Assembly: GCA_020832235.1 (NCBI GenBank) | Contig: JAFIEZ010000005.1 | Span: forward strand, 87,374-151,373 | Direction: 5' to 3' | DNA from: Bacteroidota bacterium | GTDB lineage: Bacteria > Bacteroidota > Rhodothermia > Balneolales > HLUCCA01 | Length of the DNA stretch: 64,000 nucleotides | Part shown: one piece after another, positions 1-64,000 of the stretch | Layout: each line of letters opens with the position of its first letter | How positions within the stretch are numbered: the first letter of the stretch is position 1 | Notes under the pieces: generated by a model | The model's input: the letters and a program-made list of their open reading frames with translations, nothing else | The model's database searches: none | Told to the model about the DNA's origin: nothing | Program-made: the position numbers and the translations under genes

Positions 1-14
1 CAATATGACGTCTC

Positions 15-575
15 ATGCTGTTATTTGCGCAACTTATCGAATCAGAATGGATTGAAGGCATTCGTGCCGGCGATGAGCGTGCGTTCCGTAAACTGTTTGA
101 TCGTTTCTATACTCCTTTGGCGGTATTTGCCGCAGAACATGTTGGGTCGTACGATGCCGGTCGTGAAATCACTCAGGAAGTATTCATCAAAATATGGAAC
201 AAACGTGCCGACTGGAATCCGGCTGCTGGTGCGTTGAAAACCTATTTGTACCGGGCTGTCTACAATCAATGTCTTAACTATATCAAGAAAGAAACCACCC
301 GCAAGAAGTATGAGGAAGAATCGAGTCAGCTAGTGCTTGCGGTGTCTGACCCTGCCGACGACAGTACGATGGAGCATGAACTCATGGCGGCCTTAGACAG
401 GGCCGTAAAACGGCTGCCTAAAAGACGTCAGGCTGTATTCGTACTGCACCGGCAACATGAAATGTCGGTTAAGGAGGTTGCTGAAGTGCTGGATATTTCC
501 CCAAAGACGGTGGAGAATCTTATGGGATTGGCCCTTAAGGACCTCCGTATGGCGCTCGAAAATTTCTTAAAATAA
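15..575 (+). CDS. ECF-type RNA polymerase sigma-70 factor
   Basis: 186-aa ORF. Region-2-like block 'FRKLFDRFYTPLAVFA...EVFIKIWNKR' and region-4 HTH 'MSVKEVAEVLDISPKTVENLMGLALKDLR'. A FecR gene follows directly. Confidence 0.9.
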   Translation: MLLFAQLIESEWIEGIRAGDERAFRKLFDRFYTPLAVFAAEHVGSYDAGREITQEVFIKIWNKRADWNPAAGALKTYLYRAVYNQCLNYIKKETTRKKYEEESSQLVLAVSDPADDSTMEHELMAALDRAVKRLPKRRQAVFVLHRQHEMSVKEVAEVLDISPKTVENLMGLALKDLRMALENFLK

Positions 576-607
576 ATTTTGGGGGAAAGCGCTTCCAGAA
601 CGGTCTT

Positions 608-1702
608 ATGCATATGAAGCAGTCTAAAAACACATTACAGGAGCATCATTGGGAAATGATGATCCGTTATTTTGACGGATGTTCTTCCTCAGATGAACGC
701 GCACGAGTTGATCAATTGATTCGTGAGGATGCAAATTTTGCCCGCGAAGTGAACCGCGCACATGTGATTTGGAAAGCATCCAAATATCGCCCTGTTGAGA
801 GTGCTGTACTCTCTTGTGATGTTAACAAAGATTGGCAGCGTATATTCGGAACAGTGCGAAATGGTGCTGATCATCCTCGCAAGTCTGCGATGTCTTCAAC
901 CCGGATTTCGCGCCACGTGCACCGCCGCTACGTTCAGGTTGTCCGTTTGGCGGCTATTCTGCTTATTACCATTTTGAGCAGTGTATTTATCACATACATG
1001 GCATTATCGCCGGCGGAAATACCATCCACTCCGGAAATTGTATTTCGTGAAATTCAAACCGATCGTAATCAGCGGGTGAATCTGTTGCTCAGCGACGGTA
1101 CCGGCGTGAGCTTGTCTGTTGAAAGTACGATTCGTATTCCAGAAAAATTTGCCCCAGACGTACGTGAAGTGGAATTGGTGGGTGAAGCCAGATTTGACGT
1201 CGCACATGCTCCATCAAGGCCGTTTATTATTCGCAGTGGAGATGTGACCGTAGAGGTATTGGGAACCGATTTTGGTGTTCGTGCATATGAAAATGAAAAC
1301 CGCATTGATGTAGTAGTTAAAAGTGGCAGCGTTGCGGTTGCACGCGAGGTAAAAGAAACCCCTGAACGAGTGGTATTAACTCCGGGTCAACTCGTAAGTG
1401 TGTACAGGTCAAGCGAAACTATGCAAACCCGATGGGTTAACCCAGAAGATTATCTGAGCTGGATGAGCGGAAGAATGAAGTTCTATGAAACACCTTTTAT
1501 TGAGGTTGTTCGTCAGCTCGAGCGTTGGTATGATATTGAAATTCAGATTACCAACAATGCCATTAACGATTATTCCCTCACCGCATTATTAGATATGCGG
1601 TCGATGCAAAATGTATTTGAAGTAATTGCACAGTCGCTTAAGCTCAACTATTACATATCAGACCAGACGGTTGTTCTGTCGCTGGATGAAGATATGTATT
1701 GA
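608..1702 (+). CDS. FecR-family anti-sigma factor / transmembrane sensor
   Basis: Single TM helix 'VVRLAAILLITILSSVFITYMAL'. FecR core 'LLSDGTGVSLSVESTIRIPE...GEARFDVAH...VEVLGTDFGVRAY'. C-terminal 'FIEVVRQLERWYDIEI' block. Sits between the sigma and SusC genes. Confidence 0.9.
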   Translation: MHMKQSKNTLQEHHWEMMIRYFDGCSSSDERARVDQLIREDANFAREVNRAHVIWKASKYRPVESAVLSCDVNKDWQRIFGTVRNGADHPRKSAMSSTRISRHVHRRYVQVVRLAAILLITILSSVFITYMALSPAEIPSTPEIVFREIQTDRNQRVNLLLSDGTGVSLSVESTIRIPEKFAPDVREVELVGEARFDVAHAPSRPFIIRSGDVTVEVLGTDFGVRAYENENRIDVVVKSGSVAVAREVKETPERVVLTPGQLVSVYRSSETMQTRWVNPEDYLSWMSGRMKFYETPFIEVVRQLERWYDIEIQITNNAINDYSLTALLDMRSMQNVFEVIAQSLKLNYYISDQTVVLSLDEDMY

Positions 1703-1799
1703 GCCGTGCGCCTGAATGGTGCTTAAATGTCGAATAAAACGGTAACCGAAGAAGAGGTCTAAGGTTACCATAAGGGTCAAATAAAAAGAAGGTACGTCA

Positions 1800-4700
1800 A
1801 TGATACATAGATGGATTACAATGTCTCTGATGGTGTCTCTGTTGATTCCGGTTCTTGCTTTAGGGCAGCGAGCCGATCAACGCGTAACGGCACTTGCCGC
1901 CAGTTCACTTACATCACAAAGTGAATCGGCTATCTTCTACACCGTTCGTGAATACCGCGATGATATTGCGGAATTACAGCGTCGTGTAGACGGATCGTTT
2001 GTGAATCAGCCCCGGAAGCAGGTTCTCATGGAAATAGCACGTCAGGGTAACCTGGGATTGGTTATTAATCCTGATATCCCTGCATTAAATGAGCCCGTGA
2101 ACATGGAGTTTGCCGATATTACGGTAGCCGATGCGCTGGCTCTCACACTGGCAGCTACTCCGTTTGAAGCTGCTTTGTCTCGCCATCGTGAAATTGTTAT
2201 GGTGAATAAGCCTCTGCCTACACGCAGTGCAGCCAGAACAACACAGCAGCAAGACAGAACACTAACAGGTACCATTGTGGATGCTGTAACAGAGGAGCCG
2301 CTTATTGGTGTAACCATTCAAGTGCGGGGCACCACCATTGGTGCAACCACAAACCTTGAGGGTTTCTACAGTTTGAACTTGCCTGAAGGGGCTGAAGTTC
2401 TGGTGGTGTCTTACGTTGGTTTCCGAACAGAAACCATTACAATTGGCGGGCGCAACGTGATTAACATCCGTCTGCAACCCGACGTATTGGGTCTTGAAGA
2501 TCTGATTGTAGTAGGATACGGTGTTCAGCAGCGTCGGGAAGTAACCGGATCGATCGCTTCGGTACCCATGGAGCAGATTCGTGAAATTCCTTCTGCTAGT
2601 TTTGAAAACGCCATCTTGGGTAGAGTAGCCGGTGTTCAGGTTCAAGAGCCTTCGGGTGTGCCGGGAGCCGGACCTGAAATTCGTATTCGGGGTGTTGCAA
2701 CCGTAACGGCCGGTACAGATCCGCTTTATGTAATTGATGGGTTTCCATTCACAAGAAATCCGTCGTTACAAGGTCGAAACCTGAGGTTGGGTGCCAACTT
2801 TACGGAGCCTGCAATTAATCCGCTGGCAACCATCAATCAAAACGATATTCAGTCTATTGAAATTCTGAAGGATGCTTCCGCTGCAGCGATTTACGGTTCG
2901 CGGGGTTCTAATGGTGTTGTGCTAGTGACTACCAACAGAGGTTTCCGGGATGGCCGCCCCGCACGTATTAACTACAACAGCTATGTAGGTGTGCAGGAAG
3001 TCGGTCGGCGCATTGACCTGATGAATGCAGAAGAACTTATCGATTTTGTGATTGATGCACGAAACAACAACTTTCGTCAGAAGTATCCCAATCTCACGCT
3101 GGTGAATCCTAGAACCAACGAGGGTCGCCCTAACGACGGGAACGTACTCATTCCGGAAAGCTTTATAAACTGGGATGGTACCGACACCGACTGGCAAGAT
3201 GAAATGTTCAGCCGCGCCCTCACCAGCAGCCATAACGTATCGGTAACCGGAGGTAACCGTGATGTTGGGTATTACATATCAGCAGGGGTTTTCTCACAAG
3301 ACGGTATTGTTGAGCGTACCGGCTTCGACCGTTACAGCCTTATGAGTAATGTTGAAGCGCGTGTTAACGATCGCCTGGAAGTGGGTATGACGTTTAACCC
3401 GTCGTACGCCGACCATAAGCGACTACCTGTTAACAACCCCTATTTCTCTCAACCACCGGGGGTAATATATTCCGGTATCGTTACCTCACCGACTGTTGTT
3501 CCACGCTTTGCTGACGGAACAATTAACCAGACCAATAATCAGGCACATATTGGCAATGGTATGACCGATGCGAGCAACCCGATTGCCATTATCGAGTATG
3601 TTGATGATCAGATACGTCATATCCGTGCTTTCGGTACGGCTTATGCCAACTATAAAATTTTCGATAATCTGGTATATCGCGCTTACTTCGGTGTAGATGT
3701 AAACGATTTCAAGCGTGACTTCTACCTTGCCAGAGACTTCCGTTTCCGAACGCAGACAACCGGAAACCCATACGCTCAGGCAAATGCTTCTCGGTCACTG
3801 AACTGGCTAACAGAGCACACGGTTAATTTCAACAATGAAACAGGCAACCACCGGTACAATATATTGGCGGGTTTTACAGCCCAGCGTGAAGAAGTAACGC
3901 AAAACATGGTATTTGCAGTAAACTTCCCGGATGATCTTGTGCGAACGTTGAATGCCGGTCAGATAGCCGGTGGATTCAGCCAGGCAGAAGAGTGGTCGCT
4001 GCTGTCTTACCTGTCCAGAATTAACTACACCTATCTCGACAGGTACTTCACAACGATCTCGATTCGTGGTGACCGGTCTTCCCGATTTGGTAGAGATAAT
4101 CAGTGGGGCTTCTTCCCGTCTGTTTCTGCAGGCTGGCTTGCCTCGGAAGAAAATTTCTTCCAAGACATCCGTCAGATTAACTACCTGCGTCTACGCGCAA
4201 GCATTGGTCAGACAGGGAACTTCCTCATCCCCAACTATGGTGCTATCGGACTTCTCGGAGCTGAGAACTATCCGCTTGGAACCGCCGTCTTTGGAGGAGT
4301 TGCTCCTAATACCATCAGTAACCGTCAGTTAAGTTGGGAAACAACAACACAAAGCGGTATTGGTCTGGATTTGGGCGCCCTTGAAGACAGAATAACGTTT
4401 ACGTTTGATTACTACTATGCCGTAACGACAGACCTGTTGTTGAATGTAAATATACCTTCAGCCTTTGGCTACACTACGGCGCTCACCAACATTGGTGAAG
4501 TTCTCAACAAAGGATTTGAAGTGGCGCTTACTACCCGTAATACAACCGGTGCGTTCCGTTGGTCTACCGACTTCAATTACTCAACCAATCATAACGAAGT
4601 GTTGAAGCTAGGCCCTGAGGGAGATCCTATTCTTTCTGCCGGGGGTGCTGGTATCCGCCATATTACCAAGGTCGGCCATCCGATAGGCAGCTACTACGGA

Positions 4701-5375
4701 TTCGTTACAGACGGGTTATACCTCACACCGGAAGATCTTGCAAATCGTCTGCCAGATGCGTTTGCACCAAATCCAGGTCTGGGTGACTTCAGATTCAAAG
4801 ATATCAACGGTGATGGCGTTATCGACTCGAACGACCGTACTGTAATTGGTAATTACATGCCGGATTTCATCTTCGGTATTACCAACCGGTTTGCGTATCG
4901 CGGACTTGATGCAAGCATCTTCTTCCAGGGTGTTGTCGGTGGAGAGGTTCTCAACCTAACCTCCCGCCACCTCAAGAACGGGGAAGGTAACTTCAACAGT
5001 TATGCAGCGTTCAACGACCGATGGAGATCTCCTGAAGATCCTGGCAATGGGAAGTTCCCGCGTGCCGATCGACAGACCGGTGCCTTCGGTGGAGGAAACG
5101 ATCGACCTTCAGACTTCCAGGTAGAAGACGCCACGTATTTCCGAATCAGGAATATTACCATGGGTTACAACATCCCAAGTCGTGTCTTGGGCAACTCCAT
5201 AAGTAGTGCCCGTGTGTATGCTTCGGTTAACAACGTGATTACCTGGACCAAATACCTCGGATTCAATCCTGAAGTAAACAACTGGTCGGGAGCAAGTATG
5301 TTAACACAGGGTGAAGATTATGGTGCGCATCCAATGATTCGTACCTACACGCTCGGCATCAATGTGTCATTATAA
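1800..5375 (+). CDS. SusC/RagA-family TonB-linked outer membrane transporter with N-terminal STN signalling extension
   Basis: Signal peptide, then an STN-like segment ('ADITVADALALTLAATPFEAAL'). CarboxypepD_reg-like 'LTGTIVDAVTEEPLIGVTIQVRG...GFYSLNL'. TonB-box/plug 'DLIVVGYGVQQRREVTGSIASV'. C-terminal barrel ends 'YTLGINVSL'. The start could be 1821. Confidence 0.9.
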   Translation: MIHRWITMSLMVSLLIPVLALGQRADQRVTALAASSLTSQSESAIFYTVREYRDDIAELQRRVDGSFVNQPRKQVLMEIARQGNLGLVINPDIPALNEPVNMEFADITVADALALTLAATPFEAALSRHREIVMVNKPLPTRSAARTTQQQDRTLTGTIVDAVTEEPLIGVTIQVRGTTIGATTNLEGFYSLNLPEGAEVLVVSYVGFRTETITIGGRNVINIRLQPDVLGLEDLIVVGYGVQQRREVTGSIASVPMEQIREIPSASFENAILGRVAGVQVQEPSGVPGAGPEIRIRGVATVTAGTDPLYVIDGFPFTRNPSLQGRNLRLGANFTEPAINPLATINQNDIQSIEILKDASAAAIYGSRGSNGVVLVTTNRGFRDGRPARINYNSYVGVQEVGRRIDLMNAEELIDFVIDARNNNFRQKYPNLTLVNPRTNEGRPNDGNVLIPESFINWDGTDTDWQDEMFSRALTSSHNVSVTGGNRDVGYYISAGVFSQDGIVERTGFDRYSLMSNVEARVNDRLEVGMTFNPSYADHKRLPVNNPYFSQPPGVIYSGIVTSPTVVPRFADGTINQTNNQAHIGNGMTDASNPIAIIEYVDDQIRHIRAFGTAYANYKIFDNLVYRAYFGVDVNDFKRDFYLARDFRFRTQTTGNPYAQANASRSLNWLTEHTVNFNNETGNHRYNILAGFTAQREEVTQNMVFAVNFPDDLVRTLNAGQIAGGFSQAEEWSLLSYLSRINYTYLDRYFTTISIRGDRSSRFGRDNQWGFFPSVSAGWLASEENFFQDIRQINYLRLRASIGQTGNFLIPNYGAIGLLGAENYPLGTAVFGGVAPNTISNRQLSWETTTQSGIGLDLGALEDRITFTFDYYYAVTTDLLLNVNIPSAFGYTTALTNIGEVLNKGFEVALTTRNTTGAFRWSTDFNYSTNHNEVLKLGPEGDPILSAGGAGIRHITKVGHPIGSYYGFVTDGLYLTPEDLANRLPDAFAPNPGLGDFRFKDINGDGVIDSNDRTVIGNYMPDFIFGITNRFAYRGLDASIFFQGVVGGEVLNLTSRHLKNGEGNFNSYAAFNDRWRSPEDPGNGKFPRADRQTGAFGGGNDRPSDFQVEDATYFRIRNITMGYNIPSRVLGNSISSARVYASVNNVITWTKYLGFNPEVNNWSGASMLTQGEDYGAHPMIRTYTLGINVSL

Positions 5376-5400
5376 CGTCAAGGATAAACGAGGTATAACC

Positions 5401-6783
5401 ATGAAAGCAAAATTAACAGTTATCATCCTGGCGTTGTTTGTGATCTCCTGCGGAGATGATTTCACGAACCTGGCGCCAATATCGCAGCGTAACGTAGATA
5501 ATTTCTTTACGAACGCAAATGACTTCGAACTCGCTTTAAACGGAGCTTATTCTGCACTGCATCTCGATGGGATGTACAGTCAGAGCCTGTGGGTGATGTT
5601 CGAAATGAGATCTGATAATACAGATCAGGGACCGGATGTTACCGGTTTGGCAAATGAACTGGCCGTGATTCACGCATTTAATGAAAATTCGCTGAATCAA
5701 TTCCTGGGGGATATGTATCGCGATCACTATGTCCTGATAAACAGGGCGAATGTGATTTTAGATCGTATCGATGGCGTGCAGATGAATCAGACACAGCGCG
5801 ATCATATACGTGGTCAGGCGCTGTTCCTGCGATCTTTGGCGTACTATAATTTGTCGCTGGCTTTTGCCAATGTTCCACTAATTCTCACCGAGATAACCGA
5901 CATCAACCAGCGAATTACGCAAAGTAACCGAAATGCCATCCTCCAGCAGGTCGCTCTTGATCTTGCAACGGCGGAGGGCTTATTACCGGATGCATATCCA
6001 GCAGGTCAGTTAGGTCGTGCAACCAAAGGCGCCGCGGCTTCACTTCTGGGTAAGGTACACCTTACGCTGGGCAACAACTCAGAAGCTGAAACGGTGCTTC
6101 GCCGGGTGTTAACTATGGGTTATAGCCTGGTTACCGATTACGCGGACCTTTGGGGAGTTGGCAATAGCAACAATTCAGAGTCTATCTTTGAGGTACAGTA
6201 CCGGTCTGGAGGCCTTGGTACCGGTTCGCCGTTTACCAACTATTTCTCTCCGAGTCCGTTACTGCAAAACGGCTTAGGAAATGCCCGAAACCGCCCTACG
6301 GAAGAAATGTGGGCCGCTTATGAGCCCGGAGATTCGCGAAGAGATGTGTCTATGGCCCTCACGTATGTGAATCCCAATACCAACGCAGTAGTTGAAGCAA
6401 GGCATATTCTGAAATATCGAAGTGAGCCGTTTCAGAACAATGATTCTGACATCAACTGGCCTGTAATTCGGTATGCAGATGTGCTGCTGATGCTCGCAGA
6501 GGCTATTGGTGAATCGCCAGAGGCGTACGGTCTGATTAATCAGGTTCGTAACCGTGCTGGCCTGAGTCCGATAGATGCGAATACGCCTGGAAGTTTTGAA
6601 GATAAACTTCTGCAGGAGCGCAGGGTTGAGCTGGCCTTTGAAAATCACCGATGGGCCGACTTGCTTCGCTTCAACCGAGCAGTTCCAGCGATGCAAGAGT
6701 TAGGACTCAATGCACGGTTGTTGTTCCCGATTCCGCAACGTGAAATTGATGTAACACCTGGTTTCCAGCAGAACCCACAATAA
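5401..6783 (+). CDS. RagB/SusD-family nutrient-binding outer membrane lipoprotein
   Basis: Lipoprotein signal 'MKAKLTVIILALFVISCGDD' at internal ATG 5401. SusD-like blocks 'ALFLRSLAYYNLSLAFANVPL', 'IRYADVLLMLAEA', 'ERRVELAFENHRWADLLR'. Directly downstream of SusC. Confidence 0.9.
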   Translation: MKAKLTVIILALFVISCGDDFTNLAPISQRNVDNFFTNANDFELALNGAYSALHLDGMYSQSLWVMFEMRSDNTDQGPDVTGLANELAVIHAFNENSLNQFLGDMYRDHYVLINRANVILDRIDGVQMNQTQRDHIRGQALFLRSLAYYNLSLAFANVPLILTEITDINQRITQSNRNAILQQVALDLATAEGLLPDAYPAGQLGRATKGAAASLLGKVHLTLGNNSEAETVLRRVLTMGYSLVTDYADLWGVGNSNNSESIFEVQYRSGGLGTGSPFTNYFSPSPLLQNGLGNARNRPTEEMWAAYEPGDSRRDVSMALTYVNPNTNAVVEARHILKYRSEPFQNNDSDINWPVIRYADVLLMLAEAIGESPEAYGLINQVRNRAGLSPIDANTPGSFEDKLLQERRVELAFENHRWADLLRFNRAVPAMQELGLNARLLFPIPQREIDVTPGFQQNPQ

Positions 6784-6798
6784 TTAAAAGCTCGAAAT

Positions 6799-6833
6799 AT
6801 GGAGGTTGCTGCCCACATGGCAACCTCCATTTA
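6799..6833 (+). terminator. Hairpin downstream of the SusD gene (putative intrinsic terminator)
   Basis: Perfect 11-bp stem, atggaggttgc (6799-6809) with gcaacctccat (6820-6830), followed by a short 'ttt'. The U-tract is weak. Confidence 0.45.
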
Positions 6834-6869
6834 CTACAACATAACGTCTACTAACCCCGGAAAACTATC

Positions 6870-7769
6870 ATGAAGTATTTACTCTCCTTTGCCGCAATGC
6901 TGCTCTTGGGTTCGGTGTTTCTTGCTCCGCCTGTACAGGCACAGGATGACCGACCATTGCGTATCATAGCTATTTTTGCTCACCCTGATGATGCTGAAGC
7001 CAAGATGGGCGGTACAGCAGCACTTTGGGCCCAGATGGGTCATGAAGTGAAGTTCGTATCGCTTACAAACGGTGATCATGGTCATCAGGATATGGGAGGC
7101 GGTCCTCTCGCCAACCGCAGAAGAGCAGAATCGTATGAGGCTGCCCGTCGTCTTGGCGTTAAGGAATACAAAGTGTACGACAATCATGATGCCCAGTTAA
7201 TGCCTCATCTTCATATTCGTCATGATGTTATTCGTGACATACGTAATTGGAATGCGGATGTCGTTATTGGACTTAGAACCAACGATTACCACCCCGATCA
7301 CCGCTATGCTGGTGTTCTTGTAATGGATGCGGCCTACATGGTAGTGGTTCCCAATGTTACACCCGATACACCACCGTTGGCCAGAAACCCTGTGTTTCTC
7401 TACATGCAAGATCGTTTTCAGCGGCCATACCCATTCCAAAACGATATTGTTGTGGCCATCGACAACGTGATAGACCTTAAAATCGACGGCCTAGACGCCC
7501 ATGAATCTCAGATGTACGAGTGGTTGCCATGGGTTGCCGGAACACTCGATCAAGTTCCGGAAGGTGCTGCCGAGCGACGTGCATGGCTGGCACAGCGATG
7601 GGTTCGTCCAAATGTTACCGATGCCCACATGCCTGCACTCGAAAAATTCTATGGTCCAGAAGTAGCACGACAAATTCAATACGTAGAAGGGTTTGAAATA
7701 GCTGAATATGGTCGTCAGCCTTCTGACGAGGAAATCAGACGATTATTCCCGATGTTAGGCAATTTCTAA
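6870..7769 (+). CDS. Secreted PIG-L/LmbE-family N-acetylglucosaminyl deacetylase
   Basis: Signal peptide 'MKYLLSFAAMLLLGSVFLAPPVQA'. PIG-L signature 'IIAIFAHPDDAEAKMGGTAA' and a later 'HPDH' block. Confidence 0.8.
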   Translation: MKYLLSFAAMLLLGSVFLAPPVQAQDDRPLRIIAIFAHPDDAEAKMGGTAALWAQMGHEVKFVSLTNGDHGHQDMGGGPLANRRRAESYEAARRLGVKEYKVYDNHDAQLMPHLHIRHDVIRDIRNWNADVVIGLRTNDYHPDHRYAGVLVMDAAYMVVVPNVTPDTPPLARNPVFLYMQDRFQRPYPFQNDIVVAIDNVIDLKIDGLDAHESQMYEWLPWVAGTLDQVPEGAAERRAWLAQRWVRPNVTDAHMPALEKFYGPEVARQIQYVEGFEIAEYGRQPSDEEIRRLFPMLGNF

Positions 7770-7776
7770 TGGTTAG

Positions 7777-7821
7777 GGTATCCGGTTATTAGCCTGGCTT
7801 TTGCCGGATACCTGCTTTTTT
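7777..7821 (+). terminator. Rho-independent terminator after the PIG-L gene
   Basis: 9-bp perfect stem, ggtatccgg (7777-7785) with ccggatacc (7804-7812), followed by 'tgctttttt'. Confidence 0.55.
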
Positions 7822-7904
7822 ACTGATGGTGATCTTCACCTATTGGCAAAATCTGCCATAATCTTTCCCTCCTTTCCAGTCTATATCTAAACATCAGGCC
7901 GATT

Positions 7905-10577
7905 ATGCTATTCAACAGATTTCTCAACGTCTGTGCATTGCTTCTAGCTGCAGTCCTCATCTTGCCAACCTATTCCATTGCACAATCAACAGGAAGTATT
8001 CCTCTTACAGTTGACGCTGTGCCGGGAAGTCCGGTAACCATGGGAATACCATTTCCCCAAGGTGTACTCCATTCGCCAGACCACATCCGGATTCTCGACA
8101 ATCGTGGCAATGAAATCCCTGCACAGGTAACAGAGGTTTCTACCTGGGAACCAGCCGACCATAGTATTAAATGGGTTTGGGTGTTCTTTTTTGCGGAATC
8201 TGGGGATGCGTATCAGCTGGAGTATGGTGAAAATGTTCGGCGCCATGCGGTATATCCCAATCGCGTAATTATCAAAAACAATCAACGTGAAACAGGGGGA
8301 ATAGAAGTAGATACCGGCACACTTCGATTTACGGTTGATAAACGCAATGCTGGTGGTTTTCTTGATAAAATTGAGGTGAACCCATCGGGTAATGGCTACA
8401 GCGATGAGCACCTGCTGGCGGGAAGTCCACTTGGAAGAGGTTCATTCCTGGATATGCTCGATGAAAACGGTCCTGATTCTTCCCGTGCCGTTATTGACCA
8501 GATATTTGTTGAAAAAGGCAGCGGACCTTTGCACGCCATCATCCGAATTGAAGGTGAATATCGATTCAATAGAGACGATAATCCCACATCCCCATTTATC
8601 ACACGTGTGCATGCGTATGCCGGTCGTGAATACATCCGGGTTTATCATACCATTACATATACAGGTACCCCCGACCAGAGCGAACCTCTGGGCGATAAGC
8701 AGCATCCTGCCGTTGCCACCCGGTTGGGTCCTATGGTTGACGAGGCTGCCCGAGAGCAGGATCAGGGGTTAACCAAACCTCAGGACATGATTAAGGCTAC
8801 AGGGCTTACATTTTCTCCGAATTTTACTCCAACCCTAGTACGTACCGGCTATTTTGAGGGCTCCTGGTATGCTCCGGGAAATGAACGCACGTATAACGGT
8901 GAAATTGCAGGAAGCGGAATAACCTCGGTATTTCAGACGGGACCTAAGCCAACCGGAATTCCGCCTGTGCCCAATTCAACACCCGATGAACGTATAAACG
9001 GCTTTATTGGCAGTATTTCAAATTCAGGAAGTGAGGCCGTTTCGGCGGAACGTATGGCGGGTTGGATGCACATTTCGGATGGTCAGCGAGGTATCAGCAT
9101 GGCTATTCGTAACTTTGTGGAGGAATATCCGAAGGAGATTTTATTTGACGCCGACGCGGGTATTTTCAAAGGCTACCTATGGTCGCCACAGGCCGGACCC
9201 ATGAGCTTCGAGCGAGCCAGCACCCGTCGCGACGGCGATATGGTAGCCAACTTTGCTACCGGACTCACGAAAACCACGGAGCTGAGTTTTTATTTCCATC
9301 AGGCCGGCGTTCGAGAAGATCAGCTGAGCCAGGCTCACGCACTTGTACTGCAAGTGCCTGTTGGGAATGCGCCGCCATCGTGGTATGCCGCTTCAGGTGC
9401 CTTTGGGAATATGGGTCCTGCCAGCGAGCGTTTTGCGACGTACGAGCGCGGGCTTTCACACAAATTCGATTGGTTTTTGTTTAATCAAAACTGGGAGCCC
9501 TGGTATGGTATGTTCTATTTTGGCGATGGTAAAACCAATTTTTACAACGATAACTGGATTATGTGGGGCTTGAACGAACCCGCCCAGGATGGCATGTGGT
9601 GGTATCAGTTCATGCGCACAGGTGAGAGCAAATATTACCGTGCTGCACAACACATGAGCAGGCACTCGATGGATATCGGCAATATACACTGGCCTGTAAA
9701 ACCTCGTTTTCGTGGAGATACCAACCTCACCGTAGACTGGTTTGAGCATGAAGCTCTGCCGGAGTCGAGTCCTTACGTGGGAATGGGCAGAAGGCACGGT
9801 GCCCAGCCCTGGACGTCCGTCTTATCGGCTCACGTATGGACACCCGGATGGGTCATGGCCTACTATCTGGATGGATATCATCGTGGTCTGGATGTTGCAA
9901 AACTTACCGCTGACCACATTGTAAGGCGCGTTTGGGGTGAGCACGATTATCGTGGACGTCGTTTGTATCTGGGAATTTTCAACATGGCAGCTGTTTACGA
10001 TGCTACGAAAGACCCGGTATACTTTGAGGAACTGAGCTATAGAGTTGAGCTTGCTATGCAAATCCAGGCCACAGACGGGTGGTCGCTGAATATTGACCGG
10101 TACGGATATGCACAGATTTATAACTCCCATGGGTTGATGCAGTTTTACCAGATGACCGGCGATGAACGTGTGGCGCGTGCTCTAATAAGGCATGCACAGC
10201 GTGTTCGCGATGTAAAACCCTTCGACCATGATATGGAGTCCTATTTGTCTAGCATTCACAGTCTATTGGTTGGCTATGAATTAAGCGGAGAGCGGAGTCT
10301 GTTAGATACGGCCATCCGTCGTTCACGTTACCTGCAGACCGACGCCCTGTCAGCTCCTGTAACAGGGGATATCACTCAGCGGGCCTATGCCGAGCTTTTG
10401 GAACAAGCCAGCAATTTGCCGGGCTTTGATGAAGGTCGTGCTCACCCATTCTTCGGTACGCGGCCGATTTGGTCGGCATCCAACGGCTTACGTGTATTTG
10501 GCTGGACTCATGCTTTTAACGTGCCCTGGTTGGTTTATTATCTCGATAAATACGACATCGATCCAGAAACAAACTAA
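7905..10577 (+). CDS. Secreted 890-aa protein of unassigned family; last gene of the PUL-like locus and a candidate glycan-active enzyme
   Basis: Long uninterrupted ORF with signal peptide 'MLFNRFLNVCALLLAAVLILPTYSIAQ'. The C-terminal half is rich in helix-hairpin-like W/Y/H/R blocks ('YYRAAQHMSRHSMDIGNIHW', 'GWVMAYYLDGYHRG'). I could not assign a catalytic family by eye. Confidence 0.8.
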   Translation: MLFNRFLNVCALLLAAVLILPTYSIAQSTGSIPLTVDAVPGSPVTMGIPFPQGVLHSPDHIRILDNRGNEIPAQVTEVSTWEPADHSIKWVWVFFFAESGDAYQLEYGENVRRHAVYPNRVIIKNNQRETGGIEVDTGTLRFTVDKRNAGGFLDKIEVNPSGNGYSDEHLLAGSPLGRGSFLDMLDENGPDSSRAVIDQIFVEKGSGPLHAIIRIEGEYRFNRDDNPTSPFITRVHAYAGREYIRVYHTITYTGTPDQSEPLGDKQHPAVATRLGPMVDEAAREQDQGLTKPQDMIKATGLTFSPNFTPTLVRTGYFEGSWYAPGNERTYNGEIAGSGITSVFQTGPKPTGIPPVPNSTPDERINGFIGSISNSGSEAVSAERMAGWMHISDGQRGISMAIRNFVEEYPKEILFDADAGIFKGYLWSPQAGPMSFERASTRRDGDMVANFATGLTKTTELSFYFHQAGVREDQLSQAHALVLQVPVGNAPPSWYAASGAFGNMGPASERFATYERGLSHKFDWFLFNQNWEPWYGMFYFGDGKTNFYNDNWIMWGLNEPAQDGMWWYQFMRTGESKYYRAAQHMSRHSMDIGNIHWPVKPRFRGDTNLTVDWFEHEALPESSPYVGMGRRHGAQPWTSVLSAHVWTPGWVMAYYLDGYHRGLDVAKLTADHIVRRVWGEHDYRGRRLYLGIFNMAAVYDATKDPVYFEELSYRVELAMQIQATDGWSLNIDRYGYAQIYNSHGLMQFYQMTGDERVARALIRHAQRVRDVKPFDHDMESYLSSIHSLLVGYELSGERSLLDTAIRRSRYLQTDALSAPVTGDITQRAYAELLEQASNLPGFDEGRAHPFFGTRPIWSASNGLRVFGWTHAFNVPWLVYYLDKYDIDPETN

Positions 10578-10758
10578 ATCACGGTGCCCTATAGCTGGGA
10601 TGTTCTACGCTTAACGCACCACGCATTTAGGGAAAATTGAAATCACACTACCCAAAACCTGTCAATAACATAATCTTAATTGTACACGGCTACTATCTCG
10701 TTTCCATTGACTCAACCAAGGCATCACGACTATTCATAGGCAGATGCCTCCTCGACAC

Positions 10759-10798
10759 AAAGAGCCACCAGGGGTAACCTGCTGGCTCTTGTTTTTTG
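10759..10798 (+). terminator. Rho-independent terminator closing the PUL-like locus
   Basis: Stem aagagccaccagg / cctgctggctctt (13 bp, one mismatch) with loop 'ggtaa', followed by 'gttttttg'. Confidence 0.7.
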
Positions 10799-10842
10799 TT
10801 ACCCTAAACAGAGTATGTAACTTCACGCGATGAGGTTAACTA

Positions 10843-12360
10843 TTAGGGTGTACCTCCCAGTCGCTCTATACCTTCCAGCCACACCGGCAGAGCAGTCAAG
10901 TCAATATCCCAAAGCCACGGAAGGAGGAATGCTGTCAGCAATACGATCACAATAACGCCAATAATATTAAGCCAAACTCCGGCGCGTGCCATATGAGGAA
11001 TAGTAACAAAGCTGCTCCCGAAAACAACAGCATTGGGAGGGGTTGCAACCGGAAGCATGAATGCAAACGAAGCCGCGATAGTAGCAGCAATCATAAGTCC
11101 GTAAGGATGTACGCTCATTGCAAGAGCCATACTGGCCAGAATTGGCATCATCATGGTAGCGGTGGCGGTATTGGAGGTCACCTCTGTAAGCATGATGGTA
11201 AGTAGTGCAACAGCCAGAATCAAAATCACCAGATTGTACCCCGAAAGGAACATCAGAGATTGTGCTATCCATGCAGCCAGACCGGTTGTACTGAACCCAT
11301 GTGCCAGAGCAAGTCCTCCTCCGAAGAGTACCACAATACCCCAGGGTATTTTTACCGCTGTTTTCCAGTCGAGCAGGAATTCACCCTTGGCATAATTCGT
11401 GGGCAGCATAAACAGCACCAGTGAACCTGTTATGGCGATGGCCGCATCGTTGAAATTGCCAAAATCCACAAATCCCCTGATAATCCACAAGGCTGCAACC
11501 ACGGCAAATACAACCGAAATCATAATCTCTTCTTTGGAGATTTTGCCGAGTTTCTGAATCTCTGCCATAATGAACTCATAGCCGCCGGGCAACTCCTTCA
11601 AACGAAGTGGAAAAGCGAACTTTACCAGATAGATCCAGCAAATGAAAAGCATCACAAATGCCATGGGAACACCGTAATACATCCACAGTGCGTAACTGAT
11701 CTGCTGATCGAAGAGGGTTTCAACGGTTCCAACGAATACAGCATTCGGAGGTGTGCCCAATATGGTCGCTACGCCACCTATTGAGCAGGCATAGGCGATA
11801 CCCAGCATGAGGGCAATGGCAAAATGAAAATTCTCAGGACGGGTATCGATGTCGGTAATATTATTGAGCTTCACGATATCGATAGCCTGTTTGATTACAG
11901 CCAGACCAATCGGCACCATCATCATGGCTGTTGCCGTATTACTAACAAACATGGATAGTATGGCCGACGCAATCATGAAACCCAGAATAATCATGGCCGG
12001 GGAAGTTCCTACCATGCGTATTACATTCAACGCTATTCTTCGGTGAAGATTCCATCTTTCCATAGTAATGGCGATGAAAAACCCCCCGATAAAAAGGTAT
12101 ATAATCTGATTGCCATATTGAGCTGTCACAGCTCCAGTCGGCATTACACCCAGCAAAGGAAATAAACTGATAGGAATAAACGCAACGGCAGCAATAGGCA
12201 GCGCTTCGGTGACCCACCAAACGGCCATCAACACAGCTATTGCGGCAACGCTGTGCGCCTCCGGACTTAGCCCCTCAGGTGTGGGTAGCAAGTAAGTAAT
12301 CAAAAATAGGATAGGACCAAGAAAAAGACCGATGCGAGAGCGGGTGCTGTTTTGTGACAT
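10843..12360 (-). CDS. DASS/SLC13-family anion:sodium symporter
   Basis: 505-aa polytopic protein with the duplicated hallmark 'SNTATA' hairpin motifs ('FVSNTATAMMMVPI', 'VTSNTATATMMMPI') and a 'PPNAVVF' block. Confidence 0.85.
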   Translation of the reverse strand: MSQNSTRSRIGLFLGPILFLITYLLPTPEGLSPEAHSVAAIAVLMAVWWVTEALPIAAVAFIPISLFPLLGVMPTGAVTAQYGNQIIYLFIGGFFIAITMERWNLHRRIALNVIRMVGTSPAMIILGFMIASAILSMFVSNTATAMMMVPIGLAVIKQAIDIVKLNNITDIDTRPENFHFAIALMLGIAYACSIGGVATILGTPPNAVFVGTVETLFDQQISYALWMYYGVPMAFVMLFICWIYLVKFAFPLRLKELPGGYEFIMAEIQKLGKISKEEIMISVVFAVVAALWIIRGFVDFGNFNDAAIAITGSLVLFMLPTNYAKGEFLLDWKTAVKIPWGIVVLFGGGLALAHGFSTTGLAAWIAQSLMFLSGYNLVILILAVALLTIMLTEVTSNTATATMMMPILASMALAMSVHPYGLMIAATIAASFAFMLPVATPPNAVVFGSSFVTIPHMARAGVWLNIIGVIVIVLLTAFLLPWLWDIDLTALPVWLEGIERLGGTP

Positions 12361-12404
12361 AAGACCAGCCTAAATGGTTTAGCGAAGATTCTGAATTTCT
12401 GAGC

Positions 12405-12451
12405 AAAAAAAAAGTCCTTTACAAAGGTTGAAGTACCCTTCTGTAAAGGAC
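12405..12451 (-). terminator. Rho-independent terminator (minus strand) downstream of the M14 peptidase gene
   Basis: Perfect 10-bp stem, gtcctttaca (12414-12423) with tgtaaaggac (12442-12451). It is flanked by A9 on the plus strand (12405-12413), which reads as a U9 tract on the minus strand. Confidence 0.7.
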
Positions 12452-12537
12452 CTAAATTAGCAGAAAACAACACTAAAACAAGTGTTTGTGCTGTAAAAAA
12501 TAACCCTTCGCTGACTCGAGGGATTTCGGAGTGCATC

Positions 12538-12731
12538 CTCCAGTTTCAGCACCTCTCGCATCAGAGAAATAGATGAATCCCGGATGAGATTATGCCTGGT
12601 TTTCCAGCGCTGTTTGTTCCGGCTTGAGCACCTCGCTCGTCGCAGAAGCAGCCAAGCCCCGAGCTTCGGCCGAGCCTAGTTACCCGGCGCTGCCTGCTCG
12701 AGTTTCAATACCTCTCGCATCAGAGAAATAG
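12538..12731. repeat. Degenerate direct copies of the 3' end of the M14 peptidase gene
   Basis: ctcgagtttcaatacctctcgcatcagagaaatag (12697-12731, genuine gene end) recurs as ctccagtttcagcacctctcgcatcagagaaatag (12538-12572). A weaker partial copy lies around 12621-12640. Translated on the minus strand the copies read 'ISLMREVLKLE...' and 'SEVLKPEQTALENQA*'. Confidence 0.7.
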
Positions 12732-13941
12732 CCGAGGCTCTCGCCACATCCCGAACCAATTCACGAGGGGTGTTATCACCCACTTCATACGTCACCCCAT
12801 TGTTATTAAAGGTGTGATATTTCCAGTTCTTGGCAACCGGAGATGCTACCCCAAATGGCTCTTCACGGATTTCATAATCGGGTAGAATGGTATTAATTCC
12901 CTCCAGCCATCGATCGGTCAATCCTGGAATATTGGTAGGAATATCCTTGTTCATGGTATAAAACACATCATGTATGGTGCTATGAAAATCGAGGCCATAC
13001 AAAGCGAAAACTCCCCGCTCTTTATATGTGAGTAAATCATCGGCTACGGCACGTGTTTCAGGCTGATTAAAATCCCGCCAGTCACGGTTCAAGTCAACCC
13101 CGCCGAAATTATGTCGCCAATGTCCGCCATCAACCCCATCCGGATTCAACAAGGGATACGCCACAACCTGGTAACGGGCCCTAAAAGCAACAGCCTCCGG
13201 CTCATCACCGGTGAATGTATTCATAAAGGTCTCAAGCCCCAGTGCACCGGGAACTTCAGGCGGATGCTGCCTTCCGGTAACAATAATCATAGGCGCATCG
13301 GGATTTCCTGTGGCATTCACCACCAATTTGATGATGTCTCTGCCCAGGTGCGACTGACCCACCACGGACTGCTCCACATACGGGAGGGTGGCGATGGAGT
13401 CGGCCCAGGTATACACCCGGTCGCTGGTAAAATGCTCCTGGGCGGAAACAAAGAGCTTTTCAGGACCCACATCCAGTGTCAATGTTGCGGTTCCGGCATC
13501 GCGGTCATGAACGAACTCCGTTGTGTCCAATGCCGTCCAATTGTACCCATCCACGCTGAGCTTGGGAATATATCGGTGAAATCCGTTTTCGTACGCCAGC
13601 TCAACCTGTATGGTCTGCTCCGTTTCGCTCCAAAGCTTAAACGAATACCACGAACTCCAGTTGATGGGAGCATTTTCCGGTCGGATGGTAACGCGATAAA
13701 AATCCCCGTCCACTCGATAAAAATCACTCATTCTGCCGGCCACAAACTCATTACTTGCCCAAACACCGGTTTCGCTCACCCCAATGGTACGCGCATGATT
13801 CTGATGCGGGTCGAGGGGCTGCGTGAGGGTTGTTCTCCCGGGAGGATCGTACGAAATGATGCCGGTGTCGGTCGTTTTACAGGCCTGTAAAACAAACAAG
13901 ATTCCGGCGAATATGAGAAGTCTGTTACATGATTTCGACAT
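12676..13941 (-). CDS. M14-family zinc carboxypeptidase (secreted or lipoprotein)
   Basis: Signal/lipobox 'LLIFAGILFVLQACKT'. HxxE zinc motif in 'TGRQHPPEVPG'. 'NPDG', 'NRDW' and a second His block 'GLDFHS'. Confidence 0.8.
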   Translation of the reverse strand: MSKSCNRLLIFAGILFVLQACKTTDTGIISYDPPGRTTLTQPLDPHQNHARTIGVSETGVWASNEFVAGRMSDFYRVDGDFYRVTIRPENAPINWSSWYSFKLWSETEQTIQVELAYENGFHRYIPKLSVDGYNWTALDTTEFVHDRDAGTATLTLDVGPEKLFVSAQEHFTSDRVYTWADSIATLPYVEQSVVGQSHLGRDIIKLVVNATGNPDAPMIIVTGRQHPPEVPGALGLETFMNTFTGDEPEAVAFRARYQVVAYPLLNPDGVDGGHWRHNFGGVDLNRDWRDFNQPETRAVADDLLTYKERGVFALYGLDFHSTIHDVFYTMNKDIPTNIPGLTDRWLEGINTILPDYEIREEPFGVASPVAKNWKYHTFNNNGVTYEVGDNTPRELVRDVARASAISLMREVLKLEQAAPGN

Positions 13942-14204
13942 TGCTAAACTATATTTATGGTGTTAAAAATGATTATAAAAAGGGAAATGATAAACGTTAA
14001 GGGACATCTGGTTAGGAAAAGAAGTATTTTGCCGACTTATTTAAAGGTGATATGGTTTTCTGGATGGTAACAAATTGAAAATGCGACTTTTTACCCAAAA
14101 ATTCGCCACTTTTATGATATTTTTCATTTGGAAGCCTACATTGTGTACTATTCGTCAGTTATAATCGTAACCTGTACGAAGCATTCATCACATTATAAAC
14201 GCCA

Positions 14205-16340
14205 TTGCACGTTCTATCAACCACTTTACGGAAAGCTTTCATTGCGCGAATCAGGTCATACTATTACGCTTGTGTACCTCACCTGATAGTGCTGTACATC
14301 GATTCTTTGGAAGCCTACTTTCGTGGTGAAAAAGTGAACACTCGCCCACAACGCATCTTTCCAATACACACGGTAAAGGTACGTGAACGGAATAATGAGC
14401 TTCCAGACATCAAAAAACGCGTAGGGCCGATACAGCGATACGCCTCACTTTGTATACTCCTCACAGGTTTTCTGATTGCGTTTCCAGGTGGTGCGCAGGC
14501 TAACAACGATGAAACCCCTCCTCGGGTGTGGAAAGTATCATTTACCGGCAATGAAAGCTACAATGATGTAGTGTTGAGTGAAGTAGTTGCCAACGAATCG
14601 GTCAGTTTTCTCAGAAGGAGGCAATTTTGGCGTAGGAGTGGAGAAATATATTCAGAGACGGAGGTAAGAAGGGACGTTATACGTTTAGAACGCTTCTTTC
14701 AAAGGCGGGGTTTCCCGGATGTACAGGTAACGTACACCGTTGACGAGGGTAGAAAATCATGGAGGCGCCATATTGATTTTCGAATCAATGAAGGTCGTCC
14801 TATACGCGTCAGCTCATTTAGCTACAGCTTCGCCGAGAATACTCAGAATGAACAAGATATTCGTGATTCCCGGGAGTTTACGCGACTGATGGAACGTAAT
14901 CCATTCAATGAGGGACGACGATATCGAATCATTCGTGAAACGGATCTGGAGGGTGATATTGTGAGGATGCTTAAAAACAAGGGCTATGCCTTCGCAAATG
15001 CATCCGTAACCGCCCGTATTGATTCACTGCGATACGAAGCACATGTTGAGCTAAGCATCGATCCCGGGCGCATAACCTACTTCGGTGAGCTTACGATACA
15101 GGGGCAAACGACCGTACGCGACGATCTGATTCGAAAAGAGTCGGGAATAAGTTCCGGTGACAGGTTTAGTCAACGCAGTCTGGGCCGGGCACAACAAGAG
15201 ATATTCTCTCATCATCTTTTCCGATTTGTAACCATATCCATCCCCGATCAGCCGCGCGACAGTCTCGTCGACCTGAACATCCGAGTGCGTGAATATCCAT
15301 TGCGCACCCTACAGGTACGAGGCGGACTCGTAACCGAAGAATACGTTCGTGCTGCCGTTTCCTGGCAACATCGAAACCCCTTCGGCAATGGACACGGTTT
15401 CACCGCAACGGCACGAGGGTCATTCATAGAACAACGCCTGAGTATGGATTACCTCGTCCCCTATGTTTTCAACACCTTTAGCGGATTTATTATATCCCCA
15501 TTTGCTCAACGCATAAACGAGTCGAGTTACCTCCTGTACAGTATCGGAGCTACCAACAGCTTTATATATCAATACAGTCAGGAGCTGGCCGGAACCATAT
15601 CCTACGAGTTTACCTTCAACGAAGAGCTTCAGCGCGACATTACCTTCACTAGCCGCGACAGCTCTCAGTTCTTTAACCAGTCGGTTCTGCGATTCTCCGG
15701 CTTCTACAACGAATCGTCTATTGAGCGTGGTGAAGGCTGGGCGGTTCGACCTTTCTTTGAAATTTCAGGGTTCTTAAACACAGGTACCTATCAGTACAAT
15801 CGAACCTCGCTGGATGTGCGTCGGTTTCTGGATGTAACAGGAACAACCCAGCTGGGTTTGCGGACGAATGGAGGTATTCTTTTCACGGATTCTCTCGATG
15901 AAATCCCCTCAAGTATTCAATATTATCTTGGCGGAAACAGCACGGTACGGGGTTGGAGTCGAAACGACCTCGGACCCAAAAGGGCCTCCTTTGATAGCGA
16001 AGGCGATTTTCGCGGGTACCTGCCCATCGGCGGAAGAGTGAGCCTGCTTTTCAACAGCGAAATTCGTCAACGCGTACCCTTTATTCACCGAAACTTCGGT
16101 GTTACCCTGTTTATGGATGCCGGTCAGGTCTGGCGTACCCGCGATGATGTAGATTTAGCCGATATTCAGTTTGGTACGGGTGCCGGTATCTGGTATCAAT
16201 CGCCCATTGGTCCCGTGCGTTTCGATGTTGGGTATAAGGTTAATCCGACTGATGAAGACCTGAACCGCTACAATGGGGTAGATTATGGCCGACCGCTCGA
16301 CCGATGGGGCTTTCACTTTAGTATCGGACAGTCCTTCTGA
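14205..16340 (+). CDS. tamA: TamA/BamA (Omp85) family outer membrane protein
   Basis: POTRA-like repeats ('VSFTGNESYNDVVL', 'GRITYFGELTIQGQTTVRD') and a bacterial-surface-antigen barrel ending 'LFMDAGQVW...GFHFSIGQSF'. The stop overlaps the tamB start (TGATG). The start codon is uncertain: the track start is TTG, and the signal-like 'ASLCILLTGFLIAFPGGAQA' lies about 80 codons in. Confidence 0.8.
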   Translation: MHVLSTTLRKAFIARIRSYYYACVPHLIVLYIDSLEAYFRGEKVNTRPQRIFPIHTVKVRERNNELPDIKKRVGPIQRYASLCILLTGFLIAFPGGAQANNDETPPRVWKVSFTGNESYNDVVLSEVVANESVSFLRRRQFWRRSGEIYSETEVRRDVIRLERFFQRRGFPDVQVTYTVDEGRKSWRRHIDFRINEGRPIRVSSFSYSFAENTQNEQDIRDSREFTRLMERNPFNEGRRYRIIRETDLEGDIVRMLKNKGYAFANASVTARIDSLRYEAHVELSIDPGRITYFGELTIQGQTTVRDDLIRKESGISSGDRFSQRSLGRAQQEIFSHHLFRFVTISIPDQPRDSLVDLNIRVREYPLRTLQVRGGLVTEEYVRAAVSWQHRNPFGNGHGFTATARGSFIEQRLSMDYLVPYVFNTFSGFIISPFAQRINESSYLLYSIGATNSFIYQYSQELAGTISYEFTFNEELQRDITFTSRDSSQFFNQSVLRFSGFYNESSIERGEGWAVRPFFEISGFLNTGTYQYNRTSLDVRRFLDVTGTTQLGLRTNGGILFTDSLDEIPSSIQYYLGGNSTVRGWSRNDLGPKRASFDSEGDFRGYLPIGGRVSLLFNSEIRQRVPFIHRNFGVTLFMDAGQVWRTRDDVDLADIQFGTGAGIWYQSPIGPVRFDVGYKVNPTDEDLNRYNGVDYGRPLDRWGFHFSIGQSF

Positions 16341-19300
16341 TGAGCGAAACCACCACACATAGTACCCCGAAAAAAAGAAAGATTTGGCCATGGGTAACCA
16401 TCGTGCTCCTCATGTTAACCCTTGGCGGACTTCGTTGGGCATTGCAGTCGGATGTTGTTTTAAATGTTCTACGTGAACAGGCAGAACGTATTGGCAGTGA
16501 GCAGCTTAACGGAACACTTTCTATTGAATCCCTGCGCGGAGATTTACTCGGTGAGCTTACCGTAACCGGGCTGTTGATACAGGATGATATCGGAGAAACG
16601 GTTCTCGAGGCCGATACCCTGTATGCGAGGTATCGCATCTGGTCTTTGGTTCGTGGTCCCTTCGTTGTCAACGAAATATCGGTGAACGGACCAAGGGTTT
16701 ATGCCAGTCAGCCAGCCGAAAACCAGTGGAATATTCTGAATTTACTACCAGAATCAAGCGATACCACCCAAGCAGGAGAGGTTTTTCCAGTGGATATACA
16801 GACTATTCGGGTAACCAACGGTTTCATTAGCGTGTATTCCCCTTATTTGTTGCCTGACAATGAAATATCGGTAGACTCACTGCATGTAAATGCAGCCTTT
16901 TCCATTGAAAAAGACGGATTCAAGGCGAATTTGTCGGCCCTTGACCTGCGCTTAACCGAAGGCCGGCTGCCTAAGCCGCTTGCCATACATCTGGTCGCCA
17001 CGGCCGACGAGAACCGTTTTAATCTGAGTCAGCTCACGGTTGCTACAGGTCGATCGTTGCTGGACGCAACGGCACATTATGCCGAAGATGGAGAAGATCT
17101 GCGCCTCGATGCCGGACTGCGGCCGCTCTCCTGGCGCGATGTGCTGGCCTACACCGAAGAGCCATTTTTCGTTGAGGATCTTACACTGGGCCTGGAGGTG
17201 CGCGGCGGCCTGAGTGATTTGCAGATCGGGGTGGAGGTAGATGCGGCCGGGATTCAGGGTCTGAAGCTGGCCACCAGGCTGTCGCTGGCAGATACCCTTG
17301 TGGTGCGGCGGCTGGAGTTGACGTCGGGGGCGCTGGATGTGGCGCGGGTAACGGGGAACGCTGCGTTACCTCAGTTCTCGAGCCTGCAGTTTCTCCTTGA
17401 GGGTGATGTGCGTCCGGATTACCTGGAGGCTTCCGTTTTTGATGGCAGCTTTGCGCTTGGCGGTATCCGTATGGCGCCGTATAGTCTGGATCGTGTGGAG
17501 GGGCGTTTTGCGCTGGATGAGGGTGCGGTGGAGGCCGACCTTGTGGCCCTGCTGGGGGATGAGCGGATTGGGTTGAAGGGGGAGGCCGGCGGAGTCTTCC
17601 AAGCAATGCCAACCTGGACTTTATCCGCAGAGTCATCTCTCCTTGATGTCGGCATGTGGGCAGCCAACCCCGACCTGAATATCTTTGCTCAGGTAAATCT
17701 CGAAGCCAGCGGCACAGGACTTGAACCTGGTCCCGAGGAGGATTTCAGCCCATGGAATATCAATGCAACGATAACCGAAATGCTCGTCAACCAGCAACGT
17801 GTAGAATCAGTAGGAATGCAAGCTGAAATCACCGCATCAGAAGCCCGATTGTACACATTGTCGCGTTTGGTCAATTCCGAAATACATTTTAATGCAGCGC
17901 TCGAGCACTGGCAGGAACCCGAAAAAATAGCGTACAGCTTCTATCTTGAAACAACCCGGTTCGACCTCCGGGAAATTGTTGGCTTCGAAGACTTTCCAAC
18001 GGCGATCAACCTCATCGCTTTAGGCAAAGGAACGGGCTTTGAACCTGAAACGATGGTCGTAGAATCCTCTCTTGAAATAGATGATTCTGTCGTAAACGGT
18101 GCCGACATCGAACGCTTTCAGGCCAACCTCAACCTACAAGAGGGGTTGCTTATTCTTGATAATACCTTCCTGAAAAGTACGTTTGCCACCGGCGAGCTCG
18201 ACATCCGGCAGCGAATCAACGATGCGTACAGCACCGAAAACCGTGTGGATTTCAATCTTGAAATTGGTCAGTTAAATCCACTCGCACCCCTTGCCGGGCT
18301 CAGCTTTCTGGATGCATCCGGTCAAATTCAGGGCGTTTTATCTACAGGAAGAAACGGAATACCAAACATAGAAACTACACTGCAACTGCGAGACGTCACC
18401 GTTAACGATGTATTCGTGCGCAGAGTTGAAGGTCGTGCCAATGTTCGCCTAAGCGAAGAAATTGACTATGAGCTGGATCTGCGGTTTTCTGATGCAACAT
18501 CCGGGGAATTTAGACTGGAAAACGTACAATTGGCTACACGCGGTAAGCTGATTGAAGACCTCGTTCGGGGGAGCTATCGCATCACCATCAATTTCACGGA
18601 TGATACCCGTTTCGAAACACAAGCCGGTTACACCGTTCATACCAATACCGACAGCCTTTCTGTAATACTCGAAACCGATGTATTTGAACTCCGGGATGCA
18701 TCCTATCGCTACTATCTGAGCCGCTCATTCAGTGTATTTTACCAAAATGAGCTTGTTCGTATGGAGCCTCTTGTACTCGTTGGAGAAGAAGGTGTAGAAC
18801 TTACCGTTGAGTTTGAACAGTATCTCTCCGATGCGTTTCGTGGTCGGTTCGAAGCCAGCGATGTTAATCTGGCTATTTTACAGCGCATATTCCTTGATGA
18901 AGTCATCTTTGACGGTATGATGAACGGATCCATATTCATGGACGCTGACTTGGCGCGAGATTTTTATCAGGTAAATGCTCGTTTTGGTATCAGAGAATTC
19001 GACTTCCAAGGGTTCCGCCTCGACCTGCTGGATGCTGAGCTGTTGCTGGAAGAAGGTCGTATTACATCCAGGCTTAATGCCATCGAAAACGGCGATTCTT
19101 TATTGACTGCCGAATTGAACATCCCCTTTCAACCGGGCGACCCGCTCGAATTCGATGATTCCTTTTTTAGGGAGGAAATTTACGCCAGTATACGTTCGGC
19201 CGAAATGGTGATTGAAGATAATTCCGCCCTGGCCCATCTGCTCGGACTTGAGGGTGTAACAGGAAGAGTAAGCCTGTTGGGTTCAGCCAGTGGCACTGCA

Positions 19301-20833
19301 GGAGAACCGGAGATAGAGTCTGTATTCCGCATGGAAAACGCCAGAATATCCGGAGTTGCGGTGGATTCGCTTACTTTTAATGCGGCATTTATTCATGAAA
19401 CCTCCCGTTTCACCATTAATTCCCGGGTTGTATCGGGTGGTCAGCTTGCGGCACGTCTTCAAGGTTACATCCCGCTGGCTATCGATATGCGAACCTTCGA
19501 TGTGACCTTTCCAGACGAGCAGAATCCGATGGATATCCGCGTGGTCACCAACGATTTTAATATGGCAACGTTTAACCAGTTTACTGACCCCGCTCTTGTC
19601 AGAAACATTGCCGGTCGCATCAATGCCGATTTAAATATTGGCGGAACGTTTGACGATCCCGAGTTGGTGGGAAATCTGCGCCTGTCGAGAGCCAGTCTGT
19701 ACCTGACCGATAACAATGTTACCATACGCGATATAGAGAGCGATGTAACGTTTTCATCCGAATTTATTGAGTTAAACAGCCTTTCTATGGTCAGTTCGGG
19801 TAGCTTGACCGGCTCGGGACGCATTTCTCTGGATGGTTTCATGCCTCAGGAGGTCGACATTAACCTGCGCGCGCGTAATTTCCGGGCTTTCAACACACGC
19901 GACATTCAAGTGATATTTTCGATGGATACTTCAATTCAGGGTGGGTTCGATAATCCGAAATTAACGGGATCAATTCAGCTGGATCGTGGCTACCTGTATC
20001 TGGATAATTTCGGTGAGCGTACTGTAGAAGAGGTAACCCTCGATGAGGAAGAGCCATCGCTGTTTGACGGGATGGAGTTTTATAACAACCTCGAAATGGA
20101 GCTGGTTTTTAGGACAGAGCGAAATTTTTGGGTGCGGAATCGGTCCCGCCCTGAGATTCAACTTCAACTGGCCGGTGAGCTGGATATTGTGAAATACCGC
20201 GATGAAGATGTACAGGTATTCGGAGCAATGCGGGCCAACGACGGGCATGTGACTCAGCTTGGTCGCCGATTTGATCTGGAAGAAGCGGAGGTCATGTTCA
20301 GTGGCCCGCCGGATAATCCTCAGCTGAATGTTCGAACCCTGTATGAGCTGCGCCAGCCTTCTGACATTCGCATCTGGTATACCATTGGCGGGACAGTAGA
20401 TGAACCCACGTTTACGTACGAAAGTGATCCTCAGATGGAGTTAGGTGACATTATCAGCTATACCCTGTTTGGCAGGCCGTTAAACGCCTTGGCAGGATGG
20501 CAGCAATCGGTTGCCGGTCGGTCGGAAGGTGGAATCGGGGATGCGGCTTTTGATATTTTGCTCGATCGTGTGGAGCAACTGGCCTCTCAGGCGCTGGGTA
20601 TTGACGTGCTCACGATTGATAACACCCGAACGGGTGGTCAGTCTGGAACGACGATTAAAGCCGGAAAGTACGTCTCCGATCGTATGTTTGTGGCATTAAT
20701 TCAGGAATTGGGCGCTACAGTAAGCAGTCAGGTGATGCTGGAGTATCAGATTCGCCGAAACCTGGAAATTATCATTACCGGGAGCGACAATAACCGGAAT
20801 GGACTGGAAATTCAGTGGAGACGGGACTATTAA
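16340..20833 (+). CDS. tamB: Translocation and assembly module protein TamB (AsmA-like, C-terminal DUF490)
   Basis: 1497 aa. N-terminal TM anchor 'IWPWVTIVLLMLTLGGLRWAL', a long beta-rich body, and a DUF490-like end 'GKYVSDRMFVALIQELG...LEYQIRRNLEIIITG'. Coupled to the tamA-like gene. Confidence 0.8.
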   Translation: MSETTTHSTPKKRKIWPWVTIVLLMLTLGGLRWALQSDVVLNVLREQAERIGSEQLNGTLSIESLRGDLLGELTVTGLLIQDDIGETVLEADTLYARYRIWSLVRGPFVVNEISVNGPRVYASQPAENQWNILNLLPESSDTTQAGEVFPVDIQTIRVTNGFISVYSPYLLPDNEISVDSLHVNAAFSIEKDGFKANLSALDLRLTEGRLPKPLAIHLVATADENRFNLSQLTVATGRSLLDATAHYAEDGEDLRLDAGLRPLSWRDVLAYTEEPFFVEDLTLGLEVRGGLSDLQIGVEVDAAGIQGLKLATRLSLADTLVVRRLELTSGALDVARVTGNAALPQFSSLQFLLEGDVRPDYLEASVFDGSFALGGIRMAPYSLDRVEGRFALDEGAVEADLVALLGDERIGLKGEAGGVFQAMPTWTLSAESSLLDVGMWAANPDLNIFAQVNLEASGTGLEPGPEEDFSPWNINATITEMLVNQQRVESVGMQAEITASEARLYTLSRLVNSEIHFNAALEHWQEPEKIAYSFYLETTRFDLREIVGFEDFPTAINLIALGKGTGFEPETMVVESSLEIDDSVVNGADIERFQANLNLQEGLLILDNTFLKSTFATGELDIRQRINDAYSTENRVDFNLEIGQLNPLAPLAGLSFLDASGQIQGVLSTGRNGIPNIETTLQLRDVTVNDVFVRRVEGRANVRLSEEIDYELDLRFSDATSGEFRLENVQLATRGKLIEDLVRGSYRITINFTDDTRFETQAGYTVHTNTDSLSVILETDVFELRDASYRYYLSRSFSVFYQNELVRMEPLVLVGEEGVELTVEFEQYLSDAFRGRFEASDVNLAILQRIFLDEVIFDGMMNGSIFMDADLARDFYQVNARFGIREFDFQGFRLDLLDAELLLEEGRITSRLNAIENGDSLLTAELNIPFQPGDPLEFDDSFFREEIYASIRSAEMVIEDNSALAHLLGLEGVTGRVSLLGSASGTAGEPEIESVFRMENARISGVAVDSLTFNAAFIHETSRFTINSRVVSGGQLAARLQGYIPLAIDMRTFDVTFPDEQNPMDIRVVTNDFNMATFNQFTDPALVRNIAGRINADLNIGGTFDDPELVGNLRLSRASLYLTDNNVTIRDIESDVTFSSEFIELNSLSMVSSGSLTGSGRISLDGFMPQEVDINLRARNFRAFNTRDIQVIFSMDTSIQGGFDNPKLTGSIQLDRGYLYLDNFGERTVEEVTLDEEEPSLFDGMEFYNNLEMELVFRTERNFWVRNRSRPEIQLQLAGELDIVKYRDEDVQVFGAMRANDGHVTQLGRRFDLEEAEVMFSGPPDNPQLNVRTLYELRQPSDIRIWYTIGGTVDEPTFTYESDPQMELGDIISYTLFGRPLNALAGWQQSVAGRSEGGIGDAAFDILLDRVEQLASQALGIDVLTIDNTRTGGQSGTTIKAGKYVSDRMFVALIQELGATVSSQVMLEYQIRRNLEIIITGSDNNRNGLEIQWRRDY

Positions 20834-20955
20834 GCGCGGTGTCGGTGTACCACGATGGTGCAGGTGAATGTATTAAATGAGGTATGTGCGCCCAGATAAT
20901 ATGCAGACAAGACTATTAAGCGCAGTTTCGGTGTACACAGCTGCACAGATGAAAC
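20819..20955. repeat. Imperfect direct repeat of the tamB stop region
   Basis: agacgggactattaagcgcggtgtcggtgtaccacgatggtgcagg (from 20819) recurs as agacaagactattaagcgcagtttcggtgtacacagctgcacag (from 20905), 86 bp downstream. Confidence 0.6.
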
Positions 20956-21110
20956 GATTTCGTGAGATTGGCTCGCCCAAATCCTCGTTTTTAATAATTG
21001 GTACCCAACAGTGCGTTTGCTCCTCCCCGATGCCCTAAACGTACGATAGCACAAAGAAGCCGCAATCAACTCGGCGCGATAGCTGCAGTTAAGCCGGATA
21101 TTCCCGTTTC

Positions 21111-22091
21111 TTACGGCTCAAGTTCATTCCAGGCAACATCCAGATTCGCTGCCAGCGAAAGGCGCGGACCAAAACTCACATAGTCTTCGAAGCCCGCTAA
21201 GGTAGTAATGCTCAGGGCTTCTTCTCGGGATTGACCGGCCTGCATGCTTTGCTGCACATGTTCTAACAAAGCCGAAAGATAGTCTCGCATGTTCAGAACA
21301 TCTTCTTTGCTGCCAATAATACCTTTAGAAGGTTGTCCGTGGCCAAAGATATAGTGTGTTTCATCTGTGTATTTCGTGGCAACCGTTTCCAGTAAAACAA
21401 TCCAGTTAGCGATGTTTGCCCCTCCACCTTCATCAATAAAGGGATACACCCCGTTAAAAACCAGGTCGCCCATGTGAATAATATCGGCCTGTTCGAAGTG
21501 AATAACGGCATCGCCGCCGGTATGGGCCGGACCGTAGTGTTGGGCTGTTATTGTTTCATCGCCGATTTGGGTAGACCATTCGGATGCAAACGTGGTATCG
21601 GCATAAGCATTATCGGAGTCGCCGCCCCTCATCTGAGATTGCATGCGTTGAAGATCCGGCACATTTTCGTGTGCAACAATGCGCTCCGTTTGCGGACGAA
21701 ATACGCCGTTGCCACCGGTATGATCGCCGTGATGATGGGTGTTCAGAAGGACATCCACCATAATATCGGTGATTTGGGCCGAGTGAGCAGGTTGTCGACC
21801 GGCTGCAATGGATGATCCATCCACTTCAGAGGCAATCAATTGTTCGAGTCCCTGAAGGCAGTCGGCAGCGGTATCGGCGAACTGAGAGTCAACAACAACG
21901 CATCCATCCTGATTCACCAGCCACCCTATGGTTCCACCTCGATTGGAATAGATGCCTACGTTTCTGCGCAGCAATGTAAAGTTATCAGGTGTGAGGCGTG
22001 TTTCTCTCGCGAAAAGATGGCGCGTTGGAACAGCTGTTGCGAGAGCGAGCATTGAGCTCAAACGCAGAAAATCACGACGTGAATACGACAT
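21111..22091 (-). CDS. MBL-fold metallo-hydrolase with Tat signal peptide
   Basis: 'MSYSRRDFLRLSSMLALATA' twin-arginine signal. HxHxDH motif 'LNTHHHGDHTGGN'. Later 'HTGGD' and 'GHG' metal-ligand blocks. Confidence 0.85.
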   Translation of the reverse strand: MSYSRRDFLRLSSMLALATAVPTRHLFARETRLTPDNFTLLRRNVGIYSNRGGTIGWLVNQDGCVVVDSQFADTAADCLQGLEQLIASEVDGSSIAAGRQPAHSAQITDIMVDVLLNTHHHGDHTGGNGVFRPQTERIVAHENVPDLQRMQSQMRGGDSDNAYADTTFASEWSTQIGDETITAQHYGPAHTGGDAVIHFEQADIIHMGDLVFNGVYPFIDEGGGANIANWIVLLETVATKYTDETHYIFGHGQPSKGIIGSKEDVLNMRDYLSALLEHVQQSMQAGQSREEALSITTLAGFEDYVSFGPRLSLAANLDVAWNELEP

Positions 22092-22335
22092 AGACAGAGG
22101 AGTTAGTTTCGATTAACACTATCAAAGTTTGTTGAGCCCCAAATGGTCCTTTAAAACACCAATATATAACGCGTGATTCATATTCCTATTGCAGCTTTTG
22201 GGAAAATGCTTGCTAATGAACTGGTGCCCAGTTTATAAGAAGGTAAATAGTGCCAATAAACATCACAGTACCAAAGGTATACATATAAACGATGTTCCCG
22301 ATGGTCCATGTTCTCTATGAACGTTTGGAGTGGTA

Positions 22336-23469
22336 TCATCTTGTTGGACAGGTTCCCCATACGGGTTTATTCTCTTCTGTAAGTGGTGAGAAGGCTGAGA
22401 AACCATACGGTTCTGAGGTTATCTTTGTGACACACCATTGATTGATGGGTTGATTGAATGGTGTACCCCAAAGCATTTCTCTCATATCCGTCACCGAACT
22501 CACATCCCAATCCCCTATAGGTTGATTGAACGGTGTATTCCAAAACATCCAGTTCATATTCGTAACCGAACTTACGTCCCAATCACCGATGGGTTGATTG
22601 AATTCAGAAAAATCAAACATGTTAGTCATATCCCTTACCGAACTCACATCCCAATCACCGATGGGCTGGTTGAATGTTGAGCTTTTAAACATATACCTCA
22701 TATTCGTAACGGAACTCATATCCCAATTCCCTATGGGTTGATTGAACTGGGAAATATGAAACATAAAACTCATATCCGTAACGGAACTTACGTCCCAATT
22801 CCCGATGGGTTGGTCGAATTCGGTGATAGAGAACAACCCTCTCATATTCGTAACCGAACTCACATCCCAAGTTCCAATGGGTTGATTGAATGGAGAACCA
22901 CCAAACATATACCTCATATTTGTAACTGAACTCACATCCCAGTTTCCGATAGGTTGATTGAATTGGGAACTAGAAAACATATCCCTCATATTGGTCACAG
23001 AACCAACATTCCATTTTTCTATAGGTTGATTGAATTGGGAATTTCTAAACAACCCACTCATATTGGTGACTGAACTCACATCCCAATTCCCAATGGGTTG
23101 ATTGAATTGGGAACTAGAAAACATAAAACTCATATCAGTAACAGAACTCACATCCCAATTCTGAATGGACTGATTGAAAGAGGAGAACCGAAATAAACTT
23201 CCCATATCGTTGACCATACTTACACAGACTCTACTCAAATCGGAGTTTGTACCTATTTTTGAAATAAGTAAGTCCCTATCTACAATTTCGTATTCAATCC
23301 CATCCACTATTCCAATTTCTCCTATAATTCCGTTGGGACACTTTATGGTTACACCATCTTCACTCAGAAACACGGGGTTCTCAGTAAAAACACCTGTTAA
23401 AGGATTGTTCTCTCTTCCACAAGAAAGAACAAACAATCCGATGCATAGAGTATAGAATAGGTTTTTCAT
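22336..23469 (-). CDS. DUF285/BspA-like repeat lipoprotein
   Basis: Lipoprotein signal 'MKNLFYTLCIGLFVLSCG' at internal ATG 23469. About 10-11 tandem 26-aa units of the type 'FNQPIGNWDVSSVTNMRYMFxxSx'. Confidence 0.85.
   Translation of the reverse strand: MKNLFYTLCIGLFVLSCGRENNPLTGVFTENPVFLSEDGVTIKCPNGIIGEIGIVDGIEYEIVDRDLLISKIGTNSDLSRVCVSMVNDMGSLFRFSSFNQSIQNWDVSSVTDMSFMFSSSQFNQPIGNWDVSSVTNMSGLFRNSQFNQPIEKWNVGSVTNMRDMFSSSQFNQPIGNWDVSSVTNMRYMFGGSPFNQPIGTWDVSSVTNMRGLFSITEFDQPIGNWDVSSVTDMSFMFHISQFNQPIGNWDMSSVTNMRYMFKSSTFNQPIGDWDVSSVRDMTNMFDFSEFNQPIGDWDVSSVTNMNWMFWNTPFNQPIGDWDVSSVTDMREMLWGTPFNQPINQWCVTKITSEPYGFSAFSPLTEENKPVWGTCPTR
22420..23217 (-). repeat. Intragenic 78-bp (26-codon) tandem repeat array of the DUF285 protein
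   Basis: Recurrent DNA blocks such as 'cccaattcccaatgggttgattgaattggga' and 'tcacatcccaatc' at about 78-bp spacing through this span. Confidence 0.8.
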
Positions 23470-23620
23470 ATTGGTCAAACTGATAATAGGTTTGAAAAAT
23501 ATAGTCAATCCCATTTACTATATCAGATGAACATTGAACCCTGTCATCGTTGAGAACAACTACACCTGTAAGTCAACTCTTGGTGGGTACGTGGGAAGTA
23601 ATATGGGAAGTAAACCCAAA

Positions 23621-23658
23621 TAAAAAAAGCTAATCCATTGAACAGCAATGGATTAGCT
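23621..23658 (-). terminator. Rho-independent terminator downstream of tRNA-Pro (minus strand)
   Basis: Perfect 13-bp stem, agctaatccattg (23628-23640) with caatggattagct (23646-23658). The A-run at 23622-23628 reads as a U-tract on the minus strand. Confidence 0.75.
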
Positions 23659-23664
23659 TCTAAA

Positions 23665-23742
<78 letters not shown>

Positions 23743-23965
23743 AACAGAATTCAAATATACGGAGGTGTGAGCTTTTATGCATCCTCATTGTGCAGCCCAA
23801 CTGAAATACTGATTTAATTTCGTATACATAGCAAAATAAACCAAACTTAGCTCTGCTGATTTGACCATCAAGCCGCCATGAGTTATGCCTGAATACATTC
23901 ACTTGCAACGTGGCGCTGCACAACACGCAGATGGAAGCATGTTGCTCCCACCTGCCTCATTAACA

Positions 23966-26900
23966 CTAAAATCGCTCGCTCACGCCAATGATGAATCGCG
24001 CACCGAATTCGTCCTGCACGCCATGCAAATAAAACGGCATCCGCACGCTCAGCTGCAGGTCTTGCAGTAACCGACTCTGTGGTCGCCAGCGATTGAACAC
24101 GGGCAATGCTCCCACATCGAAGGTGACCCCGGTTCCTATACTAGCCAGCATCGGATCAGCGCTCCCAAATTCGGGGAAGTCCCCGGTAAAGGTGCCAACC
24201 CAGCTTTTGCCGGCCGCGGCAAAGAGCTCGAGTTCCATCAGGCGCAGTGTCCGGCTGGCCGCAAACGGTCGCCAGGTATTCCAGATCGTGCCGGTGAAGT
24301 AGTTATTCCCGGCCACATCCGTCGACCCGATGCCGGTGAGACCGTAGCCAATGAGTCCGGTTCCGTCGTTGGCCAGAAGCTGGAGGTCGTCGGTGAGGGA
24401 GGCGTCGAGGTTGGCAATGCCGGTGAAGGCATGATTACGCCAGAGCTCCTCCGCGGTGGGACCGCTAAGTGCCCAGCGATACTGCGCCGGCATCCATTCC
24501 GAGCCAATACCAACCGAGGCGGTGTATCGGGTTCGGAAGTTGCGTGCCCAAAAACGGGTGTGCGTGGCGGTAAAGGTAGCGAAACTAGCCGCAAAGGCTC
24601 CATCCGATGAAGCCGTACGGAAGTCGTAGTTAATGCCCGAAATTCCCATATCGCCCACGGTGTAGGTCAGCTGCATACCGACCGTACTGCCTTCCTGCCA
24701 GTCACTTTGCAGTGCCGGAATCTGTCGTTCGCGCCACGCGCGCTGATGAAACGCCCGAAATTCGAGCATACGCTGCAACGGCTCGCGCACGCCGAGCGCT
24801 CCGAGGTGCTTACGAAATCCGATCGACTCCTCGCCAATGCCATAATACCGACGCACGCTGGCGGTGGCAAAAGCGCCTCGACCAAAATACTGCATGCTTC
24901 GTTCGTAGCTCAGGCTGTAGTCCACGTCGATGGCGTTCACGCCCACATCGTCGAGGTTGCCACTGGTGAGCATCAGGCTTCCATCCACCCGGTGCTGACC
25001 GAACAGATACTCGCCCTGAAACGCAATGCCACCCATAATGCCGCTTTCCTGACCGTACCAGAGGGCAGGACGAACCGACGCCCGGTAGGTGTCCCATCCG
25101 CCACGAATAGGTTGGGCAAACTCGGTGATAATCGGAAAAGGCCAGGTGTTGTTGAGACGATTTACATCCGCCAGACGGAAGGTGGGATCAATCATGACCT
25201 GCTCCACGCGTGCGCCCGAGCGTTCCAGTTCAATGCTGTACGTGCCGTCAACCCAACGCCAGGCTGGCAGCTCCGTGCGGGACATGGATCCGTAATACTC
25301 CGGCTCAACGGGTTTGGTGCCGAGCATGAGGTGCTGGGGAACATACAGCAATTCGGCAGATCCATCGTCGTAACGCACCAGAATATCCAGAGGCATGATG
25401 TTTTGTCCGTGCCGCTCGAGGTCAATGCGCAGGATGCCGTCGCGGTGACGCACGCGATGAATGCCATAATCAATGGTGTGGGTGGTATTCAGCCAGTCGT
25501 CGAAGTACCAGTCGAGGATGAGTCCGCTCGAAAGCTCGGCGTTTCGACGAAAATCATCGGGGGTGGGATGACGAAACTGCCACTCGCTGTAATAATCGCG
25601 CAGGGTTTGTTTGAGGGCCTCCTCGCCGATGATGTAACCGAGCTGATGCAGCAGCATGGCGCCCTTGCGGTACGAGGCCATGCCGTACGCCCGATTGGTC
25701 ACGAAACGGTCGGCGTGCAGCTGAACCGGCTCCTCGATGCCGTCATTAACCACGCCCAGGTAACTCATATACGAACCCCAGTGCGGATTCCCTGAACCTC
25801 CGAACAGGTATTGCATGGTGATGTCGCTCATGTACACCGTCATGCCTTCATCCATCCAGTGGTACCGGCTTTCGTTGGTGGCAACCACCGACTGAAACCA
25901 CATGTGGAGGAGCTCGTGTACGGTCACGCCGACCAGACTGCGGATGTTCCGGTTGCCGGTGATGAGGGTGGCCATGGGATATTCCATGCCGCCGTCACCG
26001 CCCTGAATTACGGTAAATTGCTCGTAGGGGTATTCGCCCAAGTATTCGTTGAGGAATTGCATGGCTCGGATGGTGAATTCACCTAGACGTTCCCATTGCC
26101 GCGTGGCGGGACTTTCAACATAGAGCAGGTGGATGCGGGGTCCGTCGGGCACCTGATACACCCGATGCGTGTATTGATCGTCGGCTGCCCAGGCAAAGTC
26201 GATGACATCCGGGGCGAAGAAATGCCAGGTAAGCTCGCTGCCGGACCGTGCCGGGGTAGTGTTCCCGAGCGATGGGGCCGCCGAGCCGCGGGCCAGGTTG
26301 GCGGCCCGTGCCTGTGGATCGACCTCGCCGTAGCCCTTGCCAATAGCCTCGGGATTCTGCAGGTAGCCGGTTCCGCCGATGGTGAAGGTAGAATCGATGG
26401 TGATACGCACGTTGAAATCACCGAATGTGCCGTGGAATTCCCGTCCGATGTACGGACTGGTAGCCCAGCCTTGCTGATCGTAGGCCGCGATGCGCGGATA
26501 CCACTGGGTCATGCTGTAGGCGATGCCCTCGCGCCCGTATCGTCCGCTGCGACGAATCTGAACTGGAATCTGCGACTCGAAGGTCATGTCCATCACGGTG
26601 CTGTCGCCCGGGGCAAGCGGTTCGTTCAGGTGCACAATGAGCACGGTTTCGGAGATCTCGAAACGCACGTCGCTGCCGTTCTGCTGCAGGGAATGGATGC
26701 GTTGATAGCCGATTTCGTCCTCATTGAGATGGTAAATGCGGTCGCGAACCCGTGCGTCGGGATCGGTGATGGTGCGTGAGCGCACATCCATCATGCTGCC
26801 GGGCTGAAACGCGTTGAAAAACAGGTGATAGTACAGCTTATCGAGCGTGTAGGGCGAGTTGTTGAAATACGTTAGCTGTTGGGAACCATCCACGCGATGG

Positions 26901-27052
26901 GTGTTCACATCCAGACGCACATCCATTTCGTAGTTGGCGCGCTGCTGCCATTGAGCGCCGGATGCGTGCACGGACGAGAATGTGGATAGTGCTAGGAGGA
27001 AGATTGCCGCAGGCAGAAGGATTCCCGCGAGGCCGGATTTGGTAACCGTCAT
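23966..27052 (-). CDS. M1-family zinc metallopeptidase fused to an Omp85-like C-terminal beta-barrel domain
   Basis: Signal peptide 'MTVTKSGLAGILLPAAIFLLALSTFSSVHA' at internal ATG 27052. 'GGMEYP' exopeptidase-like motif. 'HELLHMWFQSVVATNESRYHWMDEG' gives HExxH-x18-E. The C-terminal ~400 aa is beta-rich and ends 'ELFAAAGKSW...SIGTGVTFDV...RFIIGVSERF'. Confidence 0.85.
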   Translation of the reverse strand: MTVTKSGLAGILLPAAIFLLALSTFSSVHASGAQWQQRANYEMDVRLDVNTHRVDGSQQLTYFNNSPYTLDKLYYHLFFNAFQPGSMMDVRSRTITDPDARVRDRIYHLNEDEIGYQRIHSLQQNGSDVRFEISETVLIVHLNEPLAPGDSTVMDMTFESQIPVQIRRSGRYGREGIAYSMTQWYPRIAAYDQQGWATSPYIGREFHGTFGDFNVRITIDSTFTIGGTGYLQNPEAIGKGYGEVDPQARAANLARGSAAPSLGNTTPARSGSELTWHFFAPDVIDFAWAADDQYTHRVYQVPDGPRIHLLYVESPATRQWERLGEFTIRAMQFLNEYLGEYPYEQFTVIQGGDGGMEYPMATLITGNRNIRSLVGVTVHELLHMWFQSVVATNESRYHWMDEGMTVYMSDITMQYLFGGSGNPHWGSYMSYLGVVNDGIEEPVQLHADRFVTNRAYGMASYRKGAMLLHQLGYIIGEEALKQTLRDYYSEWQFRHPTPDDFRRNAELSSGLILDWYFDDWLNTTHTIDYGIHRVRHRDGILRIDLERHGQNIMPLDILVRYDDGSAELLYVPQHLMLGTKPVEPEYYGSMSRTELPAWRWVDGTYSIELERSGARVEQVMIDPTFRLADVNRLNNTWPFPIITEFAQPIRGGWDTYRASVRPALWYGQESGIMGGIAFQGEYLFGQHRVDGSLMLTSGNLDDVGVNAIDVDYSLSYERSMQYFGRGAFATASVRRYYGIGEESIGFRKHLGALGVREPLQRMLEFRAFHQRAWRERQIPALQSDWQEGSTVGMQLTYTVGDMGISGINYDFRTASSDGAFAASFATFTATHTRFWARNFRTRYTASVGIGSEWMPAQYRWALSGPTAEELWRNHAFTGIANLDASLTDDLQLLANDGTGLIGYGLTGIGSTDVAGNNYFTGTIWNTWRPFAASRTLRLMELELFAAAGKSWVGTFTGDFPEFGSADPMLASIGTGVTFDVGALPVFNRWRPQSRLLQDLQLSVRMPFYLHGVQDEFGARFIIGVSERF

Positions 27053-27264
27053 GACGTAAGAATTTCGAGTGTATGTTTGTGCAAAGGGGTTGGCGGCGGT
27101 CATCGTAAAGTACCGTCATTCAACCCGTTTCAAAGCCTGAAAGTAAGCAAAATCGAGGATTATTGACTGTAATGGATTGTAATTCGTGAGTGAATTTGGT
27201 TGCTTATTTTTTAGTACTTAGCTAATATCAGCTAAGATGTTATCGCTAATCAAGTCAAATTATC

Positions 27265-27525
27265 ATGACAAGCCCCTCGACCATCGAAACGGTAAATATA
27301 CATCAGGCGAAAACGGAGCTTTCGCACCTGGTAAAAGATGTGCTATCCGGAAAACGCGTCCAGATTGCCAGAAACGGTAAACCTGTGGTGGAATTACGCC
27401 TCATTGAAGACGAAATAATGAGGGAGCCTGGCCTGATGAAAAATCAGATTTGGGTATCGGAAGACTTCGACGACTATTCGGCTGACATAGCCACGTTATT
27501 TGAAGGGGACGATCGAGATGAATGA
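27265..27525 (+). CDS. Phd/YefM-family type II antitoxin
   Basis: 86 aa. 'TVNIHQAKTELSHLVKDVLSGKRVQIARNGKPVVEL' matches the typical Phd/YefM N-terminus. The stop overlaps an ATG that opens a PIN-toxin-like reading frame. Confidence 0.8.
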   Translation: MTSPSTIETVNIHQAKTELSHLVKDVLSGKRVQIARNGKPVVELRLIEDEIMREPGLMKNQIWVSEDFDDYSADIATLFEGDDRDE

Positions 27526-27567
27526 TCTGATTGTCGCCCGGAGGCAATGCGATGAATGATCTGATTG
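27517..27567 (+). repeat. 17-bp perfect direct repeat at the antitoxin/toxin junction
   Basis: gatgaatgatctgattg occurs at 27517-27533 and again at 27551-27567, separated by 17 bp (tcgcccggaggcaatgc). Confidence 0.9.
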
Positions 27568-27617
27568 ATACCCACGTTTTGATACAGTGCATTATTCTCA
27601 GGTATTCGCTAAAATAG
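27552..27617 (+). pseudogene. Truncated VapC/PIN-domain toxin remnant
   Basis: It reads 'MNDLIDTHVLIQ' (PIN toxins typically open 'M..LLDTHVLLW'). After 12 residues the similarity is lost, and a stop follows at codon 22. The first repeat copy at 27518 gives only 'MNDLIVARRQCDE*'. Confidence 0.6.
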
Positions 27618-27831
27618 CTAACAGAGCTTTGTTGATGTATAAATTCTCTTTACCCAATTTTTCTGATTCTAGTATCCCTGCTTCCTCCAATTGTGACAAG
27701 TAGTTTCCCACAGTCTTCAAGGTGCCCAAACCTGCATCGACCAACACCTTGCGCTTTGTGTAGGGTAACTCGTTGTAAGGAGTATCTGCTTTAAACAGGG
27801 CTTTAATAAGAGTGTAATCTTTACCTTCGTT
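27598..27831 (-). pseudogene. C-terminal fragment of a Fic/DOC-family protein (winged-helix tail only)
   Basis: Minus-strand translation is 'NEGKDYTLIKALFKADTPYNELPYTKRKVLVDAGLGTLKTVGNYLSQLEEAGILESEKLGKENLYINKALLAILANT*'. There is no start codon, an in-frame TAG lies immediately upstream (27832-27834), and no HPFxxGNGR motif is present. The family call is from memory of Fic C-terminal wHTH tails. Confidence 0.55.
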
Positions 27832-28091
27832 CTAACAATCAGGGTAAAAATCGATAAAAAATACCCTCGTTATAAAAATGGGTGTAAAAAAGCGGCATAA
27901 TTACCTTTGTCGGAGCCGGACTGATGGAGGCAAACAGCGTTTGGAACCGGGTTGAGATCAACTCATGCTCCCGCATTTCGAGCTGCTCGACTGCGGAGGC
28001 GTCATCCACATCAACCCTTCTTATTTTGCGAATCGAAACAATCTCCGCAAAATTTGCGAAGATTAAAACGGGTATTCTCCGCAAGGTTGGA

Positions 28092-29798
28092 TTAACGCGT
28101 AGCGGTATCAAATTTCAGGTTGCTGGACCCTTCGCCGGTTCCAACGATTTTCCGCCGGGATATCCACAGATACGATGAACCATCGTGCCATCGCGCGAAC
28201 TGGTACTGTCGGTACACATAAATCCCCTCCCTCGGTAATTCTTCATCGAAAATGGCGTTGTTGTTGAGCTCGTTGGATAACGCTCCCATGTAGGTGGTTT
28301 GCTGCTGATCCGGGTGTCTTAACAGTGTGCCCAGATGCAGTTTATTGGATGGTTGCCCCTGTTCGTTTTGTACGGGCAGGAGGGGGAACCAGTAGTCCGG
28401 CACATCGGTAGCGAGGGAGTATTTCAACATGGTAGCATCACCATTGCCCGTATTTTCGGCATCAAATCCGGGTTGCCGGTTATGGTATTTCTCGTGGCGA
28501 TTTATGGTTGATCCGGTTGTTTTGTCCTGCACAATGTGTTCAATCAACCAGGCGGCGTTGACCATTTCATCTCTCATAAAACGTACCTCTTCAATCGATT
28601 CGCTGTGCAGGTAGGGTCCCAAAGCGGGTGGCAGGAACAGAAAGGGCTCGTTGTTCTGAACATGCTGCTCAGTAGCGGTGGAAATGTGGAACATTCTCCA
28701 CGGGGACTTGCCGGATTCTGTACCGTTATCGTTGCCCTGCACAGAACTGTGACTGGCAGTCAGGGTTTCGCCAAAGGTATTGGTAATCTCCAGGCGTTGT
28801 ATTTTGGCGAGGGACCCAATCGGCAGTTCCATGGGAATCGAAAACCAGTTATTCCCGGAAATCAATGCAAATTGAGCCAAAAGCATGCGGCCTATGTCCT
28901 GTGGAGCCGTTTCCAGCGTTCCAAAGTCAACATTGTTATCATCAAATTCCCACCATCGTTGCGACGGCATACCGGCAATTTCGACAGGCATGGGAATGAG
29001 CTCGAGGTTGATTTCATTTGCCGGTGGTTTCGGTGATGTACCTGTAAGGATATCCGATTCAACGGAGAATGCTGGCCAATCCAGATGGCCGCCCCGGTAC
29101 TGATTCACGGCTAGCGTAATTTCGTCGCTGTTTTCGTCGAGTCCGTGAGAAGCTACTGAAAACGCAAACTCCTGACGTTCGGGATTCCAGGCTCCATCAT
29201 GCTCCGATCCGAAAATGGCTTCGTTAGCCCAATCTTTCCATTCCGAGAAGGCTTTTTCGAGGGATTGTTTCTGCGTATTGCTGAGGTTGTCAAACGTCTC
29301 TGAAACTTGCAGAACCTCTAAACCCATCAGCGTTGCTGCATCGATGGACTTTTTCAAATAGGGATGCTTTGAAGCGTCATCCTGGCTTGGGAACCCGGCG
29401 CTGTTAATGAGTTTTCCCCGGTCGGGTTCCGGCAAACCGCCGGCAGCGATGAATTTAAAAAACTCATTTCCAAGCTCTGCCCGAAGTCTTTGATCGAGTC
29501 CGCTGAGCGACTTTTTCTCCTGCTCCACAGCCACCTCAAGCGGAATGGACTCCGGATTATAATCAAGAACGCCGGAGGATGACTTCGCAGCAAGGCTGTC
29601 CAGCTGAACGAAAGTGGCATCAATTTCAGCCTTTACCGGTGATGCGGCATCTTCACCCTCAAACTCGCCAATTTGCCATTGCCGGGCTAACATCCACAAC
29701 GGATCGTGAATTCTTGCCTGAAGCGCCAGTTCATAGTTTGAACTTCGTTGCTTTGGCTCAATCCTGTTCCACGATGTAATTGATAATGATTCCTTCAT
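28092..29798 (-). CDS. Giant-operon gene 5 (568 aa), unknown function
   Basis: Uninterrupted ORF starting 5 nt after the stop of gene 4. No signal peptide or TM segment. W-rich signature-like blocks 'DPLWMLARQWQIGEFEGEDAASP' and 'SQRWWEFDDNNVDFG...GNNWFSIP'. Confidence 0.9.
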   Translation of the reverse strand: MKESLSITSWNRIEPKQRSSNYELALQARIHDPLWMLARQWQIGEFEGEDAASPVKAEIDATFVQLDSLAAKSSSGVLDYNPESIPLEVAVEQEKKSLSGLDQRLRAELGNEFFKFIAAGGLPEPDRGKLINSAGFPSQDDASKHPYLKKSIDAATLMGLEVLQVSETFDNLSNTQKQSLEKAFSEWKDWANEAIFGSEHDGAWNPERQEFAFSVASHGLDENSDEITLAVNQYRGGHLDWPAFSVESDILTGTSPKPPANEINLELIPMPVEIAGMPSQRWWEFDDNNVDFGTLETAPQDIGRMLLAQFALISGNNWFSIPMELPIGSLAKIQRLEITNTFGETLTASHSSVQGNDNGTESGKSPWRMFHISTATEQHVQNNEPFLFLPPALGPYLHSESIEEVRFMRDEMVNAAWLIEHIVQDKTTGSTINRHEKYHNRQPGFDAENTGNGDATMLKYSLATDVPDYWFPLLPVQNEQGQPSNKLHLGTLLRHPDQQQTTYMGALSNELNNNAIFDEELPREGIYVYRQYQFARWHDGSSYLWISRRKIVGTGEGSSNLKFDTATR

Positions 29799-29803
29799 AG
29801 TTA

Positions 29804-32800
29804 TCAGGTACTCCTTTTGTCCTTCTTGAAGTCGATTTTGATGGTGGTGTCATCGTCGAGGTTGTGAGCGTAGTACAATGCCGGGAGGAAATGTCCCAAA
29901 TGACGCAGTGATGCACTGTCAACGGCTCGAATCTTGGCTAAGGCCATGGTTTCGGCGATGGTTGTAATGAGGTATTCATCGCTCCAGGGCTCATTGGTTC
30001 TTCCCCCATCGGGAGGTATGGCCAGTAATACGGCCTGTGCCGGCCGCGAGGCGGGCGCGTCGTAGTGGAAGGCTACAGCCGTGGTTTCGTTTTTGTTTGG
30101 AATTACTTCAACCCACTCGTCAATTAATAGTCCGCAAACCGGTAACGTGAAGTCGATGTTGCCCGAAACCGGCTGATGCAGTGCCAATGAAACACACCCA
30201 TTTGGATAAGGTTGCGCGTTTTTCTCGAGACCAATCCAGAGGTCCTGATCGGTAGCTTTCTTTCCGGAAATTTGCGATACCTGGAAATCGCCGCCATACT
30301 GCTGGTCGGTTTCTTTGAGGAAAATGAGGTCGTTTAGTCGCTGGAATCCCTTGCGGATTCTGCTCATCCGCATGCGCCAGGTATTTACGGCATATGGATT
30401 TGGTCCCAACAGTGACTTCCTTCGGTCGGAATCGAACGCCTCGGTCAGTTTGTCAGCTACATCTTCTTCGAGGGTAAATTTGGGCACATAGATAAACTGG
30501 TCGCCGAAAAGGAGCTTCGCCTGCGCGGTGAGCACTTCTTGCTGCGTCATTTCGCTGCCTGCACCGGCCAGGCGGTCAATTTCATCGATTATCTTAGCGG
30601 CCTGTTTCAGAACGGCGTACATCAACACGAGCATCTGCTCTTTTGGGATGAATTCTCCGACTACATCGCCCGCAAGAACACAGTCGTCAATGTTAAAGAA
30701 GGACAGCCTGTGTAACCTCGACTTGAGGTCGTCTATGTCGGCATCCTGTCCCGGATAACCGGGTTCAAAGTAAACCTTTGCCAACGCTTCCAGGTTTGCG
30801 GCACTGGGCAACTCATGTACATACACATCCGAGGTGACGGGCTCAATTTCCAGCATATCCCAGAATTGCGCGTTTACCTCGGAAACCTTAATGATGAAGG
30901 ACTGTCTGATGTGCGAATACTGGGCTTTGAAATCATCAATGATTGACGCTATCGCTGTGTCGTTTACATAGCTGACATTCAGGTCGTCTGCTATTTCGGG
31001 CAGGGTAACATCCGACGGCTCAAGCGCACGCGTATTGGCCAGCAGTTTTTGAACGACAATGAGGGTTTCCTGTAATTCAGCGAGGGACTTCTTGCCGTTA
31101 CTTGTTACTTCCGGCTCAATGGCGATTCGTGCACCCTGAAGCGATGGGGTGCCTGCATGCTGTTCCTGCGCGGTTTTAATCATTCGTTTTACTAACTCCG
31201 GAGCCTCGCCTGTGCCCATTCCGCCCATGAAAACGAGGTCAAGCGCACAGATGTTCAAATCATCGAGCGTTATGTCTGCCGTACCGGTCTCCTGATTATC
31301 GTCATCCAGAAACCGAATACGGACGGTGTAATCATCCGGTGAACCCAGCAGGTTTACAGCCCACGATTCCAGCGCCGGCTGAGCCTTCGCTTTAGGACTA
31401 TCGGCATTCCAGCTCAGGACTCCATCACCAGGGAACATCGACAAAACACGATAGATATTGGAGACTCCGGTGCGCGGCGTTTTGGTTACTTCGATTTCAG
31501 GGACGGTCACTTCACCGGCAGACAAAGCCTCCAGTGTTGCAACACTCCGCATCTGATTGCCTTGCACGCTTTGATGCACGCTTTCCGAGAGCAGCAGGTC
31601 ACTTAGGGCATCAATGGTATCGTGTAATTGCAGCAGCAGCTGCGCAAGCTTGGCCTTCTCTGAGGCGTTGCCCGGAGTAAAATCTACATCCTGTTGCGTG
31701 AGCAATTGCAGAAGTTGATCCAATGCAGCAGCCTCTCGTTGATCTGCAGAACCGTCGGCATTATCCCGATACGTGGACCACTTCTTGTTCAGTTTTAGTC
31801 CGTGAACCACATTTCGAGCGGATATGCTTTCGGTTGGAGATCCATCGGTTTCATCGGGCCCTGCCTCTTTTCGCAACAGCGGGAAGGCGAGTCGAAAGGG
31901 GTATATGAATCGCTGAAGCGCAGCTTCCTGCAATCCACGCTCGAATTGGTAGCCTAATAATGCTCCTAATGGTTGTCCTTGCCGTACTCCTTCAAGCAAT
32001 TGCAAAGCACGTTGGGTTCTTGCCGAGGACAGGTCAATGGACAACGGACTTTTACCTTCGACATCCTTGTACGTCAGATAACCGTTGTAGAGAACAGCTG
32101 CAGTTGCGGCGTGATTGAGCGACGGGGCATGAATGTACCCTTCCGATTTGCGCGACTCCCTCGGGGCGAGATTTTCGACGTATCCGTATCCGCCCAGGTA
32201 TAGTCCCTCGGAGTTTTGTTGGCGAAGCTGCTTGAGTTTTGCGGTTGCGATGGAGGTCACCCAGGCATCCAGTCTATGTGATGACAGGTCAATCGTTTCG
32301 GCCACTAAACGCGCTAATTCAGCCGTGCTTTTGGTAGCCAGATTGCGCAGTGCATCCTTCACTTCGTCGATGCGGCCGCTGTTGAAGCTGTCTGCAGTGG
32401 CTGAATTCAGGGCCCTCAAAGGGGTCTGATTGAGATACTTACCGCTCGTAATCAGCAACTCTGGCTCGGGAGGACGATTTTCAACCAGCCAGGGCAGTCC
32501 AACTTCGCTGTCAATAATGCCGTTCGTATACTCCCAAAGCAGCGAATGCCGCAGCATATGGTACAGGAGCGGGGTCGGATTTTCATGATCAAAATTCAGG
32601 GTATTATCCCTCAGATCGGCAATCAATTCTTCGTGACCCTGTTCACTCAGCCAGGCAATGTAATTGGTTTCGTAATGATCGCTCAGGGACTCATCTTCCC
32701 GGGGAGGCTTGCCTGAAACGATGGCCTCGTTAATGCTGAAATCACAAATGGCATGTAAACACCTCGCCAGAAACGGGGATAAATCAGGAAGTCCGGCTCG

Positions 32801-34342
32801 GGTCAGATTTTGCACGGATCGCTGCCGGCTTTCTTCAAAGAACGTCTGTAGAATTTGTGCCTCGTTGGCTGAAATCTCCCCCTTATTTTTGAAGAAAAAC
32901 AGATTCTGAAGGAAAACAGGTCCCATAACCGATCGCGCCTTAAACACAAGCGACAACGGATTCATGCTCAGCATATCCAGCAGATTCTTGCCCGGATCGC
33001 CTTCTCGGTGTATGCTTGGCACCCCGCGTACAGAGTCCTGCCAGACGGGATAAAGCTGGTGCAATATCTTCTTCAGCTGAATTTCATGAATCGAATCTTT
33101 GAACTGATCGCTAGGTACAGGAGGCGAAGATACAACGGGCATAACGGGTATCACACCATAAGGCTGATTGCCAATTCTGATAGCAGGCAATGGTCCCCGG
33201 CTTCTGACATTGTGCATGTAATGCTGCCGTAGCCAGGACATAAACGACGGATTTGCCGCCCTTCTGAACTCGGTAGCTTGCAACATCTGTGCAATATAAT
33301 ACTCCCAATTTCCGGCCCACATCGCGGTATTCATGTCGCGGGCGTTCGACTGTTCGGTCAATTCGGCGTTCTCCACATCGTGAAAGGGATAGTATGGATG
33401 ACGGACCTCCGTTGAGCCGGAAGGTAATCCAAAAGCGCGTGCCAGTTGTCCGGCATTCGAGTCAGCGCTCAATTCATCCGATGCTGAAGCGTTCAGGATT
33501 CGCTTAACGATATCCTCATAGTTGTGGTTGTGGAATCCATATCCCGAGGGAGCATCTTCGGTATTGTTGGTTGGCGTTCCCTGCTTTATGATGCCAAGTC
33601 CGGAGGTATAATGATGCGCCTCCATCAGTTGACGGAAGGATGTCGACCCGGTTTTGGTGTCGCTTTCGTGCCGAACTCCCAGAACAAACAACTGATCGAT
33701 GCCCTGTTCCACGTTCCCGAAATCAACGCCATACGGCACTTCCAGGGCCATACCAACACTCAGGGCCTCCTGATAATCTACCATCCATGTCAAGCCTTTA
33801 TCATCGCGTAGCGGATCGAAGCCATCGTCGACATCATCCACGGTTTCATCTTCACCAAGTACAGGACTCGGCCCTATAGCCAATTCGTTCGGGATTTTAT
33901 TACCGGTTACAGAAAACACCTTCTGTCCATTTCGGTAGCCTATGGCCGTCCAGTAATGCGGAAGTGCGTGCGTTACCGGCGCCTTGGTCCATGAATACTC
34001 CTTTTTGTTCCCGCTCAGTATATGCTCGCTCTGCTCCAGCACGCTTTTCGTAATCCATCCGGCCCTCTCAGGACCATAGCGATCGGCCAGGTCGGCCCAG
34101 GCACCCGGTAGTTTGTCGGAATCCGGGTCATCACGCAGCAGCTTTATAAAGACCAAACCGGCCTCAATTTCTTCCTCTGTAAGGTCGGTCTCGTGCGTGT
34201 TAACGTGGATGTCATCCGGCAGGACACGGATTTTGAGTTTATTATCCAAAAACCTGGTTTCAAGCCGTACCGGCAATAAAGCGATGGGCGTTTGAACGTT
34301 AAGCCGATCAAGATTGGGTATGTTGGAATGAATTTCTGGCAT
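29804..34342 (-). CDS. Giant-operon gene 4 (1512 aa), unknown function
   Basis: Uninterrupted 4.5-kb ORF starting 4 nt after the gene 3 stop. No signal peptide, TM segment or P-loop. Blocks 'ALLPVRLETRF', 'RGPLPAIRIGNQPYGVIPVMPV', 'SHRLDAWVTSIA', 'LGALLGYQFERGL'. Confidence 0.9.
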   Translation of the reverse strand: MPEIHSNIPNLDRLNVQTPIALLPVRLETRFLDNKLKIRVLPDDIHVNTHETDLTEEEIEAGLVFIKLLRDDPDSDKLPGAWADLADRYGPERAGWITKSVLEQSEHILSGNKKEYSWTKAPVTHALPHYWTAIGYRNGQKVFSVTGNKIPNELAIGPSPVLGEDETVDDVDDGFDPLRDDKGLTWMVDYQEALSVGMALEVPYGVDFGNVEQGIDQLFVLGVRHESDTKTGSTSFRQLMEAHHYTSGLGIIKQGTPTNNTEDAPSGYGFHNHNYEDIVKRILNASASDELSADSNAGQLARAFGLPSGSTEVRHPYYPFHDVENAELTEQSNARDMNTAMWAGNWEYYIAQMLQATEFRRAANPSFMSWLRQHYMHNVRSRGPLPAIRIGNQPYGVIPVMPVVSSPPVPSDQFKDSIHEIQLKKILHQLYPVWQDSVRGVPSIHREGDPGKNLLDMLSMNPLSLVFKARSVMGPVFLQNLFFFKNKGEISANEAQILQTFFEESRQRSVQNLTRAGLPDLSPFLARCLHAICDFSINEAIVSGKPPREDESLSDHYETNYIAWLSEQGHEELIADLRDNTLNFDHENPTPLLYHMLRHSLLWEYTNGIIDSEVGLPWLVENRPPEPELLITSGKYLNQTPLRALNSATADSFNSGRIDEVKDALRNLATKSTAELARLVAETIDLSSHRLDAWVTSIATAKLKQLRQQNSEGLYLGGYGYVENLAPRESRKSEGYIHAPSLNHAATAAVLYNGYLTYKDVEGKSPLSIDLSSARTQRALQLLEGVRQGQPLGALLGYQFERGLQEAALQRFIYPFRLAFPLLRKEAGPDETDGSPTESISARNVVHGLKLNKKWSTYRDNADGSADQREAAALDQLLQLLTQQDVDFTPGNASEKAKLAQLLLQLHDTIDALSDLLLSESVHQSVQGNQMRSVATLEALSAGEVTVPEIEVTKTPRTGVSNIYRVLSMFPGDGVLSWNADSPKAKAQPALESWAVNLLGSPDDYTVRIRFLDDDNQETGTADITLDDLNICALDLVFMGGMGTGEAPELVKRMIKTAQEQHAGTPSLQGARIAIEPEVTSNGKKSLAELQETLIVVQKLLANTRALEPSDVTLPEIADDLNVSYVNDTAIASIIDDFKAQYSHIRQSFIIKVSEVNAQFWDMLEIEPVTSDVYVHELPSAANLEALAKVYFEPGYPGQDADIDDLKSRLHRLSFFNIDDCVLAGDVVGEFIPKEQMLVLMYAVLKQAAKIIDEIDRLAGAGSEMTQQEVLTAQAKLLFGDQFIYVPKFTLEEDVADKLTEAFDSDRRKSLLGPNPYAVNTWRMRMSRIRKGFQRLNDLIFLKETDQQYGGDFQVSQISGKKATDQDLWIGLEKNAQPYPNGCVSLALHQPVSGNIDFTLPVCGLLIDEWVEVIPNKNETTAVAFHYDAPASRPAQAVLLAIPPDGGRTNEPWSDEYLITTIAETMALAKIRAVDSASLRHLGHFLPALYYAHNLDDDTTIKIDFKKDKRST

Positions 34343-34346
34343 TGGT

Positions 34347-37244
34347 TTAATCGTTAATCAAGCCATCTGCATGAATAGCAAACAACGTGGGCGTATTGTA
34401 AATAGACTTGGCTACATCGGCCGCATTTGGATTGGATTGTGCAAGTGTTGCGAAATCAATGTTTTGAGGCAGTTTGAAACTGAGATCGGAAACCGGCTCT
34501 TGCAACACGAAGAACCAGCCCTGATGATCAGCTGCGCCTTCATCGCTTATGACCTCATCGGGCGCCAGGTTGAATCCGAAAAAGGAGATGTCGGCCTCCA
34601 TCGATCCCTTGAAAATGGGCATTCTGATGTTGTTGTCGGTCGATGCGTCTGGAACTCTGTCGGTTGTGCCGATTCCGGTTTCTTCCGATTCCTTCGCTTT
34701 CACAGCATAAATAATGGTGTTAGGATATCGGCGCAGTAAATCTCCCCGAACCATCAAAACCAACGGGGTTGTAGAAACGTCGTCTTCCGAAGGGGAGGGA
34801 TGTTCACCCAGATGATCTCTCCAGCGATGGATGTAATCTATGTCTTTCATCCGGTCCGCATTCTGTTCGTCGGACAAATTTTCATCGGGTATGCTATCGC
34901 TGACATCCCAGAATTGACGGAAATACGTGGCCCTCAGTTCGGTTGGGAATCCCCTCCAAAGCAACTCTCGACCCATTTCGTGATTCACGCCCGTCATGTA
35001 CGATTCGATGAAGGCACGGTTTGCCTGGGCTATAGTAATGGTATTCTGGGGGATTTTCTCGAGCCCCGAAAGGATGTAATCTTTGGAGAGGTCGCGCAGG
35101 GCAATGTACATGGGCTGAGGAAAGTACGGTGCGGCTCGTATCGGTTCGATGGGATCGTTGGGGTCTGCAAGGTTGCCCGGTATGGAAATGCGACCTCTAA
35201 CCCGCTTGGGAATGGTCTTCACCGGATCCAGCTCCTGCAGCAGATGGGTTCGGATGCCGTTCAGATTTAGCTCTTTTTTTGGAGCCTTGGTTTCGGCGGG
35301 GGTGAAGTAGAGGTCGTCGAGGGTCTTGGCCGCTGCCTGCTGAAACGTAGTTCCACGTATGGTGACGGTCGCTGATCCATCGCCTTCGCCCATTGCAATG
35401 TCCATGCTGTCGGAGGCGTCTGTGTTTCGAATCGCGTCCCCGGTGTACGACTCCGGATTGAACTTATCGCGTAATGCATCGTTTGGGAGCCGGTCCCTCA
35501 GCCATTTAACTGCGTACGAGAACCCGAGCAAGAGTACAAAAACAACGAGGGCAATCGGAATGAGGTCAACAAATACGAGCAGGAAAAACAGGATTAACAA
35601 TCCAATCGCAATGGCGCGGACGATCTTCTTAATCTCGGCTACGTTGCCTTCCAGCCATTTTGGCACCGGAATAACGGGGATGGGAACCTCTGTCGACTCG
35701 GGGGTTACCATTCCATCGGGCGGGGTGTCGTCGGGTTCGGCACTAATTCGGCCCGAGTTGATGTCATCCATCAGTTTGGACACGCCATCCAATGCCTTAT
35801 CACCGAACAGACGTTTTGCGATAGCACCATTCGGACGAAACAATCGCTGGAAGGCGCCCGAGAAAAAGGCGGCGGGGATTCTTCCCGTTTCGAGGGTGCC
35901 TGCAACGGTTTGACCGTTATTCTCCTGGTCAATAACTCTCGACTGAACGGTGCGTGTGGCTTGCAAAAAGGAGGTCAGGGGCAGGTTTTTCAGATGCTTT
36001 TCGTGCAGCATGGTTCCGGCCGAGCGGGCGACCTGAGCCTGCTGGAAGTACTCGTTTACACTTTTCAAGTCACCAACCTGCTCCCAGGCCGAGTGCATGA
36101 GGTGTTCCTGGTCGTTTTGGATGACGTTGGTGCCGAGTCCGGCCGTTGCGCGATTTCGCGGGTCTTCATTCAGCGTGTTGAACCATATTCGGGAGGTTTC
36201 GTCAACATGCAGATGGTCCCGGTCTGCCTGGTTGTTTCCGTAGAGCGGCGGACCAAGCACGGGACCGGTAAAGTCCTCGGTTACGGGCTTGTTCAAGTAC
36301 TCCCGCAATTCAGATTGAATGGTAGAGGGATTTTCATCGCGATTAAATCCGGGTGGCACCAATGCGCTTTCAAACAGCACCGGTGAATGGTCCGAAAAAT
36401 CGAGCGTTGCTCCCGGACTGCTTACATCCATTTCCCGGGTTCCTACGCCATCCGGAAGCGGCCTCCCTCTCAATTGTCGAACCAACGTCTTGAAATCGCC
36501 CTTATCTCCGGTACCAAACTCCCAATGATAGTAAACCGGAAGGCGCAGCGAAACCTCGGAGCCTGTCCATGCCGGATCACTTTCGTCGCCGGTAAAGGCC
36601 TCTCCAAGTCCGGCCTTCACCCCGGACTTATACGCTGGCACCAGGAAAGCCTTGTATTTTTCGTTCGCATCCAACGCTTGCGGGCTAACAATGCGGGAAA
36701 TGAGCTTCTCGGGGGTCTGCTCCAGCAGAGCTTCCCAATTCGTGTTGCTGTCGGGCACGTCTTTATCGCCCTGAACATGTGCGAACGACCAGGCCTTGTT
36801 CAACGCCGGCAATCCGGAAGGGTTGTTTATCGTGAGGATGGGAAGCGGATTTCTGGGATTGTTGCTTACATCGGCATCGCTCGACTTTACCACAATCAGC
36901 ACAATCCACGGCCATAGTTTATCGCCATCCGGACTCACCGGCGTAAACATCCATGGAAAGTCAGGCCGGGAGAACTCAATGGCCACCAGATTGGTCGTTT
37001 CGAAATCATACACGTGTTTTTCCGGGGATGTACGGATAATCAGTCGTTGATCAATACCGATGATATCGCCGGGCCCATACGTGGATAAGTCCTTCGTTAG
37101 GGTCTCTTCAGAGGAGGTTGAGCCATCATCATTGCTGCGTTTAATGGTTAAACCCAGCGAAAGCCTGCCATCCGATGAGGACCCTGCCGCCAATCCCTTC
37201 CGAAGAAACGGGAACAGTTTGAATTCAGCTAAGATATCGTTCAT
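34347..37244 (-). CDS. Giant-operon gene 3 (965 aa), unknown function, central TM hairpin
   Basis: The start overlaps the gene 2 stop (ATGA). The hydrophobic stretch 'IVRAIAIGLLILFFLLVFVDLIPIALVVFVLLLGFSYAV' (aa 541-579, nt 35508-35624) splits two large soluble halves. Blocks 'YGPGDIIGID', 'PDFPWMFTP', 'LLWRGFPTELRATYFRQFWD', 'MVRGDLLRRYPNTIIYA'. Confidence 0.9.
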   Translation of the reverse strand: MNDILAEFKLFPFLRKGLAAGSSSDGRLSLGLTIKRSNDDGSTSSEETLTKDLSTYGPGDIIGIDQRLIIRTSPEKHVYDFETTNLVAIEFSRPDFPWMFTPVSPDGDKLWPWIVLIVVKSSDADVSNNPRNPLPILTINNPSGLPALNKAWSFAHVQGDKDVPDSNTNWEALLEQTPEKLISRIVSPQALDANEKYKAFLVPAYKSGVKAGLGEAFTGDESDPAWTGSEVSLRLPVYYHWEFGTGDKGDFKTLVRQLRGRPLPDGVGTREMDVSSPGATLDFSDHSPVLFESALVPPGFNRDENPSTIQSELREYLNKPVTEDFTGPVLGPPLYGNNQADRDHLHVDETSRIWFNTLNEDPRNRATAGLGTNVIQNDQEHLMHSAWEQVGDLKSVNEYFQQAQVARSAGTMLHEKHLKNLPLTSFLQATRTVQSRVIDQENNGQTVAGTLETGRIPAAFFSGAFQRLFRPNGAIAKRLFGDKALDGVSKLMDDINSGRISAEPDDTPPDGMVTPESTEVPIPVIPVPKWLEGNVAEIKKIVRAIAIGLLILFFLLVFVDLIPIALVVFVLLLGFSYAVKWLRDRLPNDALRDKFNPESYTGDAIRNTDASDSMDIAMGEGDGSATVTIRGTTFQQAAAKTLDDLYFTPAETKAPKKELNLNGIRTHLLQELDPVKTIPKRVRGRISIPGNLADPNDPIEPIRAAPYFPQPMYIALRDLSKDYILSGLEKIPQNTITIAQANRAFIESYMTGVNHEMGRELLWRGFPTELRATYFRQFWDVSDSIPDENLSDEQNADRMKDIDYIHRWRDHLGEHPSPSEDDVSTTPLVLMVRGDLLRRYPNTIIYAVKAKESEETGIGTTDRVPDASTDNNIRMPIFKGSMEADISFFGFNLAPDEVISDEGAADHQGWFFVLQEPVSDLSFKLPQNIDFATLAQSNPNAADVAKSIYNTPTLFAIHADGLIND

Positions 37245-40200
37245 GGCAAGAGTTCATTTTGGTCAACGACCTGGTGTGTGTTTTGGCCATCCATCTGGCG
37301 AAGTTTTTGTGCTGTTTCAGCGTAGCTGCCTGCCGTAAAGTCGACCGGCTGCATGGACTGCTTGTCGGTAATGGCATAGGCTTTTTCCTTCAGTTGAATT
37401 CCCATGGATGGAGCGTTGTACCGGGCGAATCCTGTTTTTGTGAGGCTTTTGCCAATAGCGGCGCGGTTGCGATTCATCACCGTCTGGAACTTAGGATGCA
37501 GGGTCAGTTTGAGTGCCAGCGGCACATCCTGCGGACCATCCACCACAATTTGCTCATATTCCAGCGTTTTCAGGGTGCCATCGGGGGCAACGGCGGTGCT
37601 GGACTGAATCTCGGCACCGGCGGTAAACGACTCAAACGAAGGACGTGAAAGCTTTTCCTTATCGGTTAGCGACAAAAACTGAGCAGGGGCAAAGTACTCT
37701 TTGGTTTCGCGGAAGGAGGCATCGTTGCTGTTGGACGTTATGCCCTCAATGCGGAATGTTCGGGCCCCGGTTGGCAGCGCATTCCCGAATTTCTCGATTT
37801 CCAGGTTAAAAGGAACAACCTGCTGCCGGAACTGAATAACGCCAAGAGGATGCACTTTTTCTGAACTTCCCTCTTTGAACATCACGAAGGCATCATCCTT
37901 TGATGGGAGCTCGGCATACCAGTTATCATCGGCTTCAAGCGCACTTTTGAGCAGAGGCCAGACATCGGCGCTCGGCAGTTCTTCCGGCTTCTTCTTGCCA
38001 ATGGTAAGATCAAAGGAAATGGATCCCTTGAACAGGAGAATTTTGATGGTGGCCTTGCCTTTTGCCCTCCATTGGTTGGGACCGGACAGGGTAAACGAAA
38101 CCGACAGTCCCATAATGTGCTTCGATTTTCTTCGCAAAGCCACCGATCCATACACATCTACGATGAAATAAAACGGCGAAAACTGAAAGAGAGCATCGAA
38201 ACCCAGGGTTCCGGTAACATTCCAGTTACCCGCTGCCGCGTATAGGTCGAGCCGGGCTCCGACCTGGGCTGTGTTCGAGGTCAGTGCCAGGTAGGCCTCC
38301 AGCCGCATTTTGGGATTGTTTCCCGAGGACAGGCTAATGGCCAGTCGATCAAGTTCCGGAAAAGCCGGCGGTCTATTAAATGCAGGATGCATGCCTCCCA
38401 ATGAGAGCGCAAACGCGGGTTTATTCCCGTATTTCATGCGCATTGCCATATCGCCCGAAAGCGTGTATAGCGTTAATCGGGAGTCGAACAGGGTTGCGTC
38501 AATGGATATGGTTTTCTCGCCAAAATCAATCACTCCCAGCATATCCAGGTTGATTTTCACCAACGCGGCCTGTTCGGTAGGTAAGGCCATCCGGATTCTG
38601 CCCAGAATAATCAGGCGCAGCGGTGATGGCATATCCAGCAGTACACCCAGCTCAATGGTCAATATTTTTGGTGTTCCCCAGGTGATGGAGGCCATGGGAC
38701 CAAAAACGTAGCGGCTTTGCTGCACCGGGAATATGGAGCCGAGGCTGCTGATGAGTGCCGGGGCGTTGTTCACCGGATCTTGCGGGAAGAGAATGCTGCC
38801 CAGACTGTTGGTGCGTAATCCTTCGCGCATCGCCTCTACCAGTACATTGCGGTGGGCGCCAAACAATCCGCCGACTTTTGAAAGACTAAAGCCAAAGCCC
38901 AGCTGGATGGATGGTGTGAATTCAGCGGTGATGATGAGCAGCAGTGAGTAGCCCTTGGATCCATCCGGCATTTTGGTGTTGAGAATCCCGATGGCGTTGA
39001 GTCCCACTTTGGCAAACTCGAGCTGCAGCACTCCCGCATATTCGCCCTTATCGGGATTAAAACTGAGGAAACCTCCACCGGTGACCGCTCCGGTATCTAT
39101 GGTTAAGCCAATGGCGGATGGGGGCCTGAACGAAAGGCTGAGTCCGTAGCTGTCGTTCGAGGACCCATGAAAATTGAGCACATTGAAGGTATCGGGGTCG
39201 GTTCGTCGGCCTATGCTTGCCTTTAGTCCCAGTCCGTCAACCGACATGGCCAGGGGACCGAGTTTGACATTTCCGGTGAGCAGGGCCTCAATATCCAGCT
39301 CCTGATTGGTAAATGCCCCCGATAATTGAATGGTGCTGACATTAAGCAGGCTCGAAGGGGAGCCGGTATTCAGGGAAATGGTCGTAGATAAGTCATTCCC
39401 ATTCTGAAAATACAGGCCGTTTTGGTCGTTGAAGCCGAATACGATATCAAAGGTATTCTGTAAGCCATTCTCCGGCAGTATCGTAGCGATGAAGCCGTCG
39501 GGATTGTCAGGTTGCAGCGAAAAAGCGACATCCTTCAACTGAAATCGAATATCGTAGGATTTATCGTCGTTTTCGACCTCGAGTTTGGCCCCGAGATCCA
39601 TCCCGTTAAACGTTATGTTTGCAAGTCCGGGCAGCGAAAACAGGGAATGACCGGGCGGAGGGGCGATGTACGTCAGGTTTGATGCGACCGACAGTTCTGT
39701 TGATATAGCCCCGTCGTTGAGGTTGACGGTTCTGAATCTGTTATCGGTAAACTCGATGGCGGCGTCCAGATCTGCTGAAAGAGATGATTGCAGGGCCCAT
39801 TTCAACGTGTTGGACAGGGTTCTTTCGAAATTTAAGCCCGCGTTGCCGAAGAAGTTTAGTCGGAGCCCGGACTGGTCGCTTTGATCGCTGTAGCCTGACA
39901 GAAACGCGCCGAGCTCGGCAGTCTGGGGCGGGGTGTTGTTCTGTAATAATGTAAGTCTGATGGCGTTGGATGTAAACTCGTCATCAATCAGTTGAATCAG
40001 TTCTACGTTTTCGGTCAGGTTGGTTAGTGCGGAATACAGCCTGATAATCAGGTAATCCGGATTGAAAGATGAAGAGTTCGTGTCAAAAATATTGCCCAGC
40101 TCTTGTAATGGATCCTGAATTATCTCGGCGATTCTGGAAAATTCGATTTTTTGTCTTTCCGAGCTGTCGGTTGTAATCAGCCCCGCGAAAACGGATGCGT

Positions 40201-40645
40201 GATACACGGATGGATGGTGCCTTTTAAGAAACTCTACCGCCAGGTAATCGAAGATTTTGCCAAGAATAACATCAGGCGGGTCGGCCTCGGGATCGGTGGT
40301 ATTCAGGTTGTTCTTTAGCTCGTATAAGTGATCCAGCGATTGTTCGATCGTTTGGATGAAATCACCGTTTCCGGACTCATGACTTGACCAAATATCACCT
40401 ATCAACTCTATGGAAGCGAGGGTTTGTTCAGCGATCAGGGTAGCATTTCCCATATTCACCTTGGCGGCCTCGAGAAAATTGAGCGTCAGGCTGAGTTTAT
40501 TGGTAGAGATGATTTCCGACTCACCCGTGGTAACATCATGCAAGGGTACTTCAAACGTAACAGGTGTGCTCCTTGCAATAGTGGTAATCGGCTCGAAAAA
40601 CTTCTCGAACTGTTCTAGAATGTTCTCAACGCTGGACTGACTCAT
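37241..40645 (-). CDS. Giant-operon gene 2 (1134 aa), unknown function; helical N-terminus and a large beta-rich module
   Basis: Uninterrupted 3.4-kb ORF starting 12 nt after the gene 1 stop. G/S/L-rich beta-like segments include 'GVLQLEFAKVGLNAIGIL', 'QLGFGFSLSKVGGLFG', 'LSLGGMHPAFNRPPAFPELDRLAISL' and 'TGTLGFDALFQFSPFYFIVDVYGSVAL'. From memory this resembles the DUF6603 type; that is unverified. Confidence 0.9.
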   Translation of the reverse strand: MSQSSVENILEQFEKFFEPITTIARSTPVTFEVPLHDVTTGESEIISTNKLSLTLNFLEAAKVNMGNATLIAEQTLASIELIGDIWSSHESGNGDFIQTIEQSLDHLYELKNNLNTTDPEADPPDVILGKIFDYLAVEFLKRHHPSVYHASVFAGLITTDSSERQKIEFSRIAEIIQDPLQELGNIFDTNSSSFNPDYLIIRLYSALTNLTENVELIQLIDDEFTSNAIRLTLLQNNTPPQTAELGAFLSGYSDQSDQSGLRLNFFGNAGLNFERTLSNTLKWALQSSLSADLDAAIEFTDNRFRTVNLNDGAISTELSVASNLTYIAPPPGHSLFSLPGLANITFNGMDLGAKLEVENDDKSYDIRFQLKDVAFSLQPDNPDGFIATILPENGLQNTFDIVFGFNDQNGLYFQNGNDLSTTISLNTGSPSSLLNVSTIQLSGAFTNQELDIEALLTGNVKLGPLAMSVDGLGLKASIGRRTDPDTFNVLNFHGSSNDSYGLSLSFRPPSAIGLTIDTGAVTGGGFLSFNPDKGEYAGVLQLEFAKVGLNAIGILNTKMPDGSKGYSLLLIITAEFTPSIQLGFGFSLSKVGGLFGAHRNVLVEAMREGLRTNSLGSILFPQDPVNNAPALISSLGSIFPVQQSRYVFGPMASITWGTPKILTIELGVLLDMPSPLRLIILGRIRMALPTEQAALVKINLDMLGVIDFGEKTISIDATLFDSRLTLYTLSGDMAMRMKYGNKPAFALSLGGMHPAFNRPPAFPELDRLAISLSSGNNPKMRLEAYLALTSNTAQVGARLDLYAAAGNWNVTGTLGFDALFQFSPFYFIVDVYGSVALRRKSKHIMGLSVSFTLSGPNQWRAKGKATIKILLFKGSISFDLTIGKKKPEELPSADVWPLLKSALEADDNWYAELPSKDDAFVMFKEGSSEKVHPLGVIQFRQQVVPFNLEIEKFGNALPTGARTFRIEGITSNSNDASFRETKEYFAPAQFLSLTDKEKLSRPSFESFTAGAEIQSSTAVAPDGTLKTLEYEQIVVDGPQDVPLALKLTLHPKFQTVMNRNRAAIGKSLTKTGFARYNAPSMGIQLKEKAYAITDKQSMQPVDFTAGSYAETAQKLRQMDGQNTHQVVDQNELLP

Positions 40646-40657
40646 TCGTGCTCTTGT

Positions 40658-42586
40658 TTAAGATTTATAGTATTCCAATAACTTTACCTGGTCGTCGCCT
40701 TCACCAATGACTGCAGTCATTTGATACCATTTTCCTACTAATTCATCCATTTCGTCATTATCTCGAGATATTGAGGTTTCTCCGTTTGAAAAGAGCCTTC
40801 TCATATCCTCTCTATCTAAAAAGTCCTCATGAGATCCACCATTCTCTATTGGTCCGACATCGAAATGCGTTGTGAAACTTCTCTGCAGCCATCGGTGATG
40901 AACGCCATCAATCTCTCTGAAAGGTTGAAATAAAACAGAGAAAGTGTATCTGCCTGTTTTCAATGAAAAGTTGAGCGGATTTAAAAATGTCTGCATCCTG
41001 TTTATTTGTTCTTCCAGTGCAATTTGTGGATCAGGATGATCAAAGTTGTAGGCTACATGGTCCGGCTCATTATTTTTTGTGGCAGCTATAATCCCTTTTG
41101 TTCCGAAGTAGCAATAGTCTGCAAACTGTTCATAAACACTTCGTTGACCTCGTGAGATCAAGGCACTTCCAATTAATGCAAGTGTTGAAATGATTAAGCT
41201 AGCAACCCAAAATTTTGGCCCGCCAGCTATGGAAAGAACTCGCATATAAGCTCCAAGACTGAAAGACATTACAGAGCCTGAAACGACAACTAAATTCCCG
41301 ATGATAACCATGTTTTCACCGTAAATCGCAGCGTAATGTATATTTCGGCCGGCAATTACAATGTCAATTACCACAATGATGAATCCAAGTCCTAAACCTA
41401 TTCTCTTTCCGTTTAACTTTCTGTTACTTCCAGTCTTTAGACGTTTCGTAACATTCTCAGTAATAACATTAACAGCGTTAACAGCCTTTTTTACATCTTC
41501 AGCACTAATATTTTCTTCATTATTAAAACTAGATGCAATTACTATGGTTGATTTAGCTCCTGCAATGATAGACAAGGCGTCAAAAGCAAGGCCCACCATA
41601 GTGCCTAACTTCGTTTCGAACTTAGATATCTCTTCGGCTAAATCTTCATCAGTTGTTGCATTGTTAAACGCTTCTATTGCACTTGCTGGGAGTACTAACA
41701 AGAATAATTCATTAACAATATCTTGTGCACTATCTGTCAGTCCATGGGTAAGATCATTCTCAACGGTTGACCGATACAGAAGCGACATCCATACAAATGG
41801 AATCACATCTTTAGCAAAATAACTCAACAGGGTGAATGCACTTACTACAGGTGCACTGTTTGTGGCGGGTATACTAGCCGCTATATCCCTTTGGAATTGC
41901 TCACCAAGTTCAGCATCAGCAAAATTAAGAACAGGAACTCCGTTAGGGTCTTCATCAACCTTTACGCCAATGTCACCAATTATTCCCTTAATTCTTGGAA
42001 TTTCAAGTAACTCTCCGGACAGTGTCGAGGTTTCCTTTAAGTAGTCAATTCCTGTTTCAGTATAACCCAAAGCACCAATTACGGTGTTGAGGAATTGGAT
42101 TTTGGCAACAGTATTAAGCTCGTCGAATGCTGAAAGCAAGTCACCAGTTTTAACATTAGTGATTATGCTGTTCGTGTAGAATTCCATCAGGTTTTCAATC
42201 GTAAACTCAAATTCTTCAAAAGGTTTGCTTTTACTTTGGTCTAGACTACTACGAAATTTGGATAAAATTTCGCTACCATCTTCACCACTTGACTCCAAGG
42301 CTTCCGTAAAACTTTTTATTGACTGGAGTAATCTGATTTTTTCTTTTCGATTAGAATCAGCATCAAAACGTAAGCGCCCTGAATTTACGTTAATGTGTTG
42401 TTCCATGTCGCTTTCAGAGGAATTGAAAACTTTTTTTAACAGCTCATCTTTAACACTTTTTTCGGGGTCATGACGTATTTCCAAGCCTGTATTCAAATAC
42501 TTGATGTGCAAATCAAGGATATACTCAATTTCAATTGCCATCAGCACAGTGGCTGACAAACGTTGTGATCCGGTTGTATTACTCAT
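40658..42586 (-). CDS. Giant-operon gene 1 (642 aa), unknown function, helical protein with a clustered TM/glycine-zipper-like region
   Basis: ORF visibly AT-richer than genes 2-5. Hydrophobic cluster at aa ~395-478 (nt 41153-41404): 'IGLGLGFIIVVIDIVIAG', 'MVIIGNLVVVSGSVMSFSLGAYM', 'FWVASLIISTLALIGSALI'. The start may instead be the internal ATG at 42541. Confidence 0.85.
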   Translation of the reverse strand: MSNTTGSQRLSATVLMAIEIEYILDLHIKYLNTGLEIRHDPEKSVKDELLKKVFNSSESDMEQHINVNSGRLRFDADSNRKEKIRLLQSIKSFTEALESSGEDGSEILSKFRSSLDQSKSKPFEEFEFTIENLMEFYTNSIITNVKTGDLLSAFDELNTVAKIQFLNTVIGALGYTETGIDYLKETSTLSGELLEIPRIKGIIGDIGVKVDEDPNGVPVLNFADAELGEQFQRDIAASIPATNSAPVVSAFTLLSYFAKDVIPFVWMSLLYRSTVENDLTHGLTDSAQDIVNELFLLVLPASAIEAFNNATTDEDLAEEISKFETKLGTMVGLAFDALSIIAGAKSTIVIASSFNNEENISAEDVKKAVNAVNVITENVTKRLKTGSNRKLNGKRIGLGLGFIIVVIDIVIAGRNIHYAAIYGENMVIIGNLVVVSGSVMSFSLGAYMRVLSIAGGPKFWVASLIISTLALIGSALISRGQRSVYEQFADYCYFGTKGIIAATKNNEPDHVAYNFDHPDPQIALEEQINRMQTFLNPLNFSLKTGRYTFSVLFQPFREIDGVHHRWLQRSFTTHFDVGPIENGGSHEDFLDREDMRRLFSNGETSISRDNDEMDELVGKWYQMTAVIGEGDDQVKLLEYYKS

Positions 42587-42680
42587 TGCAGCTTATTGTT
42601 GGCATACGAGCTTAATTCAGCTTGCAGCTTATGTTTGGCATGCGAGCTTAGCTCGGCTTGCAGCTTCTTGTTGCGGACTA
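42587..42680. repeat. 36-bp tandem direct repeat (about 2.5 copies) abutting the start codon of the giant operon
   Basis: tgcagcttattgttggcatacgagcttaattcagct (42587-42622), tgcagcttatgtttggcatgcgagcttagctcggct (42623-42658), and tgcagcttcttgttgcgg... (from 42659). On the minus strand 'TAAGCT' recurs 4 times at about 18-bp spacing. Each unit contains a short palindrome (gagcttagctc, gcatgc). Confidence 0.85.
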
Positions 42681-43107
42681 ATTACCAGCGGCAATCTATT
42701 AACGTGTACCTTGATAATGTGAAACTCCTGCCTGAATAAGACTTTTCAGGAGCTATTGCTTCAATTGATGTTCAGAAGACAGGTCTTAATTGCTGGTTTA
42801 AAAGTCGTTAGCATTTTAGGTCATGCGACTAAATACAAAACATATTGAAGGATGTCAAACCAAATCGAGTGTTTTGCCGGGATAGCTATTTCGGGGGATC
42901 TCAATCCGGCCAAATTTGAGCCGGATTGAGCAAATAGTTGCCAAGTTCAGGTGCTTATTTTGGTGGGATGATTGCGAGATTCAGGTTTGTTGTTCGTCGG
43001 GATGGTTGTCCGCTTTAGTTTTTATAGTGGGGTTCTTTCCCACTGCAGGATTGTTTTTTGGTGGGATGGTTACCTGCTTCGATTTTATTATTGGGAGGGG
43101 TGCCCGC

Positions 43108-44049
43108 TTAAATTTTCATTTCGCCGGAGATGGCTGCCGGCTCACTAAGCTCCAATTCTTCAGCTGCGGACACATCCTTCTTGTGCTGCAGATACACCAG
43201 CGAAGCGCCGATGCCCAGGGGCAATAATCCTACGAGACCGACTATCGGGTAGATACTGTAATCCATATCCGCAAACATCGGGTCTGTTAGAGCGGGCGAG
43301 TTTTGCATCAACAGCATAAATATAGCCGAGCTGACCATGGCGCCGCCAAACCCCGCGATGGTCCACCCGAGAACGGCCTGCCAGCGCATCCATCCCCATA
43401 GAACGATGCTCAGAGTAAACAGCAAAATGGTGGGAATACTGATTACGATTATGACGATAGGTGGCGAGGTCACTTGAGACATGAATAGGAATACGATCAT
43501 GATAAGGAGAAACATGGCCGCAAAAAATGCCGATATCAAAGCGAAAATCTTGGCTATCACGCTTTTGCGTTTTTGGGCACTGCGGACGGATTTCATTCGA
43601 ATCTGAAGTTCGCTATCGGTGTACGTTCCCGCAAAAAAAGCGGTGGTAGTCGGCAGGAACAACAGATAAGCGAATAGCATGTAGATTATGATGCTAAACA
43701 GGATGAAAGGCAGCTGAATATCCATCACCAAAAAACTGGCTGCAAACGAAAGCGGGTAGTAGGCAAGAAAAAAGGTCCTGATCCAGGCTTGTTTGTTCAA
43801 AAGGAAATACCCTAATGAAAACATAACGATGCCGCTCACCAGGTTGAACATGATCATTCCGGGGATGTTGGCTCCGATATGTTGGAGGCTATTTGCGGTT
43901 TCAGGATTTACAAAAGTGAGGAGTCCGTAAATGGAGAAAATTGCGCTGACGATGAAATACCATCCCAGAATGGTAACAACGGTAGGGCGATTTTTATTTT
44001 CGAATAGTTTTTCGACGGAGGTGTCGTTGAAAATAGCAGTGATGTTCAT
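43108..44049 (-). CDS. Polytopic integral membrane protein, unknown function
   Basis: 313 aa with about 8 hydrophobic helices (for example 'VVTILGWYFIVSAIFSIYGLLTF', 'IFALISAFFAAMFLLIMIVFLFM'). No family recognised. Confidence 0.75.
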   Translation of the reverse strand: MNITAIFNDTSVEKLFENKNRPTVVTILGWYFIVSAIFSIYGLLTFVNPETANSLQHIGANIPGMIMFNLVSGIVMFSLGYFLLNKQAWIRTFFLAYYPLSFAASFLVMDIQLPFILFSIIIYMLFAYLLFLPTTTAFFAGTYTDSELQIRMKSVRSAQKRKSVIAKIFALISAFFAAMFLLIMIVFLFMSQVTSPPIVIIVISIPTILLFTLSIVLWGWMRWQAVLGWTIAGFGGAMVSSAIFMLLMQNSPALTDPMFADMDYSIYPIVGLVGLLPLGIGASLVYLQHKKDVSAAEELELSEPAAISGEMKI

Positions 44050-44200
44050 AGGTTTTCGGACTGGTTCTAGGCGACTAAGTTGAGTGAATATAAAGTTGTC
44101 AAGCTGTGTATAGGTTAAATATTAAGAAATTTAAATCTGGGAGATAAGCATGTCAGTTTGGCGAATATACACACGTTTTTTTGTCTTAAAACGTGCCATT

Positions 44201-44734
44201 TCATCTGATTCGCTTGTAATGCAGCTGCGTTAAACCGGTGTCGAACGACTTCGCGCTCACAAATTCGAGGCGTTGTTCGGGTCGGTTGTCTTTGAATAGT
44301 CTCGTTCCGTTGCCGAGCAAAATCGGAATAACGGAAATAATCAATTCGTCTATCAGGTCGTGCTGAAGCAGTTCATGAATGATTTCGGCGCCACCATCGC
44401 AATAGATGTCTTTTCCATCCTCTGACTTGAGTTGCTGGACCAATGCCTGCACGTCGCCTGAGTAGAACGTCGTTTTGCCAACGCTCGGCCTTTCCGTTCG
44501 GGTGATTACATAGACGTCGCGATGGCCGTTATCGTAATGTTCAGAACCGATTGCTTTAAGCACATAATCGTAGGTCTTTCTGCCGAGAATAATGGTGTCG
44601 ATGTTAGCCGTGAACTCGGCGTAGCCGTAATCTTCACCATCCTTCTCAACTAATTTCAGAAAGCTCAGGTCGTCATTCGGCTTGGCGATGTATCCGTCTA
44701 AACTAGACGCTATGAAAAGGGATAGTTTCCGCAT
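44201..44734 (-). CDS. Dihydrofolate-reductase-family protein (RibD C-terminal domain type)
   Basis: 'MRKLSLFIASSLDGYIAKPNDDLSFL...DTIILGRKTY...IYCDGGAEIIHELLQHDLIDELIISVIPILLGNGTRLF' is typical of RibD_C/YwjB-like reductases. The internal ATG at 44734 was chosen as the start. Confidence 0.8.
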   Translation of the reverse strand: MRKLSLFIASSLDGYIAKPNDDLSFLKLVEKDGEDYGYAEFTANIDTIILGRKTYDYVLKAIGSEHYDNGHRDVYVITRTERPSVGKTTFYSGDVQALVQQLKSEDGKDIYCDGGAEIIHELLQHDLIDELIISVIPILLGNGTRLFKDNRPEQRLEFVSAKSFDTGLTQLHYKRIR

Positions 44735-44759
44735 GGTTGGTTGATTTTTATACGAATTT

Positions 44760-46973
44760 CTATCCAATCACTCTTTCAAATACTCCAACAACTCTGAAAT
44801 TGACTATTCCTTCTTCTATAAGCACTATTTCTTTATACCTATCTTCACTTGATAGTGGCTTCAATATGATAGATGTATGCGCCCAATCATCGTTAGAATC
44901 GTTTTTTACACTTTGATACTCTTTAACTGTGTACCCAGAACCAAAATCTGCGTCATGAATATCAGAGGACTCTACTAAAACGATTTTACCATTTCTTGAA
45001 CCTCCTGAATAACGTCTGAATAAACAATATGAACCATTAGGAATACGCTTATTCATGGACTCCCCGACAACTTTACAGATAAAGTCCCCTTCACGTATTG
45101 ATATGCCCTCTGGTGCAGTGACCCAGTTTAGCTCCGAGTGAAGTTGATTTTCCGAAAAATTGCCCGCAGCAGCCTGAATGTCGACCAGTGGCACCGCATT
45201 TTCATAAGGTTTTACTTTATCGAAGTCCAATATTTCAAAGACGGATGCTTCTGGCTTTTGTTTCTTGGTTGTACTCTTAACAGATGCATCACTTTTTATA
45301 TGAGCGCTTAAATAGTCTCGTAGATCAGGATCGCATGCGTAAACCAAAGTTCCCTTAATGCCACGGTACATGATTGTTTTGTAGATGTTAACTATGTATT
45401 CTTTCAAGTGCTCATCGTTATCTATACCGGCACTTCCATTTCGATCATAGTAGTTTTGTCGGATGATTTCAATCCGATTTAAAGGTTTGTTGTACGTAAT
45501 CTCCTTGCCGAAGATAATTCCGGCGTAGTTTAAATCATATCCCTGCGTTGTGTGAATACAGCCTACTTCGAGCTCTGCGTTGGCTGAGTTAATCCAGTCG
45601 ATATTTACGTTGTTCCACTGTAATTCTTGTCCTTCAATTACAATGTCGTACTTACTTTTGTCCTCTTTTGAAATCCAGGACCAGGAATATCCGGCAATAA
45701 GACGACATAGCCCCATTTGCTTTTCTTTGGCTACGATTTCATTGTGAAATTCACGGAAAGAGGTAAACAGTCGGAAATCATAGTCATCAGGAATGGATAA
45801 ACCCTGTAAAGGTTGACATTTTAAGAGACGATCAACAAAGTTGATGTAGTCATTGCCTGCAGAAACCCGCATTTGCGAGGTAAGTTTAATGGGCTTAATC
45901 GATTGGCTTTTTATTGCTTGAAAACGTTCTTTTGGGATGTCAGATGGCTTTATGGATTGTGCTTCATCATAAAAGAATATCTGCTGTTTACTGTTCATTA
46001 AAATCCAATCAAGCTGGGTGCCCTCGTTTCCTAAGCCCATTAAACGGTTAGTAGCGTCAAATGATCCATAATTAGGAATGTTCTTTCTACGAGCAAGGCG
46101 ATGCGCTTCATCCACGATGAGAATGTCATACTTCTTTTTTACAACATCGGATGGACCTATGACCATATTGGCACTTAGACCCCCTATCGCTCGGAAAACA
46201 GTTTTTAGACTTCCTCGAAGTGAAGTCATGGGTACTACCAACCCAATATTCACATCTTTAAATCGCTGTTGAAACGTCTCTAATAAACGATACTCCTGCA
46301 GACGATACCCCTCAAGGTCTTCAATTTCATCCGGTGCCGGAAGCGGCGAATGCAAAAGCTTCATCAAATATGTTGCAAGAATGGTTTTTCCGGTTCCTGC
46401 ACTTCCTTCAACAAAGAGATTTGGTTGCTGACGGCTGTTTAATGCGTTAATAATCTCCATCACGGAAGATCGTTGGTCATCTGACAGCGCTTTGTAAGGT
46501 GAGTATTTGAATAAATCGGAGTTCTCGATTTCTTCTATAGACTTGCTAACTAACTTTTCACTTCTTAGTCGGTTCCAGATTTCCTCAAATAATTCCCGAT
46601 ATAGTGGTTTTTCGTAGTAGTTGTGATGGGTTAAGCCCCCATTTCCGTTTTGGAGGATGTATGTATTCTCGGCAGAGAGATATTGGATAAGCTGAGATTC
46701 AATGTCTAATGTTGCTGATTTATTAAAACGGTCAGAACCAATCAAGGTAATGGTATTCAATACCGTGCGGTCATCATTAGCGAAGTGATTCTTTATGCGA
46801 TTGTAAGCATTGGTGGTTTCCCCAACATACGCCAATTTACGAGAGTCATTCTTAATGATGTAAACCAGAGGCCACTGACTCTTGACCCATTTATTTTCTG
46901 CAATTTCAGAGAATGCATTTTTATTGAAAGGGTACCTCGCTAAATCAACAACGATGTTCGTACCGAGGCTCAT
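44760..46973 (-). CDS. GIY-YIG nuclease / DUF2075-type P-loop NTPase / LexA-like S24 peptidase fusion protein
   Basis: N-terminal GIY-YIG-like 'LVYIIKNDSRKLAYVGETTNAYNRIKNH...LDIESQLI'. Walker A 'VEGSAGTGKTILATYL'. Walker B 'YDILIVDEAHRL'. C-terminal 'VPLVDIQAAAGNF...VVGESMNKRIPNGSYCLF...GKIVLVES...YTVKEY', which is LexA/UmuD-like. Confidence 0.8.
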   Translation of the reverse strand: MSLGTNIVVDLARYPFNKNAFSEIAENKWVKSQWPLVYIIKNDSRKLAYVGETTNAYNRIKNHFANDDRTVLNTITLIGSDRFNKSATLDIESQLIQYLSAENTYILQNGNGGLTHHNYYEKPLYRELFEEIWNRLRSEKLVSKSIEEIENSDLFKYSPYKALSDDQRSSVMEIINALNSRQQPNLFVEGSAGTGKTILATYLMKLLHSPLPAPDEIEDLEGYRLQEYRLLETFQQRFKDVNIGLVVPMTSLRGSLKTVFRAIGGLSANMVIGPSDVVKKKYDILIVDEAHRLARRKNIPNYGSFDATNRLMGLGNEGTQLDWILMNSKQQIFFYDEAQSIKPSDIPKERFQAIKSQSIKPIKLTSQMRVSAGNDYINFVDRLLKCQPLQGLSIPDDYDFRLFTSFREFHNEIVAKEKQMGLCRLIAGYSWSWISKEDKSKYDIVIEGQELQWNNVNIDWINSANAELEVGCIHTTQGYDLNYAGIIFGKEITYNKPLNRIEIIRQNYYDRNGSAGIDNDEHLKEYIVNIYKTIMYRGIKGTLVYACDPDLRDYLSAHIKSDASVKSTTKKQKPEASVFEILDFDKVKPYENAVPLVDIQAAAGNFSENQLHSELNWVTAPEGISIREGDFICKVVGESMNKRIPNGSYCLFRRYSGGSRNGKIVLVESSDIHDADFGSGYTVKEYQSVKNDSNDDWAHTSIILKPLSSEDRYKEIVLIEEGIVNFRVVGVFERVIG

Positions 46974-47299
46974 AGCTCATCATATTTCTTGGCTGTTCCT
47001 TTCGCTTTTTCGATGGGGTATTTCTTCCCGTTTCGCTCCACTTTCTCAGCGACGATATCATAGACATCGAACTGATACTTATCTGCTAGTAAAAACGCAT
47101 AAGCAAATACATCAGCCAACTCCTCCTTTACTTTATTAACATTGGCATCCTCGGCATTTTTCCATAGATAAGCCTCTAATAGTTCACCAGATTCAATGTT
47201 CAATGCAATTGCCAAATCCTTCGGGTTGTGAAATTGTGCCCAATCTCTCTGGTCTCTGAATTCAATCAATTTTTCCGTTAGCTTTTTGATATCGCTCAT
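46970..47299 (-). CDS. MazG-like nucleoside triphosphate pyrophosphohydrolase (small all-alpha NTP-PPase)
   Basis: 109 aa. 'FRDQRDWAQFHNPKDLAIALNIESGELLEAYLWK...EELADVFAYAFLLADKYQFD...KVERNGKKYP'. The stop overlaps the start of the DUF2075 gene (ATGA). Confidence 0.85.
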   Translation of the reverse strand: MSDIKKLTEKLIEFRDQRDWAQFHNPKDLAIALNIESGELLEAYLWKNAEDANVNKVKEELADVFAYAFLLADKYQFDVYDIVAEKVERNGKKYPIEKAKGTAKKYDEL

Positions 47300-47532
47300 A
47301 CTATTAATGATTCAGGCATTTATGTCTATTAGTGTCCTAAACTTAAAGGGGATTAAAGCATTACCCGTGAAATACCAATCTATTTCATAAATAGCAAAGT
47401 ATGAAAATGGAGTGTTTCGATATCATAGGATAGCGATTTATTGTTTCATGCTTAAGTATTATGGCAAAAAACGGTAACATCCAGAACTAGATTGGATATA
47501 TCTATTCAAGATGTCAGCTTGTACTATGGTTT

Positions 47533-49071
47533 CTAATGACGTAAAAGAAGTTGACGACCTTTGTCGGTCAGACGGTACTTTTGGAGCCGACTTTTTGGTT
47601 TATCGGGAATCGTCATCTCTACGAGCTCGAATTCCAAGGCTGGCTGCAAGTATCGATCGCGAAAGTTAGCTTGGCTTTGAAGATTCATGGCAATTTGTAA
47701 TTGTGTCCGTGACACGGTCTGATCAGACAAATACTTGATTAATGCCATTACTTCATCTGTTACTTCGAGTGGCACATATGGGGTGACTTCACCTGTGACT
47801 TCACCTGTGACTCCTCTATAACTCTTCGAAGCGGGTTCGTACCTATCTGGTGAGGGCGTCCATTTTCTCCAAATAGTTGTAATCCAGAATCCACCTTCGA
47901 TTCGGATTTCAGGTTCGCGAAGCCCTGCCTCATTACATCGCGTTATCATATCACGGATTCCCGTGCCCATACGCTCAATATACTTGGTGAGATATAGCGG
48001 TTCGGCAATCAAAGGGTTATGCGGTACAGAACCGTGGGGCTGTCGAAGCATTTCCACAGTGAGACTTGGAGGCAGGGAACCCGGATTCCATACTTCCAAT
48101 CGGTCTTTAAAGAGCATCACCTGTACACTGCCATTGCTGGTGTAATCACGGTGACAAATAGCATTGACGATGGCTTCCGAAACTACTTCTTGTGGAATTT
48201 CATAGGAAGTTGGTACCTGAACTCCTTGAGAACGGTCACCGGTCCACAAGTCAATTTTGGACAGTACAAAGTCCTTTGACTGATCAATTAGGTCAAATAA
48301 TGTCCCTTTATACACCTGGTAGGACGGTATTGGCTTTTCTATATCGAAGCCATGAAACCTAGCGCATTTTACCTCCGAGCTGATTACAAAATGCTGTGGA
48401 GACTTGCCAAACAATAGTATGGCAGCATGCGTTGGACGAGATTTGTCAAGTAAGTTAAGATGTGTGAGTACCTCAATGGGCTGTGTCCCATCCGCAAGTG
48501 GGAAACTGCGTGCATTCCGCGCATGGATTAGAAACCGGTTGATTTTGTCGTTATCAAGATCATCTATACTTGCATTACGGCACCAAGTGGCATCAAACGG
48601 AGTATAACGGATGATTTCGCGTTCCTCTAGGATTCTAATCAGGCTGGCATAAACTGCAGAAACAAGTTCTTCAGATGCATTAAACCTTCGGCGAATTAAT
48701 GATGCGCCCGCTTCGTCAATCAAGGTTGACATTTTCGGGTGTCTGCCGGCATTTCCAGACCCTTTTACAAATATCAAGCGAGTCTTACCCAGCCGTGTAG
48801 CCTCCCGAAATTCGTGATGTGTTGGAGAGAGTCCGTTTTCATCTTGCCACCCATATTCATTACCGAATATGCCCAGATAGAGGTCACAACGTGCGACTTC
48901 ATCGAGGTATGTCGTATCAGCGCGTTTATCTGCAGCTGGGACATCCTCAAACAAAAAAACATCGAAAAATTTACGTAGCAGAGCATCTCCAATTAGAAAA
49001 TCCCGTATAGCGCGACGTTCGTCGGCTAGTTCTTTTTGCACACTACTGATAAATATGCGAAGTACGGTCAT
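47533..49071 (-). CDS. DUF4062 / AlbA_2 (Schlafen-like) / HATPase_c_4 / wHTH protein (RecG-like 'putative DNA-binding' family)
   Basis: N-terminal 'RIFISSVQKELADERRAIRDFL...CDLYLGIFGNEYG' is DUF4062-like. 'PTHAAILLFGKSPQHF' is AlbA_2-like. 'EAIVNAICHRDYTSNGSVQVMLFKDRLEVWNPGSLP' is HATPase_c_4-like. The C-terminal tail is wHTH-like. Confidence 0.8.
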   Translation of the reverse strand: MTVLRIFISSVQKELADERRAIRDFLIGDALLRKFFDVFLFEDVPAADKRADTTYLDEVARCDLYLGIFGNEYGWQDENGLSPTHHEFREATRLGKTRLIFVKGSGNAGRHPKMSTLIDEAGASLIRRRFNASEELVSAVYASLIRILEEREIIRYTPFDATWCRNASIDDLDNDKINRFLIHARNARSFPLADGTQPIEVLTHLNLLDKSRPTHAAILLFGKSPQHFVISSEVKCARFHGFDIEKPIPSYQVYKGTLFDLIDQSKDFVLSKIDLWTGDRSQGVQVPTSYEIPQEVVSEAIVNAICHRDYTSNGSVQVMLFKDRLEVWNPGSLPPSLTVEMLRQPHGSVPHNPLIAEPLYLTKYIERMGTGIRDMITRCNEAGLREPEIRIEGGFWITTIWRKWTPSPDRYEPASKSYRGVTGEVTGEVTPYVPLEVTDEVMALIKYLSDQTVSRTQLQIAMNLQSQANFRDRYLQPALEFELVEMTIPDKPKSRLQKYRLTDKGRQLLLRH

Positions 49072-49251
49072 TTGAACGCGGTTCTGCTTTATGTTTTTTT
49101 GTTAAAGAATACATTGAAATTCTACGATCCAAGTATCGACTTCATCGGCCATTTATAGAGTTCGTTATGACAATTGTGTTGGTACTTAACGAGTATATAT
49201 AAATAAAGAGAATATAAAACTCACTACTGAATCTTGACCACATCAACCCCC

Positions 49252-49857
49252 CTAAAACGTCACTCTCCCCGCGAACGCGCGGTTGAGCGTGGCTTCGTCG
49301 ATGAATTCGAGCTCGCTGCCGACCGGAATTCCATGCGCAATCCGAGTCACGCGAACCCCAAACGGCTTCACCATTTTGTTGATATAAAAGGAGGTGGCTT
49401 CCCCCTCGGCATCGGGATTCAGCGCTAAAATGAGCTCCTCAACGCCTTCATCCTCATCGTTTATCCGCGCGATGAGCTCTTTGATGCGGATGTCGTTCGG
49501 ACCTACATTCTCCATCGGTGAAATCACCCCTCCCAACACGTGATACCTCCCGCGAAACTCATTCATTTTCTCAATCACGTACACATCCTTCGGATCCTCC
49601 ACCACGCAAATGGTGCCCGTTTTGCGCTTGGCATTGGTACACACCGCACACGGATCGGTATCGGTCACGGTAAAACACACCGAACAGTACTTGATCTTGG
49701 TTTTCAGGTCGATGAGGGACTGGGCGAGCTGATTCACACGGTCATCACTCTGCTTCAGCAGGTGCATCGCCATGCGCTGCGCCGTTTTTCGACCCATGCC
49801 CGGGAGTTTAGCCAGCTGTTCGATGGCGTTTTCCAGCGTTTCGGAGGTTAATTGCAT
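49252..49857 (-). CDS. recR: Recombination protein RecR
   Basis: 'LAKLPGMGRKTAQRMAMHLL' HhH motif, 'CSVCFTVTDTDPCAVCTN' zinc finger, and a Toprim block 'ICVVEDPKDVYVIE'. Confidence 0.95.
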   Translation of the reverse strand: MQLTSETLENAIEQLAKLPGMGRKTAQRMAMHLLKQSDDRVNQLAQSLIDLKTKIKYCSVCFTVTDTDPCAVCTNAKRKTGTICVVEDPKDVYVIEKMNEFRGRYHVLGGVISPMENVGPNDIRIKELIARINDEDEGVEELILALNPDAEGEATSFYINKMVKPFGVRVTRIAHGIPVGSELEFIDEATLNRAFAGRVTF

Positions 49858-49872
49858 GCTGGCTCGCGACTC

Positions 49873-50217
49873 CTATAGTCCGAATTTGCTCAGGTCCATG
49901 CCCGGAATGCCACCACCCGGAATCATGCCCTTGGTAATCTCCGCCATTTTCTCTTTCCCAACCCTGTCGGCCTCGGCCAGCGCCTTGTTCACCCCGGCCA
50001 CAATCAGGTCTTCCAGCATCTCGGCATCGTTCGGATCGATGACGTCTTTGTCGATTTTGATGCTGCGCAGCTCACGGTTGCCCGTTGCGGTCACTTTCAC
50101 CATGCCGCCGCCAACCTCCGCCGAAACCTCCAGCTCACCGAGCTTTTGCTTGGCTTCTTCCATTTTGCGCTGCATTTCCTGCACTTTTCCGAACATATCG
50201 GCCATATTGAAATTCAT
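49873..50217 (-). CDS. ybaB: YbaB/EbfC-family nucleoid-associated protein
   Basis: 'MADMFGKVQEMQRKMEEAKQKLGELEVSAEVGGGMVKVTATGNRELRSIKIDKDVIDPNDAEMLEDLIVAGVNKAL'. An internal ATG (50217) was chosen; the track ORF extends to 50292. Confidence 0.9.
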   Translation of the reverse strand: MNFNMADMFGKVQEMQRKMEEAKQKLGELEVSAEVGGGMVKVTATGNRELRSIKIDKDVIDPNDAEMLEDLIVAGVNKALAEADRVGKEKMAEITKGMIPGGGIPGMDLSKFGL

Positions 50218-50418
50218 ATCATTCTCGCTTTTTGTGGATGTCGCTCCGAAAAAGAGGGACATCACCAGGTTATCGTTATTTTCTGAAACCAACGCTGCGA
50301 AACGCTAAACCGTTTTCGCGGATGGCTGTTATTTTCTGAAACGGGTACAGCTAAACGTGTGAACGTTGTTGCTGATGTCCGATTTCTGAGTCCCGGGACA
50401 TGCATGACGCCCGGATGG

Positions 50419-52872
50419 TTAATACTCCAGCTCCGCGCCGAACATGTCCACAATCATGCGCACTTTCGGATCGGCCTGCTGAAGCTTCTTAAATTGGGTA
50501 TACGGATCGTTTTTGTTTTCACTTGCCTGCTGCTGGCGCACACTCCCCTCGATATACAACGAGGTTCGAAGCACTTTTTCGAAACAGGTGGTGAGCTGCC
50601 GCTCGTTTTGCTTGATGAGCTGCAGCGTGAGTTCATCCTGACATTCCAGATGAACCATTTTCTCGCGAATATCGATCAGTTTGGTGCGACTAATGCTGTA
50701 AAACACCAACTGAGGGCACTCGCGCTGTACATATTCGAGCCACCGCGGCCAGGCTTCCTGCAATTCGTGAAGCATAATCGTGCGGTTTTCGAGGACGTCT
50801 TCGATCGGCTCATCATCGGGAAAGTACTCGTTGCCGGAATCGTCGGTGTTGTCGGCGTCGAGGGTGTCCTGAGTGTCGAGGTTGTTTTGACCGTCGAGCG
50901 CGTTTTGACCGTCGATAGCGTTTTGCGCATCGCCGTGGGACTGATTACCGTGGCCGTCTTGTGGGTCGCGGGAGGCTTGTCCGTCGAGGTTACCTTTGCT
51001 ATCGAGGTTACCTTTGCTATCGCGGTTGCCTTTTTCATCGAGATTTCCTTGTCCATCGAGGGGGGGGGGTTCGTGAACGCCTCCCGGGAAGCCGGTGCCC
51101 TCGGCAGCGTTCTCTGCCTCGCCGGAGGTGGTGTTGCCAGCGGAATTCGCGGTATTTACTGAGCTTCCATCATTAGGGCGGGATGCCGACGTTGATGCCG
51201 ATGCTGCTTCGCCATTGTCGATAGTGCGCTTTTGAACCCCGGTGTTCATGGGACGGTCCAGTGAAGCGGCGCCTGCGTTTGTCGGAGTGCCGGGCTTCTT
51301 TTTGATGGCGGACTTGCTTAGATAGCTGTTGAGCAATGATCCGGGTGCGCCATTGGTGGAGGCGGGCTTGCCGGAAGTCGCTGCGCCGGATGCAGGTTTG
51401 GGCGAAGTGGGCACGGCGGATTCAGGCTTTGCTGAAGCAGCTGCGCCGGAAGCAGAATTAGATGGCGCAGGTTTCGCCGCCGCGCTAGAACCGGGCTTGC
51501 CGGAAGTCGCTGCGCTGGAATTCGCCTTCGCCGCTGCCCCGGAAACTTCGCCGGACTTTTTAGGCAGTGGCTTCAGAAAGGAGGGCGCTTTGTCGGAGTT
51601 GGCTGCATCATCAGGACCAGTACTCCAGTCTGCTGCAGAACTTCGTGTCGGGGCCGGACTTCCCGAAGCCACCGGGCTCCCCGAACGCTCCGAAGCACTA
51701 TCAGCGTCCACATCCCCCGAAAAAGCGGCATTTTGGCCGCCTACCCCTGACTTATGGAGTTTTTTTTTAAGGTCGCGTATCTCTGATAGCAACTGCTGAA
51801 GTCCCTCTGAGCGATCCATCGTGGTCAGCTTCAGAATGGCAATCTCCAGCTGAATCCTGGGCTGGTGCGCATCCCTCACCTTATACTGTGTTTCACTGGC
51901 CATATGCATCATACGCAGCAAATCCTGATCGGTGAATCCATCCGCAGCGCGTTTCAGGCGGGACTTCTCCTCATCGGTGGCTTCCACCAGTCGAACACTG
52001 CCCGCATCCTTAGCCAGATACATATTGCGCAGATGCTCGGTCAGCGCGCCGAGGAATTCCTGAATATCGTGACCATCGAACAGTAGGGTATCGATGATTT
52101 CCATCGCCCGCCGCGGATCGTGGTTCTTCGCACAGTCGATAAGCTCGAACAAACGCTCGTTATTGACCACATTCAGCGCATCCAGCAGGATGTCGTGCTC
52201 GATGTTGTTGCCGCAGAACGCAATGGCCTGGTCCATAATACTGAGCGCATCGCGCAGCGCCCCATCGGCCTTGCGCGCAATGACGTGCAGCGACGCTTCA
52301 TCAATCGTTATGCCTTCTTCCTTGCAGATAAAACGGAGGCGGTCTACGATCTCGCTGACTTTAATCCTGCGGAAATCGAAGCGTTGCACCCGCGAGAGCA
52401 CCGTCGGCAGGACCTTGTGCGGCTCGGTGGTGGCAAAAATGAATTTAACGTACTCGGGCGGCTCTTCGAGGGTTTTGAGCAGGGCATTAAACGCCTGCTT
52501 GCTGAGCATGTGCACCTCATCAATGATGTACACTTTATAGGTGCCGTTCTGAGGGGGCACCCGAACGCCGTCGCGCAGACTGCGAACGTCGTCAACGCCG
52601 CTGTTGGAAGCTGCATCAATTTCGATAATGTCGAGGGTACGTCCGAGTTCTTCCCCGTCTACATCCATACTCACGCCGTTGATCATTCGGGCAACCACAC
52701 GGGCCATGGTGGTCTTGCCCACACCACGCGGTCCGCAGAACAGATAGGCGTGCGAAATCCGGTTTTGAGCTATGGCATTGCGCAGCGTACTAATGACGTG
52801 ATCCTGCGAAACGACATCGTCAAACGAGCGCGGACGGTATTTCCGGGTGAGTACTTTGTAGGAATCTGACAT
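50419..52872 (-). CDS. dnaX: DNA polymerase III subunit gamma/tau
   Basis: 'YRPRSFDDVVSQDHVISTL...YLFCGPRGVGKTTMARV' Walker A, 'IIDEVHML' Walker B, 'VLSRVQRF' sensor block, a long low-complexity linker, and a conserved C-terminal domain. The start at 52872 (MSDSYKVL) is preferred over the track start at 53025. Confidence 0.9.
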   Translation of the reverse strand: MSDSYKVLTRKYRPRSFDDVVSQDHVISTLRNAIAQNRISHAYLFCGPRGVGKTTMARVVARMINGVSMDVDGEELGRTLDIIEIDAASNSGVDDVRSLRDGVRVPPQNGTYKVYIIDEVHMLSKQAFNALLKTLEEPPEYVKFIFATTEPHKVLPTVLSRVQRFDFRRIKVSEIVDRLRFICKEEGITIDEASLHVIARKADGALRDALSIMDQAIAFCGNNIEHDILLDALNVVNNERLFELIDCAKNHDPRRAMEIIDTLLFDGHDIQEFLGALTEHLRNMYLAKDAGSVRLVEATDEEKSRLKRAADGFTDQDLLRMMHMASETQYKVRDAHQPRIQLEIAILKLTTMDRSEGLQQLLSEIRDLKKKLHKSGVGGQNAAFSGDVDADSASERSGSPVASGSPAPTRSSAADWSTGPDDAANSDKAPSFLKPLPKKSGEVSGAAAKANSSAATSGKPGSSAAAKPAPSNSASGAAASAKPESAVPTSPKPASGAATSGKPASTNGAPGSLLNSYLSKSAIKKKPGTPTNAGAASLDRPMNTGVQKRTIDNGEAASASTSASRPNDGSSVNTANSAGNTTSGEAENAAEGTGFPGGVHEPPPLDGQGNLDEKGNRDSKGNLDSKGNLDGQASRDPQDGHGNQSHGDAQNAIDGQNALDGQNNLDTQDTLDADNTDDSGNEYFPDDEPIEDVLENRTIMLHELQEAWPRWLEYVQRECPQLVFYSISRTKLIDIREKMVHLECQDELTLQLIKQNERQLTTCFEKVLRTSLYIEGSVRQQQASENKNDPYTQFKKLQQADPKVRMIVDMFGAELEY
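50842..51060 (-). repeat. dnaX: 18-bp (hexapeptide) periodic array in the dnaX linker
   Basis: About 12 units such as atcgaggttacctttgct (two perfect adjacent copies around 50999-51034). They encode 'LDGQGN LDEKGN RDSKGN LDSKGN LDGQAS ... IDGQNA LDGQNA LDGQNN LDTQDT'. The array abuts a G10 run (C10 on the coding strand) at 51060-51069. Confidence 0.8.
51760..51768 (-). other. dnaX: A9 homopolymer in dnaX: candidate programmed frameshift or transcriptional-slippage site producing a gamma-like product
   Basis: The coding strand reads CTT AAA AAA AAA CTC CAT AAG at about codon 369-371. The -1 frame gives ACT CCA TAA (stop after 2 codons). The +1 frame gives TCC ATA AGT CAG GGG TAG (stop after 5 codons). 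Confidence 0.5.
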
Positions 52873-53185
52873 GCTCCGAAGGTACGGAAATTCGTGCAAT
52901 GTTTGGGCAGTCAAGATGGGAATTTCAATCAAATTTCTGGTTCGGCGCGTTTGAAAATCCTGCAAATATGTGGGGCGATGCGGCTGGAATTTCATCCTAC
53001 GTTTGGACTTCTTTCGATGCAACAACGGTCACGTTTTGGCCAGATTAGATGGGCATTTCATCCAACGTTTACCCCCTCAACATGAACAATATAATTTGTA
53101 CTATTGTAGAATCATGGGCTTTCTGCCCGGTATGCACGTATTTAACTACTATATAATGCTAACGGAACTCCTTCTTTTTTTCGCG

Positions 53186-53740
53186 ATGTCGGCCAGGGTG
53201 CCGGATGACGACGGGCATGAACTGGCTGCCCTTATTCGGGATGGGGACAAGGAAGCTTTCCGGCGGTTTTTCGACCTCCATCAGTCCGCACTGATGCGGT
53301 TTTTACGTTCCCGGAACATCCCTCAGGAAACCGCAGAAGATCTGGTGCAACAGGCTTTCCTCACGCTGTGGGACAAGCGCGCGAATATCGATGTGTCAAA
53401 AAGTCTGCGTTCGTTTTTGTTCACTGTAGCGTACAATCGCATGCTGAACACCATCCGAAATACCAAAGGAGAGACGGTCGGTTTAGCGAACACTCCCGAT
53501 GAGTCGGACCATCAGACGCCCGAAACCCAGGCTATGGCTTCTGAGGCGATGCAGGCTATGCACCTTCGACTCGCCGCCATGCCCGAAAAGCGCCGAACCG
53601 TGTTCGATTTGTGCTATCTGCAGGGACTCAGCCACAAGGAAATCTCCGAAGTGATGGACATCAGCACCAAAACCGTTGAAAATCACATGGCTATTGCGCT
53701 TCGTGAACTCCGCGAGTCGCTGAAAATGTACATGGAATAA
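53186..53740 (+). CDS. ECF-type RNA polymerase sigma-70 factor
   Basis: 'EAFRRFFDLHQSALMRFLRSR...AEDLVQQAFLTLWDKR' and region-4 'LSHKEISEVMDISTKTVENHMAIALRELR'. The start is uncertain (53156 or 53186); the track ORF from 52970 overlaps dnaX and was rejected. Confidence 0.85.
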   Translation: MSARVPDDDGHELAALIRDGDKEAFRRFFDLHQSALMRFLRSRNIPQETAEDLVQQAFLTLWDKRANIDVSKSLRSFLFTVAYNRMLNTIRNTKGETVGLANTPDESDHQTPETQAMASEAMQAMHLRLAAMPEKRRTVFDLCYLQGLSHKEISEVMDISTKTVENHMAIALRELRESLKMYME

Positions 53741-53804
53741 TTTTTTTGCTGTGGCATTAGGGGGAGGGAGGCACTTGGGTGTATAACAGTCAGCTAAACA
53801 AGGT

Positions 53805-53834
53805 GAATGCGGCGCTACATATGGCGCCGCATTC
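53805..53834 (+). promoter_or_regulatory. GC-rich hairpin between the sigma gene and the downstream lipoprotein gene
   Basis: Perfect 11-bp stem, gaatgcggcgc (53805-53815) with gcgccgcattc (53824-53834). No U-tract follows, so its role (attenuator, RNA stabiliser or partial terminator) is open. Confidence 0.3.
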
Positions 53835-53909
53835 GCGTTAACCAGGGTGGAGCCGGTGTTAAACAACGCGAAACCCTACGTTTAATGTCAACCATTTAAG
53901 AAAAGCACT

Positions 53910-54836
53910 ATGAAAACGACCTTAAAACTCAAGATGCTGATTCCTGCTCTGTTGCTATTCTGGACAGGCTGTAATACGCTGAGTCCGGACGGATCAGACC
54001 TCACCGATGAAGAAATCGAAATCGCATCGCAGATTATCGCTGAATCGTTGGCTGATCAGTCCGGTGGGATGTTATCCAGTTTGTATGACGCCCTTTCTAC
54101 CATCGAAGAAGATCGTATTTCCTACGGCCGTGATGGCAATGCCTCGTTTCAACCTAGAGATGGCGCACCAAGCATCCAGAATATGGGTAATGCCAATGGA
54201 CGTGGAGTTGAACGTGGCTATGTTGCCTACTACAATCCCGAGACAGGCCAGCACATCGTATCATTCACCCGAAGTGTTGTGAATCCTGCCGTGTCTATGT
54301 CGCAAACCGTACGAAATGTCTACATCTATACCGATGAGGATGGAAATTTCCTTGAGTTTCCTGCTCGACAAAGAGAGCTGATAGCCGCGATTTCGTTTAT
54401 AGGTCAGCGTACTGGTACCCAGCAAGGACCGGTTCGTCAGGCCACATCCACCCGAACCGATACGTTGTTTGTCTCGGGACTTCAGGGATCTTCCGATACG
54501 GTTTCGCTTGAAGGTGTTCATTATCATGAGGGTTCTGCAACCATGACCCTCCGACGTGCCGAGCGTGAGGCTCAGCGCACCTTCAGCAATTCATTTCGAA
54601 TGGAAGATGTGCGCATTGATAAGGCAACAGTACGCGAAAATGGCAACCTTGAGAATGGAGTTACGGGCTTAATCAGCTATCGACTCATCATGCGAAGTGT
54701 TAAAGCTAATGGCGATACGGAAAGTCGCGATATTCAGGGATTTATTGAACTGGAAGGCGATGGAACGGCTCTTTTGCGCTTTGGAGGTGTGAGTAATTTG
54801 TTCCGAATCGTGCTTTCTACAGGTGAAGTTAACTAA
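53910..54836 (+). CDS. Hypothetical lipoprotein
   Basis: Signal plus lipobox 'MKTTLKLKMLIPALLLFWTGCNT'. 308 aa, no family recognised. Sits between the ECF sigma and FecR genes. Confidence 0.65.
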   Translation: MKTTLKLKMLIPALLLFWTGCNTLSPDGSDLTDEEIEIASQIIAESLADQSGGMLSSLYDALSTIEEDRISYGRDGNASFQPRDGAPSIQNMGNANGRGVERGYVAYYNPETGQHIVSFTRSVVNPAVSMSQTVRNVYIYTDEDGNFLEFPARQRELIAAISFIGQRTGTQQGPVRQATSTRTDTLFVSGLQGSSDTVSLEGVHYHEGSATMTLRRAEREAQRTFSNSFRMEDVRIDKATVRENGNLENGVTGLISYRLIMRSVKANGDTESRDIQGFIELEGDGTALLRFGGVSNLFRIVLSTGEVN

Positions 54837-54933
54837 TCGAAAGATTGCCGGGGGATGCCTTCGGGCAGTCCCCCCTCCCCCGGGTTTGTGAATCTTGGGG
54901 GAACCTCTAGCCTTCACCGACACACACAATACG

Positions 54934-56067
54934 ATGACCACCACGCAACAACATACAACCCCGGAACCCGACGAGCGCGATGTGCTTCTGGCACGAATGC
55001 TTTTGGGATTACAGGCTCCGTTTGAGGATGCTCCGTTTGACGGTGTTTCGACTGAGGATGATTCGGTTGACGCGTTGCTCGGTTTTCTGTCGGAGTATAA
55101 AGCAGCTGTGCAGGAAGGTCCGTTTGACTCGGTCGAGTCTAGCCCGGATGGTCAGTTAAAACCGGACGGACTTAAATCGCAAGATCAGCGTAAATCAGAT
55201 AACGCGAATTCTGACGACGCATCGGCACGAATCTGGATGTCGATTTCTGCCGAAATGGACGCTTCAAAATCCCGCGATGCTGTTATTACACCAATTGGTC
55301 GATCTGCTCGCAACAACACGCGAACGCGTAATCGGATGGGTTCTCCTTTGCTGCGCATTGCCGCTATGTTGATGGTAGCTTTGGTCGGCGGACTACTGCT
55401 CTGGACTATCACATCAACTCCCGACACCGATCTGCTAGCAGCAGCATCCACCGAATCCGTTGTGTTCACCCTGCCCGACGGATCGCAAATCACGCTTCGT
55501 CCCCACTCCAATCTTTTCAGTGCCTCGGATATAGCCTCCGATAGAGTTTCTGATGGCGCTTTCGACTTCCGCCTTGAAGGCGAAGCCTACTTCGATGTGG
55601 TTCATAATCCAAATCGAGCGTTTACCGTACATACCGGTTCAGCTATGGTACAGGTAACCGGAACCCGATTTGTTGTTCGGTCTTATTCCAGCGATGAAAC
55701 CGAAGTTTTTCTTGAAGAAGGCGGCGTGACTGTCCAGTCACTCATAACCGCGGAAGTACTTGCAATGCAATCCGGACAGTCCATCCGTGTGGCACAAAAT
55801 TTGCCTTTACATCCCGAATTTGCCGAGGCCGACCGGTATTTACTCTGGATGTCGAACGAAATGCTGTTAACAAACCGCACCGTTGCCGATGTTGCACGAG
55901 AGTTGTCGAATCATTTCAATATAGATGTCCGCGTTGCACCAGGGTGGACCGATGAGCAACTAGAAGGCCGCATCCTGCTGGATGATCCGGAGCAGGTTCT
56001 GCAAGATATCGCCCTCGCACTTGGCGCCCGAATTTACATCCAAAACAACGTATATTTGATTGAATAA
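54934..56067 (+). CDS. FecR-family anti-sigma factor / transmembrane sensor
   Basis: TM helix 'LLRIAAMLMVALVGGLLLWTI'. FecR core 'FTLPDGSQITLRPHSNLF...GEAYFDVVHNPNRAFTVHTGSAMVQVTGTRFVV'. C-terminal 'VADVARELSNHFNIDV'. Confidence 0.85.
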   Translation: MTTTQQHTTPEPDERDVLLARMLLGLQAPFEDAPFDGVSTEDDSVDALLGFLSEYKAAVQEGPFDSVESSPDGQLKPDGLKSQDQRKSDNANSDDASARIWMSISAEMDASKSRDAVITPIGRSARNNTRTRNRMGSPLLRIAAMLMVALVGGLLLWTITSTPDTDLLAAASTESVVFTLPDGSQITLRPHSNLFSASDIASDRVSDGAFDFRLEGEAYFDVVHNPNRAFTVHTGSAMVQVTGTRFVVRSYSSDETEVFLEEGGVTVQSLITAEVLAMQSGQSIRVAQNLPLHPEFAEADRYLLWMSNEMLLTNRTVADVARELSNHFNIDVRVAPGWTDEQLEGRILLDDPEQVLQDIALALGARIYIQNNVYLIE

Positions 56068-56090
56068 TACCTTTTTTGGCCTCCATTTAC

Positions 56091-58730
56091 ATGAAGCATG
56101 CTCCTTTCGTTTGGTATCTGCTAGTGATACTCGCTGTACTGCATGGTGGGAGAGGGGTATTGCATGCCGAAACGGAATCGTTTCCAGTAAATGCCAGCAA
56201 GTTTGCTGCCGAGATTGCAACGCTGCACGACGCACATGAATTTGTGCATAGGTCGATACACGCTGTAGGAGTGTTAACCCCATTTGAGAGAGACGTTTTG
56301 CCCGTGGTGAGTACCGAGCGGAATGCCGCCGAAACACAGCCACGGGCACTAAACGCCATCATAAACGATATTCAGACGAAGTCCGGGTATCGTTTTTTGT
56401 TTCGTGAAATCCAGGTTTCGGGCATCACCGTTGACTTTAGCTACACCGACAACTGGGCGCAAGACCTCGAGGATGCCATCTCCGCACACGGACTCGCTTT
56501 GCGCGTGAGCCACTCCCGCCGCCAGGTTGTAATGTACACCAGCCAAAGAAGAGCACCCACACGCGTGGAAACCGCCACCACCGAGCCCGATCCCATCCTG
56601 GTTATTTCCCCCGGAATCATCGTTACGGGGCAGGTTTTCAGCTCGATATCCGACAGTCTCAACGCCGTCATCCTCACGCACAGCCGTTTTGGACCCCTCG
56701 GCGAGGGCAACGCCATTCGCGCTATGCAACAGCTGCCTCAGGTGACGATGGGAGGCTCCCTCAAAGACGGCATTTTCGTGCGGGGTACCAACGACGATGC
56801 GTTTCAGGTGCTTCTCGACGGATCCATGGTCTACAATCGCTCGCATTTGTTCGGACTTATCGATTCGTTCAATGCGGATGTCATCCGCACCAGCGAGATG
56901 TATTACGATATTACCCCCGCCCGATATCAGGGTCCGCCGGGCGGATTGCTCAGCCTCACCACCCGAACCGGGTCACTGCAGGATGTTCGCGGGTCTGCGG
57001 CCCTTACCGCCACATCCATCCGTGGAAACATCGATGGTCCCCTGCAAAAAGGGCGTTCGAGCTGGCTTCTGGCAGGACGCACATCCCTGCTGAATCAGTC
57101 CGACATCCTGGGTACTTCCGATATGGTATCGTGGGGACTTGACGTAAGCCGGCCCTCATCCACAGATAACCTCGATGCTCAACGCGTTGTTACCGGACGC
57201 GACTTTAACGCGCGATTTCATGACCTTCACGGGAAACTGTTTTTCATCGTGGGTCCATCGGCGAGCCTGAGTTTTTCGGGGTACTCCGGGTTTAACGATA
57301 CCCGTCAGGAGGTGGACCGTTTAACGCGCGGCTCAACCACAACGCTGCCGACCACGGGAGTCGGATCGGACCTGTTTAATTTGCAGCTTTTTGGTTCCGA
57401 GCGGTTCGAAACGAGCAATTCGTGGGGCAGCAACACGGTAGGAGCTCAGTTCGATTACCTCACATCGCGGCGCACGGAAATCGCCATCAAGGCCGGATTC
57501 AGCTATTACGTTACCGATTTCAGGAAAGAAGATTTTGCCTATCAGCGACCCGGACAAAATCCACAGAGTCCAACGCTGCTTATCAGTCCGTTCCGCAATG
57601 CGAGTGAGCTCAACCATGGACATTTCGGGGTGGATGTGCAGCCGTTATTGGGCTACCGGGTCGGCGCGGCGGTGCACCGGTATCGAACCGCCTACCTCGA
57701 GCAATCGCTGAACAGGTCCGAGTTTTACAGCGTGACCGACAGCTGGCTGAGCGAGGTGTATGCCGAAGACACGTGGCGTCCGCTGGATGCGCTGGAGGTA
57801 GAGGCCGGTTTTCGACTTCAATATTTCAGCAACGGCGAGTATCTGCGGGGATCGCCCCGGTTGCGGTTAGGACTATGGCCCGATCGGCGCGTTCAGGGCT
57901 CGGTGAGCTATGCCATCACCCATCAGTTCATGTATAAACTGGGCTTTTACAACGCCACCACCACCGATATGTGGGTACAGTCGGATAGTGACCAGCCTCC
58001 CACTCGTGCGGAAACGGTTTCTGCGGGCGTGTCTGCCCGACTTTGGAGGGGAGCTTCGATGTCGCTCGAGGGTTATATGCGCCGCCAACAGCATCTGCGC
58101 CTGCACGAAATCAACATCCAGCTCATTGAACGTCCCCTCGAGGGATCGCCCTGGTACACCCAAAACGAGGGATTTAGTCAGGGCTTGGAGGTTTCGCTGA
58201 TTCAGGATCTGGGTTTCGCGCAGTTGATGCAGGCCTACACGTGGAGCGAGGCGAAACTTCGGAATCCGCTCATCGCCGGCGGGGACTGGTTTTATGCAGG
58301 GTTCGATCGCCGGCACCAGTCGACCACCACGGCAACCGTGCAGCCGGCACGGAATACGCAGGTGGGATTGAGCTATGTAGCAGCGAGCGGGGTGCCGGAC
58401 CGGCTGGACTTCGGAGGCTCCGCGCAGCAGGGCAGGATGGGAGTGTATCGAAGGCTCGATGCCTCGCTGAGCTATCGGGTGGTTACGGGAGGGAGGAGTG
58501 CTCTAAATGGTGATGCAACCAGCGCCTCGGGCTCAAGGACTGTCCGTGATGGTGTGACGGTCGACATCCAGCTTGGCGTGTACAACCTGCTCAACACGAA
58601 GAATCCGTGGTATAGCGAGGTTGTGCAGCTGGTCAGCGATGAGGGACCATGGTCGAGGCTGGTGACTGGCCGGGCCGTAGTGTATGATCTGGGCGTGCAG
58701 CCTTCGTTTTCGGTGCGCGTTAGTTTTTGA
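56091..58730 (+). CDS. TonB-dependent receptor with N-terminal STN-like signalling domain
   Basis: STN-like 'LNAIINDIQTKSGYRFLFREIQVSGITVDF...LEDAISAHGLALRV'. Plug 'AMQQLPQVTMGGSLKDGIFVRGTNDDAFQVLLDGSMVYN'. The barrel ends 'GVQPSFSVRVSF'. Confidence 0.85.
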   Translation: MKHAPFVWYLLVILAVLHGGRGVLHAETESFPVNASKFAAEIATLHDAHEFVHRSIHAVGVLTPFERDVLPVVSTERNAAETQPRALNAIINDIQTKSGYRFLFREIQVSGITVDFSYTDNWAQDLEDAISAHGLALRVSHSRRQVVMYTSQRRAPTRVETATTEPDPILVISPGIIVTGQVFSSISDSLNAVILTHSRFGPLGEGNAIRAMQQLPQVTMGGSLKDGIFVRGTNDDAFQVLLDGSMVYNRSHLFGLIDSFNADVIRTSEMYYDITPARYQGPPGGLLSLTTRTGSLQDVRGSAALTATSIRGNIDGPLQKGRSSWLLAGRTSLLNQSDILGTSDMVSWGLDVSRPSSTDNLDAQRVVTGRDFNARFHDLHGKLFFIVGPSASLSFSGYSGFNDTRQEVDRLTRGSTTTLPTTGVGSDLFNLQLFGSERFETSNSWGSNTVGAQFDYLTSRRTEIAIKAGFSYYVTDFRKEDFAYQRPGQNPQSPTLLISPFRNASELNHGHFGVDVQPLLGYRVGAAVHRYRTAYLEQSLNRSEFYSVTDSWLSEVYAEDTWRPLDALEVEAGFRLQYFSNGEYLRGSPRLRLGLWPDRRVQGSVSYAITHQFMYKLGFYNATTTDMWVQSDSDQPPTRAETVSAGVSARLWRGASMSLEGYMRRQQHLRLHEINIQLIERPLEGSPWYTQNEGFSQGLEVSLIQDLGFAQLMQAYTWSEAKLRNPLIAGGDWFYAGFDRRHQSTTTATVQPARNTQVGLSYVAASGVPDRLDFGGSAQQGRMGVYRRLDASLSYRVVTGGRSALNGDATSASGSRTVRDGVTVDIQLGVYNLLNTKNPWYSEVVQLVSDEGPWSRLVTGRAVVYDLGVQPSFSVRVSF

Positions 58731-58736
58731 GGCCCA

Positions 58737-59861
58737 TCAAAACCGATACGTAACCCGGGCATAGAAATCGGTATCGCGCTGGGTGAGTGCCGCGTTGCTT
58801 CGACGATACAAATCGGTGCGCAGTCTGTAGCGCATCTCGAAATTAAACCGGGAGCTGAATGTAAACCGGTAGCGAATCTCCGACATGGTGTTATTCGGAC
58901 GAAAACTGGAGGATATTACCCAGTTTGGTTCGGTCTGTCCGTATAAAATTCCGATGGTATGTCGATTGAAGAGGTCGTTGGCGTAGGCCGATACTTGCCA
59001 TGCCATTGATGCAGTCTCCGACAGTACCGACGCGACCGGAACACCCGCAGAGGCCGGTGTCGGTGCGTTGGGAATTAGACCTAGTTCACCTCCGGCCCAA
59101 TAATCGCCCGTTGAGGCGTTTACAGGTAATCGCAGCATCGCCCTGCCGGTTACAACGGTGAGCGTTTGCCAGCTACCATCCCGCTGAAATGAACTCGGAT
59201 ACACCGATACGCCCAGCTCGCGCTGCACCCATAGTCCTGTGGTGTTGCGGTGTGCGATGTTGGCGTAACCTCCAACCCGGGATGCCGACTCGGTGAATCG
59301 CATCGGATTCCGGGCGGCGTGGGAGCTTCCTTTTTCGTGGTTATGGTGCAGAATGGCGTCGATGCGCCAGTTTGGATTGGCATTCCAGCGAAACCAGACA
59401 CCATCGGTGTGCGAAATACTCAAGTTCGCGGCGTAATAGCGGTCCATGCCTTTGGGAATGAATCCTGCCAGGGGGAACCGGCCCTGAAATCGACCGGCTG
59501 TTATGCGAAGATTGGCGCCGGGCTGCCATTGCAGCTGCAGGATGTCGATGGTGGTTGCTCCGGCATCGTAACTGCCAGATCCGCTGGTGTATCCGCGCAG
59601 CGGGAAGTCGAATCGGCTCTGATTGGTGGCGTATCGACCTGCCAGGCGGGAGGTGAACCTAAGATCCGGTGAAAGCGTGTACTCGAGCTGCAGGTGTAGT
59701 CGCGCATTCATGGCATTTTCGGTAGTGAAAGATCCGTCCCAGTTGCGGGTTTCAACATGGGTGAAAACAGGACGGATAGCGCCGGAAAAGGAGGTGTTTT
59801 GCGCCAGGCCGTGGAGTGGATAAATAAAGTTGAGTATCAGGAAGCCGAGTAATAATTTCAT
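58737..59861 (-). CDS. Porin-like outer membrane beta-barrel protein, unknown family
   Basis: Signal peptide 'MKLLLGFLILNFIYPLHGLAQ'. Alternating beta-strand pattern throughout. C-terminal 'FYARVTYRF' (terminal Phe). Confidence 0.6.
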   Translation of the reverse strand: MKLLLGFLILNFIYPLHGLAQNTSFSGAIRPVFTHVETRNWDGSFTTENAMNARLHLQLEYTLSPDLRFTSRLAGRYATNQSRFDFPLRGYTSGSGSYDAGATTIDILQLQWQPGANLRITAGRFQGRFPLAGFIPKGMDRYYAANLSISHTDGVWFRWNANPNWRIDAILHHNHEKGSSHAARNPMRFTESASRVGGYANIAHRNTTGLWVQRELGVSVYPSSFQRDGSWQTLTVVTGRAMLRLPVNASTGDYWAGGELGLIPNAPTPASAGVPVASVLSETASMAWQVSAYANDLFNRHTIGILYGQTEPNWVISSSFRPNNTMSEIRYRFTFSSRFNFEMRYRLRTDLYRRSNAALTQRDTDFYARVTYRF

Positions 59862-60034
59862 GGTATGCAATGCCGGTAATAGTATATGTACTGCTCTCTG
59901 TAAGCATACTATGATTCTGATACAGATGCCAATGAATTACATTCGGTGGCGTGCAACGGTTACTTGGCAATCGGTTAGCCAAGGCTATTCATCGAGCGAA
60001 TCGCGACGTTCATCGAATAAAGTTGGGCTACTCC

Positions 60035-60069
60035 AAAAAAAGGGTTGCTGCAATTAAGCAACAACCCTT
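60035..60069 (-). terminator. Rho-independent terminator downstream of the SusD gene (minus strand)
   Basis: Stem gggttgctgc / gcaacaaccc (10 bp, one mismatch). It is flanked by A7 on the plus strand (60035-60041), which reads as a U7 tract on the minus strand. Confidence 0.65.
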
Positions 60070-60097
60070 CGAGGTCGGATGCGATTAAACAGAAATG

Positions 60098-61573
60098 TTA
60101 GTTGGCATCAATGTTTGGATTCGCATCAATTTCTGATCGTGGAATCAGAAAAGTCCAGCGCGGGTCGTCGGCTGGTAGCTCAAAGAGACCCCCAGTTGCC
60201 TGGGTACTGTGATTTGCACCCGTTCTGTCGAGAGGTTCTGCCAATCGTTTTAAATCAAAATAGCGGAATCCTTCTCCCCAGAGCTCGATACGTCGCTGTA
60301 TCATGATTTCATCAATCAACGCCTGACCGGTATTCGAGCTTCGAACATAGTCAGGGTCGCGGGTTGATACCAAATCAAAGAGTACATCAGCTGCTGTTGG
60401 GTCGTTCAATCGTGCTTTAGCTTCTGCTTCAATCAGATACATCTCGGCAGCACGCATATAGGGTACATCCATTCGGCTATCTTGCTCACTTACAGCAATG
60501 AATTTTTGATGTGTGTAAGGATGTCGGCTGAAAGCTCCCGGTAATTCCAAATCAGTGTGCTGACCGGTTGGGTCGAACCACTGGCCACGAACATCTGTTG
60601 CGCTTATCTGAGCAAACAGACGTGTATCAATAGCACGTGGATTTGTACGCGTAACAATGGTGCTATTATTACGGGACATGTTCGCACCGAAGTTTCCGAA
60701 ACGATCGGATTGATCTAATGTGATGTGCGATCCCCACATCCACTCGCCGATGGTATAATCGTTAAAACCCCCAAGGAGTTCACCGTGACTCATCAAAGGA
60801 TACCCCGAACGGGCCTGAGCTGCGTAGGAGGCTGCCTCAGTATAGTTACCCTGAGCCAGGTAAGCCCGTGCACGAAGCCCGAGTGCTACACTACGATCCA
60901 TGTGTGATTTATTCGGCCGATTGTAGGATTGCAGACGGCGTGCGGCTTCATCCAGATCGTCGTGAATTTGCTGATAAACAGCCGCTACAGGTGAACGTGG
61001 TTGACCTTCGTTACTTGGTGTTGTTACAATAGGTATCCCGTCGTGGTTGTTAGCACCACCTGGAACATAACGGTCTGCATACATCTGAACCAGCATTAAG
61101 TGGCTGAATGCTCTGTATACAAGGGCCTGGCCTACGGCTACATCAACCAGCGACTGATCTCCGGTAACGTTCGCTTCACCTGCTATGATTACATTTGCAT
61201 TACGCACAATCTGGTAATAAAACAGCCAGGGGAACAAGTTGTCTCTTGCGTTGGCATTTTGCTGTACGTTGAATTGATACAAGCCGTAATGCCAGGTAGA
61301 TGTTGTACGTGTCATGACTACGTCTTCGCCCATGGCGTCAGCGAAAATCATTAGCGCTCCAAGACCAACACAACCCTGACAGGAGAGATAACGAACGTAC
61401 AAAGAACGGTGAATTCCGTTAATTCCCAGCATCATATTAGCCGGTGATGATGTAACAACAGCATCAGAAACGTCCTCAGTAGGCACCGTATTCAGAAACT
61501 GGTCATCACATGCTGTCATACTCATCATGAGTACGGTCAGACCTGCAATAAGAGTAATTTTATTGTATTTCAT
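60098..61573 (-). CDS. RagB/SusD-family nutrient-binding outer membrane lipoprotein
   Basis: Lipoprotein signal 'MKYNKITLIAGLTVLMMSMTACDD'. SusD blocks 'ALVYRAFSHLMLVQMYA', 'MRAAEMYLIEAEA', 'QRRIELWGEGFRYFDLKR'. Confidence 0.9.
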   Translation of the reverse strand: MKYNKITLIAGLTVLMMSMTACDDQFLNTVPTEDVSDAVVTSSPANMMLGINGIHRSLYVRYLSCQGCVGLGALMIFADAMGEDVVMTRTTSTWHYGLYQFNVQQNANARDNLFPWLFYYQIVRNANVIIAGEANVTGDQSLVDVAVGQALVYRAFSHLMLVQMYADRYVPGGANNHDGIPIVTTPSNEGQPRSPVAAVYQQIHDDLDEAARRLQSYNRPNKSHMDRSVALGLRARAYLAQGNYTEAASYAAQARSGYPLMSHGELLGGFNDYTIGEWMWGSHITLDQSDRFGNFGANMSRNNSTIVTRTNPRAIDTRLFAQISATDVRGQWFDPTGQHTDLELPGAFSRHPYTHQKFIAVSEQDSRMDVPYMRAAEMYLIEAEAKARLNDPTAADVLFDLVSTRDPDYVRSSNTGQALIDEIMIQRRIELWGEGFRYFDLKRLAEPLDRTGANHSTQATGGLFELPADDPRWTFLIPRSEIDANPNIDAN

Positions 61574-61592
61574 AAGTATATCCTGAACTCGA

Positions 61593-64000
61593 TTATAATG
61601 TGAGGTTTATGCCCACAGTGAATACACGCGATGGGGTGTATCGGTGCTGTGTGGTTCCGTTGAACTGCTGAGCAGCTTCAAGACCTGTTCTGGCTGTATT
61701 CTGGAACAAGTTTTCGGCATTCGCATAAACAGTTGCTCGGCTTACACCATATTGTGTGGTGAAGGAGCGAGGCAGCTGGTAAGATAGGTTAACATTACGC
61801 AATGCAAGGAAGTCAGAGTCAACCAACCATCTGCTGGAGGCAGCGTTGAATGACGATGCTTGATTGGCATCCAGACGTGGAACATCTGTTATATCTCCAG
61901 GATTTTGCCAGCGGTTAAGGATGTCCCTGCTCATAGCACGACCGTAGTCGCTTCCGGGATGCATCAGTAATGCATAATTACTATCGTAGGTTTTTCCGCC
62001 AACCTGATAGGTAAATAACGCACTTAATGTAAAGCCTCGGTACGATACCGTACTGCTGAAGCTGCCAAATAAGTCAGGAATGGCCGTTCCAACAAAGTCA
62101 AATTCGGCATTGTTGTGATTGGTAGTTACCATTGTGCCGTTTACTTCGCGGATGTCGGATCCATCTGCCGCTATAGCGTCAGGACTTGCAATGTATAAAG
62201 CAGACCCGTCAGTAGGATCAACACCGTACCATTGACGCAACCAATAGTCGTAAATGGACCGTCCTACAACGAGCTTCTTCGTTCCGGTAATGATTTCATC
62301 TTGAGGAAGCTCTTTGAACTCATTGCGCAAGGTGGAAGCATTAACCGTCAGATTCCAGATGAAATCTCTATTGCGAACAATATCGGCTCCAACGGTGAGC
62401 TCTATACCACGATTGAACATCGTACCGATGTTATCAGGATAGGAATCCAGACCGGAGGAACGTGGAAGAGGAACATCAAAAATCAATCCGGCTGTTTCAC
62501 GATTGTAATACTCGAGAGTACCAATCAATCTGCTGTTGAAGAGTTCAAACTCAACCGCCACATCAGTCTGATCATTAGATTCCCACTGTAATAATGGGTT
62601 ACCTGCAGTACTTAGCAATATACCAGCTTCTGTCGCATTGTTATATCCGAGTTGATAAAGGGCCTGATATGCGTAGAAAGACAGAGCTCCATGACTGAGG
62701 TTTGAGTCATTACCTACCTGTCCGTAAGATCCACGTAGTTTCAAGGAATTAACCCAGCTTACATTTCGAATGAAATCTTCTTGATCCAGTCTCCACGCCA
62801 TCCCTATCGACCAGAAGTTGTTCCAGCGAACATCGCTGCTGAATCGCGAAGAAGCATCTCTTCGAAGCGATGCAGAAATGTAATACTTACTGTCTAAATC
62901 GTAGTTAACACGTGTGAAAAACCCTTCTTTCCTGTACTCGCGAGTGTTTGATGTTCCAGCAAGAAGATCTACATAGTTTATGAGCTCACTGTTACCATCC
63001 GTTACTTCACCACCTCTACGCGTAAACATGTAGTTTCGCTCATATTGGAAACTTTCATGACCGAGAAGAACAGCTACATTGTGACGGTCGAAGCTTTTGC
63101 GATAGTTCAGCAACTGACTAAGCGTTACACCTGTGAACATGGTTGCCGTTCTGTACGCGTCTCCACCCGGAGCAGCATCACCGATAATCGGGTTTCGGTA
63201 GCGATCTACGTTCAGTTGACGTCTGTCAAGAGCTGCATTAAAGGTGAAGGTAAAGTCATTCAGGAAATAGAACTCACCATACGTACGAACATTTAAGTTT
63301 GTATTTTTATTGAGTTGGCTGTTTAACAGGTTTTCCTGAACCACATTACGACCTGTTTGTTCCGGACGGTTAATTCCAGCATCAAAACTGGTACCCGGCA
63401 CACGCTCACCCGTAACCGGATCACGCACGAATAACGGATAAATCGGTCCCATCAAACGGGTACTTCGATATGGGTTAACAAAAGAAGTATTGCTAGATAC
63501 GCCATCAACCGCCTGGTTAGATTCACCAACGGCAACCGCAGTGTTAATTCCAACTTTCATCCAGTCCCGAAGCTGAGAGTTTACATTCAATCGGGCATTG
63601 TATCGCTCAAAATCGGAGTTCACTACATAGCCGGTTTCATTCAGATAGCCGAACGAAGCAAAATAATCGGTGTTGCCAGCCAATCCGCTATACGACATGT
63701 CGAAATTGGTTCGGGCACCAACACGGGTAATCTCATCCTGCCAATCATCATCCCAAAGAAGACGCGCATTGGCATTCAGCGACCCATCGGTGCCTACAAT
63801 CTGGTCGTTTGGAACACCATAAGGATTATAACGAATCAATGAAAATAAGTCTTGAGATGCGGTTGCGCTCGCTGCCTCTAACGTTTGGTTACCGGAGTAA
63901 TGCAAACTATTTCGGTACGACTCCCAGATAAGCGGAGCGTATTGCATGGCATTCACGCGCTCGTACTCAGGAATAGATCTGCTGGTGTAACCCTGGCTCA
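61593..64000 (-). CDS. SusC/RagA-family TonB-linked outer membrane transporter (5' end beyond the window)
   Basis: Barrel region with 'LRGSYGQVGN', 'IGTLEYYNRET', 'NRGIELTV', ending 'RVFTVGINLTL'. The reading frame stays open past the first in-window ATG (63956) to the window edge. Confidence 0.9.
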   Translation of the reverse strand, partial: SQGYTSRSIPEYERVNAMQYAPLIWESYRNSLHYSGNQTLEAASATASQDLFSLIRYNPYGVPNDQIVGTDGSLNANARLLWDDDWQDEITRVGARTNFDMSYSGLAGNTDYFASFGYLNETGYVVNSDFERYNARLNVNSQLRDWMKVGINTAVAVGESNQAVDGVSSNTSFVNPYRSTRLMGPIYPLFVRDPVTGERVPGTSFDAGINRPEQTGRNVVQENLLNSQLNKNTNLNVRTYGEFYFLNDFTFTFNAALDRRQLNVDRYRNPIIGDAAPGGDAYRTATMFTGVTLSQLLNYRKSFDRHNVAVLLGHESFQYERNYMFTRRGGEVTDGNSELINYVDLLAGTSNTREYRKEGFFTRVNYDLDSKYYISASLRRDASSRFSSDVRWNNFWSIGMAWRLDQEDFIRNVSWVNSLKLRGSYGQVGNDSNLSHGALSFYAYQALYQLGYNNATEAGILLSTAGNPLLQWESNDQTDVAVEFELFNSRLIGTLEYYNRETAGLIFDVPLPRSSGLDSYPDNIGTMFNRGIELTVGADIVRNRDFIWNLTVNASTLRNEFKELPQDEIITGTKKLVVGRSIYDYWLRQWYGVDPTDGSALYIASPDAIAADGSDIREVNGTMVTTNHNNAEFDFVGTAIPDLFGSFSSTVSYRGFTLSALFTYQVGGKTYDSNYALLMHPGSDYGRAMSRDILNRWQNPGDITDVPRLDANQASSFNAASSRWLVDSDFLALRNVNLSYQLPRSFTTQYGVSRATVYANAENLFQNTARTGLEAAQQFNGTTQHRYTPSRVFTVGINLTL

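Follow-up and report, generated by a model that had tools for sequence, protein, structure and literature searches.

In the modular anti-phage systems CBASS and Pycsar, TM effectors occupy a variable effector position. The Tc toxins (TcA/TcB-TcC), Rhs proteins and eCIS cargo pair a conserved machine with payloads that vary but have a docking element in common. Insertion hairpins occur in soluble-to-membrane toxins, for example in the pore domains of colicins and the T domain of diphtheria toxin. The T6SS and T7SS have membrane toxins with glycine zippers or hydrophobic hairpins as well, such as Tde1, with its N-terminal glycine zipper (PMC10240207), and LXG-T2 of S. suis (PMC12955049).

The locus considered here belongs to a Bacteroidota bacterium (HLUCCA01, Balneolales; GCA_020832235.1, contig JAFIEZ010000005.1, positions 87,374-151,373); the whole 64,000-nt stretch analysed is called the window, and all coordinates below refer to it. 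It contains a five-gene operon whose first gene (gene 1) we read, with a probability of about one half and by analogy with the systems above, as a horizontally exchanged, membrane-active payload in the variable first position (slot 1) of a four-gene system that is widespread and uncharacterised. For this DUF6603 (PF20248, IPR046538) system we found neither literature nor a structure or annotation, and the three terms occur in none of the papers searched. The operon comprises the following features:

42587..43107, minus strand: upstream intergenic region of 521 bp, presumed operon promoter and leader
40658..42586, minus strand: gene 1, ORF of 642 aa, first gene of the operon (slot 1), AT-rich and of a very rare family
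37241..40645, minus strand: gene 2, DUF6603 protein of 1134 aa (PF20248, E 6.8e-135, 450.9 bits, cut-off 27)
39626..40645, minus strand: gene 2 N-terminal region, residues 1-340, variable among DUF6603 proteins, candidate slot-1 adaptor
34347..37244, minus strand: gene 3, core protein of 965 aa with a central, strongly hydrophobic segment
35508..35624, minus strand: gene 3 putative transmembrane hairpin, residues 541-579 (insertion energies -3.5 and -1.1, Kyte-Doolittle 3.1)
29804..34342, minus strand: gene 4, core protein of 1512 aa with 73 homologues in 69 loci
28092..29798, minus strand: gene 5, core protein of 568 aa with 53 homologues

The 642-aa reading frame that an earlier note on this DNA had placed at 40658-42586 of the minus strand is confirmed, and 12 nt separate its stop codon from the start of gene 2.

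Comparison with described systems

Like the TM effectors of CBASS and Pycsar, gene 1 encodes a protein with hydrophobic helices where sister operons hold enzymes, has no adjacent immunity gene and lies in a neighbourhood with defence-like genes. However, it has no PADLOC match, the operon contains neither a nucleotide-signal synthase nor an NTPase, and at 642 aa the protein, with its big soluble domains, far exceeds those effectors in size. The tyrosinase, galactose oxidase, M64 and PhoD payloads of the slot are also unusual as defence effectors. With the toxins of T6SS and T7SS, and with colicins, the gene 1 protein shares small-residue-rich hydrophobic helices within a largely soluble helical chain, and it is plausible as one of several interchangeable toxic payloads of the T6SS/T7SS kind. 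It differs from them in the periodicity of its small residues, which is at chance level, and in having no similarity to them in Pfam or the PDB, or in Foldseek with a low-confidence model. The scanned ORFs of the window contain no T6SS, T7SS or CDI Pfam domain, and the operon has no immunity gene.

A further parallel is with Tc toxins, Rhs proteins and eCIS cargo. Here too a hypervariable payload accompanies a large conserved core that lacks an ATPase, a short terminal tail is common to otherwise unrelated catalytic domains and co-varies with one domain in a core protein, and the system is found on plasmids and spreads horizontally. On the other hand, no core protein matches a family of these systems or of the T6SS (Pfam and NCBIfam, including 27-33 homologues of each of genes 3-5, and PDB profiles), the payload is a separate upstream gene and not a C-terminal extension, and the DUF6603 core includes a protein with a cytoplasmic-membrane hairpin.

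The last comparison concerns gene 2 itself. In its AF2 model, residues 500-890 form long antiparallel beta strands at a pLDDT of 83-93, and the only Foldseek matches were weak ones to giant beta-barrels or sheets, namely SlpA/SDBC (8agd), the FimD/PapC ushers, LptD, SprA of the T9SS and ApoB100. The many long strands are common to all of these, but TM-scores of 0.1-0.3 indicate a generic beta-meander, the DUF6603 protein has no signal peptide, and monoderm bacteria and haloarchaea have members of its family too. We read the model as no more than a large beta-meander, either a barrel or a sheet.

A widespread four-gene core

The core, consisting of the DUF6603 protein and three large proteins, has 347 relatives in bacteria and haloarchaea, found on contigs of ~186,000 species-representative genomes (one genome per species). 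Among the best 80 of these 347 loci, which were taken from genome contigs and examined further, most have homologues of genes 3, 4 and 5 after the DUF6603 gene and on the same strand, and a few are permuted (g4-g5-X-g2-g3). The DUF6603 family is present in many bacterial phyla, monoderms included, and the systems spread horizontally and have been seen on haloarchaeal and Streptomyces plasmids. Nothing matched in the genomes of E. coli or of phages.

Gene 3 has 69 homologues in 68 loci (phmmer), and 42 of 67 contain a hydrophobic 19-mer scoring at least 1.8, mostly in the middle of the protein. Searches of genes 1-5 against Pfam, PADLOC, NCBIfam and PHROGs gave nothing informative beyond DUF6603, and PDB sequence and profile searches gave no match for any of the five proteins, including genes 4 and 5; gene 4 also has no Pfam match. 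PADLOC matched none of genes 1, 2, 4 and 5 and gave one sub-threshold JAB match for gene 3 (E 0.0098). Scanning 33 homologues of gene 3 and 27 of gene 4 with Pfam was equally uninformative, and none of genes 1-5 has a P-loop.

A variable slot ahead of the core

A same-strand gene lies at most 120 nt upstream of the DUF6603 gene in 67 loci. These slot-1 genes fall into at least six multi-member BLAST clusters and 12 singletons. According to a Pfam census of 63 slot-1 proteins, they include PhoD (11), M64 (8), Nal1/trypsin-like (8), S8 (4) and M14 (2) enzymes, one tyrosinase and one galactose-oxidase-like protein. Their N-termini, judged by eye, show no obvious signal peptide. No other slot family resembles that of gene 1: clustered hydrophobic helices are confined to the gene 1 family, and hhalign gives a probability of at most 0.3% against each other family. 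The earlier note had suggested an exchangeable module in front of a conserved core and a look at the first position of homologous operons; that position is indeed variable, and unrelated genes do occupy it.

The gene 1 family itself is very rare, with 7 representatives among 1.84 billion proteins (E 1.6e-138 to 9.5e-4, lengths 608-650 aa) and 2 clusters among 5.8 billion. A DUF6603 gene directly follows the gene 1 homologue in all six members with downstream DNA (loci L006/7, L008, L009, L010, L093 and the window), and loci L011-L090 contain no gene 1 homologue. Exchangeability therefore holds for the slot across loci but not for gene 1 as a free module, since in these members it is invariably linked to the core, an outcome that the earlier note had named as speaking against its own reading.

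Co-variation of slot 1 with the DUF6603 N-terminal domain

The C-terminal part of DUF6603 proteins is recognised in nearly all loci at 510-620 bits, whereas the N-terminal ~300 residues co-vary with the slot-1 family. In phmmer searches with the gene 2 N-terminal region, the best matches were L008 (3e-15), L006/7 (~1e-13) and L010 (1e-8), followed by a next best of 1e-5, and recognisable similarity is found solely in loci with a gene 1 homologue. This domain is common to the gene 1-family loci and shared with 9% of other loci. A second case is provided by the slot-1 subtilases and trypsin-like proteases, which have only a C-terminal tail of ~110 aa in common. In their loci the DUF6603 N-domain is shared in 98% of pairs, against a background of 35% at similar C-domain similarity. 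The co-variation is partly confounded by phylogeny, for which binning on the C-domain score served as the sole control. No C-terminal tag common to all slot-1 proteins emerged when one was sought; the shared tail is a feature of the protease cluster alone.

The pattern suggests that the slot-1 protein and the DUF6603 N-domain form a docking pair. Judged from these sequence comparisons, gene 1 appears to be one of many system-specific alternatives, each matched to a family-specific DUF6603 N-terminal domain, and its C-terminal domain is a candidate docking domain by analogy with the protease tail. A more far-reaching proposal is possible, if tentative: the core may be an unrecognised machine that is anchored by gene 3 and takes swappable payloads through the tail/N-domain pair, with gene 1 as a pore-former. 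Such a machine would have a giant beta-sheet or barrel protein at its centre, the gene 3 hairpin would anchor it in the cytoplasmic membrane, and its payloads would include normally extracellular enzymes that here have no signal peptides.

Architecture of the gene 1 protein

Three parts can be distinguished in the gene 1 protein:

41432..42586, minus strand: N-terminal part, residues 1-385, mainly helical (AF2, pLDDT 50-84)
41141..41431, minus strand: hydrophobic cluster, residues 386-482, three small-residue-rich helices (hydropathy, family alignment)
40661..41140, minus strand: C-terminal alpha/beta domain, residues 483-642 (AF2, strands 539-640), candidate docking domain

A helical N-terminal part and a C-terminal domain of ~160 aa flanking the cluster had been proposed before and agree with the AF2 secondary structure, in which the C-terminal part is beta-rich, although the model (built from a 7-sequence alignment) has a pLDDT of only 57.6 overall and below 50 across the hydrophobic region. 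The N-terminal part is the least conserved of the family (mean pairwise identity 0.20) and the C-terminal domain the best conserved (0.28), with invariant residues F487, A488, G494, F514, Q526, P536, G601, W619 and Y638 in the family alignment. As a lead only, this C-terminal domain gave a marginal match to a Natrinema slot gene (E 0.041; hhalign E 0.19).

The cluster is preceded by a K/R-rich stretch and contains hydrophobic helices at ~395-417, 424-452 and 457-479 (Kyte-Doolittle), in agreement with AF2 (388-420, 424-452 and 457-479). Their positions are kept in 7/7 family members, and D407, in helix 1, G429 and G455-P456 are invariant. Insertion energies were calculated in 19-residue windows on a position-independent Hessa-type scale. 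By this measure helix 3 alone is negative in gene 1 (-0.8, residues 458-476), and two family members, P0009 and P0010, have no window at or below +2 kcal/mol. The helices are conserved yet marginally hydrophobic, and 'TM region' is an interpretation of them: the TM cluster named in the earlier note stands as three hydrophobic helices at conserved positions, but the case for insertion is weaker than it stated. Its glycine-zipper-like spacing did not hold up. Gene 1 has 3 small-xxx-small-xxx-small motifs, no more than composition predicts, since shuffling the segment yields 2.9 +/- 1.8, and P0009 is the sole family member above expectation (9 vs 4.5 +/- 2.0). What is real is the enrichment in G/A/S (0.33 in the segment, 0.20 in the remaining protein).

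Gene 1 has no match in Pfam, PADLOC, NCBIfam, PHROGs or the PDB, where the profile search gave nothing below E 0.17. Foldseek with the low-confidence model gave no match below E 0.05, and neither these Pfam, PADLOC and PDB-profile searches nor Foldseek revealed homology to catalogued pore-formers or TM effectors. The Foldseek matches of this poor model were generic alpha-solenoids and were rejected.

Given their marginal hydrophobicity, the helices may instead lie inside a soluble fold as its buried core, and gene 1 would then be a sensor, a regulator or an unrecognised enzyme with no role at the membrane. The single 19-mer with negative insertion energy, the lack of any such window in P0009 and P0010, the invariant Asp in helix 1, the charged residues between helices and the chance level of zipper spacing are all consistent with such a core. 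We nevertheless regard it as unlikely: three consecutive helices of 20-30 residues, rich in G/A/S and hydrophobic residues, keep their position in all 7 sequences, divergent as these are, and have K/R clusters on their flanks, a conserved pattern typical of the insertion hairpins of soluble-to-membrane toxins.

The earlier note had left open whether gene 1 is the membrane effector or the anchor of the complex. It might be no toxic payload but a subunit with a structural or adaptor role, holding the DUF6603 complex at the membrane or organising it there. This would agree with the constant adjacency of the family to DUF6603, its co-variation with the N-domain and the absence of an immunity gene, which is awkward for an antibacterial toxin. 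However, a strong and conserved membrane hairpin is already present in gene 3, and in the other loci examined the slot holds mostly soluble enzymes, the core being complete there without gene 1; both points count against an anchor. The gene 1 helices are also weakly hydrophobic for a constitutive one. An adaptor is likewise improbable, and gene 1 as a membrane effector is plausible.

Composition and origin of gene 1

Gene 1 had been described as a compositional outlier that is AT-richer than genes 2-5, and every comparison bears this out. Its GC is 0.387 and its GC3 0.330, against 0.50-0.53 and 0.55-0.60 in genes 2-5 and a GC of 0.492 in the window. Codon-usage deviation per codon (0.286 vs 0.036-0.099), AAA/AAT/TTA/ATT codons per 1000 (145 vs 78-97), the share of TTA among Leu codons (32% vs 7-11%) and A/T runs of at least 8 (5.2 vs 0.35-1.5 per kb) likewise distinguish it clearly from genes 2-5. 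The best single change-point in GC3 across genes 1 and 2 is at codon 629 of 643, essentially the gene junction, with 0.326 before it and 0.591 after. Slot 1 differs from the core in GC by a median of -0.007 over 65 loci, of which the window, at -0.127, is the second most extreme.

AT-richness is not a trait of the gene 1 family as a whole, as its high-GC members have the GC3 of their own DUF6603 gene (0.887 vs 0.880; 0.930 vs 0.934). The nearest homologue (39% identity) lies on a 30%-GC contig. Among the marks of recent transfer, gene 1 shows deviant GC3 and codon usage and a sharp boundary; flanking direct repeats, cassette-type repeats and mobile-element scars were not found around it, and there is no high-identity donor, the best homologue being 39% identical. 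The DUF6603 N-domain of the window has a host-like GC3 of 0.52-0.56, so that any recent swap must have exchanged one member of the gene 1 family for another, or the AT-richness was otherwise caused. The present allele is probably a horizontal replacement from a low-GC lineage.

Selection could in principle produce the same composition, for example if rare codons limit a toxic protein or if AT-rich DNA is silenced. The host-like GC3 of the matching N-domain and the absence of repeats and scars at the flanks would fit, and L010 is also somewhat AT-richer than its own core (dGC -0.085). Other family members, however, match their core in GC3 (L008 at +0.002, L009 and L093 equal), the change-point falls at the gene end and the nearest homologue belongs to a 30%-GC organism. 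In addition, several unrelated slot-1 genes are low-GC outliers (L011 -0.25, L063 -0.10, L089 -0.09), as expected if slot 1 is a recombination hot spot. Selection in place of horizontal transfer is thus a rather poor candidate.

Upstream region and neighbourhood

Directly at the ATG the leader has a tandem repeat of 36 nt (42586-42673), and it also contains three CATCCCRMCRAA motifs; an Rfam scan gave no match. Upstream of it, on the same strand, a polytopic membrane protein is indeed encoded at 43108-44049, but the proposal that it is an immunity factor or partner of gene 1 is very improbable: its strand and position, its 7-8 hydrophobic segments and a weak PADLOC match to a '2TM effector' model (E 6.7e-4) are outweighed by the intervening 521 bp with repeat motifs, a core-like GC3 of 0.59 that is unlike gene 1, the lack of any homologue in loci L001-L090, and the other gene 1 homologues, which have upstream of them either nothing conserved (no shared ORF, small or immunity-like ORFs included) or a gene on the opposite strand.

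The neighbourhood contains two defence-like groups, one with GIY-YIG, a Schlafen-type helicase and S24, the other with DUF4062 and a Schlafen/AlbA-like protein that has pAgo-associated PADLOC matches.

Proposed mechanism and significance

In the payload reading, four components would make up the system: the DUF6603 protein, which has a large beta-sheet domain, a membrane-hairpin protein and two further large proteins. Each copy would carry a different payload upstream of DUF6603, in most cases a hydrolase or oxidase that lacks a signal peptide, and may serve in defence or in delivery. The C-terminal domain of gene 1 would dock onto the family-specific DUF6603 N-terminal domain and, on activation or delivery, the hydrophobic helices would enter the membrane and permeabilise it, making gene 1 the membrane-damaging, and presumably toxic, counterpart to the enzymatic payloads.

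Should the membrane-payload reading fail, the locus would still show clearly, through its composition, how an allele within a conserved operon has been replaced. If it is true, the window is one instance of a widespread modular system, which may deliver or activate toxic or extracellular proteins by a new route. Gene 1 would then found a family of its own, of payloads that permeabilise membranes and have an invariant intramembrane Asp. The variable slot offers a direct experimental handle on this system of five genes: its payloads are recognisable enzymes or, here, a protein with hydrophobic helices, and each seems to go with an adaptor domain that matches it.

Operon layout and composition of gene 1

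The five genes lie on one strand and follow each other from gene 1 to gene 5 with successive gaps of 12, -4, 4 and 5 nt. Gene 2 encodes a DUF6603 (PF20248) protein, and genes 2-5 form the core.

Open reading frames of the operon
40658-42586, minus strand, gene 1, 642 aa
37241-40645, minus strand, gene 2, 1134 aa
34347-37244, minus strand, gene 3, 965 aa
29804-34342, minus strand, gene 4, 1512 aa
28092-29798, minus strand, gene 5, 568 aa

Gene 1 had been described in the earlier note as a compositional outlier rich in AAA, AAT, TTA and ATT codons, and the figures bear this out on both counts. Its GC is 0.387 and its third-position GC (GC3) 0.330, against 0.50-0.53 and 0.55-0.60 in genes 2-5 (whole window, GC 0.492). 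Codon-usage deviation per codon is 0.286 against 0.036-0.099, the highest value for any gene longer than 400 codons; the four codons together reach 145 per 1000 against 78-97, TTA provides 32% of Leu codons against 7-11%, and the frequency of A/T runs of at least 8 is raised 3- to 15-fold. The bias is largely synonymous and therefore not explained by amino-acid content. A single maximum-likelihood change-point in GC3 over genes 1 and 2 falls at codon 629 of gene 1's 643 (0.326 before, 0.591 after), so the composition boundary is the end of gene 1 and not a site inside gene 2.

The DUF6603 core

When one genome per species was scanned with a DUF6603 alignment, 347 relatives came to light; the 80 top-scoring loci come from Bacteroidota, Acidobacteriota, Actinomycetota, Proteobacteria, Myxococcota, Planctomycetota, Chlorobi/Ignavibacteria, Nitrospirota and Gemmatimonadota and from a haloarchaeal megaplasmid. 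By tblastn, 21 plasmids carry the family, and phage genomes gave no match. PGAP labels the neighbouring genes hypothetical; ORFs were called in all loci and then searched with the window's proteins. Homologues of gene 2 were found in 87 loci, of gene 3 in 68, of gene 4 in 69 and of gene 5 in 53, many contigs ending early. Their order is usually that of the window, and a few loci are permuted to g4-g5-X-g2-g3 (L022, L028, L032, L047 and L065), with X still directly upstream of DUF6603. A linear plasmid of Streptomyces europaeiscabiei (L092) carries a four-gene core with tyrosine recombinase genes on both sides; here the gene that lies upstream of DUF6603 points the other way.

No P-loop was found in genes 1-5. 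AF2, run on gene 2 with 13 sequences (mean pLDDT 62.9), models residues 500-890 confidently (pLDDT 83-93) as many long antiparallel strands and the N-terminal 210 residues as helical at low confidence. Foldseek hits in the PDB were all weak (TM 0.1-0.3) and fell on giant beta-barrels and sheets (SlpA/SDBC, ApoB100, FimD/PapC, LptD, SprA); a viral structure library gave nothing meaningful. The predicted DUF6603 domain is read as a large beta-meander, barrel or sheet. Gene 3 contains a strongly hydrophobic central segment of ~40 residues (541-579; window 35508-35624), with a comparable segment in 42 of 67 homologues; it is probably a membrane hairpin, which would keep both large domains cytoplasmic.

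A variable position upstream of DUF6603

A same-strand gene lies at most 120 nt upstream of DUF6603 in 67 loci. By BLAST, the products of this position (slot 1; 'payloads', by analogy) form clusters of 21, 12, 10, 5, 5 and 2 members, the gene 1 family being one of the two with 5, and a further 12 proteins stand alone. Pfam content, counted in 63 of these proteins, is diverse.

Pfam content of slot 1 (number of proteins)
PhoD-like phosphatase, 11
M64 peptidase, 8
Nal1/trypsin-like, 8
Subtilase S8, 4
M14 carboxypeptidase, 2
Tyrosinase, 1
Galactose/glyoxal-oxidase-like, 1

Judged by eye, slot-1 N-termini contain no signal peptides. Compared profile to profile with each of the other slot families, the gene 1 family gave probabilities of at most 0.3%, and clustered hydrophobic segments occur in the gene 1 family only. 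The first position of homologous operons thus holds unrelated genes. The suggestion of an exchangeable module was right in an unexpected form, that of a variable slot; gene 1 itself keeps to the core, as the DUF6603 gene comes next wherever DNA downstream of a homologue exists (L006/L007, L008, L009, L010 and L093). An HMM search found no gene 1 homologue in loci L011-L090. The family is rare: a word-index search of 5.8 billion clusters returned, besides the protein itself, a single relative at 39% identity, and HMMER run exhaustively over 1.84 billion representatives found 7 members of 608-650 aa.

In L003/L004, L013, L051 and L072, DUF6603 proteins of 1500-2700 aa have long N-terminal extensions that match nothing in Pfam, and a separate slot-1 gene is absent; the extensions may be a fused payload or adaptor. 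L003 also has a PIN toxin-antitoxin pair upstream. In L026, L081, L083 and similar loci, 2-4 tightly coupled genes for 500-600-aa proteins precede DUF6603 and may be an array of slot genes. In Loktanella sp. (L002, 5068-10004), slot 1 encodes a 1503-aa protein without a Pfam match, preceded by a 142-aa Prok-JAB protein.

Origin of gene 1

Over 65 loci, slot 1 and core differ in GC by a median of -0.007. The window differs by -0.127 (GC3, -0.247), the second most extreme of the 65. The other strong low-GC outliers (L011, L063, L089, L065) hold slot genes unrelated to gene 1; L063, another Balneolaceae genome, has a subtilase there. The most extreme is the Natrinema gelatinilyticum plasmid L011 (slot-1 GC 0.38, core 0.63), whose slot-1 gene (8631-9914) encodes 427 aa without a Pfam match and has a marginal match (E 0.041) to an HMM of the gene 1 C-domain; the DUF6603 N-region of this plasmid is one of a small number with weak similarity (E 6e-4) to that of the window. 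Gene 1-family members in L008 and in the high-GC L009 and L093 match their own cores in composition, and the contig that carries the nearest homologue has a GC of 30%. The simplest account is that the slot gene was replaced horizontally from a low-GC lineage. The DUF6603 N-domain matched to gene 1 has host-like GC3, so any replacing gene was of the same family; the same observation speaks for selection keeping gene 1 AT-rich, which we consider unlikely. No flanking repeats mark a cassette around gene 1.

Co-variation of slot 1 with the DUF6603 N-terminus

Residues 1-340 of the window's DUF6603 protein have recognisable similarity only in loci with a gene 1 homologue (E 3e-15 in L008, about 1e-13 in L006/7, 1e-8 in L010; next best 1e-5 to 6e-4). 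Residues 341-1134 reach 510-620 bits in almost every locus, and by that score gene 1-family loci rank 2nd, 13th and 81st. The trend is a general one: among locus pairs matched on C-domain similarity (450-600 bits), which partly controls for phylogeny, a shared slot family goes with similar N-regions in 86% of cases, and different slot families do so in 33%. Slot-1 subtilases (L035, L036, L049) and trypsin-like proteins share only their last ~110 residues, and between these two groups 98% of pairs have similar DUF6603 N-regions, compared with 35% of pairs formed with other loci; the common tail of unrelated catalytic domains thus tracks the DUF6603 N-domain. From this co-variation we infer that the C-terminal part of slot-1 proteins would dock on the DUF6603 N-terminal domain, the putative docking part of gene 1 being residues 483-642.

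The gene 1 protein

Hydropathy gives three hydrophobic segments (395-413, 426-444, 459-477), and AF2 long helices at 388-420, 424-452 and 457-479, between a mostly helical N-part and a beta-rich C-domain; the model is weak (mean pLDDT 57.6, below 50 over the hydrophobic part) and served for secondary structure only. The position of the block is kept across the 7 aligned family members, with D407 (inside helix 1), G429 and G455-P456 invariant and further invariant residues in the C-domain. Mean identity is 0.28 over hydrophobic block and C-domain against 0.20 in the N-part.

The earlier transmembrane cluster stands as three conserved helices of marginal hydrophobicity. On a position-independent Hessa-type scale, only 458-476 has a negative insertion energy (-0.8), and in two homologues every window exceeds +2 kcal/mol; the gene 3 segment scores -3.5. 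The proposed glycine-zipper spacing is at chance level: shuffling the segment yields 2.9 +/- 1.8 small-xxx-small-xxx-small motifs, and the actual sequence has 3, although G+A+S is enriched (0.33 against 0.20 in the rest of the protein). Such features fit a hairpin that inserts conditionally more readily than a polytopic protein held constitutively in the membrane, and they also leave room for helices that form a buried soluble core.

Surroundings of the operon

The polytopic protein at 43108-44049 (7-8 hydrophobic segments), once offered as partner or immunity factor, finds no support in that role: it lies 521 bp from gene 1, across a spacer with its own repeats, its gene has a GC3 of 0.59, it has no homologue in L001-L090, and no counterpart adjoins other gene 1 homologues. 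Upstream of those homologues no ORF is conserved, the neighbour being absent, unrelated or on the opposite strand. Glycine zipper and immunity apart, the earlier observation was largely right.

A 36-nt tandem repeat (42586-42673; 2.4 copies, 83-94% identity), unique within the window, adjoins the gene 1 ATG; each copy holds a short GAGCTAAGCTC-like palindrome, and the repeat may be an operator or leader element. Further upstream, CATCCCRMCRAA occurs three times on the minus strand (42959-43068) and nowhere else in the 64 kb; as the pattern was derived from these copies, only its local restriction is informative.

Upstream, a defence-island-like block (44201-49071) encodes a RibD_C/DHFR-like protein, an AT-rich (GC 0.40) fusion that joins GIY-YIG to a Schlafen-type helicase and an S24 peptidase, a 109-aa MazG-like protein, and a DUF4062, HATPase_c_4 and Fic-like_C protein matching pAgo-associated PADLOC models (E 9e-13). 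Downstream of the operon, composition is mosaic (21111-27103), with a DUF285 repeat protein (22336-23514; GC 0.39, GC1 unusually low at 0.36) and a 1045-aa M1-peptidase-like protein (23966-27103; GC 0.58). The window also holds ordinary Bacteroidota chromosome genes (SusC/D, FecR, TamA/B, dnaX, recR).

Possible function

Gene 1 is proposed, by analogy, to work like the transmembrane effectors of modular defence systems or the hydrophobic-hairpin toxins of polymorphic toxin systems; it failed all the membership tests for these families, and gene and operon fall within no described system. Two options stand for the DUF6603 system. Abortive-infection defence would agree with the defence-like genes just upstream, the lack of an immunity gene and the patchy, mobile distribution. 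A delivery and export machine would agree with payload families that are typically extracellular yet have no signal peptides, with a predicted giant beta-sheet in DUF6603 and with the lack of an NTPase. Gene 1 itself would be docked via its C-domain and act via helices 1-3, where the invariant Asp is a candidate for a functional role. The favoured reading, at roughly even odds (probability about 0.5), is that gene 1 serves as the membrane-damaging option in the DUF6603 system's set of interchangeable payloads.

Follow-up and report, generated by a model that had tools for sequence, protein, structure and literature searches.

A conserved, translationally coupled gene pair of a MazG-like pyrophosphohydrolase and a GIY-YIG/DUF2075 nuclease-helicase with a predicted LexA-type self-cleavage domain: a candidate conflict module

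Two validated anti-phage proteins have the same basic build as the large protein described here: Nhi of Staphylococcus epidermidis (SERP2475; Bari et al., bioRxiv 10.1101/776245) and an Nhi-like protein of Bacillus cereus (SG141; Millman et al., 2022, bioRxiv 10.1101/2022.05.11.491447). In each, an N-terminal nuclease and a DUF2075 SF1B helicase are joined in one protein, and they share the structural neighbours of this helicase (Upf1, Dna2, Dda) with our protein. Their nuclease is, however, of the PD-(D/E)XK type instead of GIY-YIG, and both are single genes with neither an S24 domain nor a pyrophosphatase, whereas the present pair has both. Millman et al. (2022, supplementary file 11) also listed two 'Pyrophosphatase + DUF2075' candidates, SG192 (Bacillus firmus LK28) and SG193 (B. 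thuringiensis Lr3/2), which like our pair consist of a small MazG-like gene and a DUF2075 gene on the same strand. The pyrophosphatase of SG193 is 49% identical to our MazG-like protein. The gene order of SG193 is reversed, though, and the DUF2075 proteins of both candidates (≈620–640 aa) lack S24 and are PD-(D/E)XK-like at the N-terminus. In that file SG192 is marked 'x', which we read as no defence seen, and SG193 'Cloning failed'.

An earlier reading made from the sequence only (the sequence-only reading) had held that the fusion plus MazG is not a named defence system. PADLOC v2 agrees in so far as it returned no named system, nothing for the MazG-like protein and only partial matches to Nhi (model PDLC02372, 39.6 bits, covering residues 280–385 of the large protein and not its full length) and AbiO (35.4 bits), but the SG192 and SG193 candidates had already been listed. 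Literature searches on DUF2075 with MazG, on Schlafen with GIY-YIG and phage, and on S24 with defence found no description of this fusion.

The pair lies in low-GC DNA (0.41 vs. ≈0.50 in the flanks) within the window, i.e., the whole 64,000-nucleotide stretch of Bacteroidota DNA that was analysed (Table 1). The recR gene is found 2 kb from the pair.

Table 1. Features of the gene pair and its upstream region, with positions in the window.
Feature	Position	Strand	Details
Intergenic region 5' of the pair	47300..47532	(-)	233 bp; presumed promoter of the pair
MazG-like gene	46970..47299	(-)	109 aa; all-alpha (d)NTP pyrophosphohydrolase, DCTPP1/RS21-C6 type
ATGA stop/start overlap	46970..46973	(-)	Translational coupling; read directly from the sequence
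Large fusion gene	44760..46973	(-)	737 aa; GIY-YIG nuclease, SF1B DUF2075 helicase, S24
GIY-YIG nuclease domain	46644..46868	(-)	Residues ~36–110; Pfam PF01541, 32.5 bits (cut-off 22.6)
DUF2075/Schlafen-group-3 SF1B helicase core	45330..46418	(-)	Residues 186–548; Pfam PF09848 (SLFN-g3_helicase, ex-DUF2075), E 3.3e-56
Walker A GSAGTGKT	46383–46406	(-)	Residues 190–197; read in the sequence
DEAH of Walker B	46101–46112	(-)	Walker B IVDEAH, residues 286–291; read in the sequence
Linker between helicase and S24	45189..45329	(-)	Residues 549–595; low confidence, pLDDT <50 at 566–577; poorly conserved in alignments
S24 LexA/UmuD/lambda-CI-type peptidase domain	44763..45188	(-)	Residues 596–737; Pfam PF00717, 28.4 bits (cut-off 23.3)
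Predicted scissile bond between A603 and G604	45165–45167, 45162–45164 (codons)	(-)	Aligned to the LexA A-G site
Catalytic Ser639	45057–45059	(-)	In GESM; aligned to the LexA GESM serine
Catalytic Lys684	44922–44924	(-)	Ser-Lys dyad with Ser639

Conservation and translational coupling mark the two genes as one unit. The ATG of the large open reading frame (46973–46971) overlaps the TGA of the MazG gene (46972–46970), just as the sequence-only reading had stated. Of 80 homologous loci, 78 have a MazG gene (47–80% identity) immediately 5' of the large gene and on its strand, the other two being cut by contig ends, and the linkage extends to copies with 42% identity. As the same 4-nt overlap is kept in 71 of the 78 MazG-bearing loci, it is not a chance arrangement. 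That reading had also considered a RibD_C gene (ATG 44734, stop 44201) as part of the unit. The gene does begin 25 nt past the stop of the large gene, but no homologue was present in any of the 80 loci and it is confined to this genome lineage, so it was rejected as a third component. A scan of 44000–47700 for sigma-70 promoters and terminators gave sites no commoner than in shuffled sequence.

More than 6500 homologues of the large protein were found, and its AF2 model has a mean pLDDT of 82. Pfam confirmed the earlier division into GIY-YIG, P-loop DUF2075 and LexA-like domains, and the motifs quoted for it are all present, with VYIIKN...AYVGETTNAYNRIKNH corresponding to residues 37–63. Residue conservation was assessed in 79 homologues. 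The GIY-YIG residues Y38, Y49, G51, R59, H63, E92, and N109 are invariant in all of them, with a spacing like that of I-TevI and UvrC, and the same holds for the helicase residues K196, D288, E289, Q339, R369, and R537. The best Foldseek matches of the helicase core were Upf1, RecD2, Dna2, SLFN14, Dda, and Pif1. Judged by its catalytic residues, the effector thus has an intact GIY-YIG nuclease and an intact SF1B helicase. The large protein gave no sign of a modified-base reader domain, and neither protein had a Pfam or PADLOC match to a dCTP deaminase or dGTPase (HD) effector.

As a profile of the whole protein matched no PDB sequence at E ≤ 0.01, a profile of the S24 domain alone and fold searches, among them that of the helicase core, were needed. 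The S24 profile matched LexA (3k2z), aligning both the A-G site and the GESM serine, and Foldseek with the domain model found LexA (1jhe, E 1.2e-6, TMt 0.73), lambda CI-RecA (8gmu), and UmuD, with 2ho0 and 1umu also among the matching entries. A603, S639, and K684 are each conserved in 79/79 homologues and G604 in 74/79, with Ser or Thr in the other five. The A-G site lies 35 residues N-terminal of Ser639; this spacing is 34 in LexA, 35 in UmuD, and 37 in CI. The cleavage loop is flexible in the model (pLDDT <50 at residues 601–611). The HTH DNA-binding domain of the LexA and CI repressors is absent, with residues 1–595 being nuclease and helicase according to Pfam. These features point to a LexA-type S24 domain that is intact and brings its own Ala-Gly site, and self-cleavage is predicted. 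The sequence-only reading had recognised a LexA-like C-terminus but missed its significance, which lies in the intact predicted cleavage site and Ser-Lys dyad.

The S24 domain is modular, since close variants (80% identity) lack it and yet retain MazG. Pairwise identities of core and S24 domain are correlated (0.68). Stand-alone S24 proteins of 191–192 aa were considered as a separate family and rejected. In Flavobacterium humidisoli, one of them (P0210) is separated from a MazG gene upstream by 1.6 kb without any called gene and is therefore what remains of a decayed large gene, and most of the others come from ≈1-kb contigs.

The same S24 subfamily is also found fused to restriction-like proteins with the architecture PLD-helicase-DUF8090-DUF3427. 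A MutT/NudG-like NUDIX gene overlaps the start of the PLD-helicase-DUF3427-S24 gene in all three loci that could be examined, and PLD-helicase-DUF3427 genes are located directly upstream of the MazG pair in three loci.

Our preferred reading, which we hold tentatively and at slightly less than an even chance, is that the pair is a conserved, co-translated conflict module, most likely directed against phages or plasmids. It would belong to the Nhi-like nuclease plus DUF2075 helicase kind, be gated by RecA-stimulated self-cleavage and have a partner that either sanitises or depletes dNTPs. The module is probably triggered by DNA damage, a trigger that is undescribed for this class of proteins. 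As in LexA, CI, and UmuD, the enzyme would be kept latent by its S24 domain, either by dimerisation or by auto-inhibition. RecA-ssDNA filaments, arising from phage replication or DNA breakage, would then stimulate cleavage between A603 and G604 and free a 603-aa nuclease-helicase, which may load on ssDNA, translocate 5'→3' and cut replicating foreign DNA as Nhi does. MazG might hydrolyse non-canonical dNTPs (e.g., 5-modified dCTP) or canonical ones, whereby the phage would be denied modified precursors, or nucleotides recycled from degraded DNA would be kept out of host DNA. Self-cleavage, RecA dependence, and the substrates of the nuclease and of MazG are all inferred, as is the function of the pair. 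Some observations speak against this reading: SG192, the only relative of the pair that has been tested, carried the 'x' mark with its PD-(D/E)XK-type N-terminus, the cloning of SG193 failed, the PADLOC matches are partial, G604 is substituted in five homologues, and many loci stand among ordinary housekeeping genes.

Those housekeeping surroundings also fit the strongest alternative, a host SOS-type repair or tolerance module, which we regard as rather unlikely. Here RecA-triggered cleavage would activate a structure-specific GIY-YIG nuclease-helicase to process stalled forks on the cell's own chromosome, while MazG would clear damaged dNTPs in the manner of MutT and DCTPP1. S24 is a hallmark of SOS-controlled proteins, GIY-YIG is the nuclease fold of UvrC and Slx1, and the MazG and NUDIX partners resemble the house-cleaning enzymes DCTPP1 and MutT/NudG. 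The proximity of recR suits this alternative as well, and a RecA-dependent SOS response exists in Bacteroidetes (PMC8565304). The pair is, however, missing from the text on the published SOS regulon (PMC8565304), and no Bacteroidetes SOS box could be recognised in the 233 bp upstream of it. The sole CTAA-N5-TTAG in the window, at 12370, lies upstream of a sulfate symporter gene and is a chance match, with none near the pair.

The distribution of the pair also argues against host repair. It is patchy, with flanks that are unrelated between genomes, and in Flavobacterium humidisoli the large gene has decayed to a pseudogene. The neighbours include, among the matches listed, a type IV restriction enzyme (E 1.7e-224), HNH, PLD, PbeA, PDC-S05/S23/S41, and Fic. 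Bacillus and Lactiplantibacillus plasmids carry the MazG partner as well, here with GIY-YIG-DUF2075 proteins that lack S24 and beside genes for HNH, zeta-toxin, and McrC; in these plasmid versions the partner (Bacillus) is 50% and the large protein 34% identical to ours. The low-GC DNA, unrelated flanks and defence-type neighbours support the view of the unit as a mobile, accessory kind of module, in line with the conflict module that we prefer. Phage origin was considered and rejected. Relatives were found in only 3 of 2.9 million viral contigs, together with four weak matches in phage records, and the large gene is therefore not typically a phage gene.

The MazG partner matches Pfam PF12643 (66.9 bits, cut-off 27, E 1.9e-18), and its closest solved structures are the pyrophosphatase 4qgp (3e-17) and DCTPP1 (2.8e-15). 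The metal-binding residues E36, E39, E42, E60, and D63 (EXXE...EXXD) show at least 95% conservation across the 83 partner sequences compared, the Bacillus ones among them. MazG is the most conserved component, with a mean pairwise identity of 68% vs. 62% for the core; the correlation of pairwise identities between the two (0.11) says nothing for or against co-evolution, as MazG is so uniformly conserved. Enzymes of the DCTPP1 type favour modified dCTP and are weak on canonical dNTPs.

The sequence-only reading had pointed to depletion of the nucleotide pool. In its strong form the large protein would chiefly be a sensor or activator, and MazG would drain dCTP or other dNTPs upon infection and so stop phage DNA synthesis. 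The intact catalytic residues and the high conservation of MazG fit this form, as does the NUDIX dNTPase that stands in for MazG in the DUF3427 module. Depletion of dNTPs is an established defence strategy, and in some PUA-HAD systems MazG takes the place of the calcineurin-like dNTP-degrading effector (10.64898/2026.01.15.699771). MazG-type domains have been predicted to be defensive, with none validated (PMC13092281). Nevertheless, we find depletion as the main effect improbable. The 109-aa partner has no regulatory domain, enzymes of its type are weak on canonical dNTPs, the fully conserved nuclease site would be superfluous in a pure sensor, and the verified Nhi-like protein works without any pyrophosphatase. 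By its sequence the partner is a DCTPP1-type house-cleaning enzyme, for which pool depletion would be only one possible role, and the preferred nuclease-helicase module could accommodate either activity.

A selfish addiction pair, in which the nuclease-helicase is a toxin neutralised by the overlapping small protein to stabilise mobile DNA, is very unlikely: the strict stop/start coupling with the small gene first, the plasmid carriage and the failed cloning of SG193 would fit, but some DUF2075 relatives have no partner at all, the invariant MazG active site speaks for an enzymatic role and not merely binding, and a specific protein antitoxin is hard to reconcile with its substitution by a non-homologous NUDIX protein.

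If the S24 domain of the preferred conflict module serves as a proteolytic switch that RecA triggers, activation of an immune nuclease would be tied directly to the oldest DNA-damage signal of bacteria with no transcription step, and defence systems would have a novel means of sensing infection. Such a switch would also account for the gain of one and the same domain by two unrelated nuclease-helicase families. The recurrence of non-homologous dNTP pyrophosphatases (MazG and NUDIX) suggests a coupling, so far unexplored, of DNA degradation with control of the nucleotide pool. A broader generalisation, which we consider doubtful, is that S24 is a portable 'safety pin' triggered by RecA-ssDNA on immune nuclease-helicases of at least two unrelated classes (GIY-YIG-DUF2075 and PLD-SF2-DUF3427). 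Each would obligately have a small dNTP pyrophosphatase, MazG or NUDIX, that either clears away modified dNTPs or keeps recycled nucleotides from causing autoimmunity, and the whole would be a prokaryotic counterpart of the activation of SLFN11 by ssDNA at stressed forks.

Compared with LexA, UmuD, and lambda CI (MEROPS S24), the S24 domain of the window has the same fold, the Ser-Lys dyad and an Ala-Gly site ≈35 residues upstream in a flexible loop, but it forms the C-terminal tail of an enzyme and not part of a repressor or polymerase subunit. The MazG-like protein shares with DCTPP1/RS21-C6 the EXXE...EXXD metal site, two conserved Trp residues and a C-terminal KYP...KY tail, yet unlike these it is obligately coupled to a nuclease-helicase gene. 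The DUF3427 type IV modification-dependent restriction enzymes of the McaZI group, for which adjoining DUF2075 NTPases have been noted (Lutz et al., 2019; PMC6765204), are a different protein family, although DUF3427 proteins bear the same S24 subfamily. Finally, PF09848 also covers the helicase of the human Schlafen group III proteins (SLFN11/5/13/14), of which SLFN14 was among the structural matches; the Schlafen RNase domain is missing from our protein, where the nuclease is a DNA-type GIY-YIG. Both ssDNA and replication stress elicit a response from SLFN11 (PMC13056530), which may be seen as a parallel to the proposed RecA-ssDNA trigger. Given the kinship of the bacterial DUF2075 helicase with the helicase domain of human Schlafen proteins, the mechanism may also inform the biology of SLFN11.

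Coordinates of the gene pair, its protein domains and other features of the window (residue numbers refer to the 737-aa protein)
Feature	Position	Strand	Basis or content
MazG-like ORF, 109 aa	46970-47299	-	ORF reading and Pfam PF12643 (66.9 bits)
Large ORF, 737 aa	44760-46973	-	ORF reading and Pfam
ATGA stop/start overlap	46970-46973	-	Large-gene ATG over MazG-like TGA
GIY-YIG	residues 36-84		Pfam
SLFN-g3_helicase (former DUF2075)	residues 186-548		Pfam (E 3.3e-56)
Peptidase_S24	residues 596-690		Pfam
RibD_C/DHFR-like reductase	44201-44734	-	
Gene 5' of the pair	47533-49071	-	DUF4062, HATPase_c_4 (GHKL), Fic-like_C winged helix
Multi-pass membrane protein, 313 aa	43108-44049	-	
Five large co-directional genes	28092-42586	-	568, 1512, 965, 1134 and 642 aa
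DnaX homologue, 868 aa	50419-53025	-	
DUF285 repeat protein with the adjoining tRNA-Pro gene	22336-23742	-	DUF285 E 2.2e-143
tRNA-Pro	23668-23742		

The ORF coordinates and the ATGA overlap proposed in the sequence-only reading could be read directly from the window, and its domain calls (MazG-like, GIY-YIG, DUF2075 and LexA-like) were each matched by Pfam. The pair lies in a segment (window 40–48 kb) with a GC content of 0.41 vs ~0.50 in the flanks.

The GIY-YIG constellation (Y38, Y49, G51, R59, H63, E92, and N109) is invariant in 79 full-length homologues of the large protein, as are the helicase residues K196, D288, E289, Q339, R369, and R537. In the AF2 model (pLDDT 82) the helicase core is of the SF1B type, and Foldseek gives Upf1, RecD2, Dna2, Dda, Pif1, and SLFN14 as its structural neighbors, the same set as reported for Nhi.

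Of the whole large protein, the C-terminal domain tells us most. Its profile matches LexA, with “AAG” on the LexA Ala-Gly site and “GESM” on the catalytic serine. A separate model of this domain matches LexA in its cleavable form (1jhe, TMt 0.73) as well as lambda CI bound to RecA (8gmu), a hyper-cleavable CI fragment and UmuD. A603, S639, and K684 are conserved in all 79 homologues and G604 in 74; Ser (3/79) or Thr (2/79) replaces G604 in the others, and cleavage of these copies may be weak or absent. The predicted A-G site is 35 residues from the Ser, about the same as in LexA and UmuD, where this spacing is also about 35 residues. The loop around A603-G604 has low confidence in the AF2 model, as expected if the cleavage-site region is mobile. 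Given the LexA-like fold, the A-G site and the conserved S639 and K684, the large protein is predicted to hold all parts needed for self-cleavage, which would yield a nuclease-helicase of 603 aa and a tail of 134 aa. No description of an S24 fusion of this kind was found in the literature searched.

The closest solved relatives of the MazG-like protein are an archaeal pyrophosphatase and DCTPP1/RS21-C6. The metal-binding residues E36, E39, E42, E60, and D63 and two tryptophans are conserved among 83 partner sequences. At the sequence level this is a co-translated pair with intact predicted nuclease, helicase, S24, and pyrophosphatase sites. MazG-type domains have been predicted to be defensive, with none validated so far (PMC13092281, 2026).

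The large protein has >6500 database homologues, and the three-domain form (GIY-YIG/DUF2075/S24) is common in Bacteroidota. Scanning one genome per species gave at least 574 loci, 80 of which (47–80% identity) were fetched. Of these, 78 have a MazG-like ORF directly upstream and co-oriented, the other two being cut by contig ends, and the 4-nt overlap is identical in 71 of the 78. The sole recurrent neighbor is a TPR protein of ~650 aa, encoded directly upstream of MazG in ~18–22 loci and absent from the window; the flanks are otherwise unrelated between genomes. MazG and the large gene therefore travel as a two-gene cassette, and the linkage suspected from the window alone is kept.

The TPR protein (e.g., in the fetched loci L003:3684–5669 and L030:1305–3227 and ∼18 others, often touching the MazG gene) has N-terminal TPRs, 400 C-terminal aa without an assigned family and a conserved tail (...IPEML.QL.LPYD.EYK...). 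Its gene is reduced to a 3' remnant in L001, L027, and L074. The TPR protein is possibly a third, dispensable component. A decayed copy of the pair is seen in Flavobacterium humidisoli (CP096829.1, L089:6055–8576), where an intact MazG gene is followed by 1.6 kb without a called gene and a 191-aa S24-only ORF annotated as “S24 family peptidase.” The many “S24 peptidases” of ~192 aa in the databases are probably such fragments.

The RibD_C gene, which begins 25 nt downstream of the large gene and had been suggested as a third member, is present in the near-identical contigs L081 and L082 yet has no homologue in the 80 related loci, and is thus a local passenger outside the module. The gene 5' of the pair (233-bp gap) encodes a protein with PADLOC matches to pAgo-associated Aga/SIR2-PNTD models (E 8.8e-13) and has a homologue in just one of the 80 loci. 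It looks like a separate defense-type gene, possibly of the Schlafen/AlbA-GHKL kind. The membrane protein, encoded between the RibD_C gene and the five-gene run, has no Pfam family and a weak PADLOC match to a 2TM “Effector” model (E 6.7e-4). The run itself, with overlapping or abutting stops and starts, is a large unexplained operon adjoining the pair; it is nearly without Pfam matches, except for DUF6603 in the 1134-aa protein (E 6.8e-135), and its final gene falls within the low-GC stretch. The DnaX homologue has a very long Ser/Ala/Gly-rich low-complexity insert with short GNLD-type repeats, which is unusual in a clamp-loader subunit. GC is also 0.41 around the DUF285 repeat protein, which adjoins the window's single tRNA gene.

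Relatives without S24 (80% identity) are 573 aa long, end cleanly after the helicase and retain the overlapping MazG gene. Most relatives at the 50%-cluster level are 550–600 aa, so the S24-bearing form is a subclade. Megaplasmids of the Bacillus cereus group encode a 560-aa GIY-YIG-DUF2075 protein (34% identical to the window protein) with an upstream “nucleotide pyrophosphohydrolase” (50% identical to the window MazG), and the same pair is found on a Lactiplantibacillus plasmid. Some more distant DUF2075 genes have no pyrophosphatase partner.

The same S24 subfamily (45–62% identical) is also fused C-terminally to DUF8090-DUF3427 proteins, which make up the tail of type IV restriction-like enzymes with a PLD-SF2 helicase. 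All three S24-DUF3427 loci with enough context have a 131-aa MutT/NudG-like NUDIX gene, and it overlaps the PLD-helicase gene at the latter's start. In the assemblies of the analogous-module loci (L100:2498–6246, L103:3360–7194, and L104:3080–6918) the PLD-SF2 helicase-DUF8090-DUF3427-S24 gene is called as 2–4 pieces, and may be frameshifted or genuinely split. Two non-homologous nuclease-helicases carry the same S24 tail subfamily, and each class has a small predicted dNTP pyrophosphatase of a different fold (MazG vs NUDIX) in the same gene position, which argues for a functional tie of the nuclease-helicase to both the S24 switch and pyrophosphatase activity.

Several defense-type genes are found among 130 immediate neighbors of the pair: three type IV restriction enzymes of the PLD-helicase-DUF3427 kind (PADLOC E 1.7e-224), HNH/PtuB-like proteins, PbeA, the candidates PDC-S05, PDC-S23, and PDC-S41, Fic proteins, a second DUF2075, SMC-like ATPases and an MTES_1575 REase-helicase. 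Such a restriction enzyme, 966 aa long and without S24 (PLD-ResIII-Helicase_C-DUF3427; PADLOC mREase_IV, E 1.7e-224), is found directly upstream of the MazG-DUF2075-S24 pair in loci L011, L015 (2746–5646), and L018. Neighbors on Bacillus plasmids are HNH endonucleases, zeta toxin and a large DEAD-box helicase. On B. thuringiensis pIS56-233 (L090:959–1342), a MutT/NudG-like NUDIX “(deoxy)nucleoside triphosphate pyrophosphohydrolase,” the second predicted dNTP pyrophosphatase near the HNH-MazG-DUF2075 cluster of this plasmid, is found with a zeta-toxin gene 3 kb upstream of that cluster. Other loci of the pair are among ordinary metabolic genes. On this qualitative view, the defense-island signal is real but moderate.

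We propose that the S24 tail would hold the enzyme latent until RecA-ssDNA filaments from phage replication or DNA breakage induce self-cleavage at A603|G604. The released SF1B helicase-GIY-YIG nuclease would degrade replicating foreign DNA, and the DCTPP1-like partner would hydrolyze modified or surplus dNTPs. Removal of modified dCTP-type precursors, or sanitizing of recycled nucleotides, is favored over bulk pool depletion because modification-dependent DUF3427 enzymes are repeatedly linked to the pair. The candidate nucleotide-targeting defense module first proposed is partly supported: the two genes form a conserved unit, RibD_C is not part of it, and bulk depletion is the less favored role of the MazG partner. 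The main rival, a host DNA-damage repair module, would fit the S24 domain and house-cleaning-type enzymes, but it does not agree with a distribution that is patchy, mobile, plasmid-borne and restriction-linked, and no Bacteroidetes SOS box was found upstream of the pair.

Both Nhi (PD-(D/E)XK + DUF2075; 10.1101/776245) and Nhi-like (marked “v” in Millman et al., 2022, 10.1101/2022.05.11.491447) are validated anti-phage proteins. Fusion of DUF2075 to GIY-YIG, and DUF2075 adjoining DUF3427 enzymes, have been described (Lutz et al., 2019, PMC6765204). PADLOC v2 gave only partial Nhi/AbiO matches for the pair and none for the MazG-like protein, in line with the sequence-only view that no named system is present, although the pairing had already been listed as the “Pyrophosphatase + DUF2075” candidates SG192 (marked “x”) and SG193 (cloning failed) (Millman et al., 2022). 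The window MazG shares 49% identity with the SG193 pyrophosphatase. By sequence comparison, the pair is best classified as a Nhi-like DUF2075 nuclease-helicase of the pyrophosphatase-paired type, flagged earlier and unvalidated; its undescribed feature is the predicted LexA-type self-cleaving switch, which a second effector family shares.

Follow-up and report, generated by a model that had tools for sequence, protein, structure and literature searches.

A predicted LexA/UmuD-type self-cleavage module at the C-terminus of a GIY-YIG and DUF2075 nuclease-helicase from a Bacteroidota bacterium

The window analysed here is the whole stretch of 64,000 nucleotides of Bacteroidota DNA, and the locus described lies on its minus strand, as do all of the features of the locus given below. 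An open reading frame of 737 amino acids (44760..46973) was assigned from the open reading frame list and Pfam as a GIY-YIG nuclease, an SF1B helicase of the DUF2075 or Schlafen-group-3 type, a linker and an S24 self-cleavage module, in this order from the N-terminus. A protein identical to its product (P0001) is present in public Bacteroidota assemblies. The nuclease domain covers approximately residues 9–120 (46614..46949) and contains Y38, Y49-V50-G51, R59, E92 and N109, with all six GIY-YIG motif residues kept in 72 of 72 orthologues. It was matched by PF01541 at 32.5 bits, compared to a cut-off of 22.6, and the PADLOC PDC-S14 and homing-endonuclease models matched the same region. The helicase core covers approximately residues 163–556 (45306..46487) and was matched by PF09848 (SLFN-g3_helicase/DUF2075) with an E value of 3.3e-56; these two matches uphold the nuclease and DUF2075 NTPase labels given in a preliminary description of the sequence. 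The structural matches of the core obtained with Foldseek were Upf1, RecD2, RecD, SLFN11, nsp13 and Dda. The Walker A motif GSAGTGKT is formed by residues 190–197 (46383..46406) and the Walker B motif DEAH by residues 288–291 (46101..46112); G195, K196 and T197 of the former and D288 and E289 of the latter are kept in all 72 orthologues. The linker that follows, residues 557–588 (45210..45305), is poorly conserved. In the AlphaFold model of the whole protein, which has a mean pLDDT of 80.9, linker residues 567–577 fall below a pLDDT of 50.

The gene directly upstream (46970..47299, minus strand) encodes a MazG-like NTP pyrophosphatase of 109 amino acids that resembles DCTPP1/RS21-C6 and is matched by PF12643 with an E value of 1.9e-18. 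Its matches in the PDB were the pyrophosphatase 4qgp (E 3e-17) and the dCTP pyrophosphatase 1 structures 6sqw and 2a3q (E 2.8e-15). The stop of this partner gene and the start of the main gene share 4 nt. Of 71 complete orthologous loci, 68 have the two genes immediately next to each other, and the same holds for all contexts that were inspected. What flanks the cassette differs between loci, with Thoeris, toxin-antitoxin, Fic and Bro-N genes among the neighbours. The SOS operator of Bacteroidetes, CTAA-N5-TTAG (PMC8565304), is absent from the 233 nt that precede the operon. When up to one mismatch was allowed, 11 matches to this operator were obtained in the 64-kb window compared to 16 expected by chance; the sole perfect match, at 12370-12382 before a Na/sulfate symporter gene, is probably a chance occurrence. 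These results speak neither for nor against SOS control at the level of transcription.

The C-terminal tail had been described, at 44763..45194 or residues 594–737, as carrying the elements of an S24 autoprotease in canonical order, and this was borne out by profile, alignment and fold. PF00717 (Peptidase_S24) matched the tail alone at 33.3 bits with an E value of 4.4e-8, and matched it within the whole protein at 28.4 bits, both above the Pfam gathering cut-off of 23.3 bits. The domain starts slightly before the earlier boundary, at approximately residue 589 (window position 45209); sequence, profile and model fold together place the LexA/UmuD/cI-type module at residues 589–737 (44763..45209). 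NCBIfam contained no model matching the tail, and a phmmer search of the PDB with the single tail sequence returned only noise, the best match being poxvirus rpo18 with an E value of 0.13, so a profile was needed to find LexA in the PDB. A profile built from 16 tails matched the Thermotoga LexA structure 3k2z with an E value of 2.7e-4.

The placement of the Ser/Lys dyad and of the Ala-Gly site in the S24 register had been set beforehand as a check, and all of these residues were found in place. The profile-profile alignment, made with LexA, UmuD and cI reference sequences, put Ala603 and Gly604 on A84 and G85 of LexA, Ser639 on S119 and Lys684 on K156, with Lys684 in a YTVK sequence aligned to the TVK of LexA, UmuD and cI. 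The probability given by hhalign was 93.8%, with the three catalytic elements all in register. The alignment derived from the PDB confirmed the site and the serine independently and ends before the lysine. The predicted scissile bond between Ala603 and Gly604 lies in the sequence VPLVDIQAAA/GNFS (45162..45167; Ala603 at 45165-45167 and Gly604 at 45162-45164), the predicted nucleophile Ser639 in GESM (45057..45059) and the predicted general base Lys684 at 44922..44924, the codon positions being taken from the DNA.

An AlphaFold model of the tail gave a pLDDT of 84.3 and a pTM of 0.80 and showed a beta-rich fold like that of the C-terminal domain of LexA. Its six best Foldseek matches in the PDB were LexA (3k2z and 3k3r), cI (2ho0 and 3bdn) and UmuD (8gmt and 1umu), with S26 signal peptidases as the next matches below these S24 proteins. 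The UmuD matches had target-normalised TM scores of 0.72–0.77 and an rmsd of approximately 4 Å over 115 columns. In the whole-protein model the loop containing the cleavage site, residues 601–611, had a pLDDT below 50, as expected of a mobile cleavage loop. The protein was rejected as a LexA repressor proper, with an N-terminal HTH not found and the N-terminal 556 residues taken up by GIY-YIG and helicase domains. It was also rejected as UmuD, the domain being part of a 737-aa protein whose neighbours are MazG-like and RibD_C genes, with umuC not among them. Profile, fold and conservation support a complete and apparently catalytically competent LexA/UmuD-type module fused to a nuclease-NTPase, and the tail is predicted with high confidence to be an intact catalytic S24 domain.

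Conservation of the tail was examined among the Bacteroidota orthologues. Ala603, Ser639 and Lys684 are kept in 72/72 of these and Gly604 in 71/72. The mean identity among orthologues is 62% for the S24 part and 55% for the helicase, compared to 37% for the linker and 55–62% for the domains, and the tail is therefore better conserved than the helicase. The tail is under strong purifying selection. It is nevertheless optional, since close relatives end in the linker. These truncated relatives (P0044-46, P0049, P0058 and P0097) are 70–80% identical, have true stop codons inside their contigs, retain all catalytic motifs and keep the MazG gene upstream. Because they are intact and accompanied by their partner gene, the tail is not required as a lock to keep a toxic enzyme in check.

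Relatives of the tail were found on many other proteins and belong with it to a distinct S24 subtype, in which the usual DNA-binding HTH is replaced by any of many DNA-cutting defence enzymes. The fusion partners comprise DUF2075 helicases, Type I HsdR, Type ISP, MmeI-like, SNF2-DUF3427, McrC-like, RE_endonuc and XhoI proteins. All of 64 divergent representatives, whose N-terminal enzymes are unrelated, have the serine and lysine, and PF00717 matched 58/64 and 83/86 representatives in two sets. An HTH was present in only 2/86 short representatives. The signature of the subtype is xAAGxF, 36 residues, GxSM, 44 residues and [YF]T[VIL]K. It is preceded by a conserved lead-in, VKPY-N-VPL, and a conserved N-terminal segment is peculiar to the subtype. 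Relative to LexA, the profile-profile alignment showed insertions around the lysine strand, of approximately 8 residues before the TVK and 9 after it. The sequence [A/V/I/L/F/P]-A-A-G occurs at the site in 108/115 representatives, so cleavage before the Gly would expose an -AA-COOH end; the protein of the window also has A-A before the cut. One XhoI-family gene with the module directly follows an N6 methylase gene and for this reason is regarded as half of a classical restriction-modification pair. The tail is present in only 2 of the best 120 PaeR7I/XhoI relatives. Two HsdR representatives carry the module within their N-terminal nuclease domain, which would be divided in two by cleavage. A single unannotated match was obtained in the plasmid collection, on a Halomonas megaplasmid, with the DUF2075 and S24 parts in different reading frames.

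When the protein was compared with known systems, the layout of the tail was the same as in LexA, UmuD and lambda cI (MEROPS S24, PF00717), with the Ala-Gly site approximately 35 residues before the serine of G-x-S-M and the lysine approximately 45 residues after it. Like theirs, the module probably acts as a switch that cleaves itself intramolecularly in response to a signal. The difference lies in the cargo, which is a nuclease-helicase enzyme here, a DNA-binding HTH in LexA and cI and a polymerase subunit in UmuD. The body of the protein has the same order of N-terminal nuclease and DUF2075/SF1B helicase as Nhi of Staphylococcus epidermidis (SERP2475) and the Nhi-like proteins (Millman et al. 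2022), which are single-protein anti-phage enzymes. However, the nuclease is of GIY-YIG type, whereas that of Nhi is placed among PD-(D/E)xK-type enzymes in the discussion section of the Nhi paper, and the obligatory MazG-like partner and the S24 tail are not described for Nhi. The PADLOC models of Nhi and AbiO matched the helicase weakly and only over residues 280–385, with E values of 6e-11 and 1e-9, and no full-length system in PADLOC matched the 737-aa protein. Assignment by profile to Nhi, AbiO or a PDC candidate was therefore rejected on the partial match, and the body may be said to resemble an Nhi-type enzyme by analogy, while not being a member by profile. The helicase family PF09848 is shared with human SLFN11 and the group III Schlafens, and SLFN11, which is linked to ssDNA and replication stress, is among the structural matches. 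The Schlafen RNase domain is not part of this protein, which has a GIY-YIG effector of DNase type, and a link to damage would be made through the S24 tail.

We infer from these relationships that Ser639, activated by Lys684, would cut the Ala603-Gly604 bond of its own protein and so part the nuclease-helicase from its tail. A regulated self-cleavage of this kind is probable. The body (residues 1–556), with its GIY-YIG and SF1B DUF2075 helicase domains and the co-transcribed DCTPP1-like MazG pyrophosphatase, would then be under the control of a post-translational switch, most probably read out through RecA-ssDNA filaments, the signal known from LexA, UmuD and lambda cI. An S24 regulator family that responds to RecA is at work in Bacteroidetes (PMC8565304). 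For the protein of the window the RecA filament is proposed as the trigger from family membership, and the chances for and against it are about even. The favoured direction of the switch is off, the enzyme cutting itself when the DNA of its own cell is damaged or recombining. The cleaved body would now end in ...DIQAAA-COOH, a new C-terminus similar to the C-degron that LexA exposes, and would then be removed by proteases of the ClpXP type. The outcome would be a built-in restriction alleviation that protects the host chromosome. By analogy and from the genomic context we also infer a defence role for the cassette.

Methylation-guided restriction enzymes have an unmet need for relief of restriction after DNA damage. 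They already distinguish self from non-self by methylation and need no activation, which speaks for the off switch. The same logic of proteolytic removal of a DNA-cutting enzyme at a time when host DNA is vulnerable is known from EcoKI, in which restriction is relieved after DNA damage or recombination by ClpXP degradation of HsdR (PMC11109961), and an analogy with the present protein is proposed. In EcoKI it is the translocating enzyme that is recognised by ClpXP, with no S24 domain, whereas in the present case sensor and cutter would both be part of the enzyme; HsdR subunits are themselves among the carriers of this S24 subtype, which links it to Type I enzymes. According to PMC5742171, which cites Neher 2003 and Niu 2010, the ClpXP C-degrons of LexA and LexA-like proteins adjoin the cleavage site and are active only after autocleavage. 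The degrons described there for the N-terminal fragment of LexA and for IrvR and HdiR (Streptococcus mutans) are in the position of the A-A before the cut. The part degraded in those cases is a repressor domain, and here it would be an enzyme with ...IQAAA-COOH as the putative degron. Against the off switch, Ala-Ala-Gly is common to LexA-type sites in general, and for this reason the -AA-COOH end may come from protease specificity alone and be no degron; the tail-less relatives, which are presumably active, also fit a cleavage that liberates an active enzyme.

The reverse direction is the one suggested in the preliminary description, in which the enzyme was thought to be activated or released as an infection sensor. 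The tail would lock the nuclease-helicase until RecA-ssDNA filaments on phage intermediates or on damaged DNA caused cleavage, and the active enzyme would then degrade phage DNA or kill the cell by abortive infection. The intact and conserved S24 module is consistent with this, and, since the tail-less forms retain their catalytic motifs, a body in a cleaved-like state is probably active. Defence systems often use protease-gated effectors, Nhi is proposed to target phage replication intermediates and is countered by a phage SSB, and SLFN11, of the same helicase family, is reportedly activated by ssDNA. Set against this, the same module is found on methylation-guided restriction enzymes, namely XhoI, which has its methylase, and Type I, Type ISP and McrC-like enzymes, which must act on incoming DNA before a RecA filament exists. 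The persistence of tail-less variants in genomes implies that the body is not toxic enough to need a lock, and a nuclease-helicase activated during ordinary host damage would attack the repair intermediates of the host. The self-cleavage module fused to a nuclease-NTPase stands as first described, while its activation by infection is not favoured by the comparative data, since classical restriction enzymes such as the XhoI-family protein with its methylase carry the same subtype and have no need of such activation. Activation is no more likely than an off switch triggered by damage; to the latter we give a probability of roughly 0.4, and we consider the on switch unlikely.

The remaining explanations were weighed in the same way. 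A structural role for the tail, with cleavage incidental or absent, would be in keeping with the reported dimerisation of Nhi and with the many restriction enzymes that act as dimers or require two copies. It is improbable, as the Ala-Gly site, serine and lysine would not all be needed for mere binding or dimerisation and are essentially invariant across the orthologues and, for the serine and lysine, across the divergent fusions; the cleavage loop and the segment preceding it also belong to the conserved module. Self-processing independent of RecA, either as constitutive maturation or in response to another cue such as pH, other stress or a phage protein, has a precedent in the LexA-like IrvR, which shows that autocleavage of an S24 protein can do without RecA (PMC7101444), and the insertions around the lysine strand together with the subtype's own N-terminal segment imply that the partner surface may differ from that of LexA. 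Against this, LexA, UmuD, cI, HdiR and the LexA of Bacteroidetes all respond to RecA filaments (PMC8565304), and every fusion partner acts on DNA, which fits a DNA-damage signal, so this explanation is given a similarly small weight. A chance resemblance, or a decayed and inactive S24 remnant, would agree with the insignificant single-sequence PDB search and with the lack of an NCBIfam match to the tail, and is refuted by the Pfam score above the gathering cut-off, the profile match to LexA, the hhalign probability and register, the fold matches headed by S24 proteins and the strict conservation, so that its likelihood is negligible.

If the off switch is extended to the whole subtype, this S24 clade could be a portable 'SOS fuse' that has been put repeatedly on unrelated DNA-cutting defence enzymes, namely DUF2075 nuclease-helicases, Type I, Type ISP, Type II, MmeI-like and McrC enzymes and DUF3427 helicases. 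Contact with a RecA filament would lead to a self-cut, an -AA-COOH degron and destruction of the enzyme, giving a restriction alleviation that is independent of LexA and dependent on RecA and that prevents autoimmunity during repair or recombination of the chromosome. This generalisation is speculative and rather doubtful. The substitutions S639A, K684A and G604D and a truncation at residue 603 have opposite predicted phenotypes under the on and off models.

S24 autopeptidases are textbook switches that, to our knowledge, are known almost only on repressors and UmuD. Fusions of an S24 module to DUF2075 or to restriction enzymes were not found described in the searched literature, which includes few subscription journals. 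The presence of the module on many unrelated restriction enzymes suggests a way of switching DNA-cutting defences by a DNA-damage signal, of which that literature likewise gave no description. The same S24 chemistry appears to be used here for the direct control of enzymes, namely restriction and defence nucleases of many kinds. If the on-switch direction were true, the module would represent an infection sensor of a new kind, with RecA filaments as its input, and in either direction it would be a compact, transferable and damage-responsive protein switch. If the off switch is true, it would provide a simple answer, open to test, to the old question of what holds back DNA-cutting immune enzymes at times when the chromosome of the host is damaged, is recombining or is transiently unmethylated.

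The 737-codon open reading frame that carries the finding at its 3' end is located on the minus strand at 44760..46973. Pfam revealed three domains in the encoded protein: a GIY-YIG nuclease (32.5 bits, cut-off 22.6), a SLFN-g3_helicase/DUF2075 domain at residues 186-548 (E 3.3e-56) and a Peptidase_S24 domain, which scored 28.4 bits in the whole protein and 33.3 bits (E 4.4e-8) when the tail was scored alone, against a cut-off of 23.3. These matches agreed with the labels given in the preliminary description to both the protein body, a DUF2075 NTPase, and the tail, a LexA/UmuD-type self-cleavage module at 44763..45194 (residues 594-737). The predicted scissile bond lies between Ala603 (codon 45165-45167) and Gly604 (45162-45164), with Ser639 (45057-45059) as putative nucleophile and Lys684 (44922-44924) as putative general base; all four minus-strand codons were checked on the DNA. 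The AlphaFold model of the whole protein (pLDDT 80.9) resembled the SF1B helicases Upf1, RecD2, RecD, SLFN11, nsp13 and Dda in a structure search.

As a single sequence the tail gave nothing informative when compared with the PDB. A profile built from 16 tails matched Thermotoga maritima LexA (3k2z) at E 2.7e-4 and had a weak match to the C-terminal domain of E. coli LexA (8gms), and in the derived alignments the AAAG of the tail was placed on the Ala-Gly site of LexA and its GESM on the GESM/GMSM. Alignment of the profile with the C-terminal domains of E. coli LexA, UmuD and lambda cI using hhalign gave a probability of 93.8% and an E value of 1.8e-7; the known catalytic positions of these three sequences, on which the Lys register depends, were confirmed by counting. 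The A603-G604 bond corresponded to A84-G85 of LexA, S639 to S119 and K684 to K156, the scissile site and the Ser being separately confirmed in the PDB-derived alignments. Compared with LexA, UmuD and cI the tail contains insertions of approximately 8 residues before the TVK strand and 9 residues after it. An AlphaFold model of residues 573-737 (pLDDT 84.3, pTM 0.80) gave LexA, lambda cI and UmuD/UmuD' as the six best Foldseek matches among solved structures, with a target-normalised TM-score of 0.72-0.77 and an rmsd of about 4 Å for UmuD, followed by the S26 signal peptidases, a sister group. The only low-confidence stretch within the module, in both AlphaFold models, was the scissile-bond loop at residues 601-611, which would fit the mobile cleavage loop of LexA without proving it. 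The proposal of a complete S24 module was therefore borne out by the Pfam score, by the predicted fold and by the hhalign register, in which the positions of Ser and Lys, set beforehand as the decisive check, were those of LexA. Every test of S24 membership that was applied placed the tail within the family, and identity as LexA proper or UmuD was rejected. Judged from its sequence, the tail holds everything that an S24 autopeptidase needs, with cleavage itself predicted. Within the module (44763..45209, minus strand), two cysteines, C633 and C650, flank the catalytic serine in the motifs F-x-C-x-V-x-G-E-S-M and G-S-x-C-L-F; both are invariant among the aligned close orthologues, C650 is also invariant across 64 divergent carriers, and LexA has no counterpart of either.

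The protein is identical to one from a public Bacteroidota metagenome-assembled genome and has 6594 relatives at E below 1e-10, of which nearly all of the best 120 share the three-domain layout and a length of about 730 residues. With each species represented by a single genome, relatives of the tail occurred in 457 genomes; the best 80 belonged almost without exception to the Bacteroidota, among them Flavobacterium, Pedobacter, Chitinophaga, Sediminibacterium, Marivirga, Indibacter and Aquirufa. In two of these 80 loci the best nuclease-helicase match ended early (query residues 1-478 and 1-684), and these may be pseudogenes or assembly errors. Among 71 complete orthologues and the query, A603, S639 and K684 were kept in 72/72 sequences and G604 in 71/72, while all 72 kept the Walker A and B residues and the GIY-YIG residues Y38, Y49, G51, R59, E92 and N109. 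The S24 module shared on average 62% identity with the query, the GIY-YIG domain 60%, the helicase 55% and the linker 37%. The identity and the invariant residues across the 72 sequences indicate that the tail is constrained at least as strongly as the enzymatic core, and at the level of sequence that selection maintains all of its S24 elements.

Six relatives with bodies 70-80% identical (P0044-46, P0049, P0058 and P0097) stop at differing linker positions and have no S24 tail; tail-less variant loci include L009 (828..2549) and L011 (146..1828). For P0044 and P0097, whose contigs were inspected, a genuine stop codon was found well inside the contig, with unrelated genes downstream and the MazG-like gene still upstream. 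Evidently the nuclease-helicase can exist and persist in a tail-less form, the tail being an optional add-on. On a 1.8-Mb replicon of the gammaproteobacterium Halomonas sp. PA16-9 (NZ_CP040452.1), an ORF for a DUF2075 helicase (686 aa) overlaps one for an S24 protein (159 aa) by 70 nt in a different frame, at 4986..7456. A frameshift or a sequencing error may account for this, or the gene may be split; this stretch of the record is unannotated.

The 109-residue MazG-like protein is encoded directly upstream of the main gene (46970..47299, minus strand), overlapping its start codon by 4 nt. The nearest solved relative was the pyrophosphatase 4qgp (E 3e-17), with further resemblance to dCTP pyrophosphatase 1/RS21-C6 (DCTPP1, E 2.8e-15), and one possible function is to deplete dCTP or dUTP pools, whether modified or normal. 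The two genes were adjacent in 68 of 71 complete loci and in every context inspected, and the outer flanks varied by genome, containing Thoeris ThsA/ThsB, a HigB-like toxin-antitoxin pair, Fic or Bro-N genes. With its flanks varying in this way, the pair behaves as a mobile cassette of two genes, of the kind seen in defence islands, and analogy and context suggest a role in defence. A neighbouring gene (47533..49071, minus strand) may be a second defence gene beside the cassette. In its 512-residue product, DUF4062 and HATPase_c_4 are combined with a Fic-like wHTH at the C-terminus, and the protein is similar to those described near BREX loci as 'Schlafen-type RNase plus minimal histidine kinase plus wHTH'; its middle part was weakly matched by PADLOC models of pAgo-associated proteins. 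Elsewhere in the window, five closely spaced and very large genes (568, 1512, 965, 1134 and 642 aa; 28092..42586, minus strand) gave a single Pfam match, to DUF6603 (E 7e-135), the other four having no significant Pfam or PADLOC match. A Na/sulfate symporter gene (10843..12360, minus strand) is preceded at a distance of 10 nt by a perfect match to CTAA-N5-TTAG, the Bacteroidetes SOS operator consensus, at 12370..12382; this match is probably fortuitous because the window contains fewer matches than expected by chance.

Some 15 billion proteins, clustered at 50% identity and reduced to a single representative for each cluster, were searched with the tail profile; 1904 representatives matched with an E value of up to 1e-3 and 201 of them with one of up to 1e-30. 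The best 150 (P0121-P0270), of about 100 to 1490 residues, share the signature xAAGxF, 36 aa, GxSM, 44 aa, [YF]T[VIL]K, and were scanned with Pfam as 64 long (300 aa or more) and 86 short representatives, of which only two short ones carried an HTH. DUF2075 helicases with assorted N-termini accounted for 17 of the 64 long representatives, followed by Type ISP enzymes (Type_ISP_C in 8, with Eco57I and N6_Mtase domains) and SNF2/ResIII-DUF3427 helicases (6). Further carriers were Type I HsdR subunits (T1RH-like_C, EcoEI_R_C, HSDR_N), PLD, MrfA-MZB and Schlafen AlbA_2 proteins, one MmeI-like enzyme, and one McrC-like, one RE_endonuc and one LlaJI-like protein. The Ser and Lys were invariant across the 64 long representatives, and the module was C-terminal in 108 of 115 representatives and internal in a few. 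This S24 subtype is a portable module carried almost only by restriction and defence enzymes.

One carrier, P0151, is a XhoI/PaeR7I-family Type II endonuclease whose gene follows an N6 methylase gene after 8 nt on a metagenome contig (L093, 90..3033), forming a classical Type II restriction-modification pair. A second copy of this fusion is 62% identical, and the tail was present in 2 of the top 120 PaeR7I relatives and absent from the other 118. In the HsdR representatives P0239 (906 aa) and P0200 (260 aa) the module occupies approximately residues 44-204, between the first helix (EADARLVIDELLRQAGWD) and the D...EAK catalytic core of the N-terminal nuclease domain, so that self-cleavage would split this domain. 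In P0203, P0228 and P0260 the module is internal and is followed by about 200 residues in which a repeat of about 90 residues (...RDAAIRELAxxLGYxRTGSRI...) occurs twice, a region without Pfam assignment; Type ISP specificity domains are present in P0203 and P0228.

S24 self-cleavage on RecA-ssDNA filaments is established for LexA, UmuD, cI, HdiR and Bacteroidetes LexA (PMC8565304). From this family behaviour, the main protein would be expected to cut itself between A603 and G604, most probably triggered by RecA-ssDNA filaments. The favoured direction, with a probability of about 0.4, is that the cut would turn the enzyme off, restraining DNA cutting after damage or recombination and exposing an AAA-type C-terminus of the body as a possible ClpXP C-degron. 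The preliminary description had proposed the opposite, that self-cleavage activates the enzyme, and this appears rather doubtful: methylation-guided carriers must act as DNA enters and would gain nothing from late RecA-dependent activation, while restriction enzymes need restraint after damage or recombination, as documented for EcoKI, where restriction alleviation is ClpXP degradation of HsdR (PMC11109961). The persistence of tail-less forms also argues against the tail as an essential lock on a toxic enzyme, although active forms without a tail would agree with activation as well. Inactivation is further favoured because one function for one module across all carriers is more economical, and because the cut would leave -AA-COOH where LexA-like proteins are known to hide ClpXP C-degrons that become active only after autocleavage (PMC5742171). 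The predicted body end was -AA-COOH in 108 of 115 representatives and ...AAA, ...VAA or ...IAA-COOH in 104, a pattern that may reflect protease specificity for the A-A-G site alone. None of these four arguments for inactivation is decisive. A self-cut that is constitutive or independent of RecA is unlikely, and a purely structural role of the tail is just as improbable.

Of the systems described so far, Nhi and Nhi-like come nearest; each is a single anti-phage protein in which an N-terminal nuclease is joined to a DUF2075 helicase. Identity as Nhi was dropped, as the PADLOC Nhi and AbiO profiles matched only about 100 helicase residues and the nuclease is of the GIY-YIG type; by analogy the protein would work like Nhi without being Nhi. 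No description of S24 on DUF2075 or restriction enzymes was found in full-text literature that included Nhi, Millman, MDRE-screen, BREX, DefensePredictor and bacterial-Schlafen work and few of the subscription journals, and an earlier mention of such fusions is possible. Automatic annotation recognises the fusion, as in the JGI name 'DUF2075 family protein/SOS-response transcriptional repressor LexA' given to some members, so the architecture is present in databases but uninterpreted. The same tail has been attached repeatedly to DNA-cutting enzymes, and the enzyme described here can exist without it. Known chemistry and a known type of switch would be placed on a new class of cargo, for which a new biological role is plausible.
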